Positions 1 to 64,000 of a stretch of DNA of 64,000 nucleotides are shown here, in pieces. The DNA is from Sphyrna mokarran (Eukaryota), in contig JAGIQG010000014.1 of NCBI GenBank assembly GCA_024679065.1, positions 28,086,001 to 28,150,000 of the forward strand, read 5' to 3'. Numbering within the stretch: position 1 is the first letter of the stretch; each line of letters opens with the position of its first letter. The notes under the pieces were generated by a model that saw only the letters and a list, made by a program, of their open reading frames with translations, had not been told where the DNA came from and did no database searches. The position numbers were made by a program, and so were the translations under genes.

Positions 1-379
1 CCACAACTTTCCACTGCACAGTCATCTCCCCTAACAATATCCAAGAAGGTATATCTATTAGAAAGGGTGTTGGCCACAGGGAACTCCTGAACTACCTGTC
101 TTCGTCTATTCTGCCTAGGGGGTCACCCATGCCCTTTCTGCCTATTCAATCTTTATCTGTAGCATGATCTCCTCACCTAATGTGCTAATCATTACTTCCT
201 CAGTATCACGGATGCTCTACAGTGAATTCACCCTCAGCTCCAGCTTTGAAATGTGGTTAGCTAGCGGCTTTAGTTGGACATACTTTCTGTATATGTGATC
301 ACCAGGGACAACTGAAACTTCCAAGATTTTCCAAGAAAGCACAGGAGGAGCATATCATGGGTGTGAGTTCTCCTGCCAT
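1..379 (-). mobile_element. CR1 LINE ORF1 N-terminal remnant (zinc-finger/leucine-zipper region), decayed
   Basis: The minus strand from 379 reads MAGELTPMICSSCA..., followed by frameshifted RKCVQL / RISKLELRVNSL-like segments typical of the CR1 ORF1p start. Confidence 0.65.
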
Positions 380-539
380 GACAACCTTCAAACTCTTTAA
401 TTACTTCCTTTCTAACAAAACATTATGCTTACATAAAAATATTATCAACTTGCATTTCTCATGGCAGTACCTTGATCAATCAGAATAAATTTGCTTGGAT
501 TAAATTTGAAGAAAGGATTGGCTGTTAACATCTCTGTTC

Positions 540-730
540 TGCAATCTCCATGGTCATGTCTTTACCAATTAGAGTCCACTTGCCAACAGTCAGCAATCTC
601 TTCTAATCAGCATAAATGGCTGTTCCCTTTACTATTGGTATTTCTGTGAATTTGTCCTGATGAGTGCAAAACAAAAAGCTTCAATAGCATGTCTCTTTTC
701 TTTTAACAGTAATCAAAATATGTACTATCA
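540..730 (+). mobile_element. Short Penelope-derived pLTR-like fragment with decayed minimal hammerhead ribozyme
   Basis: TGTC-CTGATGA-GTGCAAAAC-AAAA-AGCTTC at 653-682 has the layout of a type I minimal hammerhead core, with GAAA read as AAAA. Confidence 0.5.
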
Positions 731-1552
731 AACTTGATCATTTTATGATTGCTATTTGATAAATATTAATGCAAAGTGAAGATGTTAATTATATTTAGTT
801 CTTTAAGTATATTTAGCTCTTTCCTAATCTAATATGACCTGTTGAGTTTAGTTGCAGGAAATTGTTGCGGATGACACAATTCACTACTCATTGACTGAGT
901 AAAAGATGAATCTGGAATCAGTCTTTTACTTAACATAAGATTAGTCAGAAAGCTTGGAGGGCACAGGACTCCTTTTTCCTTCTCCCACAGAGGTGGAAAC
1001 TGATTTTTATGTACTCCTATCATGCCCTACTCCTTCCACAATTACTAACAGCTGCTCTCACTTACAAACTGGAACATGCAACAGCATTCCAACATTGACG
1101 CTGAAGAAAATAATTCTGTTTTTCACATATTATGTGCTAATCTGCATATTCCAATCCATATGGAAGATAAAATCATCCACTAAAACCATTATTTTGTTGC
1201 TACATGCTTGTTTAATCTTAGCATTTGTGCAAGGTACCACTTCACAGCTAAAACCAGGTCCTTATATATGACATCTGCTACAGTCATAACTAATTTTATG
1301 CTTTGTAATTCAACCCAAATTCTCTGCTGCTTACTTCCTACTTGTTAGATTCTCTCTTGAATTGATGTCACCATTAACTATTAAGGCAATTAGTCTGTCT
1401 CTGCTGTATCCTCTATCTTTCCTGTTGATCTTGTTTATATTTGGTATATTTTAGATATAGATGAATAGTATTGGTAGAACTGCAGACCACCGTAGATGTA
1501 AGTTGCTGCTGAATCGGTTGCCAGTAATATCTTTTTTTTTAATCTATCACAG

Positions 1553-1594
1553 CTCCTTCCACAATCACGATTCCCCCAATCACTACTGAACATG
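1553..1594 (+). CDS. TIM paralog A mucin-stalk exon (42 nt)
   Basis: atctatcacag|CTCCTTCC...GAACATG|gtaagc; T/P-rich; paralogous to 32645-32701. Confidence 0.8.
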
Positions 1595-4500
1595 GTAAGC
1601 ATAGCAAATGACATCAAAAAAATTTTTGACTGTATTTATAGAAACTCTGAGAAAGAAAACAAATATAGATATTTAATATTAAATTTTAAGTGAATTTTGC
1701 TTTGATACTTGAAATATTTTATAGATTTTAAAGGTCACATATTGTTATGACCGGATGAGAGGATTTGCAGTGTATCTTGCTCCAATACTCCTCAAGTCGT
1801 ACCATTAGTTTAAATGTTAAATGTTTAAATATTAATTCACTCACCAAAATGGTCAATTATTTCCTTTACTATGATTAGACCCAGAATAAAAGAGACTTTA
1901 ACCAGGTTTCTTTCAATAAACTAGAATCATAGAATAAAATCATAGAATCCCTGCAGTGCAAAAGGAGGCCATTTGACCCATCTTCTTTTAAATCTTACCA
2001 GGTCTACCTCTGTATCCCCATGTATTTACTCCCTGATCTACAGTTTGGGACACTAAGGGGCTATTTAGTATGACCAATCCATCTAATCTACATATTCTTG
2101 GATAGTGGAATGAAACCCAAGCACCCAAAGGAAATCGAGAATGTGAAAACTCCACCCAGACAGTCACCCAAATCCAGAATCAAACCCAGATTTCAGGCAC
2201 TGTGAAGCAGCAGTGCTACCCTCTCTGCCACCATGCTGCACTAAACTCAAATGAATGATTTATTACAAAACAAAACTTTTTAGAAACAAATTGCAATAAC
2301 TGCTTAAAACATAGTTTATTATCTGAAAGTGTAACTATCTATCCCTTTTAGTTAAAACAAACAAAGGATAAACAGATAGAGGGTCTCTACAGAAATGGCA
2401 GTTGACTTTATGTAAAAATATGGACAAAGTTTAGAGGGTTTTGATGCTGTTGATCTGAGTTACCTCATGTGAAGACAAATCACTATCCCCATTAGAGGCC
2501 TGGAGGTTTTTAACCAATAGTGCAATGCATGGAGAAAAATACAGCCAGATCAATCCTTCTTGTCTCAGCTTCTTGGCATCCAAAGACAGATAAGTTCCAC
2601 TCAGATGAAGATTCCTGGCTGGATACTGACAATTGTATCGCTGCAAGAAAGACAAAGCGCATGTAAGCAAATCAGCATTTCCGATTTCCAGTTCAGTTCC
2701 AAGTGAATATTTTTTGAAGTTCAAAATTGAAAACTCATCTTTGTTATGTGATTGCCAGTAAATCAATGGCCTTTGCCTTTAAACCCAGTTTTTTCTCCAT
2801 CCATGAAAATAATTGCAGACTAAACAAGCAAATAGTCCTCACCCTCAAGAGCTATACTAGTCAAGTGATTCCTTGGAAAAGGCAGGCTTCCTTTTAGTCC
2901 AAATGGTCCCTGTTTTAAAAAAAATCAAAGTGTCTAAATAATTTACTAGTTTTCAAAAGAAAATACATCCAAGAAGTATGATTCTAACAATTTGTTAATT
3001 AACGGCACAGATTTTAAGATGAGATTCAAATATTATACATTCGCTAAAGTATCAAAGGGCAGAGGGATGAAAGTTTGAATGATTTCATTCAGTTGGTAAT
3101 TGACAATGCTTGTTCTTGTGAAGCAGAGCCGTAGAAAGTTGTCTCACCGGACTTGCCAATGAGCTAACACAGTGATAATGTCACTTGTGGTGATGTGTTT
3201 CCATCTTTCCATCTGCAGTGAAAAAGAAGCACACATTTTCTAGTTAGTCTCAGTTAAAGGATGAATTCACTCTGGCTCTGTGGATTGGGTAAGAATAATT
3301 GCATCATTTGAAACATTCCATCAAATCCAGACATTATCCAACATCAAAGACAGGCTCTTTCAGCCTGTCTATCTTTTAATCAGGTCATGGCTAATTCTCT
3401 ATCTCATTCCCATTTTCTGGTCCCATTCCCAAATCCCATTTAGATAACAGCTTGATGAGTTTCCTGCTTTTTCAGGTTCAGAGATCCTTCAGTGCTATGT
3501 GGGTGAGAGGATGTCAAGTCCTTGAGCTTCTGGATAAAGCTCTTTTAAACATGAACATATTTTTGTTGCTTTTCAGGTAACAAGACTCCAACTTACACTA
3601 ACTCACCAACTAAGGAAAATTCAACTCCACATTCAACTGTGAGCAATTCCTTTCTCTCAATATACTTACACTTTGTATTTATCTGTTGCTGGTAGGTCTC
3701 CTGTTCTGTACTGATGGGCTGTCAGAGAACAGTATTGGGTAGGTCTGACAGATAATCTCTGGGAAATGTCCCCAGATTTGTTATCCCTTATTCCCTCTAT
3801 GGGTGCCATTTTGGCACATGTCACAATTTGTTAAATTCTGGATGGGAAACACCCAAATTGTAATGTCCTGGGCGAGTGGGCTGAATTGGCTCCCCTTCTT
3901 TATTCAGCCCCCTCTGTTATTGCAACAAAAATTACCTCAAAGAGATCCCTTTCTATCGGGATAAAAAGGAACTAATTTGATCAAGCTTTCTGGAAGTAAA
4001 GAAATGGTGAGTTTATTTGCTACAAATAGCGAGAAAAAATAAAGAACACATGCATACATGTTCACACAGATTAAAAGTAAAAAACAGGTCCAAAAATAGG
4101 TTTAAAAATAAAATTAATCAGTCTTTGTCTTATCTATGAGGAGCAGATGGAGAAACTTTATGGCCATTTGAGATTCACGATTCCAGAGTGATGACTTCAG
4201 TATTTGAATAATTGGTTTAGCGATTCCAAGGTTCTGCAATTTCACTGATGGGAGTTGTCCAGCTTCCTTTTTGACTGTAGTTTCACTGATTTGGATTGCT
4301 TTCGGCAGTCAGAGAGAGAGCAAGACTTTTATTTTACTTGCCAGAGCAATGGTGACTGCTGCTGTCTTTCTCTGCTTCTGTGTCACGCACTCTGATACAG
4401 CCGCCATTGGTCCATGTTGTCCAAATTTACAGCTAATGTTTTAATCCAAGTCTCCTGTATGTCCTTGAAAGGTGAAAATCCACAAACCAAGATATAACTT

Positions 4501-6465
4501 ACAGGCTGTGATCCCTGCTGAGATGATAATCAGCTTCCATTATGTCCAGGAGATATCAGTTCACTTCTACTTGGCTCCTTCCTTTGAAATGTCATGAGAA
4601 AGGACGTGACATTTCATTGGCATTCTCTTAGTATCACCTACATAGGAACCTCTCAGACAATCAATTAATTTTACATTCTCAGAATTTCCTTTCTCAGTGC
4701 AGAATGAGGCCATTTGGCCTGCAATGGTTGTGTGGGCTCTTTAAAAAAGATACAATTAGTTCCAAATGCTTGTTTTTTCCCCAAAACTCTGCAATGTCTT
4801 TCCCTTTCAAGTATTCATCTAATTCGCTTTTGAAAGCTTCTATTGATATACATACCAGGCAGTGCATTCCAAATCCTGACCACTCATGGTGTAAATTTTT
4901 TTGTCTCTGCTGCTTATGACAATCTGTGCTGCATGATACTTGACAATTTTAACTGTTAACACAAAAGCGCAGCACCATGAAACAATCATTTTAGACTGGA
5001 GTTTATTCTCTGCATTTTTTAATCATGTGGGTTGCCAATGAATTATTTATTCATAGAATCTCTACATTAAAGGAGGCTTTTTGGCCCATTGAGCCTGCAG
5101 CGATGACAATCCCATCCAAGCCCTTTCTCACCTGCAATTATTCTGTGATCTTGCAATGACATTGCCAATGATAATTCCACCCTTAAATATTGGAAGGTGA
5201 TTATTTCCCAAATTTAGATTGCAAGCATTGGAAATAACACAGTTATTCAATGACTGTAGCTAAATCTCTGTTTGAAGAGAAAATAAGATCAGATGTCCTG
5301 CCCATTTCATTCAAGGCTGTCTCCAGTCTTGGTAGCTGAACTGATCTGAAACATTTTGATGCATTATTTGTCTTGGACATTGCAAAACATTTGACAGGAT
5401 GTGGTACCATGTCCTTTTCAAAATGTTATCGTCATCTGATTTTCTCCTGAAAACCACATGTATGGCTATTTCCACTCCTATTTGGATTGTGTTTGGTAGG
5501 TGATGGCTCACCCCTGATGTTTATTATTTTATCTCATGGCTGCCTTTGTACCATTTTTCAGATGCAAAGATGGTTGAAGGCAGAAATGGTTGTAGTAGAG
5601 GAAAGGACACCATCTTTACCATCACGGGATGGTCAATAATAAGCTAATTTGACTTTGGGGAGGATTTGGCAAAATACTTTGTCAGATGTTTGAGCTAGAC
5701 TTGGTGACCAGGGCAGGAGCAAAATATCACTGGATATCTGAAATTAGGGCAGAAAATGCTGCAAATACCTGTGATGTGCGGCCTCAGGTCGATGACTCTC
5801 CTCGGAACTGAGGGAATATAGAGATATGATAGAGTTTGAGAAAGTGAAATGGGAAGGAAGAATGTAAAGGACTATTGTATCCATTAGACATGAAAGAAAT
5901 ATATACTTCACGTTTTACTCGTTCTTGTTATTGTTAAAATGGTCTTTGCTAGACTAGAATATGACTGCTACAGGCCACCAACTATAAGATTGATCACAGC
6001 TTCTGGAAGCTTTCAGCAGCAGTTGCAAAAACAAAGTATTTCCTCTCTCAGCCTGTGGAATTTCACACCTCCTTATCGACCTTTTGTAATCAACAAAAGC
6101 AAAGGAAATGTAGATGAACTGACTCTCCAACCTGAAGTGTCAGAGAGAGAATGATTGAAACTTGTTACACCTGAAGAGATGAAACTAACCATCTTGTCCC
6201 TCCCTGAAGGTGAACAATGGATTCTGTCCCGAAATCCAGAAACTGCTTTCTAAGATGCTATGAGCTCATTAATGTGCCATGTCACATGACTGATGTCTCA
6301 TGGCTTTTTCGAGATTATTAAAATTAAATATTCGGTCTCACAAGAGGTGAAATCTTACCAAAAAATGGCCACATTTGATCTGGTGAGAAAAATGGCTTGT
6401 TTAAATGGTGCTCGATTCAGACCGAACAATGACCTTCCCCATGCCGCTACGGAGGTCTCAGAGGC

Positions 6466-6496
<31 letters not shown>

Positions 6497-9400
6497 ACCC
6501 CCAACCTCCAACTCCCCTCTTGATAGCTGCCCTCCCTCCAGATTGGAGCCAGCACCCCCACCCTCTGATTAGAGCTGGCATTTCCTCCCATCCTCCTCAG
6601 TTGGAGCCAGCATTTCCCCTCCAGCCCCTCCAGCAGTCAGTACTGGCATCCCTCCCACCCCTGAACATCAGACCCCTTTTCTCCAACCTCCCACCCACAC
6701 AGTCAGTGCCGGTATCCATGCCCCCTTCTCAAAACCAGCACATCCCCAGCCCCCTCAGCTGGTCCTTCTCACCACCACAAATAAATGAATCCCACTTCCC
6801 TATTGAGGCACCCTTTGGGATCCGCTCCTGACAATGCACTTCAGCACAGGTTGGGACTGCTAGGTTGCCATTCCCAGATTGACATGGTGCCGAGCTGACA
6901 GTGCCAACCTGTGCCAAGGAAGAGTGCCGGGGGCATTGTCAAGGAATTCTTAGCTATGTTCTTCTCCCCCAGAGATTATATACTTACCTTTATGCCCACT
7001 GGGGGATCGCCACAATTGGTTCATGTCTTGGTGTATCTGTTGTAAACCATGGTGATGTTATTTAAATATGTTCAATCAGGTTCACATCCATTATAGATTT
7101 GAACTTGTTAACATCACTGGCAAGGTATGGCGAAAATTGGAAATCCTGATCTTGCTGGTGAGACCTGCGTCTTCTGTGGTTTCGTCGAATCTTGAACCCT
7201 GCTGCCATTTCATCAGACAGCAAGCATGGGCTTAATATCATCCCCAAGAAGTCTGTTGCTTAACATCCAACCTGTGAACACTAAGGAGCAGGAGTCCAGG
7301 CTGACCAACAGCTTGCTCCTTGAAATCTGTCCCTCTGAAAGATTTCTTACAATTGTCTGCAGAACTGACCCAGTCTCTGTGTACTAACTTGTTGGGATAT
7401 TAGCACCAACCATAAAGAACACTCCGTGCCTCCTGTCTTTATCTATTTAAATCCAGATTCCCATGTGAAAGAATGGGTTGCCGGATTCTGCCTCTGGTTC
7501 TGATAATCATGTTCATTTATGGGGTCTTTTACTGTTCCTGTCTATAGTTGTAAAACTTTTNNNNNNNNNNNNNNNNNNNNNNNNNNNNNNNNNNNNNNNN
7601 NNNNNNNNNNNNNNNNNNNNNNNNNNNNNNNNNNNNNNNNNNNNNNNNNNNNNNNNNNNNNNNNNNNNNNNNNNNNNNNNNNNNNNNNNNNNNNNNNNNN
7701 NNNNNNNTATGATATTGCAAATAATCATGCCCTGGGTTTGCATGTGTGAATAAGCTAACCTCCTGAGTTGGACATAATGTGAGTTTGCTGTGAGTTTCTT
7801 AAAATTAGGGATTTTGAAACATGCTGCAGCCCACTTGAAATAATTGCAAATATTTTCTGCTTATGGACAGACGTCCCTAATGGAAATCTCAGTGATGGTT
7901 GGAGGGAAGCAGGAAAGAAAGACTGAATAATAAGGCCCTCATGTGACAATTAACAAAATTTAACAACCCTATGGATTTGATAGTGCAAGAATCTCTGTTT
8001 TCCCAGTTATGGCAAGTGGGAAACAGAAGGCTTGTGCCTGGATGAAAAAGCTGCGTCAAATATTCAACATGTCAAATGTTTAGAGAACCAGAGAATCCCC
8101 TTTTCTAGGGAGGGTAGGAGCCTGTGGACAGCAAGAAAGAAAGGGTTTGGAATTCAGTGGCAGGTTGAAATCATCAAAGTTGAAAGAATAATTCAGTAAC
8201 AGGAAGTGTCAATGGGGAAATTGAAGAATAACATCATGACTGAACTGAGAAGTAAACGGCTTAGGGTTGGATTTTCTTTCATTACATTAACCAATGTGCT
8301 GGAAAGATATGACAACATTGGGTGATGAAGCTGCTGCTACATTGCTTTCTCACTTCTATTTTCCTCCTCCCTATTCCATCTAGAGAGATGATGGCCTACT
8401 GGTATTATCGCTGGACTATTAAGCCAGAAATTCAGCTCATGTTCTGGGGATCTAGGTTTGAATCCTGTCATGGCAGATGGTGGAATTTGAATTCAATTGA
8501 AAAGAAATGTCTGAAAGTTAATAATTTACTGATGACCATAAACTCATTGTCAAATGTCGGAAAACCCGCCTGCTTCACTAATGTTCTTTAGGGAAGGAAA
8601 TCTGCTGTCCTTATCTGGTCTGGCCAATATGTGAGCCAGACCCACATGTATTTGTGATTGACTCTCAGCTGCCCTTCTGGGTAACTAGGGATGGACAATA
8701 AATGCTGCCCAGCCAGCGATGCTAATGTCCCACAAATAAATAAAAAAAATTGTTGTCCTGACCTGTGACTTGCAGCTAAATAAATGAAGGCAGGTGGCAG
8801 GGCCTTATCAACATTCTCATTTCCTTTTCTTTGCTGATCCTAATTACATGGAAAGAATGAAGCTGGTTAATGGAGCTGTTGTGGAAAGCCCCAATTTACC
8901 TTTTGGATAAAGGGATTGCATTGGTGAACACCTTTCCTTCTTCTCATGTCTCACCTTTTAAAATTTTGACCCAGTTTAAGGAGTTCAATTTTCTCCTTAA
9001 GATCATCTCCATTCTTCACACTGCCTATATGAATGGCAAGTTTACTGTTGCTACTTGTGATGCCCCTGAGGAGCCCCCATTTTATATTTAATTCCTGACC
9101 CAGGAAACGGAGATAGACTTAAGTTAACATTTTGGCAGTGGATTTATTGATAATCTAGGCTAAAGGGCTTGGTAAAACATAAAATTATGATCAGAGAGAC
9201 CTTAGAAGCCAAGAAGTGAAACAGGAATGTCAGAATTTGATGAATTTCAGATAATCATACCATGAGCATACTTGTTATTGACTCCATTATATCCCATTTG
9301 TATGGATAATATGAAACTTTGGATGTTTGGTGATAAATTGACCTCAAGTAAATTCAATGGTCAATTAAAATTTGTGAGCAGATATACTTGATAATGGATT

Positions 9401-12400
9401 TGATATTGCAAAGAAAGTTCCTGTTCTTTGCTTCTATTTCCCCTATTTTAGATACCAGAAAAGCTCACTCATAGCCTGATGACTCCAATTCTGTTGGCTT
9501 TCCGTGTTTCAGTTTTAATCTGCTTCATTGCAATCACCATACTCCTGTGCCGATGGAAATGTGAGTGCCACCATTTAATAATCTGCTTTAATTTTCAAAA
9601 CAACTTTTTTTATGTACAATGGTTTGACTCTGAAATCAAGATGCTTTACTGCATCAGGTAACTGCAGGTAAGGTGTGATATGTCAACTCTTACTGGCACA
9701 GCCTGCTTTGGAAACAAGAAGAGAAAATGTTGGAAAAACTCAGCAGGTCTGACAGCATCTGTGGGAAGAGAATAGGATCAACGTTTTGAGTCTGGATGAC
9801 CTTTCATCAGAACTAAAGACAAAGAAATTAGGACATGATTTATACTATGGCAATGGCGGATCCATAATTACTTATTTATTCTTTTCATCTTATCCATCTA
9901 TTTTCATTACTTCATATTGTTTTTTGACTTTACAACTTTTGAATCTTGTCTTTGTACCACCACCCCTCCTCCCCAGCTAACTGCTATGTACCTCAGTTTG
10001 TCCCCTGGCAACCTCTACATTTATTCTGCCATTTACACACTTTGATCTCTTGATAGACAGTCAGCCTTTATCACCACCATTTACATTCTCTTTGTTCAAT
10101 TACATTCCAATTTCCAATTAGTAATGGTGCCATTAGGGACCGAAGAATTTACCTCTAATCCACCCACACCATACCCACAACCTCAATGCCCAGACCAATC
10201 ACCCCTCCCATTCGTACTAATGCATAGTAACAAAGGGACCTCCCTCATCCCACCGAGCACCCCCCTGTAAATCCTGCCCCCTTTGCTATGGTGCAGAAGG
10301 AAGCTGTTTGAGCATTGCGCCTGTACCATTTGCCAAATGAACATCATGGCTCAATGCTGTTCCTGTCTTTTCCCCGTCCCCCTTCATACTTCTTCTGTTT
10401 GAGTCATCATCTAACATCGTCTTGAATGCTTCAATTGAACTTGCACCAGCGCACTTCTAGGCAGTGCATTCCAGACTCAATCCACCCGTGTGGAAATTAT
10501 ACATTATACAGACTCTTAAACAGAGATCTATCATTTGGGTAAGTAGTTTCCTCAATCTACTGCATTTTTACTCTTCTTATAGAGAATGTCATCTTGGAAA
10601 TAAAATAGGATTATTTGAAATAAAAACAGATAATGCTGGAGAAACTCAGCAGGTCTGGCAGCACTTGTGTAGAGAGAAACAGAGTTGATGTTTTGACTCC
10701 ATGGCCATTGTGCTGCTGGAGCAGCACATCGGGCTGGCAGGTATCAGCGGAGGCCATTTCGCGGACTTCCCGCTGGGAGCCACGGAAAATCTGGTAAGTC
10801 TCCCAGATTTTCCAACACGATCAGCTCCTTGCTGGAAATCAGTGCGGAGCTGATTACAATATGGAAATCAGCATTTCCATTCCATCAGCGGGCCAGGGAC
10901 TGAAGTCTCCAGCCCTCCTAGCATTTTCACCTCCACCCCGCCACAGTTCTTTACTCCTGCTGCCCACTAACGGGGAACAGATGCTCCAGTCTCATTTGAG
11001 GGAAGAGAAACCATTGAGGCCCCCCAGGAGATTAGAGGTTAGGGGTATGAACAAAGAACAAAACAGCACAGGAAACAGGCCCTTCGGCCCAACGAGCTCG
11101 TGCCACCACCTCGACGTTCCCATTTCCACCCTTGATCCCTATCTATGTTTATAGAAATCTGAATTGGTATAGAAATCTGCATTGGAACCAAATTTGCAAG
11201 ACAATTTAGGGAGAATTTGTTTTGCCAATCAGCCTAAGAGCACATTTTTGGAATGTGGGAGGAAACCGGAGCACCTGGAGAAAACCCATGCAAGCACGGG
11301 GAGAATGCGCAAACTCCCACAGACACAGGCCCAAATCCATGTATCTGCACAGTGCAGCGATAGTCACTGAGCTGTCGTATGCCTTTTGAGTGGTGTCAGA
11401 TGGTATCCTGAGACTGTCCAAGGGGCAAACAGGCACTGCCCAAGGGCTAACAAGCAATGTCCAAGGGGCAACTTGGCACTGCCGCCAGGCATTGGGCAGT
11501 GTCAAGGGGATGGGTCAGAGGGGGCAGAGTCTGTTGGGAGGATGATCGGGATGGGGGAGGTCCCTCTGCTACTATGCATTAGTACGAGTGGGAGGAGATG
11601 ATCGGGCTGAGCATTCGGGTTGGGGATATGGGGTGGATGGGTTAGAGGTAAATTCTTCGGTCTCTAATGCCAGCATTAACAATCCCTTTGTCTCATGTCC
11701 ATGACATTTTTGCCAGCTAGCAGAACTATACAACTGCATAACACCCAGCATTCAAAATGAATCTAAAACACATCCAAACTTAATTCAGAAAGTTAAATTG
11801 TCTAAGACAAGTACGAAAAGATCAACACTCCAACAATATAGAAGACAAAACTGAATAACAGAAAACAAAAGTGGGGAATCAGGGTAATATATTAGTGTGG
11901 ATAGGGGATTGGTTATTTGTTGATAAGACACTTTTATTTGTTAAACTGTTAAATCTCATGTACAACAAACTTTGAACTTGATTAAAACCAAATTGAAGCA
12001 AGTTTTCACTTACAAATATCTCTGAATCTGGCTGGACCATGCTTTGATATTTAATTCCCATATTTTACAAGTTAAGATTACTGTTTTACTCATGTTAATT
12101 GATGTACCATAGTTCAGTAGTTCAGATTCTGTCCAGCTCATTTTTAACTAAGGTGATCTAAGTCTTTGGTTGTAATTCATTTCAGTTTGAGGCTGTTAAT
12201 GACTGGAATGTGGTACAATTAAAGCTGAAGCTGTATAACTTTATTACCATGGATAATTTCATTGAAAAGTTAAAGCTCTATCACCTGGCAGTTTTATTTG
12301 TTAAAGTGTTAACTCTCCATGGCTAATTTTGTATTTTATTGTTTTTAGTGTTTTAATAAATTGCATTGTGCAATTTATGCCGATGTGGCATTAGCGTCTT

Positions 12401-14941
12401 GGACAGGCCATTGTTGTAAATGATGTAGAGATGCCAGCGTTGAGCTGGGGTAAGCACAGTAAGAAGTCTCACAGCACCATAATAAAGTGCAACAGGTTTA
12501 TTTGGATATCATGAGCTTTTGGAACACTTCTCCTTCATCAGGTTAGTGGAGAGGTACGTTCCACAAACATGGCATATATAGACAAAGACTTCATTGCAAA
12601 ATAATGGTTGGAATGCAAATCTTTACAGGTTATCAAGTCTTTACAGGTATAGACAGTGCAAGTGGAAAGAGGTTTAATCAGAGGTTAAAGAGCTGTGAAT
12701 TGTCTCAAGTCAGGACAGTTTGTAGGATTTTAGGTTTTTTCAGTGATTCTTCGCTGTGAATCCAAAGGAATCATATCTTCGCCTTCAACAACCAGTTCTT
12801 CATCCAGACACATGGAACAGCCAAGGAGATCAAATTCATACCTCACATGCTAACATCTTCATGCACAAGTTCGAACAAGACCTCTTCACTGCACAGGACC
12901 TTAAATCTATGCTATGCAGTAAATACATCGATAACATTTTCTTCCTTTGAATTCACGTGAAAAATCACTAAAACAAATACATGATGACATCAACAAGTTC
13001 CATCCCACCATCAGATTCACCATGGACTATTCTCCAGAATCAGTTGCATTTTTGGAGACACGAATCTCCATCAAGGATAGTCACCTCAACACTTCACTTA
13101 TCACAAGCCCATGGATAATCTCATGATGCTCCACTTCTCCAGCTTCCCCCCTAAACACATGAAAGAAGCCATCCCCTATAGACAAGCTTTCCACATACAC
13201 AGGATCTGCTGAGATAAGGGGCAACTCAACAGACACCTATAGTTGCTGAAAGATGGCCTCGTAAGAGCAGGATATGGTGCGCCACTCATTGATTGACAGT
13301 TGCGCCGCACCACAGCGAAAAACTGCACCAATCTCCTCAGAGGACAAACACAGGACATGACCGACAGAGTGCCCTTAGTTGTCCAGTACTTACCCAGAGC
13401 GGAGAAGCTATGACATCTACTTCAACGTGTCATTGATGAAGATGAACATCTTGCCAGGTCCATCTCTATGCCCCACTAGCCATCAAACAACTGCGCAAAC
13501 TCAAACAGACCATTGTTCACAGCAAACTATCCAGCCTTCAGAAGAACAGCGACCACAATACCCACAACCCTGCCACAGCAACCTCTGCAAGATGTGCCGG
13601 ATCATCGACACGGATACCACTTCATACATGAGAACACCATCCATCAGGTACATGGTTCATACTCGTGCGAATCGGCTAATGTTATCTATGTCATGCAATG
13701 CAGGAAAGAATGTGCTGAGACATGGTTCAATGGCGAGACCATGCAGATGCTACGACAATGGATGAATGGAGACTGCTTGACAATCACCAGGCAAGAGTGT
13801 TCTTTTCCTGTCAGGGAGCAGTTCAGCAATCAAAGGTATTCAGCTCTGATCTTTGGGTAAGCGTTCTCCAAAACAGCCTTCAAGACACAAAACAACACAG
13901 AATCGCCGGGCAGAAACTGGTAGCCACGTTCCGCACACATGAGGATGACTTCAACCAGGATCTTGGGTTCATGTTACATTACGTGTAATCCCCATCATTT
14001 GACATTGGGCTTGCAAAATCCTACTAATTATTCTGGCTTGAGACAATTCACAGCTCTTTAACCTGTGATTAAACCTCTCTCCACTCGCATTGTCTGCACC
14101 TGTAAAGACTTGATTACTTGTAAAGACTTGCATTCCAATCAGTATCTTGCAATGGAGTCTTTGTCTATATATTTGAAACCTATCTCTCCATCACCTGATG
14201 AAGGAGCAGTGCTCCAAAAGCTTGTGATACCAAATAATCCCGTTGAACATTAACCTGGCGTTGTGAGCCGTCTTATTATTGTTAATGAGGAAATGGCTCT
14301 CATTTCACTCATTTGGCTAAATGAAGATTAAATAAAATTCAAGTCCAGGAAGGATATACAGACATGGAATCAGTAGAGCAAAAATTCACAAAATTAGTCT
14401 CTGGGATGGGAGGGTTATCTTCTGATAAGGTGAGTGAACTGGAGTTAGAATAATGAGAGATTGGATAAGTACAAGATTCTGAAGGGGTTTGATAGGGTAG
14501 ACACAGAGAAATTGTTCCTGTTGGTTGGAGAATCTAAAACATGTTGGGGGGGGGGGCGTTGTCGATTGTGGAATGGGACAGAATACGATGGGCAGAACCT
14601 CAGGATAAAGAATGATTGTTTAAGACTGGGGTGAGGTACAATTTCTTCACTTGAGAGGTTGTGAATCTTTGGAATCCTCTACTCTAGAGAGTTGTGATTG
14701 CTCTCTGTATCATATTTAAGGCTGAGTTAGAGATTTTTGAGAATCCATATCGTCCACTTCTACTTGTATGTAATGTGCTTCTTGCTCTTCTGTATGTTCA
14801 ATTCACACAAACATAAATATATTTCCAAGTCCTGTTTTACTTATCTCTATCATATTGTGATGTTCAACCAGTGATTGAGTTGTTTAAAATTCATGTTTCT
14901 GGTTTTTAGGTAACTATCCAGCAAAGGAAATATTATCATGA
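1553..14941 (+). CDS. TIM-family receptor paralog A, 3' part (spliced: 1553-1594, 3577-3638, 9452-9560, 14910-14941); signal and IgV exons not in the window
   Basis: Four AG/GT-bounded exons join in frame (phases 1/1, 1/0, 0/1, 1/stop): xPSTITIPPITTEH-GNKTPTYTNSPTKENSTPHST-IPEKLTHSLMTPILLAFRVSVLICFIAITILLCRWK-CNYPAKEILS*. Each exon and its flanking intron is homologous to paralog B. Confidence 0.8.
1743..2989. mobile_element. Solo LTR-like insertion (TG...CA) with a nested V-SINE at ~1925-2240
   Basis: Begins TGTTATGACC and ends ATTCTAACA; flanks ATAT/ATTT. Absent from the paralogous intron of gene B near 33000. Confidence 0.55.
1925..2240 (-). mobile_element. HE1-like V-SINE (tRNA head, V domain, CR1-type tail)
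   Basis: The + strand shows the reverse-complemented tail (CATAGAATCCCTGCAGTGC...GGCCATTT), the V-domain and the head (CAGCAGTGCTACC...GCCACCATGCTGC). Confidence 0.8.
3577..3638 (+). CDS. TIM paralog A second mucin-stalk exon (62 nt)
   Basis: gcttttcag|GTAACAAG...TTCAACT|gtgagc; encodes GNKTPTYTNSPTKENSTPHST; paralogous to 33967-34046. Confidence 0.8.
3859..4611. mobile_element. Possible solo LTR
   Basis: TGTAAT...GTGACA ends and composition like the other LTR-like inserts; no clear TSD. Confidence 0.35.
6343..7246. mobile_element. Non-autonomous TIR element (MITE-like) with C-rich interior
   Basis: Ends GAGGTGAAATCTTACC...TAATATCATCCCC resemble the other GGGNNNGATTYT-ended elements; poly-C tract at ~6466-6496. 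Confidence 0.5.
7561..7707. other. Assembly gap (147 N)
   Basis: Run of N. Confidence 1.
8390..8750 (+). mobile_element. DeuSINE (SacSINE1-like)
   Basis: tRNA-like head, Deu-domain motif TTCACTAATGTTCTTTAGGGAAGGAAATCTGC...GGTCTGGCC, and tail GGATGGACAATAAATGCTG...AATAAAAAA. Confidence 0.8.
9452..9560 (+). CDS. TIM paralog A transmembrane exon (109 nt)
   Basis: cctattttag|ATACCAGAA...TGGAAAT|gtgagt; hydrophobic stretch ILLAFRVSVLICFIAITILLC followed by RWK. Confidence 0.85.
9712..9815 (-). mobile_element. Penelope-type terminal fragment with decayed hammerhead core
   Basis: The reverse complement reads GTT-CTGATGA-AAGGTCATCCAGACTC-AAAACGTT; related fragments at ~10617-10705 and ~61190-61265. 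Confidence 0.55.
11050..11378 (-). mobile_element. 5'-truncated copy of the CR1/V-SINE chimeric element, inside a GC-rich MITE-like element (~10710-11650)
   Basis: (TTTGTTC)n-type tail, V-domain and degenerate head shared with the copies at 20.7, 23.1 and 51.2 kb; GTATG duplicated at 11045-11049 and 11377-11381. Confidence 0.8.
12424..14274 (+). mobile_element. Penelope-like retroelement (RT + GIY-YIG endonuclease, decayed) with inverted pLTRs
   Basis: RT motifs ANIFMHKFEQ and KYIDNIF; GIY-YIG SCESANVIYVMQC...NGET...LRQWM. 12424-12730 is the inverted copy of ~14015-14274. Imperfect 14-bp TSD at 12410-12423 / 14275-14288. Confidence 0.9.
14191..14227 (+). ncRNA. Minimal type I hammerhead ribozyme motif (mutated; inverted twin at ~12509-12545)
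   Basis: TCAC-CTGATGA-AGGAGC AGT GCTCC-AAAA-GC-TT-GTGA: stems I and II are intact, but the G of GAAA is lost. Confidence 0.65.
14340..14740 (+). mobile_element. Old CR1 LINE 3' remnant (paralogous copy at ~37125-37690)
   Basis: Decayed ORF2 C-terminal motifs (AATTTCTTCACT...GTTGTGAATCTTTGGAATC). Confidence 0.7.
14910..14941 (+). CDS. TIM paralog A terminal coding exon
   Basis: ttctggtttttag|GTAACTATCCAGCAAAGGAAATATTATCATGA. In the phase-1 frame the stop is conserved with paralog B, and a 1-nt indel follows the stop. Confidence 0.7.
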
Positions 14942-16204
14942 GAGAAACACTTACTTTGTTCTAAAAGGATTGGGACTTTTGCCTGTGTAAGGCTATGCAC
15001 ACTAATCCTGCAAAAACCAAACTATGTGATGTCATTTCCTCAGTCTTCTGCGATTTTTCTGCAATCCAGACCCATCTTTGACCTGTTTGAACCACAGCAT
15101 CATCAAGTCCAGGAAAATATGCTGTAATATTCCACAACCCGCAACAGCAGCAACTTAAAGTGCCATTGAAAAACACTGATCTGTGCACTTATAATGGACA
15201 TAGGAAAGGTCTTTGAAACTTTTAATGGAAGGTGTTTAACTTTACAGCTCCCAGTGTATTTTAAACTTGGTATATTGGCAAGACATTTCAGAAGTTCATT
15301 TTAATTGTAAATTCAATATGCACTATCCCATATGTTTTTAGTTTTTATTCATTCATTCAAATGGGCAAGATTCTCATGTTAGTGGGATTCTCCTGTGCTA
15401 TTGCAGTAAACAGAAACTTAACTGAGTGCCACATTTCCCATCCTCTCTGGCAGCGGCAGCGGGGACTGATCGGCCAGAGAATTCCAGCCAACTTGTTGTG
15501 AAATTGTAACATATATTAGTTAGTTTAAGAATTAAATCCTATTTTTTCTGAAAAAAGACATGTTGTTGAATTTTTTTTTATATAACCACACTTGTCAAGG
15601 ATAATTCTTCCAGTCCCATTGTTGGATTTACAGATATGTATGTCTGGGGTGACCTTGATGCCACGCAATGCTACCAGTCATTCGATCTGCATGTGAATAT
15701 TGGCCAAGTCATTCAGAATCCTGCAATATGTACGCACTGGATCAGCTAGGCGCATTTTCAAGGACTCAGTATCTTCAATGATAACATTGGAATAGTTTAG
15801 ATGAGAGGGTCATTAGATTGGTTCCACTGTCGGCGCAACATTGAGGGCCGAAGGGCCTGTACTGCACTGTAATTTCTATGTTATATGTTCTAAGAAGGCT
15901 AAATTATGGCAAGATAGCTGGGAGTTTGAACTCATAAAATACATCCTCTGGTTTGATGTGGGTTGAAGACACACCAAAACTTAAATCATGCTTTGTGGAT
16001 AGAAGAGAGAGACAAAACTGAACTCCTTTGTCCTCTCTTACCATCTGTCCATAAGCAGAGGTGATTTTTTTTTGTTTTAAAATAGGCCGCAACACTTATT
16101 CCAATAAACCTTGGTTTGTGTAGTGACTTTTAAAGTAACTTTCACATTTAGAATTAAATCAGAAGTTATTTATACATTTCTAACCCATGGGATTATAACA
16201 GCTT

Positions 16205-16250
16205 TACACACACACAGACACGTATAAACACACACACACACACACACACA
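16205..16250. repeat. (CA)n microsatellite within LTR-like sequence
   Basis: Interrupted ACACAC run. Confidence 0.85.
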
Positions 16251-17334
16251 GAGTAGGGGTAGAAGAGGGGCTTCACAACTATGAATAATCCACTGCCAAA
16301 AGAATCACAGAAGTAGATATCAGTTCTCTGGATTTCCAGAGTGCAGCATTTCAAAACCCAGAAGGGGTTCTCCTCATGGGAAGTTCCAGTTCATGTGTGT
16401 TCCAGGCTAAAGGCAGCAATGCAGAGTTATTTTAAGATGATGGCACTGCAGTGAGAAGATATTGATAGAAACTTGGTGTTGTTGGAAGATGGTGGTTTGT
16501 GGCTGTAGTAAAGTAGGCTTTCAGGAGGGCTTCTAGTAGGCTGCTTGGTCAATCTGGCATTCTGTCACTGGAGATTTGCAGGTTGGCAGTAAATCAACTA
16601 ACTGTCCTGCTTCTGAGTTCTCAACTAAAAATAAAGATTTAAAATGTTGCATGACCCTCTTCCTCCACAACAATTTCGTAAGAAATGTTTATTTGGTATC
16701 TGATTCTGCCTTTGTTTTATGGTTAATTATGTTCCAGTCATGAGTTTCTGATGACTGGAACATCTATATTGATGACCCTGTGTTGGGTAACTATTGTCCT
16801 GGTGGACCCTGAGACTCCAAGGGTTTGGTTGAGTTGAAGTGCTTCCGCAAGGCTGATAACTGCATAGCCTACTTCATTTTTGCAAAGGTATCTTTTTGTT
16901 CAAAGTAAAGGGGGAGTAGAGTCAAGCTAATTTATTCAAGCATGCATGCAAGGAAGAGTGCTTGAGCAGAGGCCAAACTTATATGTGGTCCTCAACTAAA
17001 TACTGACTGAAAGTAACAGTGAAAAAAGGAATAAGCAGCTGCCCCTATTGGTGAGTCATTGTGGCAGAGCTGTCAATATGAGGGTGATTTTGTAGTGACT
17101 GTTTGTAACCCAAAATAAAAATGCTACCATAAAGGCATTTGGTACCAGACCATGGAGAGTCCAACTGAAAACTGGATAACTAATCACTCTCGATATAGAC
17201 AGATTAAGCAAATGGTGGCAGATGGAGCATTATGAGGGAAAATGTGAAATTATACTCTTTGGTAATAAAGTAGAAAAACAGAATACTTGTTGAAAGGAAT
17301 TGAATGTATAAATATTAATATTCAGAGGGGCTTT

Positions 17335-17672
17335 GGTGGCCTAGTGGTATTATCTCTAGACTATTAATTCAGAAACTCAGCTCATGTTCTAGGGACGTAG
17401 GTTCAAATTCTGCCAGGCAGATGATGGAATTTGAATTCAATATAAAAATGTCTGAAATTAAGAATCTACTGATGACCATGGAACCATTGCCAATTGTCAG
17501 AAAAAGCCATCAGATTCACTAATGTCCTTTAGGGAAGGAAATCTGCCATCCTTACCTGGTCTGATCTACATGTGACTCCAAAGCCACAGCAATGTGGTTG
17601 ATTCTCAACTGCCCTCAAGCAATAAATGCTGGCCAATCAGCAATGCCAATGTCCCACAAATGAATAAAAAAA
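17335..17672 (+). mobile_element. DeuSINE (SacSINE1-like) inserted in an old CR1
   Basis: Same head, Deu domain and tail as 8390-8750. Confidence 0.8.
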
Positions 17673-18532
17673 TGATGTTCCCATTTAAGGAATGCAAACA
17701 TTTTTCATGCAGAGACAGCAAATAGAAGGCAAATTGCATGTCTTTATTGAGAACTGGAGTACAAAAATGAGGGAATTTTGCTATAGTTGTACAAGGCAAC
17801 CTGACAACTCTGCCACAATGAAGCACCAGTTGGGTCATGTGCTTGTTCCATTCCTCATTCTTACTTTCATGATCATTATTTAGTTGAGACTACACACAAG
17901 CTTGGCCTCTGCTCAAGGACTCTCCCTTGAATGAAGCTTGAATAAACCTGCTTGACTCTGTTGTCTCCAGAATCTGAAGAAAAATAAGGCTTTGCAAGAC
18001 TCTGCAGTCATTGACCTTGTGGATGCACTTAACTTCATGACACCTGGGTACAGTTATGTAGCTTTTGCCTGCATATATGAGAAATGACATACTTAGAGGT
18101 GTCATGGTGAAGGTTTGTCAAATTAGCTTCTTGAATGAAATATTTGTCCTGTGTTGGAGATTGAGTAAATGGGCCCTGCGATCTTTGGAGTTTAAAGAAG
18201 TGAAACATACAGGATCCTGAAGGGGCTTGTGGGACAGACACTGCGAGGTTGTTTTCCCTGTTGGGTAATCTAGGAGAAAGGGTCGATCATTTAGGACTGA
18301 AATGAGGAGAAATTTCCTCACTGAAAAAGGTTTGAACTCTTGGAATTCTCTATCCCAAAGGGTTATGGATGCTCCTTCATTGAATCTATTCAAGACTGTG
18401 ACAGACTTTTCTGTAAGTCAATGGATTTGGGCAGAAGATCAACCATGGTCATATCGAATGGTGGAGTAAGCTCAAGGAGCTGAATGGTAAACGCTACTCC
18501 TATTTCATATACTCTAATGCTCTTAAGTTCTC

Positions 18533-18882
18533 ATAGAATCCCTACAATGCAGAAGGAGGCCATTCGGCCTATCAAGTCTGCACTGACTGTCTGACAGATT
18601 ATCCTACCCATTCCCTATCCCTGTAACCCCATCTATTTACCCTGCTAATCTCCCTAATCCTACACATGTTAGGATACTAACGGGCAATTTGACATATTGG
18701 ACTATCAACATAATCCGCATATCTTTGGACTGTGGGAGGAAACAGGAGAACCCGGAAAAATTCCACATGGACTTGGGGAGAACATGCAAACTCCGCACAG
18801 ACAGTGATCCAAGTCTGGAATTGAACTTGAGTCTCTGTGGAGCTGTGATGCAGCAGTGCTAACCACTGTGCCACCATGCAGC
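18533..18882 (-). mobile_element. HE1-like V-SINE
   Basis: Head GCATGGTGGCACAGTGGTTAGCACTGCTGC, V-domain and tail on the minus strand; absent at the paralogous site near 40808. Confidence 0.85.
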
Positions 18883-19239
18883 TGTCTACACTGTTTCTTT
18901 TTGCCTTGGCTCCTTCTTCTTTTCTAATTAGAATTCTAATTCACAAGGGCCACAAATTGAGCATTTGCTTACTTACCTACTGTCCCCCCAACCTGCTGTT
19001 GTATTCTTTAATAAAAATTAATTTTTAAAAGGTTGCAGCCTTATTTCCAGGCATCAATCACATTACTTCCATTTAGTATGAGATTTGCAATGTAATAAAT
19101 GGACCTATACAAAATACGGTGTGGCCAGAATTGTAGAGTATTGGATAATGTAAGTTTCAGCTCAGTAACACAAGTTCAACATAACTGATCCCTTGGAGTT
19201 TTTCCTCTTAAACATGCAAAATGAAAATAAAGATGCATA

Positions 19240-19629
19240 CTTTTTACTAGAGTGTTATTCTTTCTCTTGAAAAGAATTTGGATCATGGGTTAATATTGTT
19301 CTTGTTGGAAAATGGTGGAAAAATCATTGGAGATACTGGTTGCAATTCTCTGGCGATTCACATCCAACTGCTGCTGCCAGTGAGAGCAGATAATTTGGCA
19401 CTCAACCAAATCTCTGTTCCTTGCAGTAGGGCCAGTGCTTCGCAGCTGTCACTGAGGTCAGAGAATTTAGCCCAATATATTCTTGCTAAACACATGCCTC
19501 AGTTCACAGAACTTGTTCATAGGAAGCCCTATCAGTGAAAAGTTTAACCCATCCATATCAGTACGGACCTAACATTAAGAACAAAAGCTCAACTCCAGCC
19601 ACAGAATTATACAACAGCTGTGCAGCATT
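19240..19629 (+). promoter_or_regulatory. Proximal promoter/5' UTR of TIM paralog B (paralogous to ~42540-42910)
   Basis: Non-repetitive block conserved between the two copies directly upstream of the ATG; no TSS evidence. Confidence 0.5.
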
Positions 19630-19681
19630 ATGTTTATTACCCGGATTGTTGTTCATTTGACTACACTACTTGTTCTTTTAG
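19630..19681 (+). CDS. TIM paralog B exon 1, signal peptide MFITRIVVHLTTLLVLL
   Basis: ATG, hydrophobic core, and a perfect phase-1 donor AG|GTAAGT. Confidence 0.85.
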
Positions 19682-22600
19682 GTAAGTTTCGGAATTTAAA
19701 AAGTGTGAATTTTCCTACAGATGTTTGATGTTCATATATAAAGTGTTCTGTGTGTAAGTGACCAACAAGATAAGGTCTTCAACAGGATAAGTACAGATTC
19801 ACCAAATGTGTTGTCTGAAGTGTTAAAGTGTTAGAGCTCGCTGCAGAAATAATGTCTGTATTCACTTGCATTTAGAAGGTCTATGGAGGAATTAATCAAG
19901 ATCTTTAAACTGAGAAAGAGATTTGAAAGGGTAGCTACAGAGAAAACATTTGCTTGGACACATAATCTTATATTACAGCTGGCCCATTTAAGAGTGAATT
20001 AGGAAAACCTATATCACACAGATGATAGTAGAAAAAGGAAAGTCTTTCCCAAAGGTTCTGGATTATGTATCAATTGAAATTTTCAAGATTAAAATTGATT
20101 ATTTTTTACTAGTGGTGCATCTGTGTAATATGTCTATGATTTCCATATGGGCTTGTATTTTAAAAAAAGCACCTTAACCATAGAGAATTTAGCACGGTGA
20201 CCTTCTTTTATATTTTGTGTACAGGAACATGGATGAATTCACGTCTGAGCTTGTCTCTGGGTAGTCACTTAAAATGCAAACTACCTTCCCAGGTACCACA
20301 TACTCCTTGCCATTTCAGGTAGAGAATTAAAAAAATGATATACTTGCAGGACTCATCAAGATGGAAAAGTAAATAAAGGTTTTGGAAACTATTCATTATT
20401 GGAGTAATACAGGCACATCAAACATCCTCCACTGTTGGACAATTGCTTAGCCAGCTAACCATTTGAGTATATAATGAAAACACAGATATTGTGGTGACAT
20501 GACAGAAACTGGCCTGTCATACAAAGCACCTTATTAGTCCACAAAGCGAGCAAATGGCAGACACGCTGAGATACCAAGGCGACACAGGCACTCACAGAGG
20601 AAGGATGATTCTTATCTAGAAATTCAGCACAGGACGTGAAGTGGGTCAGTTATTTTAGTTGCAGATGTTATATTCATTACGGGGGTTCAACCATAACGCC
20701 AAGTAAAGTGGTGGAGGCAGGTACACTGGAGTTATTTAAAAAATACTTAGATGGGCACATGAACAGAATGGGAATGGAGGGGTATAGAAAACTGATTTAA
20801 AATAGGGTTCATGAGCCTTGGGAGTCCCTGGGAAGTGTGTAAATAGATGATGATATTGATGTAGTTGTTTTTATCCTACAGGTGCTTTGGTCCACCTTGT
20901 TGTCTAACGAGGGGCATACACGCGATCGGTCATTGGAGGACTGCTCTTGGATCTTTTTCGTGAGTATCCTACTGCTTCACGTTGTTAGTGTACGCTTGAC
21001 CTGGACCTTCTGATGGGCAACACGACAGCTCAGTGACTATCGCTGTGCTGTGCTGATACATGGATTTGGGCCTGTGTCTGTGGGAGTTTGCATATTCTCC
21101 CCGTGCTTGCGTGGGTTTTCTCTGGGAGCTCCGGTTTCCTCCCACATCCCAAAGATGTGCTCTTAGGCTAATTGGCAAAAACAAATTCTCCCTAAATTGT
21201 CTCAAATTTGGTTTTTAATCCATAGATCTATAAACATGGACAGGGATCGCGGGTAGAGATGGGAACATCGGGGTGGCAGCGCAGGCTCATTGGGCCGAAG
21301 GGTCTGTTTCCCATGCTGTTTTGTTCTTTATTCTTTGTTCTTTGTTCAAGAGAAACCTACTGGTGAATGGAATAAGTTCAAAGCCAAAAACTACCAGAGT
21401 CAATTGTTTTCAGTGAATGAAAAATCCTCAAGCCCGAAACATTCCAGGAACTAATTCTGTTTTTTTTTTGTCTCTTTAAGAAGTCTAAGCACATGCTACC
21501 TCTTGTATTGTCATTTTTCTTATATATGTATGATTTTGTGTGAATGAGTGAGTGTGCGCTGTCCTGATTACTTTTCTAGTGTTGGGAAAGAAACACGTGA
21601 GGGGTAAATCTCACATTCCGCTGTGCTGGGCATCTGGTCCTGAGCGCATCTTCCGGCATCGGATTTCCGGCACCGGAAATAGGCCTGTGTCTGCCTTACA
21701 TATACAGTCTTTCGTTTGAATGTATTTAAATCTAATTAGTGGGCCTATGACTGAAGTCTCTGGTTCCGCTGGTATCTGCCCCTGCCAAGAATGGTTCACT
21801 TCAGCAGGGTCTACCAGCAGGGCGGCATTCAAAGCCCTCCAGAGGTCCAGACAGTGGTCAGGATGTGCTCCCTTGGTAGTGGCACCAGCGATTGGAAAGC
21901 CGGCATGTACCACTGCAAATCTCAATGCTGACAGATCAGTGCATGTGCAGTGGCACACTCAGCACTGTGCTGCTGCTCTCTGCAGTGGAACAGGCCACGC
22001 GCCCTGGTTTTTAACAGGATTCACGCTGGTGCACTCTGCAGTGCACAGACTGTTGGAAATTATTCTCCCATCACCTATGGAAAAAAGCAGCATGATATAC
22101 TCCAGTTTTCAACACTTTGGGTGGGATTTTAAGACCTCGCTTGAGCAAGAAAGGAAATTCTCACCTGAGAGCAACAGAGATTTCCATTGTTGGATCCTCA
22201 CCAATTCCATGGTGGGTGAGGTGGTGAAGTTCTGGCGTTAGAATTTTTTTGGGAGAATCCGCCCCCTGCTTCTTTCTTCAGTTTAATCCTATGAGAAAGC
22301 TTGACTTATGTCTGTTCTTGAAAGTTTCAGCACTCAAGTGTTAACACACTTCTCTGAAAACATATTGAGCCTGATTTTACCATTGCATAATGGGCATGAA
22401 AATGTAGTAAAGTCAGGCATGGGGCCATTAACGCAATTTGCTCCCATATCCACGCAGATGCCTACTTTACCATGGCCCGAAAATGGCCGCAATCCGATTT
22501 GCGCCCAAAATTAATGCAACAGCGATTTAAATGCATTTACATGCATTTAAATTGAATTAATGGGCTGCCCATCCAGCTTTACCAACATTTCCCCCGTACC

Positions 22601-25600
22601 ATCGTATTCATGAATCCAAATTCGGCACAAAATAAACCTGCTTGGCAAAAGCCTCTTTCGGGTGCTCCAGCTTATGAAAAGGTGGTGGGAGGGGGGAAGG
22701 GTGAGGTGGGGGTGCCAGATCGATGGTGGGAGGGGGGGGAAGGGTGAGATGGGGGGGGGAAGATCATCTTTGGTGTGGGGCGGGGGGGTGAGGCGGCGAG
22801 AGAAGGGAGGTCCTATCATTTTGGTTGGGTGGGGGCAGGTCAGCTGTATCTCGGGTGAGGAGGCGGGGGGAGAAGGCCAGATTGTTGTCTACTGGGTGGG
22901 GGGGGTGGGGGGGGAGGTTGATAACAGTCAACAGTCCAGACTGGACAACAGTCCAGATTGTTGTCTGTGGTGGGAGGTTGCAGGGAGACTGCTACCATCT
23001 GCGAGCAATTGGTGAGGGTGAAGGGGGGGATAGAGGGTCGCGAATGGTCTGAGAAGTGGGTGGATAAGGGGGGGGCAGTTACGTTGCGGGGGTGGGGTGA
23101 TGTCTATGGGGGCTATTGAACAAAGAGCAAAGAACAAAACAGCATGGGAAACAGGCCCTTCAGCCCAACGAGCCCGGGCCCCACCTCAATGTTCCCACAT
23201 CTACCCATGATCCTTGCCTATGTTTATAGATCTATGGATTAAAAACCAAATTTGAGACAATTTAGGGAGAATTTGTTTTGCCAGTTAGCCTAAGAGCACA
23301 TCTTTGGGATGTGGGAAAAAACCGGAGCACCCGGAGAAAACCCACGCAAGCAGGGGGAGAATGCGCAAACTCCCACAGACACAGGCCCAAATCCATGTAT
23401 CTGCACAGCACAGCGATAGTCACTGAGCTGTCGTGTTGCCCATCAAATGGTCCAGGTCAAGCGTACATTAACGACGTGAAGCACTAGGATACTCTCGAAA
23501 AAAAATCCAAGAGCAGCCCTCTCACGACCCATCGCGTGTATGCCCCTTGTTAGACAACAAGGTGGACCAAAGCACCTGTTGCTCCCACTTTTTCACTGCC
23601 AGGCCGCTTCATCCACTTTTTGTGGCCTGGGAGCGATGTGATAGGGGCATGTTTTTCAAATCTTTTTCCTCACTGCATATGTGCTGTTCAACGCTTCAAT
23701 TGGGGCTGCAATGCTTTGGCGCAATAAGCCCCACACACAGCCTGATTCAGACTGGCGATTTTTTTTCGAGCTAAGTGCCTATGTGAGCGTCTGAGAACAG
23801 ATTTCCAACTCGGATCTGAATTGCGCCCAGATTCAGCACGTAGAATCAAAATGGTAAAATTGGGCCCATCATATTGCCATTAGTGGACAGTTGGCAAGAA
23901 AAGAGTACCATCTTTTTCTTGTTTGTAATATTAGATAGGAATGTGGAAGGATATGGAGCTAAATGGAATAAATAGAATTGTGGCACTGATCAACTTCGAT
24001 CTAACTGAGTGGTGGAAGAGGCTCGGTTACTGAATATCTGACTCCTGTTTTTATTGATAAGTCATGATATTCCCGTCACGGCAGCTGGTTGGTAAGCTGT
24101 ATTCTCTGTACTGTGCTGTCTGTTCATTCTCTCTCACTGCAATGGACACTGAATTATTCCTGTCTTTATCTGGATTGTTTCGGGTTCAGTCCCCTCTGAA
24201 GTGCGAGGATTCCTGGGGCAGTCAGTCACATTGCCCTGCACATACTCTGTTACACAGCATGGTAAAACTGCAATGTGCTGGGGCAGGGGAGAGTGCCCCA
24301 AATCGGGTTGTTCACAAACAGTGGTTGTAACAAATGGGAAAACTGTAACTTACACATTCTCCTCAAAATATCACCTTGATGGTAAAATAGAGGAAGGGGA
24401 TGTATCTCTCACCGTGGATAATCTCAGTAAAGGAGACAGTGGCTGGTATTGCTGCCGTGTAGAGATATCCGGCCTTCTTAATGATCAGAAAGAGAATTTC
24501 AATCTGCTGGTTTTGAAGGGTAAGTCAGTTCAATATTATCCATTACCTGTATTTCTCCCATTTCAATACTGATTCTAGATTTATTGTTGATGTCTTGTTG
24601 AATATCGAGGGATGAAGCGGGGATGTCCCGCTCCCACTTGCATCCGCTCGGTTAAAATTGCGCCCTCGTCCGCGACAATACGGAAGGTTTAATGCACACA
24701 GACAACGAGCCTGTTACTTTTCCATAGAGAAGCGCTGTGTTAATTGGTGACAGTGGCAGAACATGGGCAGGAGAGATACTTCACAGCTAAAGATGAATGA
24801 ACTGTATCCCTGGGTATACACTGCATTCCCGCTGAATGTAGAACGGGATTTAAATATTTGGAAGCAGCAAATAACAATGTAACAATTATGACATATAGCT
24901 AAAAATATGCAGTACATGAATATTATGCTATAATATTTATTGTATATGATTATTTTTCGATGGGTGATTACTGAGTTCACTGGACAACTAAATGATTTCG
25001 TTCATTGTTTCATGTGAAGCTGTGAAGTAGTTCACCATAAAACAAAGATGCAGGGTTAGCCTTGCTCAGAAAGCCAACAGATACTTTGGTTTTATTTCCT
25101 TCCTGTTGGATGTTGCTCCGTATTTTAACTGGTTCCCCTGAAATTTTATATTATCCAGTTTTTCTTTCTGCCTGTAGTTTTACTTCATTTTTCTCAGTTG
25201 CTGCTGGCAATCGAATGATACCAAACACAGATGCAGATGGATATTTCTTTAGGGGATCTGGACGTGTGGAAACTTTGTGATGGAGAGAAACATGATATGA
25301 GTGAGGGGCGAATCAATGCAGCTCAATGGTTACAGTAACATTTTGTTTGACATTGCAGAGTCTGCACTTTCTCCTTCTCATGATATCTTTTACACAAGTG
25401 AGACTTCATGTTACTAAGTCTTTCCATGTCAAATATAGTGACAAATACACATTTGTTGTGGATTAGAGATATGAGGGTAGAACAGAAAGCTTTCATTGGG
25501 TAGCAGTAAGTAGAAATGCCTTAAGCAGAAATGCCACATGTAGTTCATTAAATCCCTACAGTTCAGAAGAGGGCATTCGGCTCACTGAATCTGCTCTGAC

Positions 25601-28600
25601 TCTCCGACAGAGAAACTTACCCAGCCCTCTCTCCTACTGTATTCCCATAAATCCACGCATTTCCCATGGCTAATCCATCCAACTCCCATATTTTGGGACA
25701 TTGCCAGGGAGGGGGGCAACTTACCACTGAATTTGACCTTTGGACTGTGGGAGGAAACTGGAGCATCCGGATGAAACTCACAGAGTCACAGGGAGAATGT
25801 GCAAACTCCACACAGTCTTCCAAGGCCGGAATTGAACATATCTCTAGAGCAGTGCTAACCACTGTGCCACAATACCATCCTACTCTGTCACTATGCTGCC
25901 CAGGTGATCAACAGAATAGCTCCATGATTTCCAGGAATAGAAAGGAAAAAATGCTCAAGAACTGCTCAGGTAGTGGCAAACCATAGAAGTAACATTCTAC
26001 ACATCCATTATAAAGACAGATATCTGAGCATCCAATGCTGTCTCTTCATCCTCAAAGGAATTTCACTTTGCTGATTTGGAACAATGAATGACTGTGTATA
26101 AAAATGCAGTATCTATGAACAGCGTTTCACAGAATTCTTATGGCACAGAAAAGAGCAATTCAATCCATGGTGTCTGCACAGGCTCTTCAAATAAGCAACT
26201 CACACAGTTCATCACCATTCCATCATCTTCTTCTCTTTCAGAGAAAGGTATAATCTCTTTTTGAATGCTTCAATTAAGCCTCCCTCCATCACACTCATAT
26301 GCAGTGCATTCTGACCTTAACCACTCACTTTTCTCCAAGTGAAATAGTCCCAGTTTCATCAATGTATTTTCATAACTGAAGTTCCTTATCACTGGAAAGA
26401 TTCTCATGAATGTTTTCTGCATCATCTCTAATGCTTTCACATCCTATCTAAAATATCAGTGCACAGGACAGGACACATGCTTTTCCTGAGGCTGAACCTC
26501 CTTGCTCTTGTACTTTATACCCCAATCAAAAAAGCCTAGTTTATTATATGATTGATTAACCACTCTCTTGACCTGTGTTGCCACTTCCAATGACTTATGT
26601 ATATATTGTCCACATCCCTTTCCCTTACAGTTGCATCCTTTATTTTATATTGGCTATGTCCTTCCTTTCAAAATGAATCACGTCACTTTTCTTTGCATTC
26701 AATTTTATCTGCCAACTGTCTATTCATTCCACCAACTTGTCTGTGTTTTTTAAGTTCTACACTATCTTCCTCACAGTTTACAATCTATAATCTACAATGT
26801 TGAAATTGTGCCCGGAATGCCTAAGAGAGACCTGCCTGCTAAATAGTATATTCAGGAAAAGCAAGGGTCCCCACACTAATCACTGAGGAATGCTGCTGAA
26901 ATCCTTCCTCCAGCATGGAAACAACCATTGACTAGCACTCTTTGTTTCTTGTTGCTTAGACAATCCGTATCCATGTTGCTAATGTTCTTTTCATTCAATG
27001 AGCTTGCAAGTCTTGTATAGCCAGTGATGCAGCATTTCACAACTTATGTCAGCGCTAGCAGGACCTAGCGTTCTCCAGGAAGTATCTCGATAGTCAGTGG
27101 AAGCAAAGGAAAAGACTGCATTGTTTAGTGTTGGTATCTCTTGACCAAGCCACCGCTATTGAAGGCTCAGTTACTCCCTAGCTCAGAGAATTGAGGTGTC
27201 GAATTGCAGCACTCCACAAGGGTTTGGAAGGGTCCAGAGCGATTGACTTTGTGAACTTTGCTGAATAGCCACAGTTTGTAAATTTTATTAGTCCACAGCA
27301 TTAACCTGGCTACCAGTTGGCACAAACTAGCAGTATATTGACAAATATTGTTCCATTTAGTGCTCTATATGTGGCATGGTAGCACAGTAGTTAGCACTGT
27401 TGTCTCACAGTGTCAGGAACCTGGATTCTATTCCAGCCTTGAGTGACTGTGTGGAGTTTACACATTCTCCCTGTGTCTGCATGGGCTCTGATTTTCTCTG
27501 ACTTATGTAGATTAGGGTCATTAATGGGATAATTATGATGAATTGCGGGATAAGACACTTGGTTGGTCTCTTTGGTGAGCTAGTGCTGACCTGGTGGGAT
27601 GAGTAGACTTCTGCAGTATGTAGGGATTCTGTGATTTTACTAAGCATAAAATTCTTGTGTACAGAAATTGCACCTGGCAAAAAACTCAAAACTAAAGATG
27701 TCCATGTTTTTATGTTTTATTATCTGCCTCATTTTAAATATTTTGCCCAAACAAAATTCAGTTCAGAGGCAAGCATCTTCCATTTAAAATAAAGAAGGAA
27801 TGAGAGTAAAGAACTTGATCTTCCTTACTTTTACACGTCTAACTAGCCATTTCAAGAGTATCTATTGTAAAGACTTGCAGGTGGATGTAACCTATAGACT
27901 GAATGACATAATATATGGGATTTAGTACTAAGTGAGTTTGACTATACTGGGATTCTCCTAAAAACTTCCTAAGTGTGGAATTCGCCTAACAACTGGAATA
28001 AATCCCGCTGATTTTTTTCAGTGGGGTTTTCAAAATGGATCTTCCACACTCTGTGCATCACAGAGTGCCTTAGTGTGAATCACACTGTAAAGTTGAGGAT
28101 AGGTGTATTCCTGCTGGTGAGGCTAGCAGTAGGCGCTGAGCGAGCCATTGCGCATGCACTGATCTGCCAGGCGCTGCCAGTGGTGCATGCGCAGTAGCTC
28201 GGAGTGGTGGCGTCCTGATGTCTTGCCAATCTCATGACCCCGCATCAATAAGAATTTGAAGAGTTGTCCTGGCCTTAAATTAGGACAAATTTTGTAAATA
28301 GATGAGTGGAGCCACTTGTGGTTAGCTGGCAGAAAGCTGGCTAAATGGACTTCATGCTCTTTGTAACAGCCAGTGATATATCTTAGGAAAAAGGATACAG
28401 CTTTCTTTGTTACTAAAAGAGTGGGTGGCTGTTTCTGCCAATTTAAAGTGGCAGTTTGGAGTTCTCACTTCTGATTGTCATTTACTGGGCAGTGTTCTCA
28501 CTCCTGATTGTAATTTACTGGGCAGTGTTCTCGCTCCTGATTGTAATTTACTGGATAGTGTTCTCATTCCTGATTGTTATTTACTGGGCAGTGTTCTCAC

Positions 28601-31600
28601 TCCTGATTGTAATTTACTGGATAGTGTTCTCACTCCTGATTGTTATTTACTGGGCAGTGTTCTCACTCCTGATTGTAATTTACTGGATAGTGTTCTCACT
28701 CCTGATTGTTATTTGCTGGATAGTGTTCTCACTCCTGATTGCCATTTACTGGGCAGTGTTCTCACTCCTGATTCTTATTTACTGGATAGTGTTCTCACTC
28801 CTGATTCTTATTTACTGGGCAGTGTTCTCACCCCTGTTTGTTATTTACTGGGTAGTGTTCTCACTCCTGATTGTAATTTACTGGATAGTGTTCTCATTCC
28901 TGATTGTTATTTGCTGGATAGTGTTCTCACTCCTGATTGTTATTTACTGGGTAGTTTCTCACTCCTGATTGTTATTTGCTGGATAGTGTTCTCACTCCTG
29001 ATTGTTATTTACTGGGTAGTGTTCTCACTCCTGATTGTTATTTACTGGATAGTGTTCTCATGCCTGATTGTAATTTACTGGGTATTGTTCTCACTCCTGA
29101 TTGTAATTTACTGGGTATTGTTCTCACTCCTGATTGTTATTTACTGGGTAATGTTCTCACTCCTGATTGTTATTTGCTGGATAGTGTTCTCACTCCAGAT
29201 TGTAATTTACCGGGTAGTATTCTGACTCCTAATTGTTATTTACTGGGTAGTTTCTCACTCCTGATTGTTATTTACTGGGTAGTTTCTCACTCCTGATTGT
29301 TATTTACTGGGCAGTGTTCTCACTCCTGATTGTAATTTACCGGGTAGTATTCTGACTCCTAATTGTTATTTACTGGGTAGTGTTCTCACTCCTGATTGTT
29401 ATTTACTGGGTAGTTTCTCACTCCTGATTGTTATTTACTGGGTAGTGTTCTCACTCCTGATTGTTATTTACTGGGTAGTTTCTCACTCCTGATTGTTATT
29501 TGCTGGATAGTGTTCTCACTCCTGATTGTCATTTACTGTGCAGTGTTCTCACTCCTGATTCTTATTTACTAGATAGTGTTCTCACTCCTGATTCTTATTT
29601 ACTGGGCAGTGTTCTCACCCCTGTTTGTTATTTACTGGGTAGTGTTCTCACTCCTGATTGTCATTTACTGGGTAGTGTTCTCACTCCTGATTGTTATTTA
29701 CTGGGTAGTTTCTCACTCCTGATTGTTATTTACTGGATAGTGTTCTCACTCCTGATTGTAATTTACTGGGTAGTGTTCTCACTCCTGATTGTTATTTACT
29801 GGGCAGTGTTCTCACTCCTGATTGTCATTTACTGGGTAGTGTTCTCACTCCTGATTGTTATTTGCTGGATAGTGTTCTCACTCCTGATTGTCATTTATTG
29901 GGCAGTGTTCTCACTCCTGATTGTCATTTACTGGGTAGTGTTCTCACTCCTGATTGTTATTTGCTGGATAGTGTTCTCACTCCTGATTGTCATTTACTGG
30001 GTAGTGTTCTCACTCCTGATTGTTATTTGCTGGATAGTGTTCTCACTCCTGATTGTCATTTATTGGGCAGTGTTCTCACTCCTGATTGTCATTTACTGGG
30101 TAGTTTCTCACTCCTGATTGTTATTTACTGGGTAGTTTCTCACTCCTGATTGTTATTTACTGGGTAGTTTCTCACTCCTGATTGTTATTTGCTGGATAGT
30201 GTTCTCACTCCTGATTGTCATTTACTGGGCAGTGTTCTCACTCCTGATTGTTATTTACTGGGTAGTGTTCTCACTCCTGATTGTTATTTACTGGATAGTG
30301 TTCTCATGCCTGATTAGTATTTACTGGATAGTGTTCTCACTCCTGATTGTAATTTACTGGGTATTGTTCTCACTCCTGATTGTTATTTACTGGGTATTGT
30401 TCTCACTCCTGATTGTTATTTACTGGGTAACGTTCTCACTCCTGATTGTTATTTACTGGATAGTGTTCTCACTCCTGATTGTAATTTACTGGGTAGTGTT
30501 CTCACTCCTGATTGTTATTTACTGGGCAGTGTTCTCACTCCTGATTGTCATTTACTGGGTAGTGTTCTCACTCCTGATTGTTATTTACTGGATAGCGTTC
30601 TCACTCCTGATTGTCATTTACTGGGTAGTGTTCTCACTCCTGATTGTCATTTGCTGGATAGTGTTCTCACTCCTGATTGTCATTTACTGAGTAGTGTTCT
30701 CACTCCTGATTGTCATTTACTGAGTAGTGTTCTCACTCCTGATTGTTATTTACTGGGCAGTGTTCTCACTCCTGATTATCATTTACTGGGTAGTGTTCTC
30801 ACTCCTGATTGTCATTTGCTGGATAGTGTTCTCACTCCTGATTGTCATTTACTGAGTAGTGTTCTCACTCCTGATTGTCATTTACTGAGTAGTGTTCTCA
30901 CTCCTGATTGTCATTTACTGAGTAGTGTTCTCACTCCTGATTGTCATTTACTGGGCAGTGTTCTCACTCCTGATTGTCATTTACTGGGCAGTGTTCTCAC
31001 TCCTGATTGTCATTTACTGGGCAGTGTTCTCACTCCTGATTGTCATTTACTGGGCAGTGTTCTCACTCCTGATTGTCATTTACTGGGCAGTGTTCTCACT
31101 CCTGATTGTCTTTCCTGGGCAGTGTTCTCACTCCTGATTGTTATTTGCTGGGCAGTGTTCTCACTCCTGATTGTTATTTGCTGGGCAGTGTTTTCAGTGT
31201 GTTGTTCATTAGTGTCAGGATTCTCTGTTCCCGCTGCTGTCAATCAGATTTCCCACTGATGTCATCCCATGCTGCTACCGCTGATTGGACAATTCTGCTG
31301 GCATAAACTGTCTGAAACTGAAATCACGCAACTGTAGATATTGGTGAACAAATCTGGTACAGCGAAAGTAACTTTATATTTGCTGAGGAAAGCCAGTGGC
31401 TTTGAGCTGTTCTATATATTTCAGTGACTAAATTTTCAACTCAATTCTGACGTTGTTTCTTACAAACAGAAAATTGTCAGTTAGAAATGCTCCATTTATG
31501 AGAATGCATGTGAAATTTCACAACTCTATTCCATTTCATGGAAAAAGATGACCAAAAACGTTGACTATGAGGGTGATCAAGAAGAAAGAAAGAGGCAACT

Positions 31601-34600
31601 TACACATCCTTTTTCCAGCTGAATTGGCCATGATCATTTCATTTGATTACTGTTCCACTGAAGGCAATACTAAGTCTCCATTCTATAACAACTCACTATC
31701 TACCTACCATAGGCCATTTAGAGTGTCCACTTATCCGCAATGCTAAAATCAAAGTGACCACAAGAAAACTGAATCAACTTTATCCAAATCATTCAATATT
31801 CCATTCAAAAATCAACTAATCATTCCTGTCATTTCAGTCATCCATGTACCCTGAGTGCCTTTGTTGGTTCTACTGCTCCTACATAATACTACCGTAGTGG
31901 CTACAAGATATATGGTGTCTGACACTGCAGATAACCTTGCTGGCCAATCTCCAAGAGCTCTGTGTCTCATCAGCTCAACTTCAAACTGTGTTCACTTGGC
32001 ATGGAAAGCATCAGTCTGGACTGGGTGAGAGGCAACAGCAATGGAACTAGCAGAATAGCAATGGTGGGAGAATGAACTTTTTACCCCATATGCGGGTAGC
32101 AGATTCTTCCGTTCCATGGAGCCACTGCCACTTTCCCATGGTGACATTGAGCATTCATAGCCATTTGATGGAGTACACAGTTTGTTGGACTGCACTGACA
32201 TGGCTCCAAAAACTATCCCACAGTCAAGAAATTAGCCACATTTTTAACACGTGCTAGTCTGTGTATCCCAATGTATATGAAGGTTAAAATCTCTCATTAA
32301 GACTACTCGTGCTACATACTTGCCTAATTACAGAACTCATACAAGCTACCACTTCACAGCCATGATTGGGGATCCATACATAATTCTTGCATCATCCCTT
32401 CAATTATTTTCAATTTCATAACCCTCCCATAAAATCTTCACTGCTTGTTTATATCTTGTCGTATAATTGGGGTGATTTTTATCCTGAAGTATAAAGGCCC
32501 ATTTATCCCCCTATCATTCCTGTAAACCTTATCATCTGCTACGTTTTTCTAGCATATTTTAATTAAGTATGAATACTTTTGGTACAATTGTAGTTTAAAA
32601 TTGTTGCAGAAGTGATTGCCAATAATATTTTTTAGCTTTCACAGGTGATTCCACAGGAACGATTCCTCCGTTCACTCATGTGACCCAAACTACTGGACAC
32701 GGTAAGCGCACCAACTTCAGTGAGATCAAACACATTGCGTGATTTTGCAGCAGCATTCGCTGTGATAGTAAACTGCGATGCGGACGTAGAATCTCGTGAG
32801 AATCAGAAAACAAGATTCTCACTAACAAGATCTGATTTTCTCTGCGCACAGAGTAGAAAATTCCACCCATTGATTTGGTTTTTAAAAATTGCTATTGATC
32901 AAAGAATGAAAACAAAATTCAGCATTTAATATTAAATTTGGGGAAACCTGCTTTGATACCAAACATACGGTCTGTGAAATTATCTCAAGAAATAATCATT
33001 ATGCAGGTATTAATTAATAGTACAAATTTTTAATTTGTGATTGAAAATTATGAATAGACAGAGATATCAAAAGGACAGAGGGATGCACGTTCCAATGATT
33101 TCATGTGTGACAACTGAACATTCTTATCAAGCAGAACAATGGAATTCTTTGAAGAAAGGACAATTGCAAGCTGTATTGGCGGTCTTGCCAATGAGTTAAT
33201 ATGATAATAGTCTCGCTTACAATGATGTGACCCTGTCATCCATCACAGAACTTGTCTACCTGCGTTAGTGAAGAAGTTCACATTAACTGGATAGCTTAAG
33301 TTGAGAAATCAATTCACACTGGATCTATCCACTGGTACAGATATTTTTTTAAATTAATGTCACAAGTAGGTTTCCATTAACGCTGCACTGAAGTTACGGT
33401 GAAAATCTCCTAGTCACCATACTCCAGTGCCTGTTCGGGTACATTGAGGAAGAATTTAGCATGGCCAATGCATCTAACCAACAAGTCTTCTGGACTGTGG
33501 AAGGAAACTGGAGCACATGGAGAAACACACACAGACTTGAGAGGAATGTACAGATTCTGCACAGACAGTAACCCAAGCCAGGAATCAAACCCTGGTCCCT
33601 GGCACTGTGAGGCAGCAGTTCTGAACATTGTGCCATCCCAGTAATAGTATCCTGTCAATTGAAGGAGATTTAGATAGAAGCTGTCCCACCCAACCTAACC
33701 ATTAGGGGACAAAGAATAAGAGCAGAGTAGAAACATATGGCCCCTCACGCCTGTTATGCCAATTAATAAGATCATAGCTGATCTTCTATCTCATCTCCAC
33801 TTTCTGGCTTCATTCTCATATCCCATTGAAATAATAACATGGTGAGCATTCTACTTTCTGAGCTCCAGAGATGCTTCATTGCTACATTGATGAGAAGATA
33901 CCAATTGTTCTGGATTTCTGGATAAGGCCCTTAAAAACATAATCCCTTTTTTTTGCTTTCTTTCAGGGAACAAGATTTTCTCTTCCACTAACTCAATGAC
34001 TTCCTCACCAACTAAAAAGAATTCAACTCAAACTCCACACTCAATTGTGAGCAATTCAATTTTTCCCCAAATGCAATGGTTTTGTTTGCTTCTGTATTTT
34101 CTTGTTATTCTGGTCGATCTCTTGTCCCTGAGCTGATAGACACCCAGCATAAGGTGAGGAAGTGATAAGGGAGCATTGATGGTGAGTGAGAAATTTGGGT
34201 GTTCGTGATTGTTTCGTTTATACTGGTTTGGGAAATGATGTGGGAGTAGTCTGGAGGATCAAGGTGTAAGATGAATAGTGGGTTATAAAGCAGTTTCAGA
34301 AACAATAAGAAGAATTGATGAAGGAAAGGACTGAATATTTAGAGGGAGGGTATTTGATGCAGAGTTCTGAACATTAAAGGGATTTACAGCTGCAGTGAAC
34401 AGTTGAGTGTGAAAGGAATAAATTAGTGAAGATTTGAGAGCCTGTTGAACATTGGCAGCCATGTGTACAAGACGCACTGCAGGAACTCACCAAAATTCCT
34501 TTAGGCAGCAACTTCTAAACACATGACCACTACCATCTAGACAGACAAGAGCACCAGATACATGGAAACACCACCACCTGGAGATTCCCCGCCAAATCAC

Positions 34601-37600
34601 CCATTATTCTGACTTGGAAATATATAGCCTTCACTATTGTTGGGTCAAAATCTTGAAAATTCTTCTCTAACTTATTGTGGTGTATCTACACCTCAGGGAC
34701 TGTAGCAATTCAAGAAGGCAGCTCACCACCACTTTCAAAAGGGCAACTAGGGATGAGCAATAAATATTGGTCATGCCAGTGACACCCATATCCCATAAAT
34801 GAATAAGAAAAACACAAGGAAATCTTTATGCAGCTTTTTCCAAAGTTATTAAAGAAAGAATAACTAGAAATTCAGAATTAGTTTAAGAATTATGTCAGGA
34901 TGTAGCCCTTCACAGGATAGTTGCATCACACAAGTGCTAGGTAACAACCATGTCCAATACGTGAATCATAATTTTCAATTTCAAGACAATCACTGTTGCT
35001 AAATTCCCCATCATCAACACCCTGGGGAAGAGTTGGGACTGTCTGTCACTACGGGCAAAATATTTAACAGTCGTGGTCACAAGATAGAGTTTGGGTATAC
35101 CGCAGTGAAGAACTTAGCTCCTAACTCCCCAGTGTCTTTCCATCATCTATAAGCAACAAGTTAGGTGGGATGGAATTCTCTCCATTGGTTTGGATGAGTA
35201 CAGTTCCAACACTGAAACAACCCAGGATAAAGCAGCCCGCTTGATCAACTTCCCCAACCACCATTTTCAACATCTTTCTCTCCATTGCCAGCATATAGTC
35301 TTCAGTGATCCAAGAAGGTAGCTCACTGTTACTTTCTCAAGGACAATTAGGAATGAGGAGTAAATGCCAATGCTGCCAACAATGCTCACTTTGCAGGAAT
35401 GAATCAAAAACAGAATGAAAAAGAATCAAATCCAAGAAACTGGGACAAGATCATGATAGAAGTCCTGCTCTCATTTTTCAGGGATGAATTAATAAAAAAA
35501 TCAGTTATAAAAACTTGGGAAAAGATATGTTCAGCATCATAGAAATTATATTATAACACAATGTGAATGGGGTGGCAGAATGAATGAATTTCAGACAATC
35601 ATTCAATGTGCTGCACTTGATATTGACTCACATAATTTTTGCATGTTTACTATGAATCTTTGGATGCTGCGATACCAGGAATTCTGGAATTCTTATCACT
35701 TTTTTTCACACCTCATTTCAAGTCATGATCAATGGTTAATGAATATCACTTTGTCCTGTAATGATTTTTTAGCTGTCTTTCTTGCATTGATGCTGGTTTT
35801 AATATTGCAGAGAAAGGTTTTAATTCTCTAATTCTATTTCTCTGCTTCAGATACCAGAAGAGTTCCCTCCCAGCCTGATTGCTACAGTTCTGTTGGCTTT
35901 TCCTGTTTTAACCTGCTACATTATAATCACCGTGCTCCTATGCCAATGGAAATGTGAGGTGCCACATAATCTGCCTTAATCCTCATATCATGAGGATTTT
36001 TTTACACAGATAGGGTTTATTTTTCAATTGATATATGACGGTTTGAGTATGAAACAATGATGCTTTCTTTTGTCAATATAATTGCAGGTGACTAAGATTA
36101 ACTGTTCTGTTTCATCTTTCTATGAAAATCTATGGATTCCTGTATAGCATTCAAAGTACTGATTAACCCTGGTGTAAAAAGATGTTTCCTCTCTGCAGGC
36201 TTGCACTGCCTTTTATGAGAATGTGTATCCATATGCTTGAGTAATAGTTCAAAAGTAGAGCCAAATTTCGTTAAAGAACTTCTATTTTGTAACAAAATAC
36301 CCCATGGCATTTTCAAAATGGAAGATGTTGAATAGGTGCTAAAGGAATTTCAATGGGTGACTGGTCAAAGGGATGGTTTGGGACATTGATTCCCAATCTT
36401 TTATCTGTTCACCACTGATGATTGAATTCAACTGTCTGGATCCTAATTTCAGCATCTCCTTCTCTAAATCTCTCTGCCTTTCTAACTCTCAAGGAATCCT
36501 TACAGTGCAAAACGAAGCCATTCGCCCTATCGAGCCTGCACTGACAACAATCGCATCCCATCCCTGCAGCCCCACACGTTTACCCTGCTAATCTTCCTGA
36601 AACTAGGGTCAGTTTAGCATGGCCAATCAACCTGTATTCCCTCATTAACTGGCCCTATCTGCACACAAGGCGCCAACTCCACTAGCTTCTCTTCATTTAT
36701 CGAACCTTGTTGGGAAAACACCTACATATTTGAAAAGTTTGTTACGTTTTACTATCTTCCTTTATAAACTGAGGTCATGCGACCAGATCAAATTGGTTGT
36801 TCTAACAGTGAGCAAAAGTTTTGGTTGTAATTCATTTCAGTTTGAAGCTGCCAATGACTGGAACAAGATGTAACTAAAGCTAGAGCTATCTAACTTTACG
36901 ACCATGGATAAATTCGCTGAAGGGCAAGGGCTCTGTCAACTGTACTTTCATTTGTTAAGCTGTTAATTTTCATTGCTAATTTGTATTTATTGTTTTTAGT
37001 GCTTTAATGAATGGTATTGCTGTGGAATTTATGCTGTGGAGGCATTAGCCTGTTGGGCAGATCATTGTTGTAAATGAGAAGTTGTTGCCAATTGACTCAT
37101 CTGGCTAAATAAAGATTAAATAAAATTCGAGTACAAGAATAAAATAAGTCTTTTGTACATGATTTTGTACATGACTTTGGTGAAACCATTTTGGCCTTCA
37201 TTTATAAGGCAGGATGTAGAGCAAAAGATTTACTACAGCAAAGATTCACAACAGTAGTCTCCGGTATGGAAGGGTTGTCCTCAGATAAGGTGAGTGAACT
37301 GACTCTGTATTGTCTGGAGTTAAAAGAATGAAAGATGATTTCATTGGACAAATCCAAGATTCTGAAGAGCATTGCTAGAGTAGACTCGGAGAAATTGTTT
37401 TCATTGGCTGGAGGGAGCTGGGAGGGAAGGGCTCACAGCCTCAGGATAAGGGCTGATTGTTTAAGACTGGAATGAGGAACAATTTCTTCACTCAAAAGTG
37501 AATCTTTGGAATCCTCTACTCTAGAGATTTATGAATGCTCCATGTATCATATTGAAGACTGAGCTAGATTTTTGGTCACTAAGAGAATCGAGGGATTTGG

Positions 37601-37855
37601 GAAAGAGTCAGATCAATGGAACAATGATCATAGTAAATAGTGGGGCAAACTTGAGAATCTATATTATCCAGTTCTGCTCCTATATAGTGTGTCTCCTGCT
37701 CTTCTATCTGGTCAATTCGCACAAAAATAAATGTATTTCCAAATCCTGTTTTCCTGTACTCTATCATATTGTGAAGTTCAACCAGTGATTGAGTTGCTTG
37801 ATACTCTTATTTCTGGTTTTCAGGTAACTATCCAGAAAAGGAAATATTGTCATGA
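19630..37855 (+). CDS. havcr1: T-cell immunoglobulin and mucin domain (TIM/HAVCR-like) receptor, paralog B; 6 exons (19630-19681, 24190-24519, 32645-32701, 33967-34046, 35851-35953, 37824-37855), 654 nt, 217 aa
   Basis: Signal peptide + six-Cys TIM IgV + short mucin stalk + TM + short tail. All junctions are GT/AG and in frame. Family assignment is secure; orthology (HAVCR1 vs HAVCR2 vs TIMD4) is not, so the symbol is approximate. Confidence 0.85.
20691..21347 (+). mobile_element. CR1 LINE 3' end whose 3' UTR contains a degenerate V-SINE (chimeric element)
   Basis: ORF2 C-terminus SKVVEAGTLELFKKYLDGHMNRMGMEGYRKLI*, then unique UTR, V-SINE body and (TTTGTTC)n tail; GTTCAA duplicated at 20685-20690 and 21344-21349. 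Confidence 0.85.
21601..22266. mobile_element. MITE-like TIR element with a ~100-bp MITE nested at ~22118-22218
   Basis: GGGGTAAATCTC...GGGAGAATCCGCCCCC ends; right end homologous to 58940-59042, which lacks the nested piece. Confidence 0.65.
22368..23867. mobile_element. Non-autonomous TIR element (related to 53864-55277, opposite orientation)
   Basis: TIRs GAGCCTGATTTTACCATT / AATGGTAAAATTGGGCCC; G-rich low-complexity interior. Confidence 0.75.
23119..23578 (-). mobile_element. CR1/V-SINE chimeric element copy (3' UTR only)
   Basis: Closely similar inverted copy of 20879-21347; TTG on both flanks. Confidence 0.85.
24190..24519 (+). CDS. TIM paralog B exon 2, TIM-type IgV domain
   Basis: GQSVTLPCTY...MCWGRGECPKSGC...GDVSLTV...DSGWYCCRVEISGLLNDQK: the six-Cys TIM signature; phase 1/1; donor AAGG|gtaagt. 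Confidence 0.95.
25550..25875 (-). mobile_element. HE1-like V-SINE
   Basis: V-domain (TGGACTGTGGGAGGAAACTGGAGCA...GAATGTGCAAACTCCACAC) and head on the minus strand. Confidence 0.8.
26130..27010 (-). mobile_element. Old CR1 LINE ORF2/3' remnant
   Basis: Decayed reverse-strand CR1 RT and C-terminal sequence. Confidence 0.6.
27372..27635 (+). mobile_element. HE1-like V-SINE (internally deleted)
   Basis: Head GGCATGGTAGCACAGTAGTTAGCACTG, B box GGATTCTATTCC, tail GTAGGGATTCTGTGATT. Confidence 0.8.
28460..31196. repeat. Minisatellite, 33-bp unit GTGTTCTCACTCCTGATTGT(T/C/A)ATTTACTGG(GT/GC/AT)A, roughly 83 copies, with 31-bp variants
   Basis: Direct inspection; lies in intron 2 of TIM paralog B. 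Confidence 0.98.
32645..32701 (+). CDS. TIM paralog B exon 3, mucin stalk (57 nt) GDSTGTIPPFTHVTQTTGH
   Basis: gctttcacag|GTGATT...GGACACG|gtaagc, phase 1/1. Confidence 0.85.
33430..33640 (-). mobile_element. V-SINE
   Basis: V-domain and tRNA head on the minus strand. Confidence 0.75.
33967..34046 (+). CDS. TIM paralog B exon 4, mucin stalk (80 nt) GNKIFSSTNSMTSSPTKKNSTQTPHSI
   Basis: Strong pyrimidine tract, ttctttcag|GG...TCAATT|gtgagc, phase 1/0. Confidence 0.85.
34455..35410 (+). mobile_element. Two 3' remnants of the LINE family that shares its tail with the DeuSINE
   Basis: TTCAAGAAGGCAGCTCACCACC...GGGCAACTAGGGATGAGCAATAAAT tail at ~34710-34810 and again at ~35310-35410. Confidence 0.65.
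35851..35953 (+). CDS. TIM paralog B exon 5, transmembrane (103 nt) IPEEFPPSLIATVLLAFPVLTCYIIITVLLCQWK
   Basis: tctgcttcag|ATACCAGAA...TGGAAAT|gtgagg; paralogous to 9452-9560. Confidence 0.85.
37824..37855 (+). CDS. TIM paralog B terminal coding exon (CNYPEKEILS*)
   Basis: ttctggttttcag|GTAACTATCCAGAAAAGGAAATATTGTCATGA. Confidence 0.7.
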
Positions 37856-39246
37856 CAGAAAATTTATTTTGTTCCTAAAGGATTGGGATTTTTCTCCGCA
37901 TAAGACCATGCACACTAATCCTACACAAACCAAGCAAACTATGTGATGTTGTTTCCCCAATGTGCTGCGACTTTCCTGCAATCCAGACCCACCCTTGACC
38001 TGTTTGAACCACAGCATCATTAAGCCCAGGAAAATGTGCTGTAATATTCCACAACGGAATGAAGTGCCATTGAAAAACACTGCTCTGCGCATTTAGAATG
38101 GACATGGGAAAGATTTCTTGAAGCTTTTAGTGGGAAAGGGAAGGTGTTTAATGTGTTTTAAATTTGGGAACTTGGGCCAAAGATTGCGTCGCCACATTAG
38201 AAGTTAACTTTAATGCTAAATGCAATAAGCACCGTCCTCGTATCTAAAAGCTATGTATTTAGTTTCTACTGATTCATTCAAAGATAATGAGTGGGGTTCT
38301 CTGGCTGGATAAATGAAAGGGATTCTCCTGTTCCACTGCCGTGAACAGAGGTTTGGCTAACTGCCAAATTCTCTGTCCTCTCTTGCAGCAATGATAGGGT
38401 GTGAACAGTTGGAGAATTCAGCCAATTTGTTGTGATATTGTAATGTATATTGCTTAATTAAAGAACTAAACACTTGTATTTCTGAAAAGAACACATTGTC
38501 AAAACTTTTTGTCTTGTGCTGATCAGGAAAATTCACAAGAGTACACAATTCACAAGAATATACATTGGGTCTTGACAGCAATATTCTATTAATGATCAAT
38601 ATCACTTGTGTTGCTACTGCATGGTAGCAGTGGAAAATTGCTAGCCTCAGCTATTGCTCAAATCTTTGAGAAACCTTCCTTCCAAGATAATGTAAGGTAG
38701 ACTGGGTATTTTTCAGGATTGAAAGTGACAGCATTAGACTAATTATGAGTTTATATGATATACAGATAACAATGATCTAAACAGCGTAATTGTTATCTCG
38801 CAGAATGTCTTTGATGCACCCTATTTTAACATTGGGCTTGCAGGATGTGAAAATGATTTGGAGTCCTATGTATGAGATTGCTGATAAGGCCATTCTTATT
38901 GTGTCAGGAACTGTATGAACCCCAATGCATAGAGTAACCAGTATAGGTGGGCTTGTTACAGATGGTAGTAGAGAACCCATTAACAGATTTCTCAACAACC
39001 ATGTCCAAGAAAGGGAGCTCATTTAACTGTTCTATTTCAAAGGTGAATTTGAGCACAAGATGAGCTGATTAGGATGTGTAAAGTGATTCCTACATGCAGC
39101 TACAGATTTAAATATAGCAATTAGATCATTGACATATCAGAAGTATGGAAGAGGTAGGAAGTGAGGTATCATTCCTTAAAGATATGTTTCTTGTGGAACC
39201 CAAAAAGTAGTGTTTGTGAGAGCAGGGGATCTCACTCCTTCTTCAA

Positions 39247-39865
39247 GCTGCCAAATAAACCTGTTGGACTTTAACCTGGTGTTGTGAGACTTCTTACTGT
39301 TCTTACCCCAGTCCAACACCAGCATCTCCACATCATGCCTGGGGGAAATTCCACTGCAGTGCCATATATTGAGACATACATGGTGTCATTAAAACTGACC
39401 TGAACTGAACCAGTTATTAAGTTCAGAAGTTCAGTGAGTATTGTTTCAGACAATGTCATTGCATCAATGAAGAGGCCGGCAATATGAAATGAGCACATGA
39501 ACACAGCATTGCTATTGATATGGAATTCCCATATCGTCTTCGCAAATGTGAAGGAATCCTTCACTGTTTATCTGGAAAACTTGTTCAAAACAAATGATAT
39601 CAATTCGTCCAACCATTTGGTCAATTTGCAGTTTGTGTAGAAATGGTCATAGATAAGATAGAGCAGAATGGGACATCACTTCCATTGCATTGGGAAGTCC
39701 ATACATAAGCAATGTAGTGAGCTGTGATGATAAATTCCATCATTCATCAACTCTGCTGTTTTTTCAGTTAACCTTTGAGCAAGGCTGCCTTGTCACGCTG
39801 AGCAGAGTTCCAATGGATATGAATTTGGGCCCATCATTAAGCATTTTGTACATTTTATTAATATT
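39247..39865 (-). mobile_element. Penelope-like RT remnant with adjacent pLTR end (39247-39336)
   Basis: The minus strand VKDSFTFAKTI...MCSFHIAGLF resembles PLE RT motif A; the pLTR end matches 12424-12510 and 14228-14274. Confidence 0.7.
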
Positions 39866-41171
39866 TTAACACTTGTTAAGGATACCTCTCCCAATTCCAT
39901 TGTTGGATTTACAGATATGTATGTCTGGATTGACCTTGATGCTTCACAATGTTACCAGACATTCGATCTCTATGTGAAAATTGATCAGGTCATTTGAAAT
40001 CCTGCAATATGCTTGCGCTAGATCAGCTAGGCACATTTTCAAGGTTCAGCCTCTTCAGTGGATGCTAATTTGTGACAAGTTAGCTCGGAGTTTGAACTCA
40101 TAAAATATGTCTTTCTGTTTAACATGGGACAAAGGCACACCATCATTGTAACCATGCTTTGCGGACAGGAGGGAGAGGCAAAACTGAACTCCTCTGCGCT
40201 CTCTTGCCATCTATCTACAAGCAGAGGTGTTTCTTGTTTTAAAGTAGGTTGTAATACTTATCCCAATAAACCTTGGTTTGTGAAGTGACTTTTAAAGTAA
40301 ACTTTCACATAAATCAACATCAGTTCATTTCCAGATTTCCAGATTATAGGAAGTAATGAAGCTCCAATTCAGGTGGGTTTCAGGATAAAGGCAGAGATGC
40401 AGAATTATTTGAAGGTGATGGTACTGCAGTGAGAAGATTTGAATAGAAATTTGTTCTGCTTGGCAGATGTGTCAGTGGCTACAGTAAAGTAGGCTTTCAG
40501 AAGGTTTCTTGTTGGATAGCACAATGGCACAGTGCTGTCTCATAGAGCCAGGAAAAAGGATCAGTTATATAGGACAGAGATGAGCGGGTTGTGATTCATT
40601 GGAATTCTCTACCTCAGAGGGTTGTAGGTGTTCCCTCATTGATTTTATTCAAGGCTGTGATGGGTATTTTATATCTCAATAAATCAATGGATGTGGACAG
40701 TGGAATTGAGGTAGAAGCTCAGCCATGATCATATTGAATGGTGGAGTAAAGCTCATGAAGCTGAACGGTACACTCTGCTCCTATTTCATTTGTCCGAATG
40801 CTCTTAAGCTGTCTCACTGTGTCTCTTTTTTGCCTTGACCCCTTCTTCATTTCTAATTAGAAGGCACTCTTCACAAGTGCCACAAATTGAGCATTTGCTT
40901 ACTTACCTATTGTTTCCCCCATTCTGTTGTATTCTTTAGCAAAAGCTGATTTTCAAAATATCGTAGCCTAATTTCCAGGCACCCATCACATTACTCCCAT
41001 TTAGGATCAGTGTTGCAATAGATATGGCAATTAATGGAGCTGTGCAAATTACAATAGGGTCAGAATTGCAGAGCATTGGACAATGCAAGTTTCAGCTTGA
41101 TAACACAAATTCAGCATCGCTGACCCCTTGGAGCTCTTTGTTCTTAAACCTGCAGAATGGAAATATGACAA

Positions 41172-42168
41172 AGGCTGGGATTCTCACAACAAAAATTCTA
41201 AGTGTCGAATTTACATGAAACCTGGAGTAAATCATACTGCTTCTCTTTCAGTGGGAGTTTAGAGAAGAATCTCCCAGTGGACTAGCATGATTTGCACTAA
41301 AAAATAGTAGGCAGGGCCTGTTCCTGCTGTGAGGCCAGCAGTAGGGAGGTGAGCGTGCTACTGCACATGCACCAGTCTGTCAGTGCCATGATCGTGGCTC
41401 TTGTTTGCCCGTCTTCCAATTGATGGCCAGCTCAATTGGCCCTCTTACCCTCCCACAGCCTAATCACTTGGCACCTCCAAGCGTGCCCACCTGGATCACT
41501 CCTCCCTTCCCCCCCTCCACCCCCAGCAGCATTGATCACCCTCGGCATCTCTGATCTCCATCCCGGTAGCCCCAGCCCTCAACCCCCAACAAATGCCTGG
41601 CCTCAATAGCTGGCCTCCCTTCCTCTGCTCACGATCCCAAAGTGCAGAGTGGCAGCAGGACTCCCTCATCCACATCGATCCCCTATATAAGGCCTGCCTC
41701 TTTGGCTTAACCCCATGCTCAATGGGGAGTACCAAGGTCTCCCTGGGCATTGGAACTTTGTCCCTTAGGCAGTGCCAGAGGCAAGGGTCAGGCACTGCCA
41801 AATGCCAATGCCCAGGTGGCACCTACTGGCACCTGATCTACTGGAAGGCTCTGGTTGCCCCTCCTTCACTCCAACAGGACTGGGCTACCAGCTTCCAAAA
41901 GTTGGGGAACTATTGTAAACCCCCTGGAGTGAAATATTCCTACTCTGGTTAGGGTAGCGGGGTAATGATAGAGGGCCTTGGGAATTCAATCCCAGACCCG
42001 CTAATTGCACTTAAATTACATTAAAATTCAAATGAACATAAATTATGCAACTTCATGCCTACTTCCGGTGTGAAGCTGCATACTCGGGGTTGGATGTCCA
42101 GCGTGGACTGGGCTAATCCAGACCTGCGCGCTAAAAAGTCAGTGCAGTGGAATTTGAGAATGATCCCC
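41172..42168. mobile_element. MITE-like TIR element (related to ~27948-28240, ~57111 and 58132-59042)
   Basis: GGCTGGGATTCTC...AAAATTCTAAGTG left end and GAGAATGATCCCC right end; absent at the paralogous site near 19230. Confidence 0.7.
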
Positions 42169-42196
42169 ACATACAGTTTACTAGAGTGTTAATCAT

Positions 42197-42505
42197 CATA
42201 GAAACCGTACAGTGCACAAAGAGATCATTTGGCCCATCGAGTCTGCACCAACCACAATCCCATCCAGACACAACACCCATATCGTACATATTTACTCACT
42301 AATCCCTCTAACTTATGCATCTCAGGTCACTAAGGGACAATGTTAGCATGGCCAATCAACCTAATCCACACACCTTTGGGCTGCGGGAGGAAACCAGAGC
42401 ACCCTGAAGAAACCTATATGGACACGAGGAGAATGTGCAAAGTCCACATAGACAGTGACCCAAGTCAGGAATTGAACCTAGGTCCCTGGAGCTGTGAAAC
42501 AGTGT
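42197..42505 (-). mobile_element. HE1-like V-SINE
   Basis: V-domain and tail on the minus strand; absent in the paralogous promoter of gene B. Confidence 0.8.
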
Positions 42506-42910
42506 TCTCTTGAATGTTTAATGTTACTTTAATGTCTCTTTCATGTTTCTCTTGAAAAGAATTTGGATTATGCGTTAATTTTGTTCTAGTTGCAAAATCA
42601 TGGAAATCACTGGGGATAGTGGATGGTATTCTTGGCAATTCACATCTCACTGCTGCTGCCAGTGAGAGCAGACGATTTGGCACTCAGCCAAATCTCCGTT
42701 CCTTGCAGTAGGGCCAATCTTTCACAGCTGTCAGTGAGGTCAGAGAACTTAACCCAATATATTCTTGCTAAATACATACCTCAGTTCACAGAGCTTGTTC
42801 ACAGGATGCCCTACCTGTGAAAGTTGAACCCACTCATGTCAGTACGGACTTGACATTAGAAATAAAAGCTCAACTCCAGCCACAAAATTATACAACAGCT
42901 GTACAGCACT

Positions 42911-42962
42911 ATGTTTATTACCAGGATTGTCGTTCATTTGACCACACTACTTGTTCTTTTAG
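42911..42962 (+). CDS. Signal-peptide exon 1 of a third TIM paralog (C); downstream exons not found in the window
   Basis: Encodes the same MFITRIVVHLTTLLVLL, with donor AG|GTAAGT. Confidence 0.7.
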
Positions 42963-43932
42963 GTAAGTTTCTGAATTTAATTTCTGAATTTGAAAAGTGA
43001 ATTTTCCTACAGATGTTTGATGTTCATATATAAAGTGTTCTGTGTGTGAGTGACCAGCTGGTCTTCAACAGGATCAATACAGCTTCACCAAATGTGTTGT
43101 CTGAAGTGTTAAAGTGTAAGGGCTTGCTGAATAAACAATGTTTGTATTCACTCACATTTAGAAAGTCGAAGGAGGAATTAGCCAAGATATTTAATCTGAC
43201 GTAGAGATTTGAAAGAATAGGTACAGAGAAGCTGTTTACCTGGAGACATAATCTTATATTCCAGCTGGCCCATTTAAGAGTGAATTAGGAAAAAACTACA
43301 TTTTGCAGATAACAGTAGAAATAGGAAAATCTCTCCCTAAAGTTCTGGATCATGTGTCAAATGAAATTTTCAAGATTAAAATTGATCATATTTTATTTAT
43401 GTGGCACCTATGTAATATGCCCATGATCTTCATATGGGCTTGTATTTTGAAAAACCACCTTGATCATAGAGAATTTGTAAACAATTTCCATATTGAGAAG
43501 TCTGCATTGCCTTCCAGTGCCCGTGACGATAATTATTAAGAACTATAATGTGTATAGTTTGTAAATAAAATTGTTTTCTTTTAATATATAATGTGCTTTC
43601 TTCTTAAATTTTTTTCTTTTTTTTATATTATCAATTAAAACTGTCATGTCTTTATTATAATCCTCATTATTCAGTAAAAATGTTGATTTAACTCTTCACT
43701 TGGCATTGTCACTCATTCCCGTTATGTCCAGAATATGGACCTGAACATAATTGAGACTCTAACAAGACTTGCATATTCCTACAGGATCATGACATAGAAG
43801 TTCACTTGATACAGGTTTCTGAGCAGAGAATAAAATTCTCAGCCAGAACGTTATGTTTTAAACATTGACTGTTAGGGCTGGGATTTAACACAATACAGCG
43901 CTGGATGATGTTGTTACATTGTCCTATGGCAC

Positions 43933-44771
43933 TGTGACAATACTGTCCCTTTAAGAAATGCTTTTGTGTCATGTTCCTAAGAATGGGATTGTTTTGCAGT
44001 TCTGATTACATTGCTGCTTTTTTGTAACCGGTAGTCCACATTCTGAGCATGCAGAAGATTAATTGTTCCTAATTATTTGGATGCTTGTTTTAATTTGAGT
44101 TAATGATGGTTCCTAGCATTTCAGAGTAGGGCTTAATTAGATTGAATGATATGAAGAGTTGTGTAAATGGGTGGAGCTAGGCTAGCAGAAAGACAAACAG
44201 GCAGTTGCTGTTTAAATTTGAAAAGGAGCCTTTTCTCTCTTCCTTTCTCTGGAAATTGAAGTCTGGAACCTGCTAGAAAATAAACATCTCTCTCCAGAGG
44301 TCTGAAATGGCAAGAGGTGTTTTCCCTTTCCCTTTGTTTGGTTTAAAGACAGGTCTTTTTCTGGGATCTGCTGTCTGAGAGTTAGAAGACAGGGGTCTCC
44401 TTGTATCTTGGTCCAGATATGTGAAAAGGCTTGAGGACTGGCAATTCATGTAAGTCTGTGTGTTTTTCCTAACTGATTCTGAAGGGGAGCTTAAATCTAT
44501 GAGGAATATTGCTTAAATTGGAACTAATAGAGATAGCTAGCAGTTAAGAAAGTATTTCAATTGGTACAATATAAGTTATTTCTTAATCTTTTTGTTATAG
44601 TTAAACAATATTGTTAAATAAAATTTGTTTTATTAAAAGCTTCCCAGTGGGTCAAAAGAATGAGATCTGGAGTGAAACATTTTATGTTCATATTAATGTC
44701 AAAATCAAAAATAGTGGGGTCTAGGCTAATTTAATGATACGTCTTGGAGTTTTTAATTTTGGTCCCTAACA
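43933..44771 (+). mobile_element. Solo LTR (Gypsy/ERV type)
   Basis: TGTGAC...CTAACA ends; flanks GCAC/GCAT (3/4 TSD); internal AATAAA; 5' end related to the insert at 61895. Confidence 0.7.
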
Positions 44772-45687
44772 GCATTAAACTAACTTCTCATTTGATGACT
44801 TTATCCAGGCAAGAGAGCAGGATACTAATGCTGCTCCCACACACTGCCAGGGGGAACTGACATATTTGTTGTCCTAATGGGCAACACTGATATTTCACCT
44901 ACAGATTTATTACTTTCAAAAGCAGTTCTTTAGAGTTTAAATCCTAAACTTAACAACTGAGTAGTTGCTTCCTCCTCCTCTGCTACAAATGCTGCATGTT
45001 TGAAATCAACCTAGGTACAAACAAACAACAGTAATTACACATATAACATAACTTTTCATTAAGGACCTAATACTATTGAGTTTAATGGGGAGAAACTAGA
45101 CCTTATTGCACTCAGTTTTTGGGCAGAAAACTGGCAATAAGGCAATAAGGACCAATTTTCAAGATGGCAATTCATCACTCCAGAGATGCCTGAACTAGCC
45201 AAATCATTTCGGCAATTGTTTAAGTGTCCATAGTACATGTTAATTGTCTTGTGTTGTTGGTGGTGGTGGTGGGGGTGAAGTGAAGGGAAAAGTTATTGGA
45301 GAGAGAATGCATGGTGTTAATAACTATTTGAGTGCAGAGTGCGGTAGGAGTTAGAGCTGCTATGCTCAGGGCTATTTGGTTTATATATGGTTTTACAACC
45401 ATTCCTAATAGCACCACTGAGGGTCATCACCACAAAGGTAAACTAAAAATACTTGGCTTAATGTAGAGTTGGTTACTGCCAGTTCCACTTAACCACATTG
45501 CAATCACCTCTGTTTCCTGAGCAAAATATTGGTACCGATCAATTTCTTTGCCGGTATCTTTTCAGAAATTTTGTTGATAAAATCTGGATATCCGTACCTG
45601 AAATTCTCATATCTCCATTTCTTCTCTTCCTTTAATATCCTCTTTAAACCCACCACTTTTATCAAGTTTTAGGTATTCTTCTCTTTT

Positions 45688-45954
45688 TGTCATGATTCAG
45701 GCAGTCTGACTGGAAAAGAACATAGCTTATTTATAGAATGCAAAGTAAAACCACTACTGTAGTGTACACACACCCATCCCTGCCTGGTTCTACAGTTCAG
45801 CAGGTCCAGTCCTGGGTCTGCCTTATAAAAGGCTTAGGTGATGAGTTCCTGTTGGGTAGGCCACTCATTCCCTGTTACCAGGAGAACACATACTCCATGA
45901 CCCCACAGACAGCTCACTAAGTGATTCCTCTTGGACCTCATGGAGGTTTTTACA
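45688..45954 (-). mobile_element. Short solo LTR
   Basis: TGTCAT...TTTACA flanked by TTTT on both sides; TATA-like and AATAA-like signals on the minus strand. Confidence 0.55.
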
Positions 45955-46924
45955 TTTTTCTTTGGCGATCTGTCCAATTTTGTAGGAGTGCTTCTACAAA
46001 ATGCTTTCGTACTTTCTTTTCTGTGTTAAAGATGTTACGTAAATGTAAGTTTTCATTTTAATATCTCACCATATTTTCAAGTTAACAGAATTGTACCAGG
46101 TGGAAAAATTGCTGACTGGCTCTTATGGTTGACTTGGAGTTATATTCAGCAACCTCTTTGTCACCTTTGCTCCTTTCAGTTGACTGCTTGACAAGGCCTG
46201 CCTGCCATAGAGACTCTGTGACAATGACTCTTTGTATTGTCCTGTGCATAGGACAGACTGTTGATCCTTGAAGTAAGAATCAATTGTAATACAGGTTGCT
46301 CTTAGGTGTATCCAAGCACATGAAATAATGCTTCAATAGTGGACAAGAATTGTTGCCATTGATAAATCTGCCTTATCATGTCTCTGTCCAAGTGATGTTC
46401 CAGGACACTGCAGAGCTATCTTAAACTATGACTGCAAGATGTAGCCCACACTTTGGTGGCCCAACATGAAGTTCAGGCATTGTGACAAAGGAATTCAATA
46501 CTTGAATGGGTGCTGGCAGTACCTTGTGAGCACCCCTGAAGATCTAACTAGGTTCAATCTATAACCCTGAGACCTTCTATATTGTACCTACGTGATAAAG
46601 CCGCACAGACTTTCCTTGCTTCTATTACATGTCCTTACTTGAGTCCAAGCAAACAAGATTTCCTATACCTAAAATTAGCAGATGGCATATTCTGCTACTA
46701 GTAGCTGCCTGAATTAAGTTCAAAGCTTGAAAATCATGGGCTGTTGTAATATTAATACCTGATAATGGAGTATTGCAGAGTTTGTTACAGGTCTGCTTGG
46801 AATGCAAGTGTAACTTTTGTCACAATATCCATTGTGATCTTCAACGAATGGAGGTGATTATCCATCTACCTGTTGTTTCTGGTGAACGCAACTGTGAGTG
46901 AGTGCAATCTGACCTACTTCATAA

Positions 46925-47275
46925 AATCATAGAATCCCTACGGTGCAGAAGGGGTTATTTGGCTCATCAAATCTGCACCAAATCCCTAAAAGAGTATTTT
47001 AGCCAGGCACTCTCCCCAGCCCTGCACCCATAATCCTACACATTTCACATGGTTAATCCTATCTAACTGACATCTTGGGGCAATTTAGCATGGCCAATTC
47101 ACCCAACCTGCACATCTTTGAACTGTGGGAGGAAACCAGGATATCCAGAAGAAACCCACACAGAGGCGGGAAGAATGTTCACACTCCATGCAGATAGTCA
47201 CCCAAGACTGGAATTGAATCTGAGTCACTGGACTTGTGAGGCAGCAGTGCTAACCAGTGTGCTACTGGGCCACTT
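46925..47275 (-). mobile_element. HE1-like V-SINE
   Basis: Full head/V/tail arrangement on the minus strand. Confidence 0.8.
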
Positions 47276-48369
47276 GGCTTCCATCCTACACTTATTTCTT
47301 CCAAAAGCACAAATCTGGAAGACTCTATCGTGGGGAAATTTTAAGAGGTGGCCAATTGTGTTTTAAATAAAGACAATTCAAAAGTTGCAAGGCAAATATA
47401 TCTATGCAAAAGGTGTAACAAAGTTATTTATCACACAACATGAAAACACAAGATAATACAAATATACAGCTGACTGGAGTCTCACGAAGAGCTACATAGC
47501 TCTAAGGACAGAGCAACAGAAGCTCTCTGAAAGAACTGAATTACAGAGTTAAATACATGTGTAAGCTGTCTGCTATATTTTGTTTCCTTTTCTTTGACGT
47601 TGATTTCTTTTTTTTTGTTGGAGCCAGCAACACAACCCAGGTACATCTTTTGATTCTTTTCTTTCACCGTCACCATTCCCTTTGGCTTTGGAAGACTCTT
47701 CTGTCATTGAATATCCTCTGACTTCAGTTGACTCTAACTACCCTTTGCAAAGGCATAGCACGTAATTCAGTTCAAGGGTAATTAAGACTGGGCAACAAAT
47801 GCTGGCCTTGTCAGCAATACTTACACAGCAATAATCATTTAACTCTATACTGATTCCTTGTCCTCTGAAAGATTGCATTCTGCCTACAAATCCTATTAAG
47901 GAGTTTGAAATCCCCTTCCACAGCCCCCCCCCATGTGAAAACCATCATCATTACTCATAAACCACAATCACAGCTTTTGAAATAGCAAGATTGACACAAA
48001 AGTTGGTTGGTGACAATGGAAAGAAAATATTAGAAGTGATGGGGAAATGGGCTGGAAATAGTTCAAAGACTCTTAGTACAAAGCATTTCAAAGAGCTGCT
48101 TATATTTAATAATATTTTTTTGTCAATTGCTTTACTTTAGTTCTATTGTTAACCATTTTGCAGGTTTGTGGCAAAGAACAGCTGCCAGTGGTTTTTCTAA
48201 AAATGCAGATAAGAATCAAAATGAGTAATTCTCATAACAGTGAACTATGACTCAAAAGGTCATTTTTCATAGATTCACAATATTTCACTTTGCATATTTG
48301 TATTCAGATTGTTTTCTGACATTTTCACCACATCTAGTGTGCCGCCACCACCAAACATGTTACCCTCCT

Positions 48370-48700
48370 GTTCCCTTTCAGCACGTACCTACTGTGATAC
48401 TCTGGTTCACTTCTCAGTCATGCCATCCCCATTCTTTGGGCATCTACCCATGTGAACAAAGAAGATATGACACCTTCCTTTGAACCACATCTTACTTCAC
48501 CGTCCAAGACCCATTACACTCCTTCGACAATTTACGTGTACTTTCTTCAAGCTAATATGCTACATTCGCTGTTCACAATGTTGTCTGCTCATCTCTGGGG
48601 AGACCAAATGCAGTGAGGATCAACTTTAGCTTAAGGAACAACAGCTCATCTTCTGAATAGGCTGTTTACAGCCTCCTGGGCTCAACAGTATAAGACCGTA
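48370..48700 (+). mobile_element. Penelope GIY-YIG endonuclease remnant
   Basis: Reads FTCTFFKLICYIRCSQCCLLISGETK, a decayed form of FTCxSxNLIYCIxCxxCxxxYIGET. Confidence 0.65.
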
Positions 48701-50369
48701 TGGAAACAAAAGGTTTGTTTCCTTTTTGATGTCGGTTTTTCTCTTACTATTCTTTTGTTTGGAGTCAGCAGCACACCCCAGGCACATCTTTTGATTCTTT
48801 TCTTGTACAATCACCATTTCCTTTGGCCTTGTAGGACTCTTATGTCATTGAATATCTCCTGACTTGAGTTGACTCTAACTGCCCTTTGTAGAGGCCTAGC
48901 AAGTCGTTCAGTTCAAGGGTAATTAGGACTGGGCAATAAATGCTGGCCTTGCCAATGATGCTCACACACCAAGAATAATGAAAAAGACATTATCATCCCT
49001 TGCCAACCTCTTTGAAATCCACCTGGTAAGATTTGAATCCTTTGTGATCATTTTGGTATATTTTTTAACATTATATATAAAAATTCAGTCCATCTAGATT
49101 GTTGTACCTTTACCGTACCTAGATGATTTTGATTCTCACATGAAACATATCAGATTCAGAAGGGGCTTCACAGGGTAAACAGGGGGAGGTTATTTCCTCT
49201 GGCTGCTGAATCTGAAACACAAGGGCACAGTCTCAGGATAGACGATGATCTTTTAGGACTGAGAAGAGAGGATATTTCTTCACTCAAGCAGATTGCAAGT
49301 CTTTGGAATTCTCTATCTCTGAGGACCGTAGATGTCTCTCCATCATTCATTGTACTTAAAACCGGGTAGGTAGATGTTTGTTGAGGGATACCAGGAACAG
49401 AAGGGAAAGTGGAGTTGAAGATCTGCCATGACTGTATTGAATGGGCTCTAGAGGCTGTAGGGGGGTCTACTTCTCTTCCTATTTATTGTGTGTTCTAGTT
49501 AAAATATGTGTGATCCTGAGGGCTGTTTTTAGGCTGAATGCTGAATGAGTGTTTCCTTTTGTGGGTGAAACTAGAACAATGAGATATAGTTTTTTTAAAA
49601 TAAGGGACCCCTCATTTAGGGTGGAAATGAGGAGAATTTTCTTTCTCTCAAAGAGAGATTAATTTATGCAATTCTCTCCCCGAGAGAGCAGAGCAGGCTG
49701 GGTCATTGACTACTTTTAAAAGATAGAATCTTAACTGATCAGGGAGTCAGAGGGTGGAGGAATAGATAGGAAACTGCAGGCTACAATCAGATTAGCCATG
49801 TTCTTATGAAAGGCAGAGCATTTTCAAGCTGCCAAATGACCTACCACTGCTCCTAATTCATACATATGTTTGTATGTAGTAAAATGTCTGTGTTGAACAT
49901 GGTATGGTCAGAGAGTGGAAGTGTACGTGGGGAATTCAGCAGGCGAGGAGCCGGGATCAGGAGCGAGAGAACATTCTTCAATCACCTGTTAGGACTTGTT
50001 CAAACAATGAAAAATCTGGGGGAAAGGAGTGGGGGGAGGGTACAAAATGGATGCCAATTTTGTATTGGGCTAGTTTTAATAAAGTGATTCTGATGAAGGC
50101 AGCACTTGACCAAATGTGACATCAAGGACCCCCTGCAAAAGTGGAGTCAATGGGGATCAGGGAAAAATTATTCATTGGTGGGAGTCATACAAAGGACAAA
50201 AAAATCTTGTTGGAGGTAAATCATCTCAGTTCCAGGACATCATTGCAGGAGTCCCGAGTACTATCTTAGGCCCAAGCACGTCAGCCGCTTCATCAATGGC
50301 CTTCCTTCCATAATAAGGCCAGAAGGAAAGATGTCAACTGATGATTGCGCAATGTTCAGCACCATTCAT

Positions 50370-52149
50370 AGTGCTGAAGTTCACAGAGGGTGGTGGTTGA
50401 TGGGAATTATTCATCATGGAGTTCGGTTACAAGTGGTGTACCTCAGGGATCTGTTTTGGGGCCTCTGCTGTTTGTAACTTTTATAAATCATCTGGATGAG
50501 GGTATAGAAGGATGGATTACTAAATTTGCTGATGACACCAAAGTCGGAGGAGTGGTAGCTAGTGAAGAGGGCTGTTATAGTTTGCAGAGAGACTTAGACA
50601 AGTTGCAGAGCTGGGCTGAGAGGTGGCAAATGGAGTTTAATGCGGAAAAGTGTGAGGTAATTCACATTTTCAGAAATAACAAATGTATAGAGTATAGGGC
50701 TAATGGTAGGACTCTTAATAGTGTTGACGAACAGAGGGATCTCGGTGTATATGTGCATAGATCCCTGAAATGGCAATCAAGTCGATAAGGTTGTTAAGAA
50801 GGCATACGGAGTCTTGGCTTTTATTGGTAGAGGGATTGAATTTCGGAGCCGCAACATCATGTTGCAACTGTACAAAACTCTAGTGCAGCTGCACTTGGAG
50901 TATTGTGTACAGTTCTGGTCGCCACATTGTAAGAAAAATGTGGAGGCATTGGAGAGGGTGCAGAGGAGGTTTACCAGGATGTTGCCTGGTATGGAGGGCA
51001 GGTCATATGAGGAGAGGCTGAGGGATTTGAGGTTGTTTTCATTAGAGAGAAGGCGGCTAAGAGGTGACCTTATTGAGGCATATAAGACGATCAGAGGATT
51101 AGACAGGATGGATAGTGATAGCCTTTTTCCTCGGATGGAGAAAGCTAGCACGAGGGGACATAACTTTAAACTAAGGGGTGGTAGTTATACAAAGAACAAA
51201 GAACAAAGAGCAACACAGCACGGGAAACAGGCCCTTCGGCCCAATGAGCCCGCGTCACCGTCCTAACGTCTTAATGACATATCCATGACTTTAGGCTATG
51301 CCTATTGTGTAAGATTCCCATATAGGGACCAATATAGGGACAATTTGTTACCCAATCAGCCTAAGAGCACATTTTTGGGATGTGGGAGGAAACCGGAGCA
51401 CCCGGAGAAAACCCACGCAACCACAGGGAGAACGCGCAAACTCCCGCAGACACAGGCCCAAATCTATGTGTCTGCACAGCAACAGCGATAGTCTCTGAGC
51501 TGTCATGTTGCCCATCAGATGATCCAGTTTAAGCATATACTAACGACTTGAAGCACTAGGCCACTCCTGAAGCAACATCCAAGAGCAGCCCTCGCACGAC
51601 CTGCCAAATGCATGCACCTTGTTGGTCAACAAGGTGGACCGAATTGCCTGTGGAAACAAATAAGATATTTAGACAGTCCTGCTATATCCCTCTATCTGCA
51701 GACTGCTCACGTGGCTGTCCAAGAGACACTTAAACAACCCTAGCGTGCCTGCTCCCACCACCTTACTTGGCAGTGCACTCCACATCCCCACTACCTTTTG
51801 TGTGAAAAACTGCCGTCTAATAATCGTCTTATACATAGCCCCCCTCACCCTAAGGCCATGACCCCTCGTTCTATCCATTTCTAATGGTGGAAAAAGCTTA
51901 CCACCATTATAGGATGGATGTCAGAGGTAGGTTCTTTACCCAGAGGGTGGTAAGGGTATGGAATGCCCTGCCTGCAGCAGTTGTAGATGTACCAAGTTTG
52001 GGGGTATTTAAGCGGTCAGTAGATAGGTTTATGGATGAAAAGGGAATGGTTTAGGTTAGAGGGTCATTGCTTTTTCTCAATTGGTCAGCGCAACATCGAG
52101 GGCTGAAGGGCCTGTTCTGCGCTGTAATGTTCTATGTTCTATGTTCTAT
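50370..52149 (+). mobile_element. CR1 LINE (HER1-like), 5'-truncated, RT domain to (ATGTTCT)n tail
   Basis: [14 protein letters not shown]...KFADDTK and HLEYCVQFWSP; TSD ATTCAT at 50364-50369 / 52148-52153. Confidence 0.95.
51190..51906 (-). mobile_element. CR1/V-SINE chimeric element inserted inside the CR1
   Basis: ORF2 C-terminus RTRGHGLRVRG...FFTQKVVGMWSALP...EGYSRTV*, then UTR, V-SINE body and tail; TSD TTATA at 51185-51189 / 51907-51911. Confidence 0.9.
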
Positions 52150-52166
52150 TCATGACTCCCCAAATA

Positions 52167-53331
52167 GAAACATAGAAACATAGAACATTACCGCACAGTA
52201 CAGACCTTTCGGCCCTCAATGTTGTGCCGAGCTATGTCCAATCCCAAGAGCAAGCTATTCCCTCCCTATAATTCTGGAGTGCTCCATGTGCCTATCCAAT
52301 AACTGCTTGAAAGTTCTTAAAGCGTCCGATTCCACAACCAGAGCAGGCAGTCTATTCCACACTCCAACACTCTGAGTAAAGAATCTACCTCGGACATCCC
52401 TCCTATATCTCACACAATGAACCTTATACTTATGCCCCCTAGTAACTGTTACATCCACCAAGGAAATAATCTCTGCACATCCACTCTATCAATCCCTCTC
52501 ATCATCTTTTAAACCTCTACTAAGTTGCCTCTCATCCTCCTCCGCTCCAAAGAGAAAAGCCCCAGCTCTCTCAATCTTTCCTCATAAGACCTACCCTCCA
52601 AACCAGGCAGCATCCTGGTAAATCTCCTCTGCACTCTCTCCAATGCTTCCACATTCTTCTTATAATGAGGTGACCAGAACTGAACACAATATTCCAAATG
52701 TGATCTCACCAACATCCGGTATAGTTGCAGCATAACCCCACTGCTCTTAAACTCAAATCCCCTGTTAATAAACACTAACACACAATAAGCCTTCTTCATG
52801 GCTCTATCCACTTGAGTGGCAACCTTCAGAGATCTGTGGATATGAACCCCAAGATCTATCTGTTCCTTCACGTTCCTTAGAACCATTGACCCCGTAATTT
52901 GCATTCAACTTTGTCCTACCAAAATGAATCACTTTGCACTTATCAGGGTTAAATTCCATCTGCCACTTTTCGGCCCAGCTCTGCATCTTATCAATGTTTC
53001 TTTGCAGCCTGCAAGAGCCCTCCACCTCATCCACCACTCCACCAATCTTGATGTCATCAGCAAATTTACTAACCCACTCTTTAGCCCCTCTTCCAAGTCA
53101 TTGATAAAAATCACAAATAGCAGAGGACCCAACACTGACCCCTGTGGTACACCACTGGGAACTGGCCTCCAGTCTGAAAATTTTCCCTCCACCACCATCT
53201 TCTATTTTCTATGAGACAGCCAGTTACTTATCCAATTGGCCAAATTTCCTTCTATCCCACACCTACTTATCTTCTCCATGAGCCTACCATGGGGGACCTT
53301 ATCAAATGCCTTACTAAAATCCATGTATACA
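52167..53331 (-). mobile_element. CR1 LINE, 5'-truncated, tail-to-tail with the + strand CR1
   Basis: [35 protein letters not shown]; TSD AAATA at 52162-52166 / 53332-53336. Confidence 0.95.
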
Positions 53332-53863
53332 AAATACTGAAGCAGTACTGAAATGCAGCAAGATCTGGACAATAACCAGGCTTCAGTTGGCAAGCAACAA
53401 ATAACATTCAGAGCACACAAATGTCAGGCAATAGCAATGTCCAACAAGAGAGAATCTACCTCACCTTTTTGGTAAATAACTCATGATGGAATACTCTCCC
53501 ATTGCCTGGATGAGTCAACTTCAACAAATAAAGTAGTTCAACACCATCCGGAACAAAGCAGTCAGCTTGATTTGCACCCCATCCACACTCACTCCCTCCA
53601 CCACTGACAAACAGTGGCATCAGCGTGTACCATCTACAAGATACATTGCAGAAATTCATCAAGACACCTTAAATAACACCTTCCAAATCCACAACCACCA
53701 TCGTCTAGAAGGACAAAGGCAGCTGACACACGAGAATATCACCGCCTGGAGGGTCTCTGCCAAATCACTCACCATTCTGGCTTGGAAATATATTACCATT
53801 CTTTCACTGTCACTGGGTCAAAATCCTTGAACTCCCTCCCTAACAAGGCTGCGGGCGTACCTA

Positions 53864-55277
53864 CAGGCCAGATTTTACTATTTTCATTCTAAGCGTCGAT
53901 TCTGCGTGTAGTACAGATCTGACTTAGAAGTCTGCTTTCAGGCACCCCCATACACTCTCAGCCATCTCCGCTCTGATTAGCACTGGAGATGGCAGAACTT
54001 AGCACTGCTGGAATTATCAGAGCTTTGAACTGTGCTCGCGCAGTTGGAAAAAAAACTGGAAAAAGCACACACATGTCAGATTGCTTCCGAATCGCAGATA
54101 GCGGAGAAAGCAATCAGGGAACGAAAAACAGAAGTGAGGATGTATCTCGGGGAGAGAAGGAAGGAGGAGGGAAGCAGGTAAGATGTGTCTGGGGGTGGGT
54201 GCAGCTGGATCTCTGGTGGCAGGGGCAGATGGATCTCTGGTGCGGGGGTACAGGGAGGTCTGTTTCCACTCTGCAGGCGATTGGTGGGGCGGGGGGGGCA
54301 AGGGTGGTGATTGGTCTGGGTAGTGGGGAAGTGGATAAGGGGGGGCAGGGATGTGTGTGTGTGTGTGTGTGTCCCCTTTCTATACCTCTACTACCCACGC
54401 ACATCATTGCCCCCCACCTTATCCACTTCCAACTAACCCTCTGATTGCCACCTCTGCCCCCTTCTACCTCCCCAACTATCACCCTCAGAGTGGCAGTGGA
54501 CCTTCCCAGCCCCTCCACCAGATATTCATCTGCACCCCCTACCAGAGATCCATCTGCACCCCCCACCAGAGATCCATCTGCCATCCCCCACCAGAGATCC
54601 ATCTGCCATCCCTTACCAGAGCTTCATCTGCTCCTCCCGAGATCCATCTGCCCCCCCAACCCGAATCCATCTGACCCCTCCCTCCCCCTATGGCCCCGCC
54701 CCCCCAAGACAACGATCTGGCCTTATTTCCCCCTTCAACGAACTTGCCTCACCACCGCCCTCATAGAATAGTCTGGCATCACTCCCCTCCCCCCCTCAGA
54801 AGAACATCTGACCCACCTTCTCCCTCCCTCACCACCAGACAACGATCAGTCCTCCCCCTGCCACCAGATAACGATCAGCTCTCCGACCCACCACCAGACG
54901 ATCAGCTCCCCGCCCCCCCCCCCCCCCCCACCGCCTCCACTCTCACCCTCACAACTGATCTGAATCAGAGAGCCATTGGATCATTAAACGTGGCGTCAGA
55001 GGCTGGAGCACCCAACTCAGACTTTTATTCAGCAGGTCCCTAAAAGCGCGGTTCCGGATTAATAAACGCGGCGGTAAAGGGGGGGTTGCTGATAGAGTTG
55101 AGTGGGCAATTCATTAATTCAATTTAAATGATTTGGATGCCAAACGGATCCCCGCCATTCTTGGTAAAGTTGCGAACTGCACGGACTTGGGTGCAGATTG
55201 TGATAAAGGCCTCACAGCCGACTTTACCATGATTTTGCGCCCAAAAACAGGCACAAATTGTTGGCAAAATTGGGCCC
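53864..55277. mobile_element. Non-autonomous TIR element with internal ~21-bp repeats
   Basis: GGCCAGATTTTACTA...TGGCAAAATTGGGCCC, flanked by TA; CCACCAGAGATCCATCTG(C) repeats at ~54515-54660 and inverted at ~54205-54245. Confidence 0.75.
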
Positions 55278-55984
55278 TACATCTTGGATTGCCGTTGTTC
55301 AAGAAGGCAGCTTTTCAGGGGCTGAGCAATAATTGCTGGCCTAGCTAGTGAAGCACACATCCCAGGAATGAATTGAAAAAATTCTGTTGGGAATTTTCAA
55401 ATAATAGGTCATTAAGTCAGAGAGCTAGTAAGGGCGTTATTACAATAATAACTGCATAAAAACAGGTCAGTTTTGAAATAATAGCTTAATTTATAAGTTG
55501 CAAACTTTTATTATTTTCCTTTTAACGATTTACATTGTAAGTTATCTGCTTAATCCTTTATAGTTCAGTAAACATGTTTGGCAGTTGGAGACTATGGGGA
55601 ATTAAAAACAATTTTTGAAAATAATTTAAAGTAACACAGCTGGAACAATTAGAAGAAGAAAGGCAAAAAAATTTCAAAATATTATAGTTGGTCCTCAGGA
55701 TTGGAACTTTCCCTCTTCTTCAGTTGGACACCAATATAAAAAAGAAGGAATATGTTTCCTCCTGCAATGTTCTTTTTTAACCTACTCCCGCACTGTTTTC
55801 TCTGTTTCCTGAGGATCTATAATTGACAACCTCTTATAGTTCCCCAGCACTGCAGCCAAAAAGAAAACAGCAAGTTCCACATGTTCATTAATAATACCGA
55901 AATCTAACAGATTACCACCACCTCTCTCAATCCCTTCGACCATCTAATTTATCAGGCTGCTTGCTGTGAATGAGCAGGAATCTC

Positions 55985-56650
55985 CTCAATTAAATATTGT
56001 GAAGACTTCAAGTGGTTGTCAAAATCACTGCTCCTACCTCATGACTCCATCCCTCTGTCTGGCAATCATGTGATGCTGAATCAGATTGTCTGTAAGTCAA
56101 AGTTCTATTTGACTCTGAGCTTAACTTCTGAACTCAGACATATCCTCTCCATCAGCAAGTCTGTCCACTTCTACTTCCACAATCTGCCTTCTGATTTCTA
56201 TTCCAATGTCCTCTTAGTCAGCTTTCCTCTTTCCACAAACGCTACTACTTTTGCCTAATTTGCACGTAATTCCATTCACCCCAATCACTCCGATCTCACT
56301 GACTTACACTGACACCCTGTCAGCAAAACAAAATTCTCACTCGCTTGTTTAAAATTCTTCAAGGCTTTGAGCACCACTCCGCTCCTCCCCGTCTTTGTAA
56401 CTCCTCGCCAGCTGTACAATCCTCTGTGATCACTACACTGCTCCCATTCTGGTGTCTTACTCATTAGTTTTCTTTGGGCCACTGTCAATCACCATGCTTT
56501 TGGCTATCTCTGAAATTCCCTCAAAAATGTTCTACTCCTTTAGGATAATCCAGAGCACTTACTTCTCTGACCAAAATTTTGATTAACTTATTGAGCAGTC
56601 TATCTTGATTGTTATATTTCTGTGAAACCCCTTGTAAACCTGGTTTTAAT
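55985..56650 (+). mobile_element. Old L2 LINE 3' remnant
   Basis: Decayed L2 ORF2 C-terminal sequence (HILSISKSVHFYFHN; ITP.L.DLH.). Confidence 0.55.
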
Positions 56651-58131
56651 TTAAAGGCAAAATATAAACACATGTTGTGGTTTCCACTGTTTCCTTCGCA
56701 AACTCTCTTTAACCAAGACACCAGCATCACAGTGTGCAATGTTTATAAATCATATTGGTAGTCCATTAACAGAATTTATTTGTCCTTTCTTCATGTGGGA
56801 ATTTCAAAGGTACCTTATCTGGCACCAGAAAGGACCAAGAAGCCCGCTCAAATTATAAACTAAAATCACTCATTCTTGATCGTGCCATCGTCAGAGTATC
56901 AGCCATTCATTTCAGGACAGTGCACCTAGTTAAACATTGAACCCAGAGTGAGCATTATTCAGTCCCTCATATCTATACCTCAGTGCCATTTATCATTTTG
57001 GATTACAAAGCTACAAACTACTTCTGGAAAGTGGGATTAGGATACTTGGATGCATGATAGCTGGTGCAGATGTGACAGTCTAAAGTGCCTCTTTTTATGC
57101 TATTAAACTTGAGGGGGATCTTACCAAAAAAATTCTAAGGTCTGAATGAGCATGAAAATAGATGAGAATTGCACCAACTTTTTGGGTGACCTCCCAGTCG
57201 CAATCATATGGCATTTAGATTTAAAAAAAGTGCCCGGATGTGATTCTCAGCTGTAGGGGAATGGGCAGAGCCTATTCTCGCCTGGATACTGGCTGCTGAG
57301 TTCTAAGTATGCCATTGTGCAGGTGCTCTGATCTCCAGTGCACTAGTACACTAGGAGATCTCCCACCAGCACCCCTCTCTAGATATCATTAACCTTTTTT
57401 AAACAGCGGCGTAACATTAGCCATTTTCCAATCTTCTGGGTCATTGCCCTGACCGATTTTCTCCTATACCCCACCCCACCATGATCACCATTCCAGACAT
57501 CACTGACATCCAACCCAATTACCACTGCAGACCTCACTGATTTCTGTCCTCACCTCAATCATCGCTTTGGTGAAATCCCCACTGCCCCTCCAGTCGCCAC
57601 CCTGGACATTGCTGATCCCCACTCCCCCGATTACAATCCTGGCAGAACCCTATTTCCAATCACTTGGAGCCTTCAATGGCCTCCATTCCTACTAGTCTAT
57701 TCCTCATTGCTGGTGACTACACATGGTTCTTGCTGGTGAGGACCTCGATTGATGAGCAGATAAGAACAAGTGAGCCCAGGCGATAGTCTGAGAGTCACTA
57801 ATTATATTTAAAGGAACCAATGAGTAGTGAAATAGGCCTTGACTCAATTATAGATGATAGCTAATCTGTACCTCAATGTCACTCCATACCCCTTCATATC
57901 GCCAGTGAACAATTATCTATCACAACATCAGTGTTAAAAATTTCAACCAGTTCATCCTTTCAGGAGAAAGATTTCTAAATATTATTTAAATTTTGTGCCA
58001 ATAAAGAATTTCACCCCCAAATGTCTGAGTTCTTATTTTAAGATTATGTCCTCTTTTTCCAGATTCTTCATCATAAGAGGTAATCCACCTGTAACTATCT
58101 TACTGAATGCCTTTAGCACTTTAGACACCTT

Positions 58132-59042
58132 AGGGGTGATTCTACCAGCCCACTGCAATGCTAGAGCAGCACAGCAGGCCAGGAAGACATTTTGCAGGCT
58201 TCCTGCTGGACACTATGGCCTTCATGCATCTCCGGACCCCGGCATGGAGCTGATCTAAATATTTAAATGTGGATTTCCATTCCATTAGCAGGCCTGGACT
58301 GACATTTCTGGCCCCGCTAGCCTCTCCACACACCATCCTCCTCTCCTCCCAGTCAAGAATGGTTCGCTTCAGGGTGGGCTTAGAACACCTCCAGACTAAC
58401 AGGGTACTAGCTACTGTAGTGAAAGGGGTGCCATGGAGCATCCCAGGGAGGTTGGGGAGGGGAGATAAGGCTTCCCGCACTGCCCAAGAACAAAGTAGCA
58501 ATGTCCAGGGCACATCTTGGCACTGCCCACCAGGCATTGGGCAGTGCCAAAGGGGCAGAGTTTATGTGGGGAGAGATTGGTGGGGTGTGCTGCCACTCTG
58601 CACAAGGATCCATGGCAGAAGACCCTAACTGGGGCAAATTGGGGCTGTGGTTGGTTGGGGGGGGGGAATGGGTTGGGGGAATCAGGGCTGGCGGGTAGGA
58701 GGGTGGGAACATTGGGAGAGGTGTGGCTAGCCAGCGATGCTGAGGTCTCAGGATTGGCCTGCAATCTGCAGGCTGGCAGACAGGGGCTACTGCAAGTGCA
58801 CTGATTTCGGCACTGACAGATCAGCGCATTCGCAATGGCCTACTCAGCGCTATGCTGTTGGCCTCTGCAGTGGGAATAGGCCCTGACCCCGGATTTTAAA
58901 CGTGAATCAAGCTGGATACTCTGCAGTGCTCAGAGTGTGGGGGATTCACTTTGAAAATTCCACTTAAAAAAAAACAGTGGGAGTTACTCCTGCTTTTACA
59001 CGAATTTGGCACATAGAATTTTTTTGGGAGAATCCTGGCCCT
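58132..59042. mobile_element. MITE-like TIR element (inverted relative of 41172-42168)
   Basis: TA|GGGGTGATTCT...GGGAGAATCCTGGCCC|T; interior shares CTTGGCACTGCC..CAGGCATTGGGCAGTG with ~11470. Confidence 0.7.
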
Positions 59043-61280
59043 TGGTCAAATCACTGATCTACCTTCTAAACGCAGGGAAATCGAAGGTATGAGTCCCCAG
59101 CCCTACCCTCTGGGAGGATTTTCTGGTCTCACTGACACTGACACCACCACCCTGTGGCAGTTTTCTCAGTGGCAAGATGGATGAGCCACACAAAATGTCA
59201 TAGACATTGACCGGACTGGAAGATCCTGCCAGTGGTGAATGGCAAACCACCTCCACTGACAGAAAACATGCCACAGCAGATGAGGGGTGGGTTCCACCTC
59301 AAGTTTTTGCTGCTTATCCTTACAATATGAAGAGGGTAACCTGAAATAAATTTAGTAAATCAGTACTCTTCCCCTCCAAGGTCCACCTACCTTTCCTGAG
59401 AATTGGTATCTAGAACTGAATGTCATCCAGATGGTCTCTCTCACCAAAGCTTTGTACAACTGAAACACCATTTTCTCATTTCTGTACTCCCACCTGCTGA
59501 GGGTCAATATAAGGGGCAAGTGAGCTGGAGCAAACAGAGTTGGGCCAAACAGAGATCCGATTTTATTGAAAGGCCAAACAGTCTTACTTGAATGGTCTAA
59601 GTGAAAGGTGTACATTAAAGAGTAACTGTACTTCATGCAGTCTTTATATTCTATATGTTGGAGAATCTATGGCCCTATGACGTAACTTAATTCCCGAGAG
59701 TGACATTTCGATCGGAGTCTACAGTGTACTTGGGGGACAGTTGAAGAGAGCAAATAAGCTAGCAGCAGCGGATGAGTAACAGGCTGAACAGAAACCTAAC
59801 TCCATGTGCCTACCAGGCCTGAAAGATCCTAAAATTTATTACTTTATATATATTGGGATTACAACAGTATTGCTCCAATGAACATTGGTCATTTGACCAG
59901 GTCAATGGTTATATTGAGAGACTCTTGATGGGAGACTTCATGTCAATAATACCAATGGGCTGTATTATATCTTTTCTCAAAGAATTCAAAATTGACCCCA
60001 TCGCACTTGTTCCCCTTGTAGCCCAGACTCTGAGGTAGATGCAATTCTATATATACATTTCATAGCATTTCCTGCATTTCTTATTAAATATTATTAATTT
60101 TCTATAAAATGAAATATGAATTGAAAGAGATATATTTCTTTCCAAATGTTGAGTCTGTTTGATTATTAATCTGACCTATCTAAGGTATAATATGAAATGG
60201 CCGTTGGAAATATTGAATTGTGTAAAGGTTGTGGCTACGAATGTGTGCATATTATTCATCTTATCACTGTGTTTATAGAAATTTACATTGTTGCTATTTG
60301 CAAATGGTTTTCTAAGTGAAGATGAGTAACATATCTCTTACCAGTTTTGTGGTCTGTGTATAAAAGGTCAGGCCACGTCAAATTGTGTGACTCTCAGGCT
60401 TGAATTTATTTTTCTAACTTTCATTTTACCATGATTTCAAGCGTATCTATGAATTCTCAGTACTTCCTAACGTTTTCTTCACCTTTGTCCATCATCTGGC
60501 TTATAGTATTTTTTAAAAATCTACGTTTTCTTTTTCCCTTCATCTTATGACTCATCCAAACTGCATTTGATGACTGAATTATACATATTGCCATCAATGA
60601 CTTTGTGACCAGAATTTTACTACCCCGCCTGCCACCAAGAATTGGAGCAGGCAAGGAGTGAAGCATGGGAATTTCAATTGACCTCAGGCGGTTTCAGGAT
60701 GAGCGAAATGGTAAAGTCCCATCCTTTATGTTTTAGCTGACACTGGGGCTCTTCATTCTGGTATATAGTACTTGTGTTGAAACCCGAGGCAGCAATCCCA
60801 AAAAACTATAAAACTTCAGGACACTGCCCTGGTCCAAATTAAAAATAAACATTCCTTCAAATATTCTACTGCCAGTGCAATATGAATCTCAAGTTGGAGC
60901 CTCAGGGAGCTGTGTTAAGCTCAATTGTAGTAAACTTTCAAAATTCAGTGATAATCAAAGCTAATCAAAGTGTAAACCTTTCTAAATAGAATTTGCAAAA
61001 ATGGTAGGTCTGTCACCTTGACAGTCAAACCATGAGATTAAACATCTGCTACCTGGCACATCAGGTCATAGATCCAACAGTTAGCTCACCATTTCATTGC
61101 TGCCCAGAGTGTGATATAATCATAACATCTACAGTTTGTGCTCTGTTAAGGAATGAAATGAAGACAAAAAAACTTTCATTGACATGGACAAAAAAAAATG
61201 CTGAGCAGGTCTGGCAGTATCTGCAGAGAGGCTAATATTTTGACTTCACTGGATTTCTTCAGAGGAAGAAGGGTCATGCA

Positions 61281-63700
61281 TGTAGATTGAATGGGCATAT
61301 GAGAATGTGATGAAGCAGCTACAAAAGAGGTCTTCTGGCAGCAGTGCATAAGTTATTCTCCCAAAGCGTGGGCAGAATGCAAGTGTTGCATATAGCTGTT
61401 GAGTTCAAGAATAAACTTTGCTGGAAGTCTTTGTTATTGGTGGTTTAGGGAAACCACAATTCCTACATGGTTTCAGAAGTTGTCAGTATTGGAATAAGGA
61501 CTCTGCTAAAATTAACCCACTCGGCTTTAATGAAATTATTGTGGATAGCTGGGAAATGTTCTAGAAGGAGTGGCATATTTACTATGGTGCTGTGTTCTCT
61601 GACAAGCCATAAAATGTATATGTTTAGAACCTATTAAAACTCATGGGCTCTGAGACTGTCAAAAAAATTGAGTAGCTTATTTTCCAGACAGACGAGGAAA
61701 TAATAGACCCTAAGATATTCCTGAAAGAGTTTGAGAACATTTGTTGTCCAATAAAAAATGTAATCCTTGATAGATATGTGTTGAATTAGAAAACAGATGA
61801 GTCATCTTACACAGCCACCCTAACAATATTGACAAAGAAATATGCAGTTGGAGTTCTCACTGAAAACCCAATCGGGGATTGAGTAGATTGTGGATGTAAT
61901 AACACTGTGCCTTTAAGAAATGTATTTAAATCATGTTCTTTACAGGGTTTTTTCAAGCCTGGCAGTTTGGTTTTGATACTGTGGTGTCTGTAATTGATAT
62001 CTTCTATTGTTGCTGAACTGGGATATTTGAAGCAATATTTATTTTTAATTTGGACCGATGCAGTGTTCTGGACTTTTATAGTTTTTTGGGATTGCTGCCT
62101 GGGGTTTGACAATTGACAGGTCAGGTGATGCCAGCTTGGACAGTTTCTTCCACAGGAAAAATCAAAGATTCTAGTTTAATTTTTGTCAGAAGCTGTTTGG
62201 AACGTAGATCGAAAGCAGTGTTCGTCTCTCTCTCTCTCTCTCTCACTGGTGTTGAAAATTCTGCTGTCTGTGAATTGCAGCCAGAAGATAAAGTCAAACT
62301 GTTTCTCTACCTCTCTCTAACTAGGTCTCATTATGCGCAAATTGAAAAGGAATTCCTTACTTTAGTCTTCGCCTGTCAGAATTTCATTACATCATATTTG
62401 GTTATTCTGTAACTGTTGAAACTTATCACCAGCCACTGATAACTATCTTAAAGTCTTTCCTCAGTGCATCTACATGATTGCAATGCATGATGTTGAAGTT
62501 GCAATACTACAATTTTGGTGTCATCTACAAACATGGCAAGAAGCTGTACTTGTCTGATATCCCCTCCAGAGCCTTGTTACACACCACAGATTAGGTAGAT
62601 CATAAAGGAGACATAGACATTATGACAATAGAAATGCTATCCTCTAGTTGTATTCAAGAAATCAAACAGGCCTTGTAGATGGACATGACATGCGGATAAT
62701 TCCAAATATCATTATGAGGAGCTTGTCAGAATCCTTAAGAGAGCTTCCCCATGAGCTCTGCAAATTCTTTATCATAAGACATCAGAAATAAACATACAGT
62801 TCAGGATAGACTGATACTGCATTGCCAGCAATTCGTCATCCTGACTGCTCTCCAGGGGTACTACACATACCAACTGCACAAAAGACACCCCAGGCTGGGA
62901 ACAACTAGATACAGTAGAAAAGGAATCACTAAACTGGCTGTCCATGTGTGCAGAAATAAAAAGGGAAATCTTCAGAAGTGCACCATGCAGTGCACTCGAA
63001 TTGCATTAAGCAAAGGAACCATCACATTCACATGATGCCCGAATCTCCCAGGTTATTCATAGCCACCGATATCTTCACATGGAATGATAAACAACATTTA
63101 GTCTTAGTTGATTTGTAATCTGGATTCTTTGAACTCGATGACCTGCCAAACATGATAAGTAAAATGGCAATCATCAAGCTTAAGAGACACTTCATCACAC
63201 TCAACATTCTACAGAGACTCATAACAGATAAAGTTTGCCAATATGTCTCTGCTGAATTTTATAACTCTGCACACACATGGGACTTTTAACATTTTGCCAG
63301 CAGCCCCCTGTATCCATAGACAAATGGTTTGGTGGAATGGGCAATTCACTGAGCCAAGCATCTTTTAGGGAAATGTTGATTAAATGTTGCACCCCTCAAC
63401 CTGCAAAATCTACCATGACAGGGCCTGCCCTCATTAATGTGATGACTTTTTTCCAGGTACACTAGGAATTCCTGCTATAATTCCTATTATAATTCCTACT
63501 ACTAAGGTTCTGCTGCAGCCTAAATATGAAACCAATGTGAATGATGCCCTCTTGAGAAATGCATTAAAAATAATCATACCAGTTTAAAAATCACATAATC
63601 TTCAAGCTGCTAAACTGAGCCACACAGAAAAACTATGTGAAAATCACAGATCTTAATTAAAGCAGATCCAGATAATAGTCAAAAGACTATAAAATGAATA
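61281..63700 (+). mobile_element. Decayed Gypsy LTR retrotransposon (5' LTR 61281-61467, PBS, gag remnant, RNase H, integrase)
   Basis: LTR ends ...CCTACA, directly followed by PBS-like TGGTTTCAGAAGT. RNase H YAQIEKEFLTLVFAC and LQYYNFGVIYKHGK..LSD; integrase IATDIFTW...LVD..SGFFE...LITD. Confidence 0.8.
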
Positions 63701-64000
63701 ATTATAAGGGAGGCTACCGTCACACAACATACACATAATATTTCATGTGCAGTTACAGCTTATCAGTATCTGTTCTAACAAGGAACAATGGACATGGGAG
63801 GTGATATACCATTGGTCAGACATGGAGCCATCATACTGGTCTCCAGAGGCTGGAAAATAGTATAGAAAGAAATACATGCTTGATATTGTCATTAGGTAGG
63901 ATTGCACAAATTGTAATTGGACAACCATTCCCTTTATATATTATGTCATCCTAATTGTTAATTGTGAGTACTCTTGTACAAAGAGTATAAATTTACATCT

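Follow-up and report, generated by a model that had tools for sequence, protein, structure and literature searches.

A TIM-family gene of Sphyrna mokarran with an intramembrane arginine and a short tail, a candidate adaptor-coupled partner of a tyrosine-tailed TIM

The window analysed here, a stretch of 64,000 nucleotides from the genome of Sphyrna mokarran, lies in a cluster of TIM-family genes. It holds the last four exons of gene A, an intact six-exon member of the family whose leader and IgV exons lie upstream of the window, and the exons of a second gene, gene B. The features of both are as follows, with coordinates prefixed G000:C446 being those of the contig that carries the window.

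G000:C446:28073124-28073166, plus strand: gene A leader exon, upstream of the window; AG/GT sites and phase intact
G000:C446:28073361-28073708, plus strand: gene A IgV exon; with the leader, about 12.5 kb upstream of the window
Window 1553..1594, plus strand: gene A mucin/stalk exon 1; phase 1-1
Window 3577..3638, plus strand: gene A mucin exon 2, Thr/Ser/Pro-rich; phase 1-0
Window 9452..9560, plus strand: gene A transmembrane (TM) exon; AG acceptor in phase 0, GT donor in phase 1; 21-residue helix with Arg at position 6
Window 9503..9505, plus strand: codon CGT of the gene A intramembrane Arg
Window 14910..14941, plus strand: gene A last coding exon; completes the 13-residue tail, no ITAM or ITIM
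Window 19630..19681, plus strand: gene B leader exon
Window 24190..24519, plus strand: gene B IgV exon; GG at the canonical acceptor (24182-24183), in-frame AG 6 nt downstream
Window 32645..32701, plus strand: gene B mucin exon 1; coordinates obtained by counting along the printed sequence
Window 33967..34046, plus strand: gene B mucin exon 2; coordinates obtained by counting along the printed sequence
Window 35851..35953, plus strand: gene B TM exon, same class as that of A; Arg replaced by Pro, 6-nt in-frame deletion
Window 37824..37855, plus strand: gene B last coding exon, homologous to that of A

All splice sites of gene A are AG/GT, with consistent phases and an intact frame, and by exon count the product has 211 amino acids. 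It has a signal peptide, an IgV domain, a Thr/Ser/Pro-rich mucin stalk that is short and made by two small exons, a single TM and a cytoplasmic tail, a layout shared with mammalian TIM-1/HAVCR1, TIM-3/HAVCR2 and TIM-4. When the IgV was compared with the PDB, all 15 matches at E<=1e-10 were TIM-1/2/3/4, the best being mouse TIM-1 (2or8, E 9e-36). Alignment to TIM-1 and TIM-4 chains shows that the WGRG-C motif, the extra CC'/FG cysteines and the FG-loop Asn-Asp are kept, the loop reading IFND in gene A and WFND in the mammalian proteins. We take the extra cysteines and the Asn-Asp to form a metal-ion-dependent ligand site. The name given to this TIM site in a passage of PMC7142236 is MILIBS.

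The TM exon translates as IPEKLTHSLMTPILLAF-R-VSVLICFIAITILLCRWK, and the helix is followed by a tail of 13 residues, RWKCNYPAKEILS, that ends at the stop codon. A first-pass annotation of the window had read a TM arginine and a tail of about this length in gene A, and both readings stand: the best 21-residue Kyte-Doolittle window, ILLAFRVSVLICFIAITILLC (mean 2.77), places the Arg at position 6, inside the predicted helix, and 15 apolar residues separate it from a cytosolic RWK. Mammalian TIMs have uncharged TMs, and gene A differs from them in its intramembrane Arg, its 13-residue tail and its short mucin region. A GPI-anchor signal was rejected on inspection because a basic juxtamembrane stretch and a charged tail come after the helix. 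Compared with the PDB, the TM exon gave one chance match only (E 1.4), and the TM-tail part gave no usable match in the ESM Atlas.

The codon itself is well attested. A contig from the probable source run spans window positions 9300-9532 with 0 differences, that run being one that may not be independent of the assembly, and sequencing runs of three other organisms show no change at 9503-9505 and only a synonymous C>T at 9502. Sequencing error as the source of the Arg was rejected on these grounds. The TM exon is 97% identical to that of a Mustelus asterias protein, and the M. asterias RefSeq model P0013 has a tail identical to that of gene A. An extra stalk exon of P0013, which corresponds to window 5562-5636, was excluded from gene A, the region having stops and no clear donor here. 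The last intron of gene A also holds a decayed retroelement (window ~12740-13990), likely of Penelope type, with a GIY-YIG-like stretch; a related copy downstream of gene D, described below, adjoins a Pfam GIY-YIG match.

A genome search with the IgV of gene B returned eight matches at E<=1e-8, of which four lie in tandem on contig C446 and belong to genes C1, A, B and D, while four more distant ones lie on contig C938. Chicken TIM-4 as query found no further TIM-like IgV on C446. C1 (G000:C446:28056871-28057100) keeps the same Arg TM as A and has lost the donor that A uses at the TM exon, so that its tail would come from read-through or depend on a weak site; beside it, at G000:C446:28045515-28045736 and 28049078-28049179, are pieces of leader and IgV exons. 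The IgV of gene D lies about 9 kb past the window end. The TM of this gene is uncharged, and its last exon has a single Tyr, in the EENVY motif that ends it as in the tails of mammalian TIM-1 and TIM-3; the middle tail exon of D was not located. Mammalian TIM genes have MED7-ITK-CYFIP2 and SGCD as neighbours. The cluster occupies 28.0-28.2 Mb of C446, and CYFIP, a BTK-motif gene, MED7 and a sarcoglycan gene are found on the same contig at 61-70.6 Mb, 33-42 Mb away. A Pfam scan of the flanks (the 100 longest of 458 open frames) gave mostly retroelements and one pantothenate kinase exon (L024:2619-3041, minus strand, about 35 kb downstream of D), the sole non-repeat gene in the flanks scanned. 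On C938, the four tandem TIM-like IgV exons (G000:C938:7448007-7457729) have 41-53% identity to the gene B IgV. Sawfish and catshark models (P0002, P0005) are adhesion GPCR E-like, with GAIN, GPS and 7TM regions and two or three N-terminal TIM-like IgV domains, and the C938 exons may belong to that gene.

Protein searches, which were non-exhaustive, gave 36 elasmobranch proteins, and after removal of two adhesion-GPCR fusions and six models without a TM, 28 were kept. Seventeen of these form a class with a basic TM and 11 have an uncharged TM, with an N[VI]Y tail motif in 10 of the 11. The basic residue is Arg in 16 of the 17 and His in the remaining one (Scyliorhinus torazame P0006), and it stands exactly 15 residues from a cytosolic R/K/Q-W-K in all 17, although some of these rows are isoforms of one gene, and thus not all independent, and the database entries are gene models rather than experiments. 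Ten species are represented, comprising the sharks Mustelus, two Scyliorhinus, Heptranchias and Chiloscyllium and the batoids Hypanus, Hemitrygon, two Mobula and Leucoraja; Amblyraja radiata (P0281) makes an 11th species overall. Only the tyrosine-tail class was found for Cetorhinus, Heterodontus, Rhincodon and C. plagiosum among the matches listed in this non-exhaustive search, and no chimaera protein was among the named matches. In the basic class the residues of the stalk near the TM vary while the Arg and its spacing are fixed across sharks and batoids, and the TM core is strongly conserved, with identities at V, F, T, L, W and K columns. Within the cluster, the TM exons of A and C1 differ by eight replacements over codons 1-12, and by one conservative replacement and five silent changes over codons 13-35. 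Together these patterns indicate that the TM core of the Arg class is under constraint.

The retention of Arg in 16 of 17 proteins from ten species of sharks and batoids argues that the Arg-TM class is ancient and common to both groups rather than a lineage novelty. The first-pass annotation had proposed that this lineage itself evolved an Arg-bearing TIM, a view that the distribution contradicts, while the conservation of Arg that it had looked for in sharks and rays was found. It had also allowed for chance or error at one base. A new one-base change was rejected given the conservation across the elasmobranch class, and by comparison with other runs and with gene B the Arg is ancestral, kept in the former and lost in the latter.

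Gene B is the copy in which that loss has occurred. Its TM exon reads VLLAF-P-VLTC and is 6 nt shorter than that of A, in agreement with the proline and 6-nt deletion first noted there, and a contig from the probable source run, which may not be independent of the assembly, matches window 35700-36100 with 0 differences. The Arg-less gene is present in at least two organisms, the deleted form also occurring in the run of organism G. A B-like contig in the run of organism C has an undeleted TM sequence, and the TM tree joins gene B to a protein of Scyliorhinus torazame that bears Arg (SH-aLRT 83, a modest support), from which gene B is best read as a derived loss. Since an in-frame AG lies 6 nt downstream of its GG acceptor, gene B may still splice. 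The intron after its IgV exon contains a 33-bp minisatellite of 83 copies with 91% matches (window 28461-31196). An intact orphan copy of its leader exon is found at window 42911-42962, inside a 940-bp duplicated block; because D has its own nearer leader (G000:C446:28158577), this copy may be what is left of a gene since lost, or may serve as an alternative first exon.

The IgV and TM exons of the cluster have different histories. IgV exon identity is 97.1% between C1 and D, 96.3% between A and D and 97.4% between C1 and A, against 44-75% in flanking windows, and the islands of near-identity around these exons extend over 430-480 bp. Over 325 bases of the IgV exon, C1, A and D are separated from one another by 8-13 differences, and gene B by 24-28. 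Across the 28 elasmobranch rows the IgV tree requires 11 changes of TM label (shuffled mean 9.0) and a single Arg-class clade is rejected (p-AU 2e-34), and a wider IgV tree of 43 rows requires 13. By contrast, the tree of the TM region from the same 28 rows, built on 39 columns only, requires one label change, with support of 100. Thus the IgV trees group by lineage and the TM trees by class. Heptranchias provides an example in P0015 and P0277, which have identical IgV domains, different TM classes and separate accession series. Ligand-binding domains alike within a lineage, joined to old and separate TM exons, are by this comparison the concerted-evolution pattern of paired receptors, and gene conversion is the likely cause of the near-identity between Arg-class and Tyr-tail IgV exons. 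The same pattern has been put down to gene conversion for CD300A/C in PMC12447643 and for the Xenopus ceacams in PMC5112662.

Gene B had been put forward as the paired counterpart of A. That role more likely falls to gene D, outside the window, because D shares the IgV of A most closely while having a different signalling end. A and D, which are linked, resemble paired receptors in that their ligand-binding domains are nearly the same and their signalling ends are not. The ITIM pattern is absent from all 11 database proteins of the Tyr-tail class, and with gene D lacking it the A/D pair need not be one of activating versus inhibitory receptors.

We consider it fairly probable that gene A encodes a receptor whose TM Arg pairs with FcR-gamma or CD3-zeta, and that it acts as the activating partner of a Tyr-tailed TIM. 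The proposal starts from the exon chain of leader, IgV, two short mucin exons, Arg TM and 13-residue tail, from the conserved Arg and its depth in sharks and batoids, and from IgV exons that, lineage by lineage, are near-identical in Arg-class and Tyr-tail genes beside old, separate TM exons, a likeness for which gene conversion would account. The IgV would bind phosphatidylserine through the kept FG-loop Asn-Asp of a MILIBS-type site, the Arg would assemble with the Asp pair of FcR-gamma or of zeta-zeta, and the signal would pass through the ITAM to Syk/ZAP-70. Gene B would be a copy that lost adaptor coupling and now serves as a non-signalling tether or is in decay.

The genome contains an adaptor gene with a TM Asp and an ITAM. 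This FcR-gamma-like gene (G000:C446, 11.04-11.05 Mb) has a TM with Cys and Asp, is closest to FcR-gamma in the PDB and is followed by two exons that encode a complete ITAM; the genome also has a CD3-zeta-like TM exon. The Asp of the FcR-gamma-like TM stands 15 residues from its own cytosolic Arg, the same count as for the Arg of gene A, the register of which would also equal that of the zeta-binding Arg of TCR-alpha. A search for the TCR-alpha constant domain, made for this comparison of register, gave no match. According to a portion of PMC1440944, short-tailed activating receptors combine one basic TM residue with an acidic pair, FcR-gamma partners using an N-terminal Arg and DAP12 partners a central Lys, and the tail of gene A, with neither ITAM nor ITIM, suits such a receptor. 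Other points count against coupling. The Arg of gene A is at position 6, compared with position 3 in FcaRI, where it lies above the FcR-gamma Asp at position 6 (PMC1440944, same portion). The NxxR motif described for LILRA2, PIR-A, NKp46, GPVI, OSCAR and FcaR (section 6; PMC2413239, in part) is absent from all 18 elasmobranch rows, which have Leu or Trp at position -3. Furthermore, P0006 has His, and the Arg is missing from gene B of at least two organisms. TM context matters, given that a polyleucine TM with the Arg kept reached only about 11% assembly (PMC1440944, same portion). A complex prediction that set an FcR-gamma TM dimer beside the orthologous TM region from M. asterias scored 0.12 (mark 0.34), which speaks neither for nor against pairing. 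The earlier suggestion that A is a candidate ITAM-adaptor-coupled activator fits an Arg that is in the helix and conserved, and a genome in which FcR-gamma- and CD3-zeta-like genes are present.

An Arg at this depth might instead snorkel to the outer-leaflet headgroups and recruit no adaptor, leaving gene A as a TIM-4-like non-signalling tether or decoy that shares ligands with D. We regard this as unlikely. The lack of NxxR, the His variant P0006 and the persistence of the Arg-less gene B would fit it, as would TIM-4 itself, which works without tail tyrosines and the TM of which is dispensable for engulfment (PMC7142236, in the passage cited above). However, the apolar stretch after the Arg is just 15 residues long and needs the preceding five to make up a helix, and a snorkelling residue sits poorly with an Arg and a spacing that stay fixed in sharks and batoids beside a variable stalk. 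The Arg might alternatively bind another membrane partner, such as a DAP10/DAP12-type adaptor or another receptor chain, in place of FcR-gamma or CD3-zeta. Here too the absence of NxxR is favourable, and the whole TM core is conserved beyond the need of a single-residue contact. Against it, DAP10 and DAP12 have their Asp close to the middle of the helix, and among type I partners DAP12 favours those with Lys (PMC1440944, same portion), the Arg depth is that of the FcR-gamma Asp, and a DAP10 family search of the genome, a weak one for split exons, found nothing over the cut-off; we hold this reading to be quite unlikely.

Finally, gene A could be a silent or decaying copy, and the likeness of the IgV exons could reflect recent duplication or chimeric gene models rather than gene conversion. 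The cluster does turn over, as C1 has lost its TM-exon donor and the IgV acceptor of B is mutated, and the M. asterias model of the gene A orthologue lacks a proper leader. All six exons of gene A nevertheless keep their splice sites and frame, and the four IgV exons are separate in this assembly, with a likeness that ends at the exon edges, and we think decay or chimerism very improbable. Adaptor coupling through FcR-gamma or CD3-zeta remains the reading that we prefer.

Among known receptors, the nearest parallels to this preferred reading are the FcR-gamma-coupled FcaRI, LILRA2, PIR-A, GPVI, OSCAR and NKp46 and the Xenopus XFL TM1, from which gene A differs in lacking NxxR and in having its Arg at position 6 rather than 3, and the FcR-gamma-coupled Arg receptors also differ from it in ectodomain, that of gene A being a TIM IgV with mucin. 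XFL TM1 has TM and tail on one exon (PMC2413239, in part), whereas gene A has them on separate exons. In CD300A/CD300C, Siglec-11/16, CEACAM1/3 and the Xenopus ceacams the ligand-binding exon is likewise homogenised per lineage while the signalling ends stay distinct (PMC12447643 and PMC5112662, in part); in contrast to these gene-converted pairs, partner D has a TIM-type EENVY Tyr and not an ITIM, and opposite signalling is only putative. The MDIRs of clearnose skate are also a multigene family of the Ig superfamily in a cartilaginous fish, with activating and inhibitory forms, and are CD300/TREM/pIgR-like as described in part of PMC3031540; the gene A IgV matches TIM structures, and the two are set apart by description.

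Of 104 named TIM matches from outside the elasmobranchs, 79 have a TM, and in all 79 the TM window is free of Arg and Lys at positions 4-17. A profile search gave 129 new representatives (best 150 of 1706), of which 81 have a TM window and 10 have Arg at positions 2-7. Eight of the ten are from frogs (P0162, P0164, P0168, P0187, P0197, P0202, P0217 and P0259), most of them short-tailed, and the other two are long-tailed. Four frog TIMs, from Dendropsophus, Hyla, Phyllobates and Engystomops, have NxxR and a 15-residue or similar core; the remaining Arg-TM frogs are Bufo, Hyperolius, Lithobates and Pyxicephalus. Turtle-type TIMs (P0068, P0070, P0075, P0081) have Arg or Lys at the outer edge of the TM, where it may lie outside the bilayer, tails of about 6-16 residues and IgV domains intermixed with those of Tyr-tail turtle TIMs, and the lungfish TIM-like P0213 has a central TM Lys in a DAP12-like placement. 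Compared with the shark row, only two ranoid-type rows rise above shuffles (z 4.8 and 4.0), inconsistently against ray rows. Basic-TM, short-tail TIMs similar to those of sharks are present in frogs and turtles, possibly of common origin with the shark class.

Proteins of the class are already in RefSeq as automatically named HAVCR1/TIMD4-like models. In the full-text literature searched, which takes in only a minority of subscription journals, we found no description of a TIM with a charged TM or of a shark TIM cluster. TIMs are heavily studied as phosphatidylserine receptors, checkpoint targets and virus entry factors, and CD300A and CD300C also bind phosphatidylserine. Tentatively, and with more doubt than confidence, we raise the possibility that an ITAM-adaptor TIM arm has existed over much of jawed-vertebrate history, in sharks, rays, frogs and turtles and in none of the sampled birds and mammals, and that it has been gene-converted with a Tyr-tailed TIM as a counter-receptor against pathogens that exploit phosphatidylserine binding by TIMs. 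If gene A is coupled as proposed, the TIM family would join the paired-receptor systems, with an adaptor-coupled class kept since the split of sharks and rays, and the ligand-binding domain of TIMs would seem to have been under pressure from pathogens for a long time.

What the first reader, a model, noticed from the sequence alone, without database searches (positions are those of the whole stretch)
20691..21349. A CR1 LINE family that carries an entire degenerate V-SINE inside its 3' UTR (4 copies in window)
Seen: at 20691-21347 (+) and 51190-51906 (-), a CR1 ORF2 C-terminus and stop run directly into a ~135-nt unique domain. This is followed by an eroded tRNA-like head (GGGCAACACGACAGCTCAGTGACTATCGCTG, A box altered, no clear B box), the V-domain and a CR1-type tail with (TTTGTTC)n. 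TSDs bracket the whole unit, so it moved as one piece. Truncated copies lie at 11050-11378 and 23119-23578. The two long copies differ in ORF end and spacer, implying persisting subfamilies. Established: SINEs normally borrow LINE 3' tails (HE1/HER1 in sharks). Here the flow looks reversed, with the LINE adopting its parasite as its 3' end. The copies retain CpGs and insert into other elements, so the family is comparatively young. I cannot tell whether it is already in Repbase/Dfam.
Basis: partly seen in the sequence, partly recalled or inferred. Interest (0 to 1): 0.75.

Follow-up and report, generated by a model that had tools for sequence, protein, structure and literature searches.

The report
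CR1 retrotransposon carrying a domesticated V-SINE
In this shark-like genome, two branches of a protein-coding jumping gene (a CR1 LINE) carry most of a small parasitic element (a V-type SINE) in their untranslated tail, without its own promoter but far better conserved than their protein code, which suggests the SINE's long-unexplained core does a job in the RNA.

Summary
Confirmed and sharpened. Four copies share one 3' unit and have four different 5' ends. The two long copies run CR1 ORF2 stop > spacer ending (Y)nCAG|G > 133-nt structured domain > SINE head > SINE body > CR1 tail. Copy 2 splits an older CR1 ORF cleanly with a 5-bp TSD. Both ORF2 ends recur in other, longer copies in public contigs (33/33 aa for copy 1) and show purifying selection (pS 0.63, pN 0.23), so they are two real subfamilies. 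Corrections: the SINE is not entire (B box deleted in 4 of 4), and the tail matches the CR1 lineage's own, so the insert sits inside the 3' UTR. New: head and body differ only 7% between subfamilies (adjacent spacer 40%), and the head hairpin shows four double-sided compensatory changes. Best reading: a CR1 lineage captured a V-SINE and keeps it as functional RNA. A 2016 paper states such domains are absent from LINEs. Not shown: a full-length element, linkage in other copies, splicing, Repbase/Dfam status. One copy starts exactly at CAG|G, which keeps a separate-element rival alive. The scan's notes held no earlier report of this family.

The parts
20685..20690 (+). c1 5' flanking repeat GTTCAA (again at 21344-21349, overlapping the tail's last unit)
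   Evidence: chance about 0.6% for 6 nt; no empty site available
20691..20800 (+). c1: 8 unassigned nt, then the last 33 codons of CR1 ORF2 and TAA (20798-20800)
   Evidence: 33 of 33 aa identical to the C-terminus of P0157, a longer copy from another locus
20801..20881 (+). c1: 81-nt spacer ending in a pyrimidine tract and CAG (3' splice-site-like)
   Evidence: 11 of 14 pyrimidines
20882..21014 (+). c1: 133-nt domain, predicted three-way junction with a long inner stem; origin unknown
   Evidence: no Rfam match
21015..21074 (+). c1: SINE-derived head, B box deleted, 11-bp hairpin at 21025-21051
21075..21171 (+). c1: conserved SINE body (V domain by recall)
   Evidence: c3's copy of it is 67-74% identical to 5 of 5 free SINE copies tested in the window
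21172..21281 (+). c1: variable linker
   Evidence: 40% different in c2
21282..21343 (+). c1: CR1-type tail and (TTTGTTC)n
51190..51906 (-). c2, second subfamily: ORF2 end 51905-51669 (78 codons and TAA), spacer 51668-51648, domain 51647-51514, head 51513-51453, body 51452-51356, linker 51355-51253, tail 51252-51190; TSD TTATA at 51185-51189 and 51907-51911; nested in an older CR1 ORF2
   Evidence: 83% identical to P0152 with the same last residues EGYSRTV
23119..23575 (-). c3: starts at the G of CAG|G (ACAG is shared with the target); domain to tail; inside a GC-rich inverted-repeat element
11050..11377 (-). c4: 5'-truncated inside the head; flanking repeat CATA

Best explanation
An ancestral CR1 master copy gained about 400 nt between its ORF2 stop and its tail: a pyrimidine tract with CAG, a 133-nt structured domain, and the head and body of a tRNA-derived V-type SINE. 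How it was gained (insertion, recombination or template switch through the shared tail) is inferred, not shown. The SINE lost its B box, so it is copied only as part of the LINE's own transcript (inferred) and is reverse-transcribed from the CR1 tail, giving 5'-truncated copies with short TSDs (shown by anatomy). The lineage then split into at least two subfamilies whose ORF2 stayed under selection (shown for 29 codons). The SINE head hairpin and body stayed as conserved as the tail, which points to a job at the RNA level, most likely RNA stability, RNP assembly or tail presentation to ORF2p (inferred).
For: Four different 5' ends on one 3' end, none at the head's first base. c2 inserted as one piece into a host ORF. 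No CR1 tail lies between stop and domain; ordinary CR1 fragments in the window have 37 and 43 nt from stop to tail motif, c1 and c2 have 491 and 426. Both ORF2 ends recur in longer copies, P0157 and P0152. pS 0.63 vs pN 0.23 over 29 codons, Fisher p 0.0016. c2 differs from sites where c1=c3 at 4 of 59 (head), 6 of 90 (body), 3 of 49 (tail), 25 of 121 (domain), 36 of 89 (linker); head+body vs linker p 4e-10, vs domain p 9e-4. Head hairpin: 12 of 28 positions differ from the majority of the free SINE copies, 8 of them as 4 double-sided changes that all give Watson-Crick pairs, P about 0.003 by simulation. B-box-like word at the expected place in 6 of 6 free SINE copies and deleted in 4 of 4 family copies. 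Domain fold: c2 and c3 differ at 30 of 136 sites yet fold alike, base-pair distance 19 vs 73 for random mutants, 0 of 500 as close.
Against: Only 2 of 4 copies show the ORF2 link, and the second subfamily rests on one copy. c3 begins exactly at CAG|G. The spacers of c1 and c2 are unrelated except for their last 15-19 nt (58% over 19 columns). The tree leaves the c1-type and c2-type ends in an unresolved group of 10 rows (support 0 for one clade; quick search, 81 columns). Domain covariation is not above shuffles: 1 of 45 pairs changed on both sides, 278 of 500 shuffles as high; pairs kept P 0.045 and 0.14 in the two directions; folding z is -3.1 in c3 but -0.75 in c1 and -1.5 in c2. The public proteins carry no DNA context, so their 3' UTRs are unknown. 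No full-length element was seen. Local gene conversion of c2's head and body is not excluded.
Confidence: 0.62

Rival explanations
1. The unit from CAG|G to the tail is a separate non-autonomous element with a fixed 5' end, made by processing (splicing or cleavage) of a longer polymerase II transcript. c1 and c2 are its parents or chimeras with CR1 3' ends.
For: c3 starts at the G of CAG|G; by my rough estimate a few percent by chance over four copies. c1 and c2 both have an acceptor-like site there, 11 and 12 of 14 pyrimidines; 33 such sites in 127,938 positions of the window under a filter chosen after seeing them. The domain's closing helix starts 7 nt after this point. Spacers upstream differ in length and sequence.
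Against: ACAG is shared between target and element, so truncation at a microhomology explains c3. No upstream exon is attached to c3. The two tracts may be one homologous feature (one search aligns from 20865). No promoter is left inside the unit. An HDV-like fold was considered and the first helix is not kept in c2 (read). This rival can coexist with the best explanation.
Confidence: 0.2
2. The family is real, but the close match of head and body between subfamilies comes from recent recombination or gene conversion among abundant copies, not from selection; the SINE is a passenger or a recombination hotspot.
For: The second subfamily is represented by c2 alone. Module exchange through conserved domains is a published hypothesis (PMC5804259, passages).
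Against: Conserved blocks alternate with diverged ones (domain 21%, head and body 7%, linker 40%, tail 6%), which needs two separate conversion tracts. The compensatory changes in the head hairpin predate the split and are shared by all four copies.
Confidence: 0.12
3. These are non-autonomous, internally deleted CR1 derivatives that keep only the end of ORF2 plus the composite UTR and are moved in trans.
For: No copy longer than 717 nt was seen. Such derivatives of a CR1-group element exist (PMC6740152, search listing and start of abstract only).
Against: pN is well below pS between c1 and c2. P0152 extends the c2-type frame to 136 aa and P0153, a near relative, to 218 aa.
Confidence: 0.05
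4. An ordinary V-SINE happened to insert behind CR1 stops twice, independently.
For: SINEs and CR1 fragments are dense in the window.
Against: No inner TSD, no remainder of a CR1 UTR after the SINE, same order and same B-box deletion in all copies, and both ORF ends come from related CR1 subfamilies.
Confidence: 0.01

Closest known systems
HE1 V-SINE and HER1 CR1 LINE of sharks and rays (pair listed in PMC3747384, table passage)
   Same: tRNA-derived head, conserved body and CR1-type tail; the window's free SINE copies, taken to be HE1-type from recall, match the body at 67-74%
   Different: Here head and body lie downstream of an ORF2 stop, the B box is deleted, a 133-nt domain precedes the head, and the tail ends in (TTTGTTC)n and is closer to CR1 tails than to the free SINE's tail
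MER6/MER6A MITE carrying a headless V-SINE (PMC6887750; abstract, introduction, part of results and passages read)
   Same: A V-SINE that lost independent transcription rides inside another transposable element
   Different: MER6 is a non-autonomous DNA element with no RNA stage; here the carrier is a retrotransposon, the passenger is in the RNA that is copied, and it shows signs of selection
LINEs with SINE-like pieces in Repbase: Ingi-3_AC and R4-1_ADi (Ceph-like segment in the 5' UTR), RTE-1_DAn (tRNA-like sequence) (PMC5786205; first fifth of the text and passages read)
   Same: SINE-related sequence inside a LINE; LINE-SINE recombination is suggested for Ingi-3_AC
   Different: Those are other clades, 5' UTR pieces of 45-70 nt, and the Ceph half is itself RTE-derived; no CR1 3' UTR or V domain is mentioned in the passages seen
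Stringent-type LINE 3' tails (ZfL2-1, ZfL2-2; PMC4176376, passages)
   Same: A conserved 3' stem-loop plus short repeats recognised by ORF2p; the tail here is among the most conserved modules
   Different: Those assays define the tail only; here about 290 nt of further conserved RNA lie upstream of it
SVA_F1 (MAST2 sequence gained by splicing; PMC3287187, passages)
   Same: A composite retroelement with a module boundary at a splice site
   Different: Here the acceptor-like site is kept unspliced in both long copies and splicing is untested

Membership tests
CR1 LINE | ORF2 C-terminus homologous to CR1 ORF2 | tested here: met
   tblastn to other CR1 fragments in the window; 2316 hits for the profile, some named reverse transcriptase in a bird; no Pfam family covers this short end
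CR1 LINE | 3' tail with conserved stem and short tandem repeat | tested here: met
   Tail translates as (L)(I/V)GPKGLFP, as in read-through relatives P0016, P0063, P0258; ends in (TTTGTTC)n
CR1 LINE | Variable 5' truncation with short TSDs | tested here: met
   Four different 5' ends; flanking repeats of 4-6 nt, firm for c2 only
CR1 LINE | Full-length copy with endonuclease and reverse transcriptase in cis (autonomy) | not testable with these tools
   No genome held; longest copy 717 nt; indirect support from pN below pS
V-SINE (HE1 type) | Internal polymerase III promoter with A and B boxes | tested here: not met
   B box deleted in 4 of 4; A-box-like word has 2 mismatches; ARAGORN finds no tRNA in the window
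V-SINE (HE1 type) | 5' end at the start of the tRNA-derived head | tested here: not met
   0 of 4 copies start there
V-SINE (HE1 type) | V highly conserved domain | tested here: inconclusive
   67-74% identity to the body of 5 of 5 free SINE copies in the window; the names V and HE1 are recalled, no reference consensus was compared
Known structured RNA or ribozyme (133-nt domain) | Match to an Rfam family | tested here: not met
   5 matches up to E 10 in 20600-23700, all far below gathering scores
Spliced composite retroelement (SVA-like) | Use of the acceptor in RNA, or copies with an upstream exon joined at CAG|G | tested here: inconclusive
   No such copy among 4; a protein search with the domain's translation found 0 of 2 candidates; RNA data were not obtained

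The most novel reading that the evidence does not exclude
An autonomous CR1 clade, radiated into six or more subfamilies in cartilaginous fish, has domesticated a V-SINE: the promoter is gone, but the head hairpin and V domain are held under stronger constraint than the ORF2 protein because they act in cis on the LINE RNA, and processing at CAG|G releases a promoterless daughter element. It would be a case of a SINE highly conserved domain inside a LINE, and a ready system to assay what the V domain does.
Probability: 0.4. Interest if true: 0.82.

Novelty: new variant of a known kind. Interest (0 to 1): 0.64.

Why it matters
Why SINE central domains such as V stay conserved for hundreds of millions of years is stated to be unknown (PMC4824008, PMC5804259; passages). 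PMC5804259 discounts one model because no such domains had been found in LINE sequences. A CR1 that carries the domain in its own 3' UTR, with the polymerase III promoter deleted, separates the domain's role from SINE transcription and from host exaptation. It can be tested directly by deleting the module in a standard LINE retrotransposition reporter. It also shows sequence moving from SINE to LINE, and means V-domain counts in shark genomes may mix SINEs with LINE 3' ends.

Tried and rejected
No whole genome is held, and no read- or contig-level view of the element was obtained, so copy number, 5' end distribution and splicing stay open. Sequencing runs: 20 listed from 16 studies; 3 hold half or more of the words (three organism labels, the best may be the source), 14 hold 0.22-0.38 and 3 hold 0.05-0.06; none was laid, so the partial holders are not used as evidence. 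Metagenome scan with a domain motif: 6 of 6 loci were chance matches. Viral contigs: 0 of 8 candidates confirmed. Protein search with the domain's translation: 0 of 2 candidates. tblastn of 267 fetched proteins found none that reads into the domain or head. Rfam and ARAGORN: nothing. The 23-kb duplicated block does not reach c1 or c3, and the related host element of c3 is not collinear at the site, so neither gave an empty site. HDV-like ribozyme, 5S, 7SL and SECIS origins for the domain were considered by eye from recall and dropped. One search used a structure with one helix off by a column; one search is the valid count. The tree is a quick search on 96 rows after dropping 28 of 123 proteins that lacked the anchor motif or were too short. 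Literature: 9 term searches and 1 motif search (0 papers), plus the one supplementary file of PMC13343379 (0 motif hits), found no description. The 2002 V-SINE paper is not held; Repbase and Dfam could not be searched; supplements of other papers were not opened.

Full report
Setting. The window is 41% GC and dense in CR1 fragments and tRNA-headed SINEs. I take it to be a shark or ray because its free SINE copies look like HE1; that label is recalled, and the HE1/HER1 pair in sharks and rays is listed in PMC3747384 (table passage). No whole genome is held, so the DNA evidence is the four copies in the window, and outside evidence is protein only.

Observation. BLAST and alignment confirm four copies with one 3' end and four 5' ends: c1 20691-21343 (+), c2 51190-51906 (-), c3 23119-23575 (-), c4 11050-11377 (-); no further copy of the domain or head was found. 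c1 and c2 start in open ORF2 frames of 33 and 78 codons ending in TAA. After 81 nt (c1) or 21 nt (c2) comes a shared unit: pyrimidine tract and CAG, a 133-nt domain, a SINE head, a SINE body, a variable linker, a tail and (TTTGTTC)n. c2 sits in an older CR1 whose frame stops at GGSY and resumes at (Y)RMDV, with TTATA duplicated, so ORF2 end and SINE part arrived together. The flanking repeats of c1, c3 and c4 (6, 5 of 6 and 4 nt) are plausible but weaker; chance rates are 0.6%, 2.4% and 8% for 6, 5 and 4 nt. CpG retention (0.53-0.56 vs 0.25) and nesting fit a fairly young family.

The ORF2 ends are real subfamily ends. P0157, a 71-aa product of another locus that extends further upstream, is identical to c1 over 33 of 33 residues including the C-terminus. 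P0152 (136 aa) is 83% identical to c2 and ends with the same EGYSRTV. Seven more proteins (P0001, P0010, P0153, P0154, P0155, P0158, P0185) have similar ends that stop at the same position. In a quick tree of 96 rows these and c2 form an unresolved set of 10 rows apart from 52 other rows (support 94); a single origin is neither shown nor excluded (28 of 123 proteins dropped). Between c1 and c2, 15 of 27 differences over 29 codons are at third positions; pS 0.63, pN 0.23, p 0.0016. Both lineages therefore coded for a working ORF2 end for a long time after they split. Whether the public proteins carry the same UTR is unknown.

The insert lies inside the 3' UTR. Ordinary CR1 fragments in the window have 37 and 43 nt from stop to tail motif; c1 and c2 have 491 and 426. 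Relatives that read through their stop reach the motif GPKGLF 19-20 codons after EGY (P0016, P0063), and the family's tail translates to the same motif. For each of the four copies the best local tail score is to a CR1 tail (34-39); scores to three CR1 tails span 20-39 and to three free SINE tails 12-32, so the ranges overlap. The flow of sequence is from SINE into LINE, but the tail is as likely the LINE's own as the SINE's.

The SINE part has lost its promoter but not its structure. Against six free SINE copies, all four family copies lack about 20 nt that hold the B box; a B-box-like word with 0-2 mismatches is present in 6 of 6 free copies. None of the four copies starts at the head's first base. 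The head keeps a hairpin: of 28 positions, 12 differ from the free copies' majority, and 8 of these form four pairs changed on both sides that are all Watson-Crick (two G-C to A-T, two mismatches repaired); one pair is lost and one becomes a wobble; P about 0.003 under random placement. Caveat: the parent may have been another V-SINE than the one free in this window.

Conservation is modular. At sites where c1 and c3 agree, c2 differs at 4 of 59 in the head, 6 of 90 in the body and 3 of 49 in the tail, but at 25 of 121 in the domain and 36 of 89 in the linker. Head plus body (15 of 157 different between c1 and c2) is more conserved than the ORF2 end (27 of 87; p 4e-5). The level, about 7%, is close to the differences among c1, c3 and c4 themselves, so the masters were nearly identical there. 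Tails are known to be essential for stringent LINEs (PMC4176376, passages); equal constraint on head and body suggests they matter too. The weak point is that one copy stands for the second subfamily.

The 133-nt domain. It has no Rfam match. c2 and c3 differ at 30 of 136 sites yet predict the same three-way junction (distance 19 vs 73; 0 of 500 random mutants as close). The two outer helices are paired in 100% of cells, with one-sided changes only. Covariation is not above shuffles, the pairs-kept test is marginal (P 0.045 and 0.14), and only c3 folds better than shuffles (z -3.1; c1 -0.75, c2 -1.5). A conserved fold is likely but not proven, and the origin is unknown.

An unexplained boundary. 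c1 and c2 have an acceptor-like (Y)nCAG|G just before the domain (11 and 12 of 14 pyrimidines), and c3 starts at that G. ACAG is shared with c3's target, so truncation at a microhomology is enough, but a processed RNA with a fixed 5' end would look the same. This is the main rival (0.2) and can coexist with the LINE reading. RNA and genome-wide data that would decide it were not obtained.

Comparison with what is known. [quoted passage not shown] The nearest cases are the headless V-SINE in the MITE MER6 (PMC6887750) and short SINE-like pieces in the 5' UTR of Ingi-3_AC (PMC5786205). A 2026 survey of vertebrate CR1-group elements mentions no such UTR in the passages found, and its supplementary file holds none of four motifs (PMC13343379). 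PMC5499810, PMC7245038 and PMC11481361 were read as passages and describe SINE module exchange only. Nine term searches and one motif search found no description. Repbase and Dfam could not be checked, so the family may exist there as an unremarked consensus. The scan's own notes held no look-alike of this family; they do mention shark LINEs with tRNA-like heads at the 5' end, a different arrangement that I did not check.

Verdict. It works like a CR1 LINE with a long composite 3' UTR; it is not a V-SINE, since two defining features were tested and not met. New variant of a known kind, interest 0.64. If autonomy and the constraint on the V module hold genome-wide, it would deserve about 0.8.

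Noticed in passing
window 24177-24521 (+): Immunoglobulin V-set exon (Pfam E 1e-17) with a CW-x4-C pattern that recalls TIM/CD300-type receptors (label recalled); a GT donor follows. c1 lies upstream on the same strand.
   Followed up: partly
window 28461-31196: 33-bp tandem array, 83 copies, 91% matches; longest stop-free stretch 313 codons on +. Could be a minisatellite or part of a repeat exon.
   Followed up: partly
window 12160-20190 and 36816-43476: Old duplicated block about 23 kb apart, 68-85% identical; no second copy of the Ig exon was found.
   Followed up: partly
window 22370-23870 and 53860-55280: Two related GC-rich elements with inverted ends, MITE-like; c3 is inserted in the first; the second has an inner part in the opposite orientation.
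   Followed up: partly
window 51907-52170: Nesting order: the host CR1 of c2 (+ strand) ends at about 52165, next to the tail of another CR1 (52170-53200, - strand), so two tails face each other.
   Followed up: no
window 11150-11185: c4 has an 18-bp tandem duplication in the variable linker that the other copies lack.
   Followed up: no
window 51544-51563 (c2 domain): Overlapping A-box-like and B-box-like words inside the domain (1 and 2 mismatches in c2; 2 and 3 in c3); too close together to be a promoter, probably chance.
   Followed up: partly
window 7561-7707: Assembly gap of 147 N.
   Followed up: no
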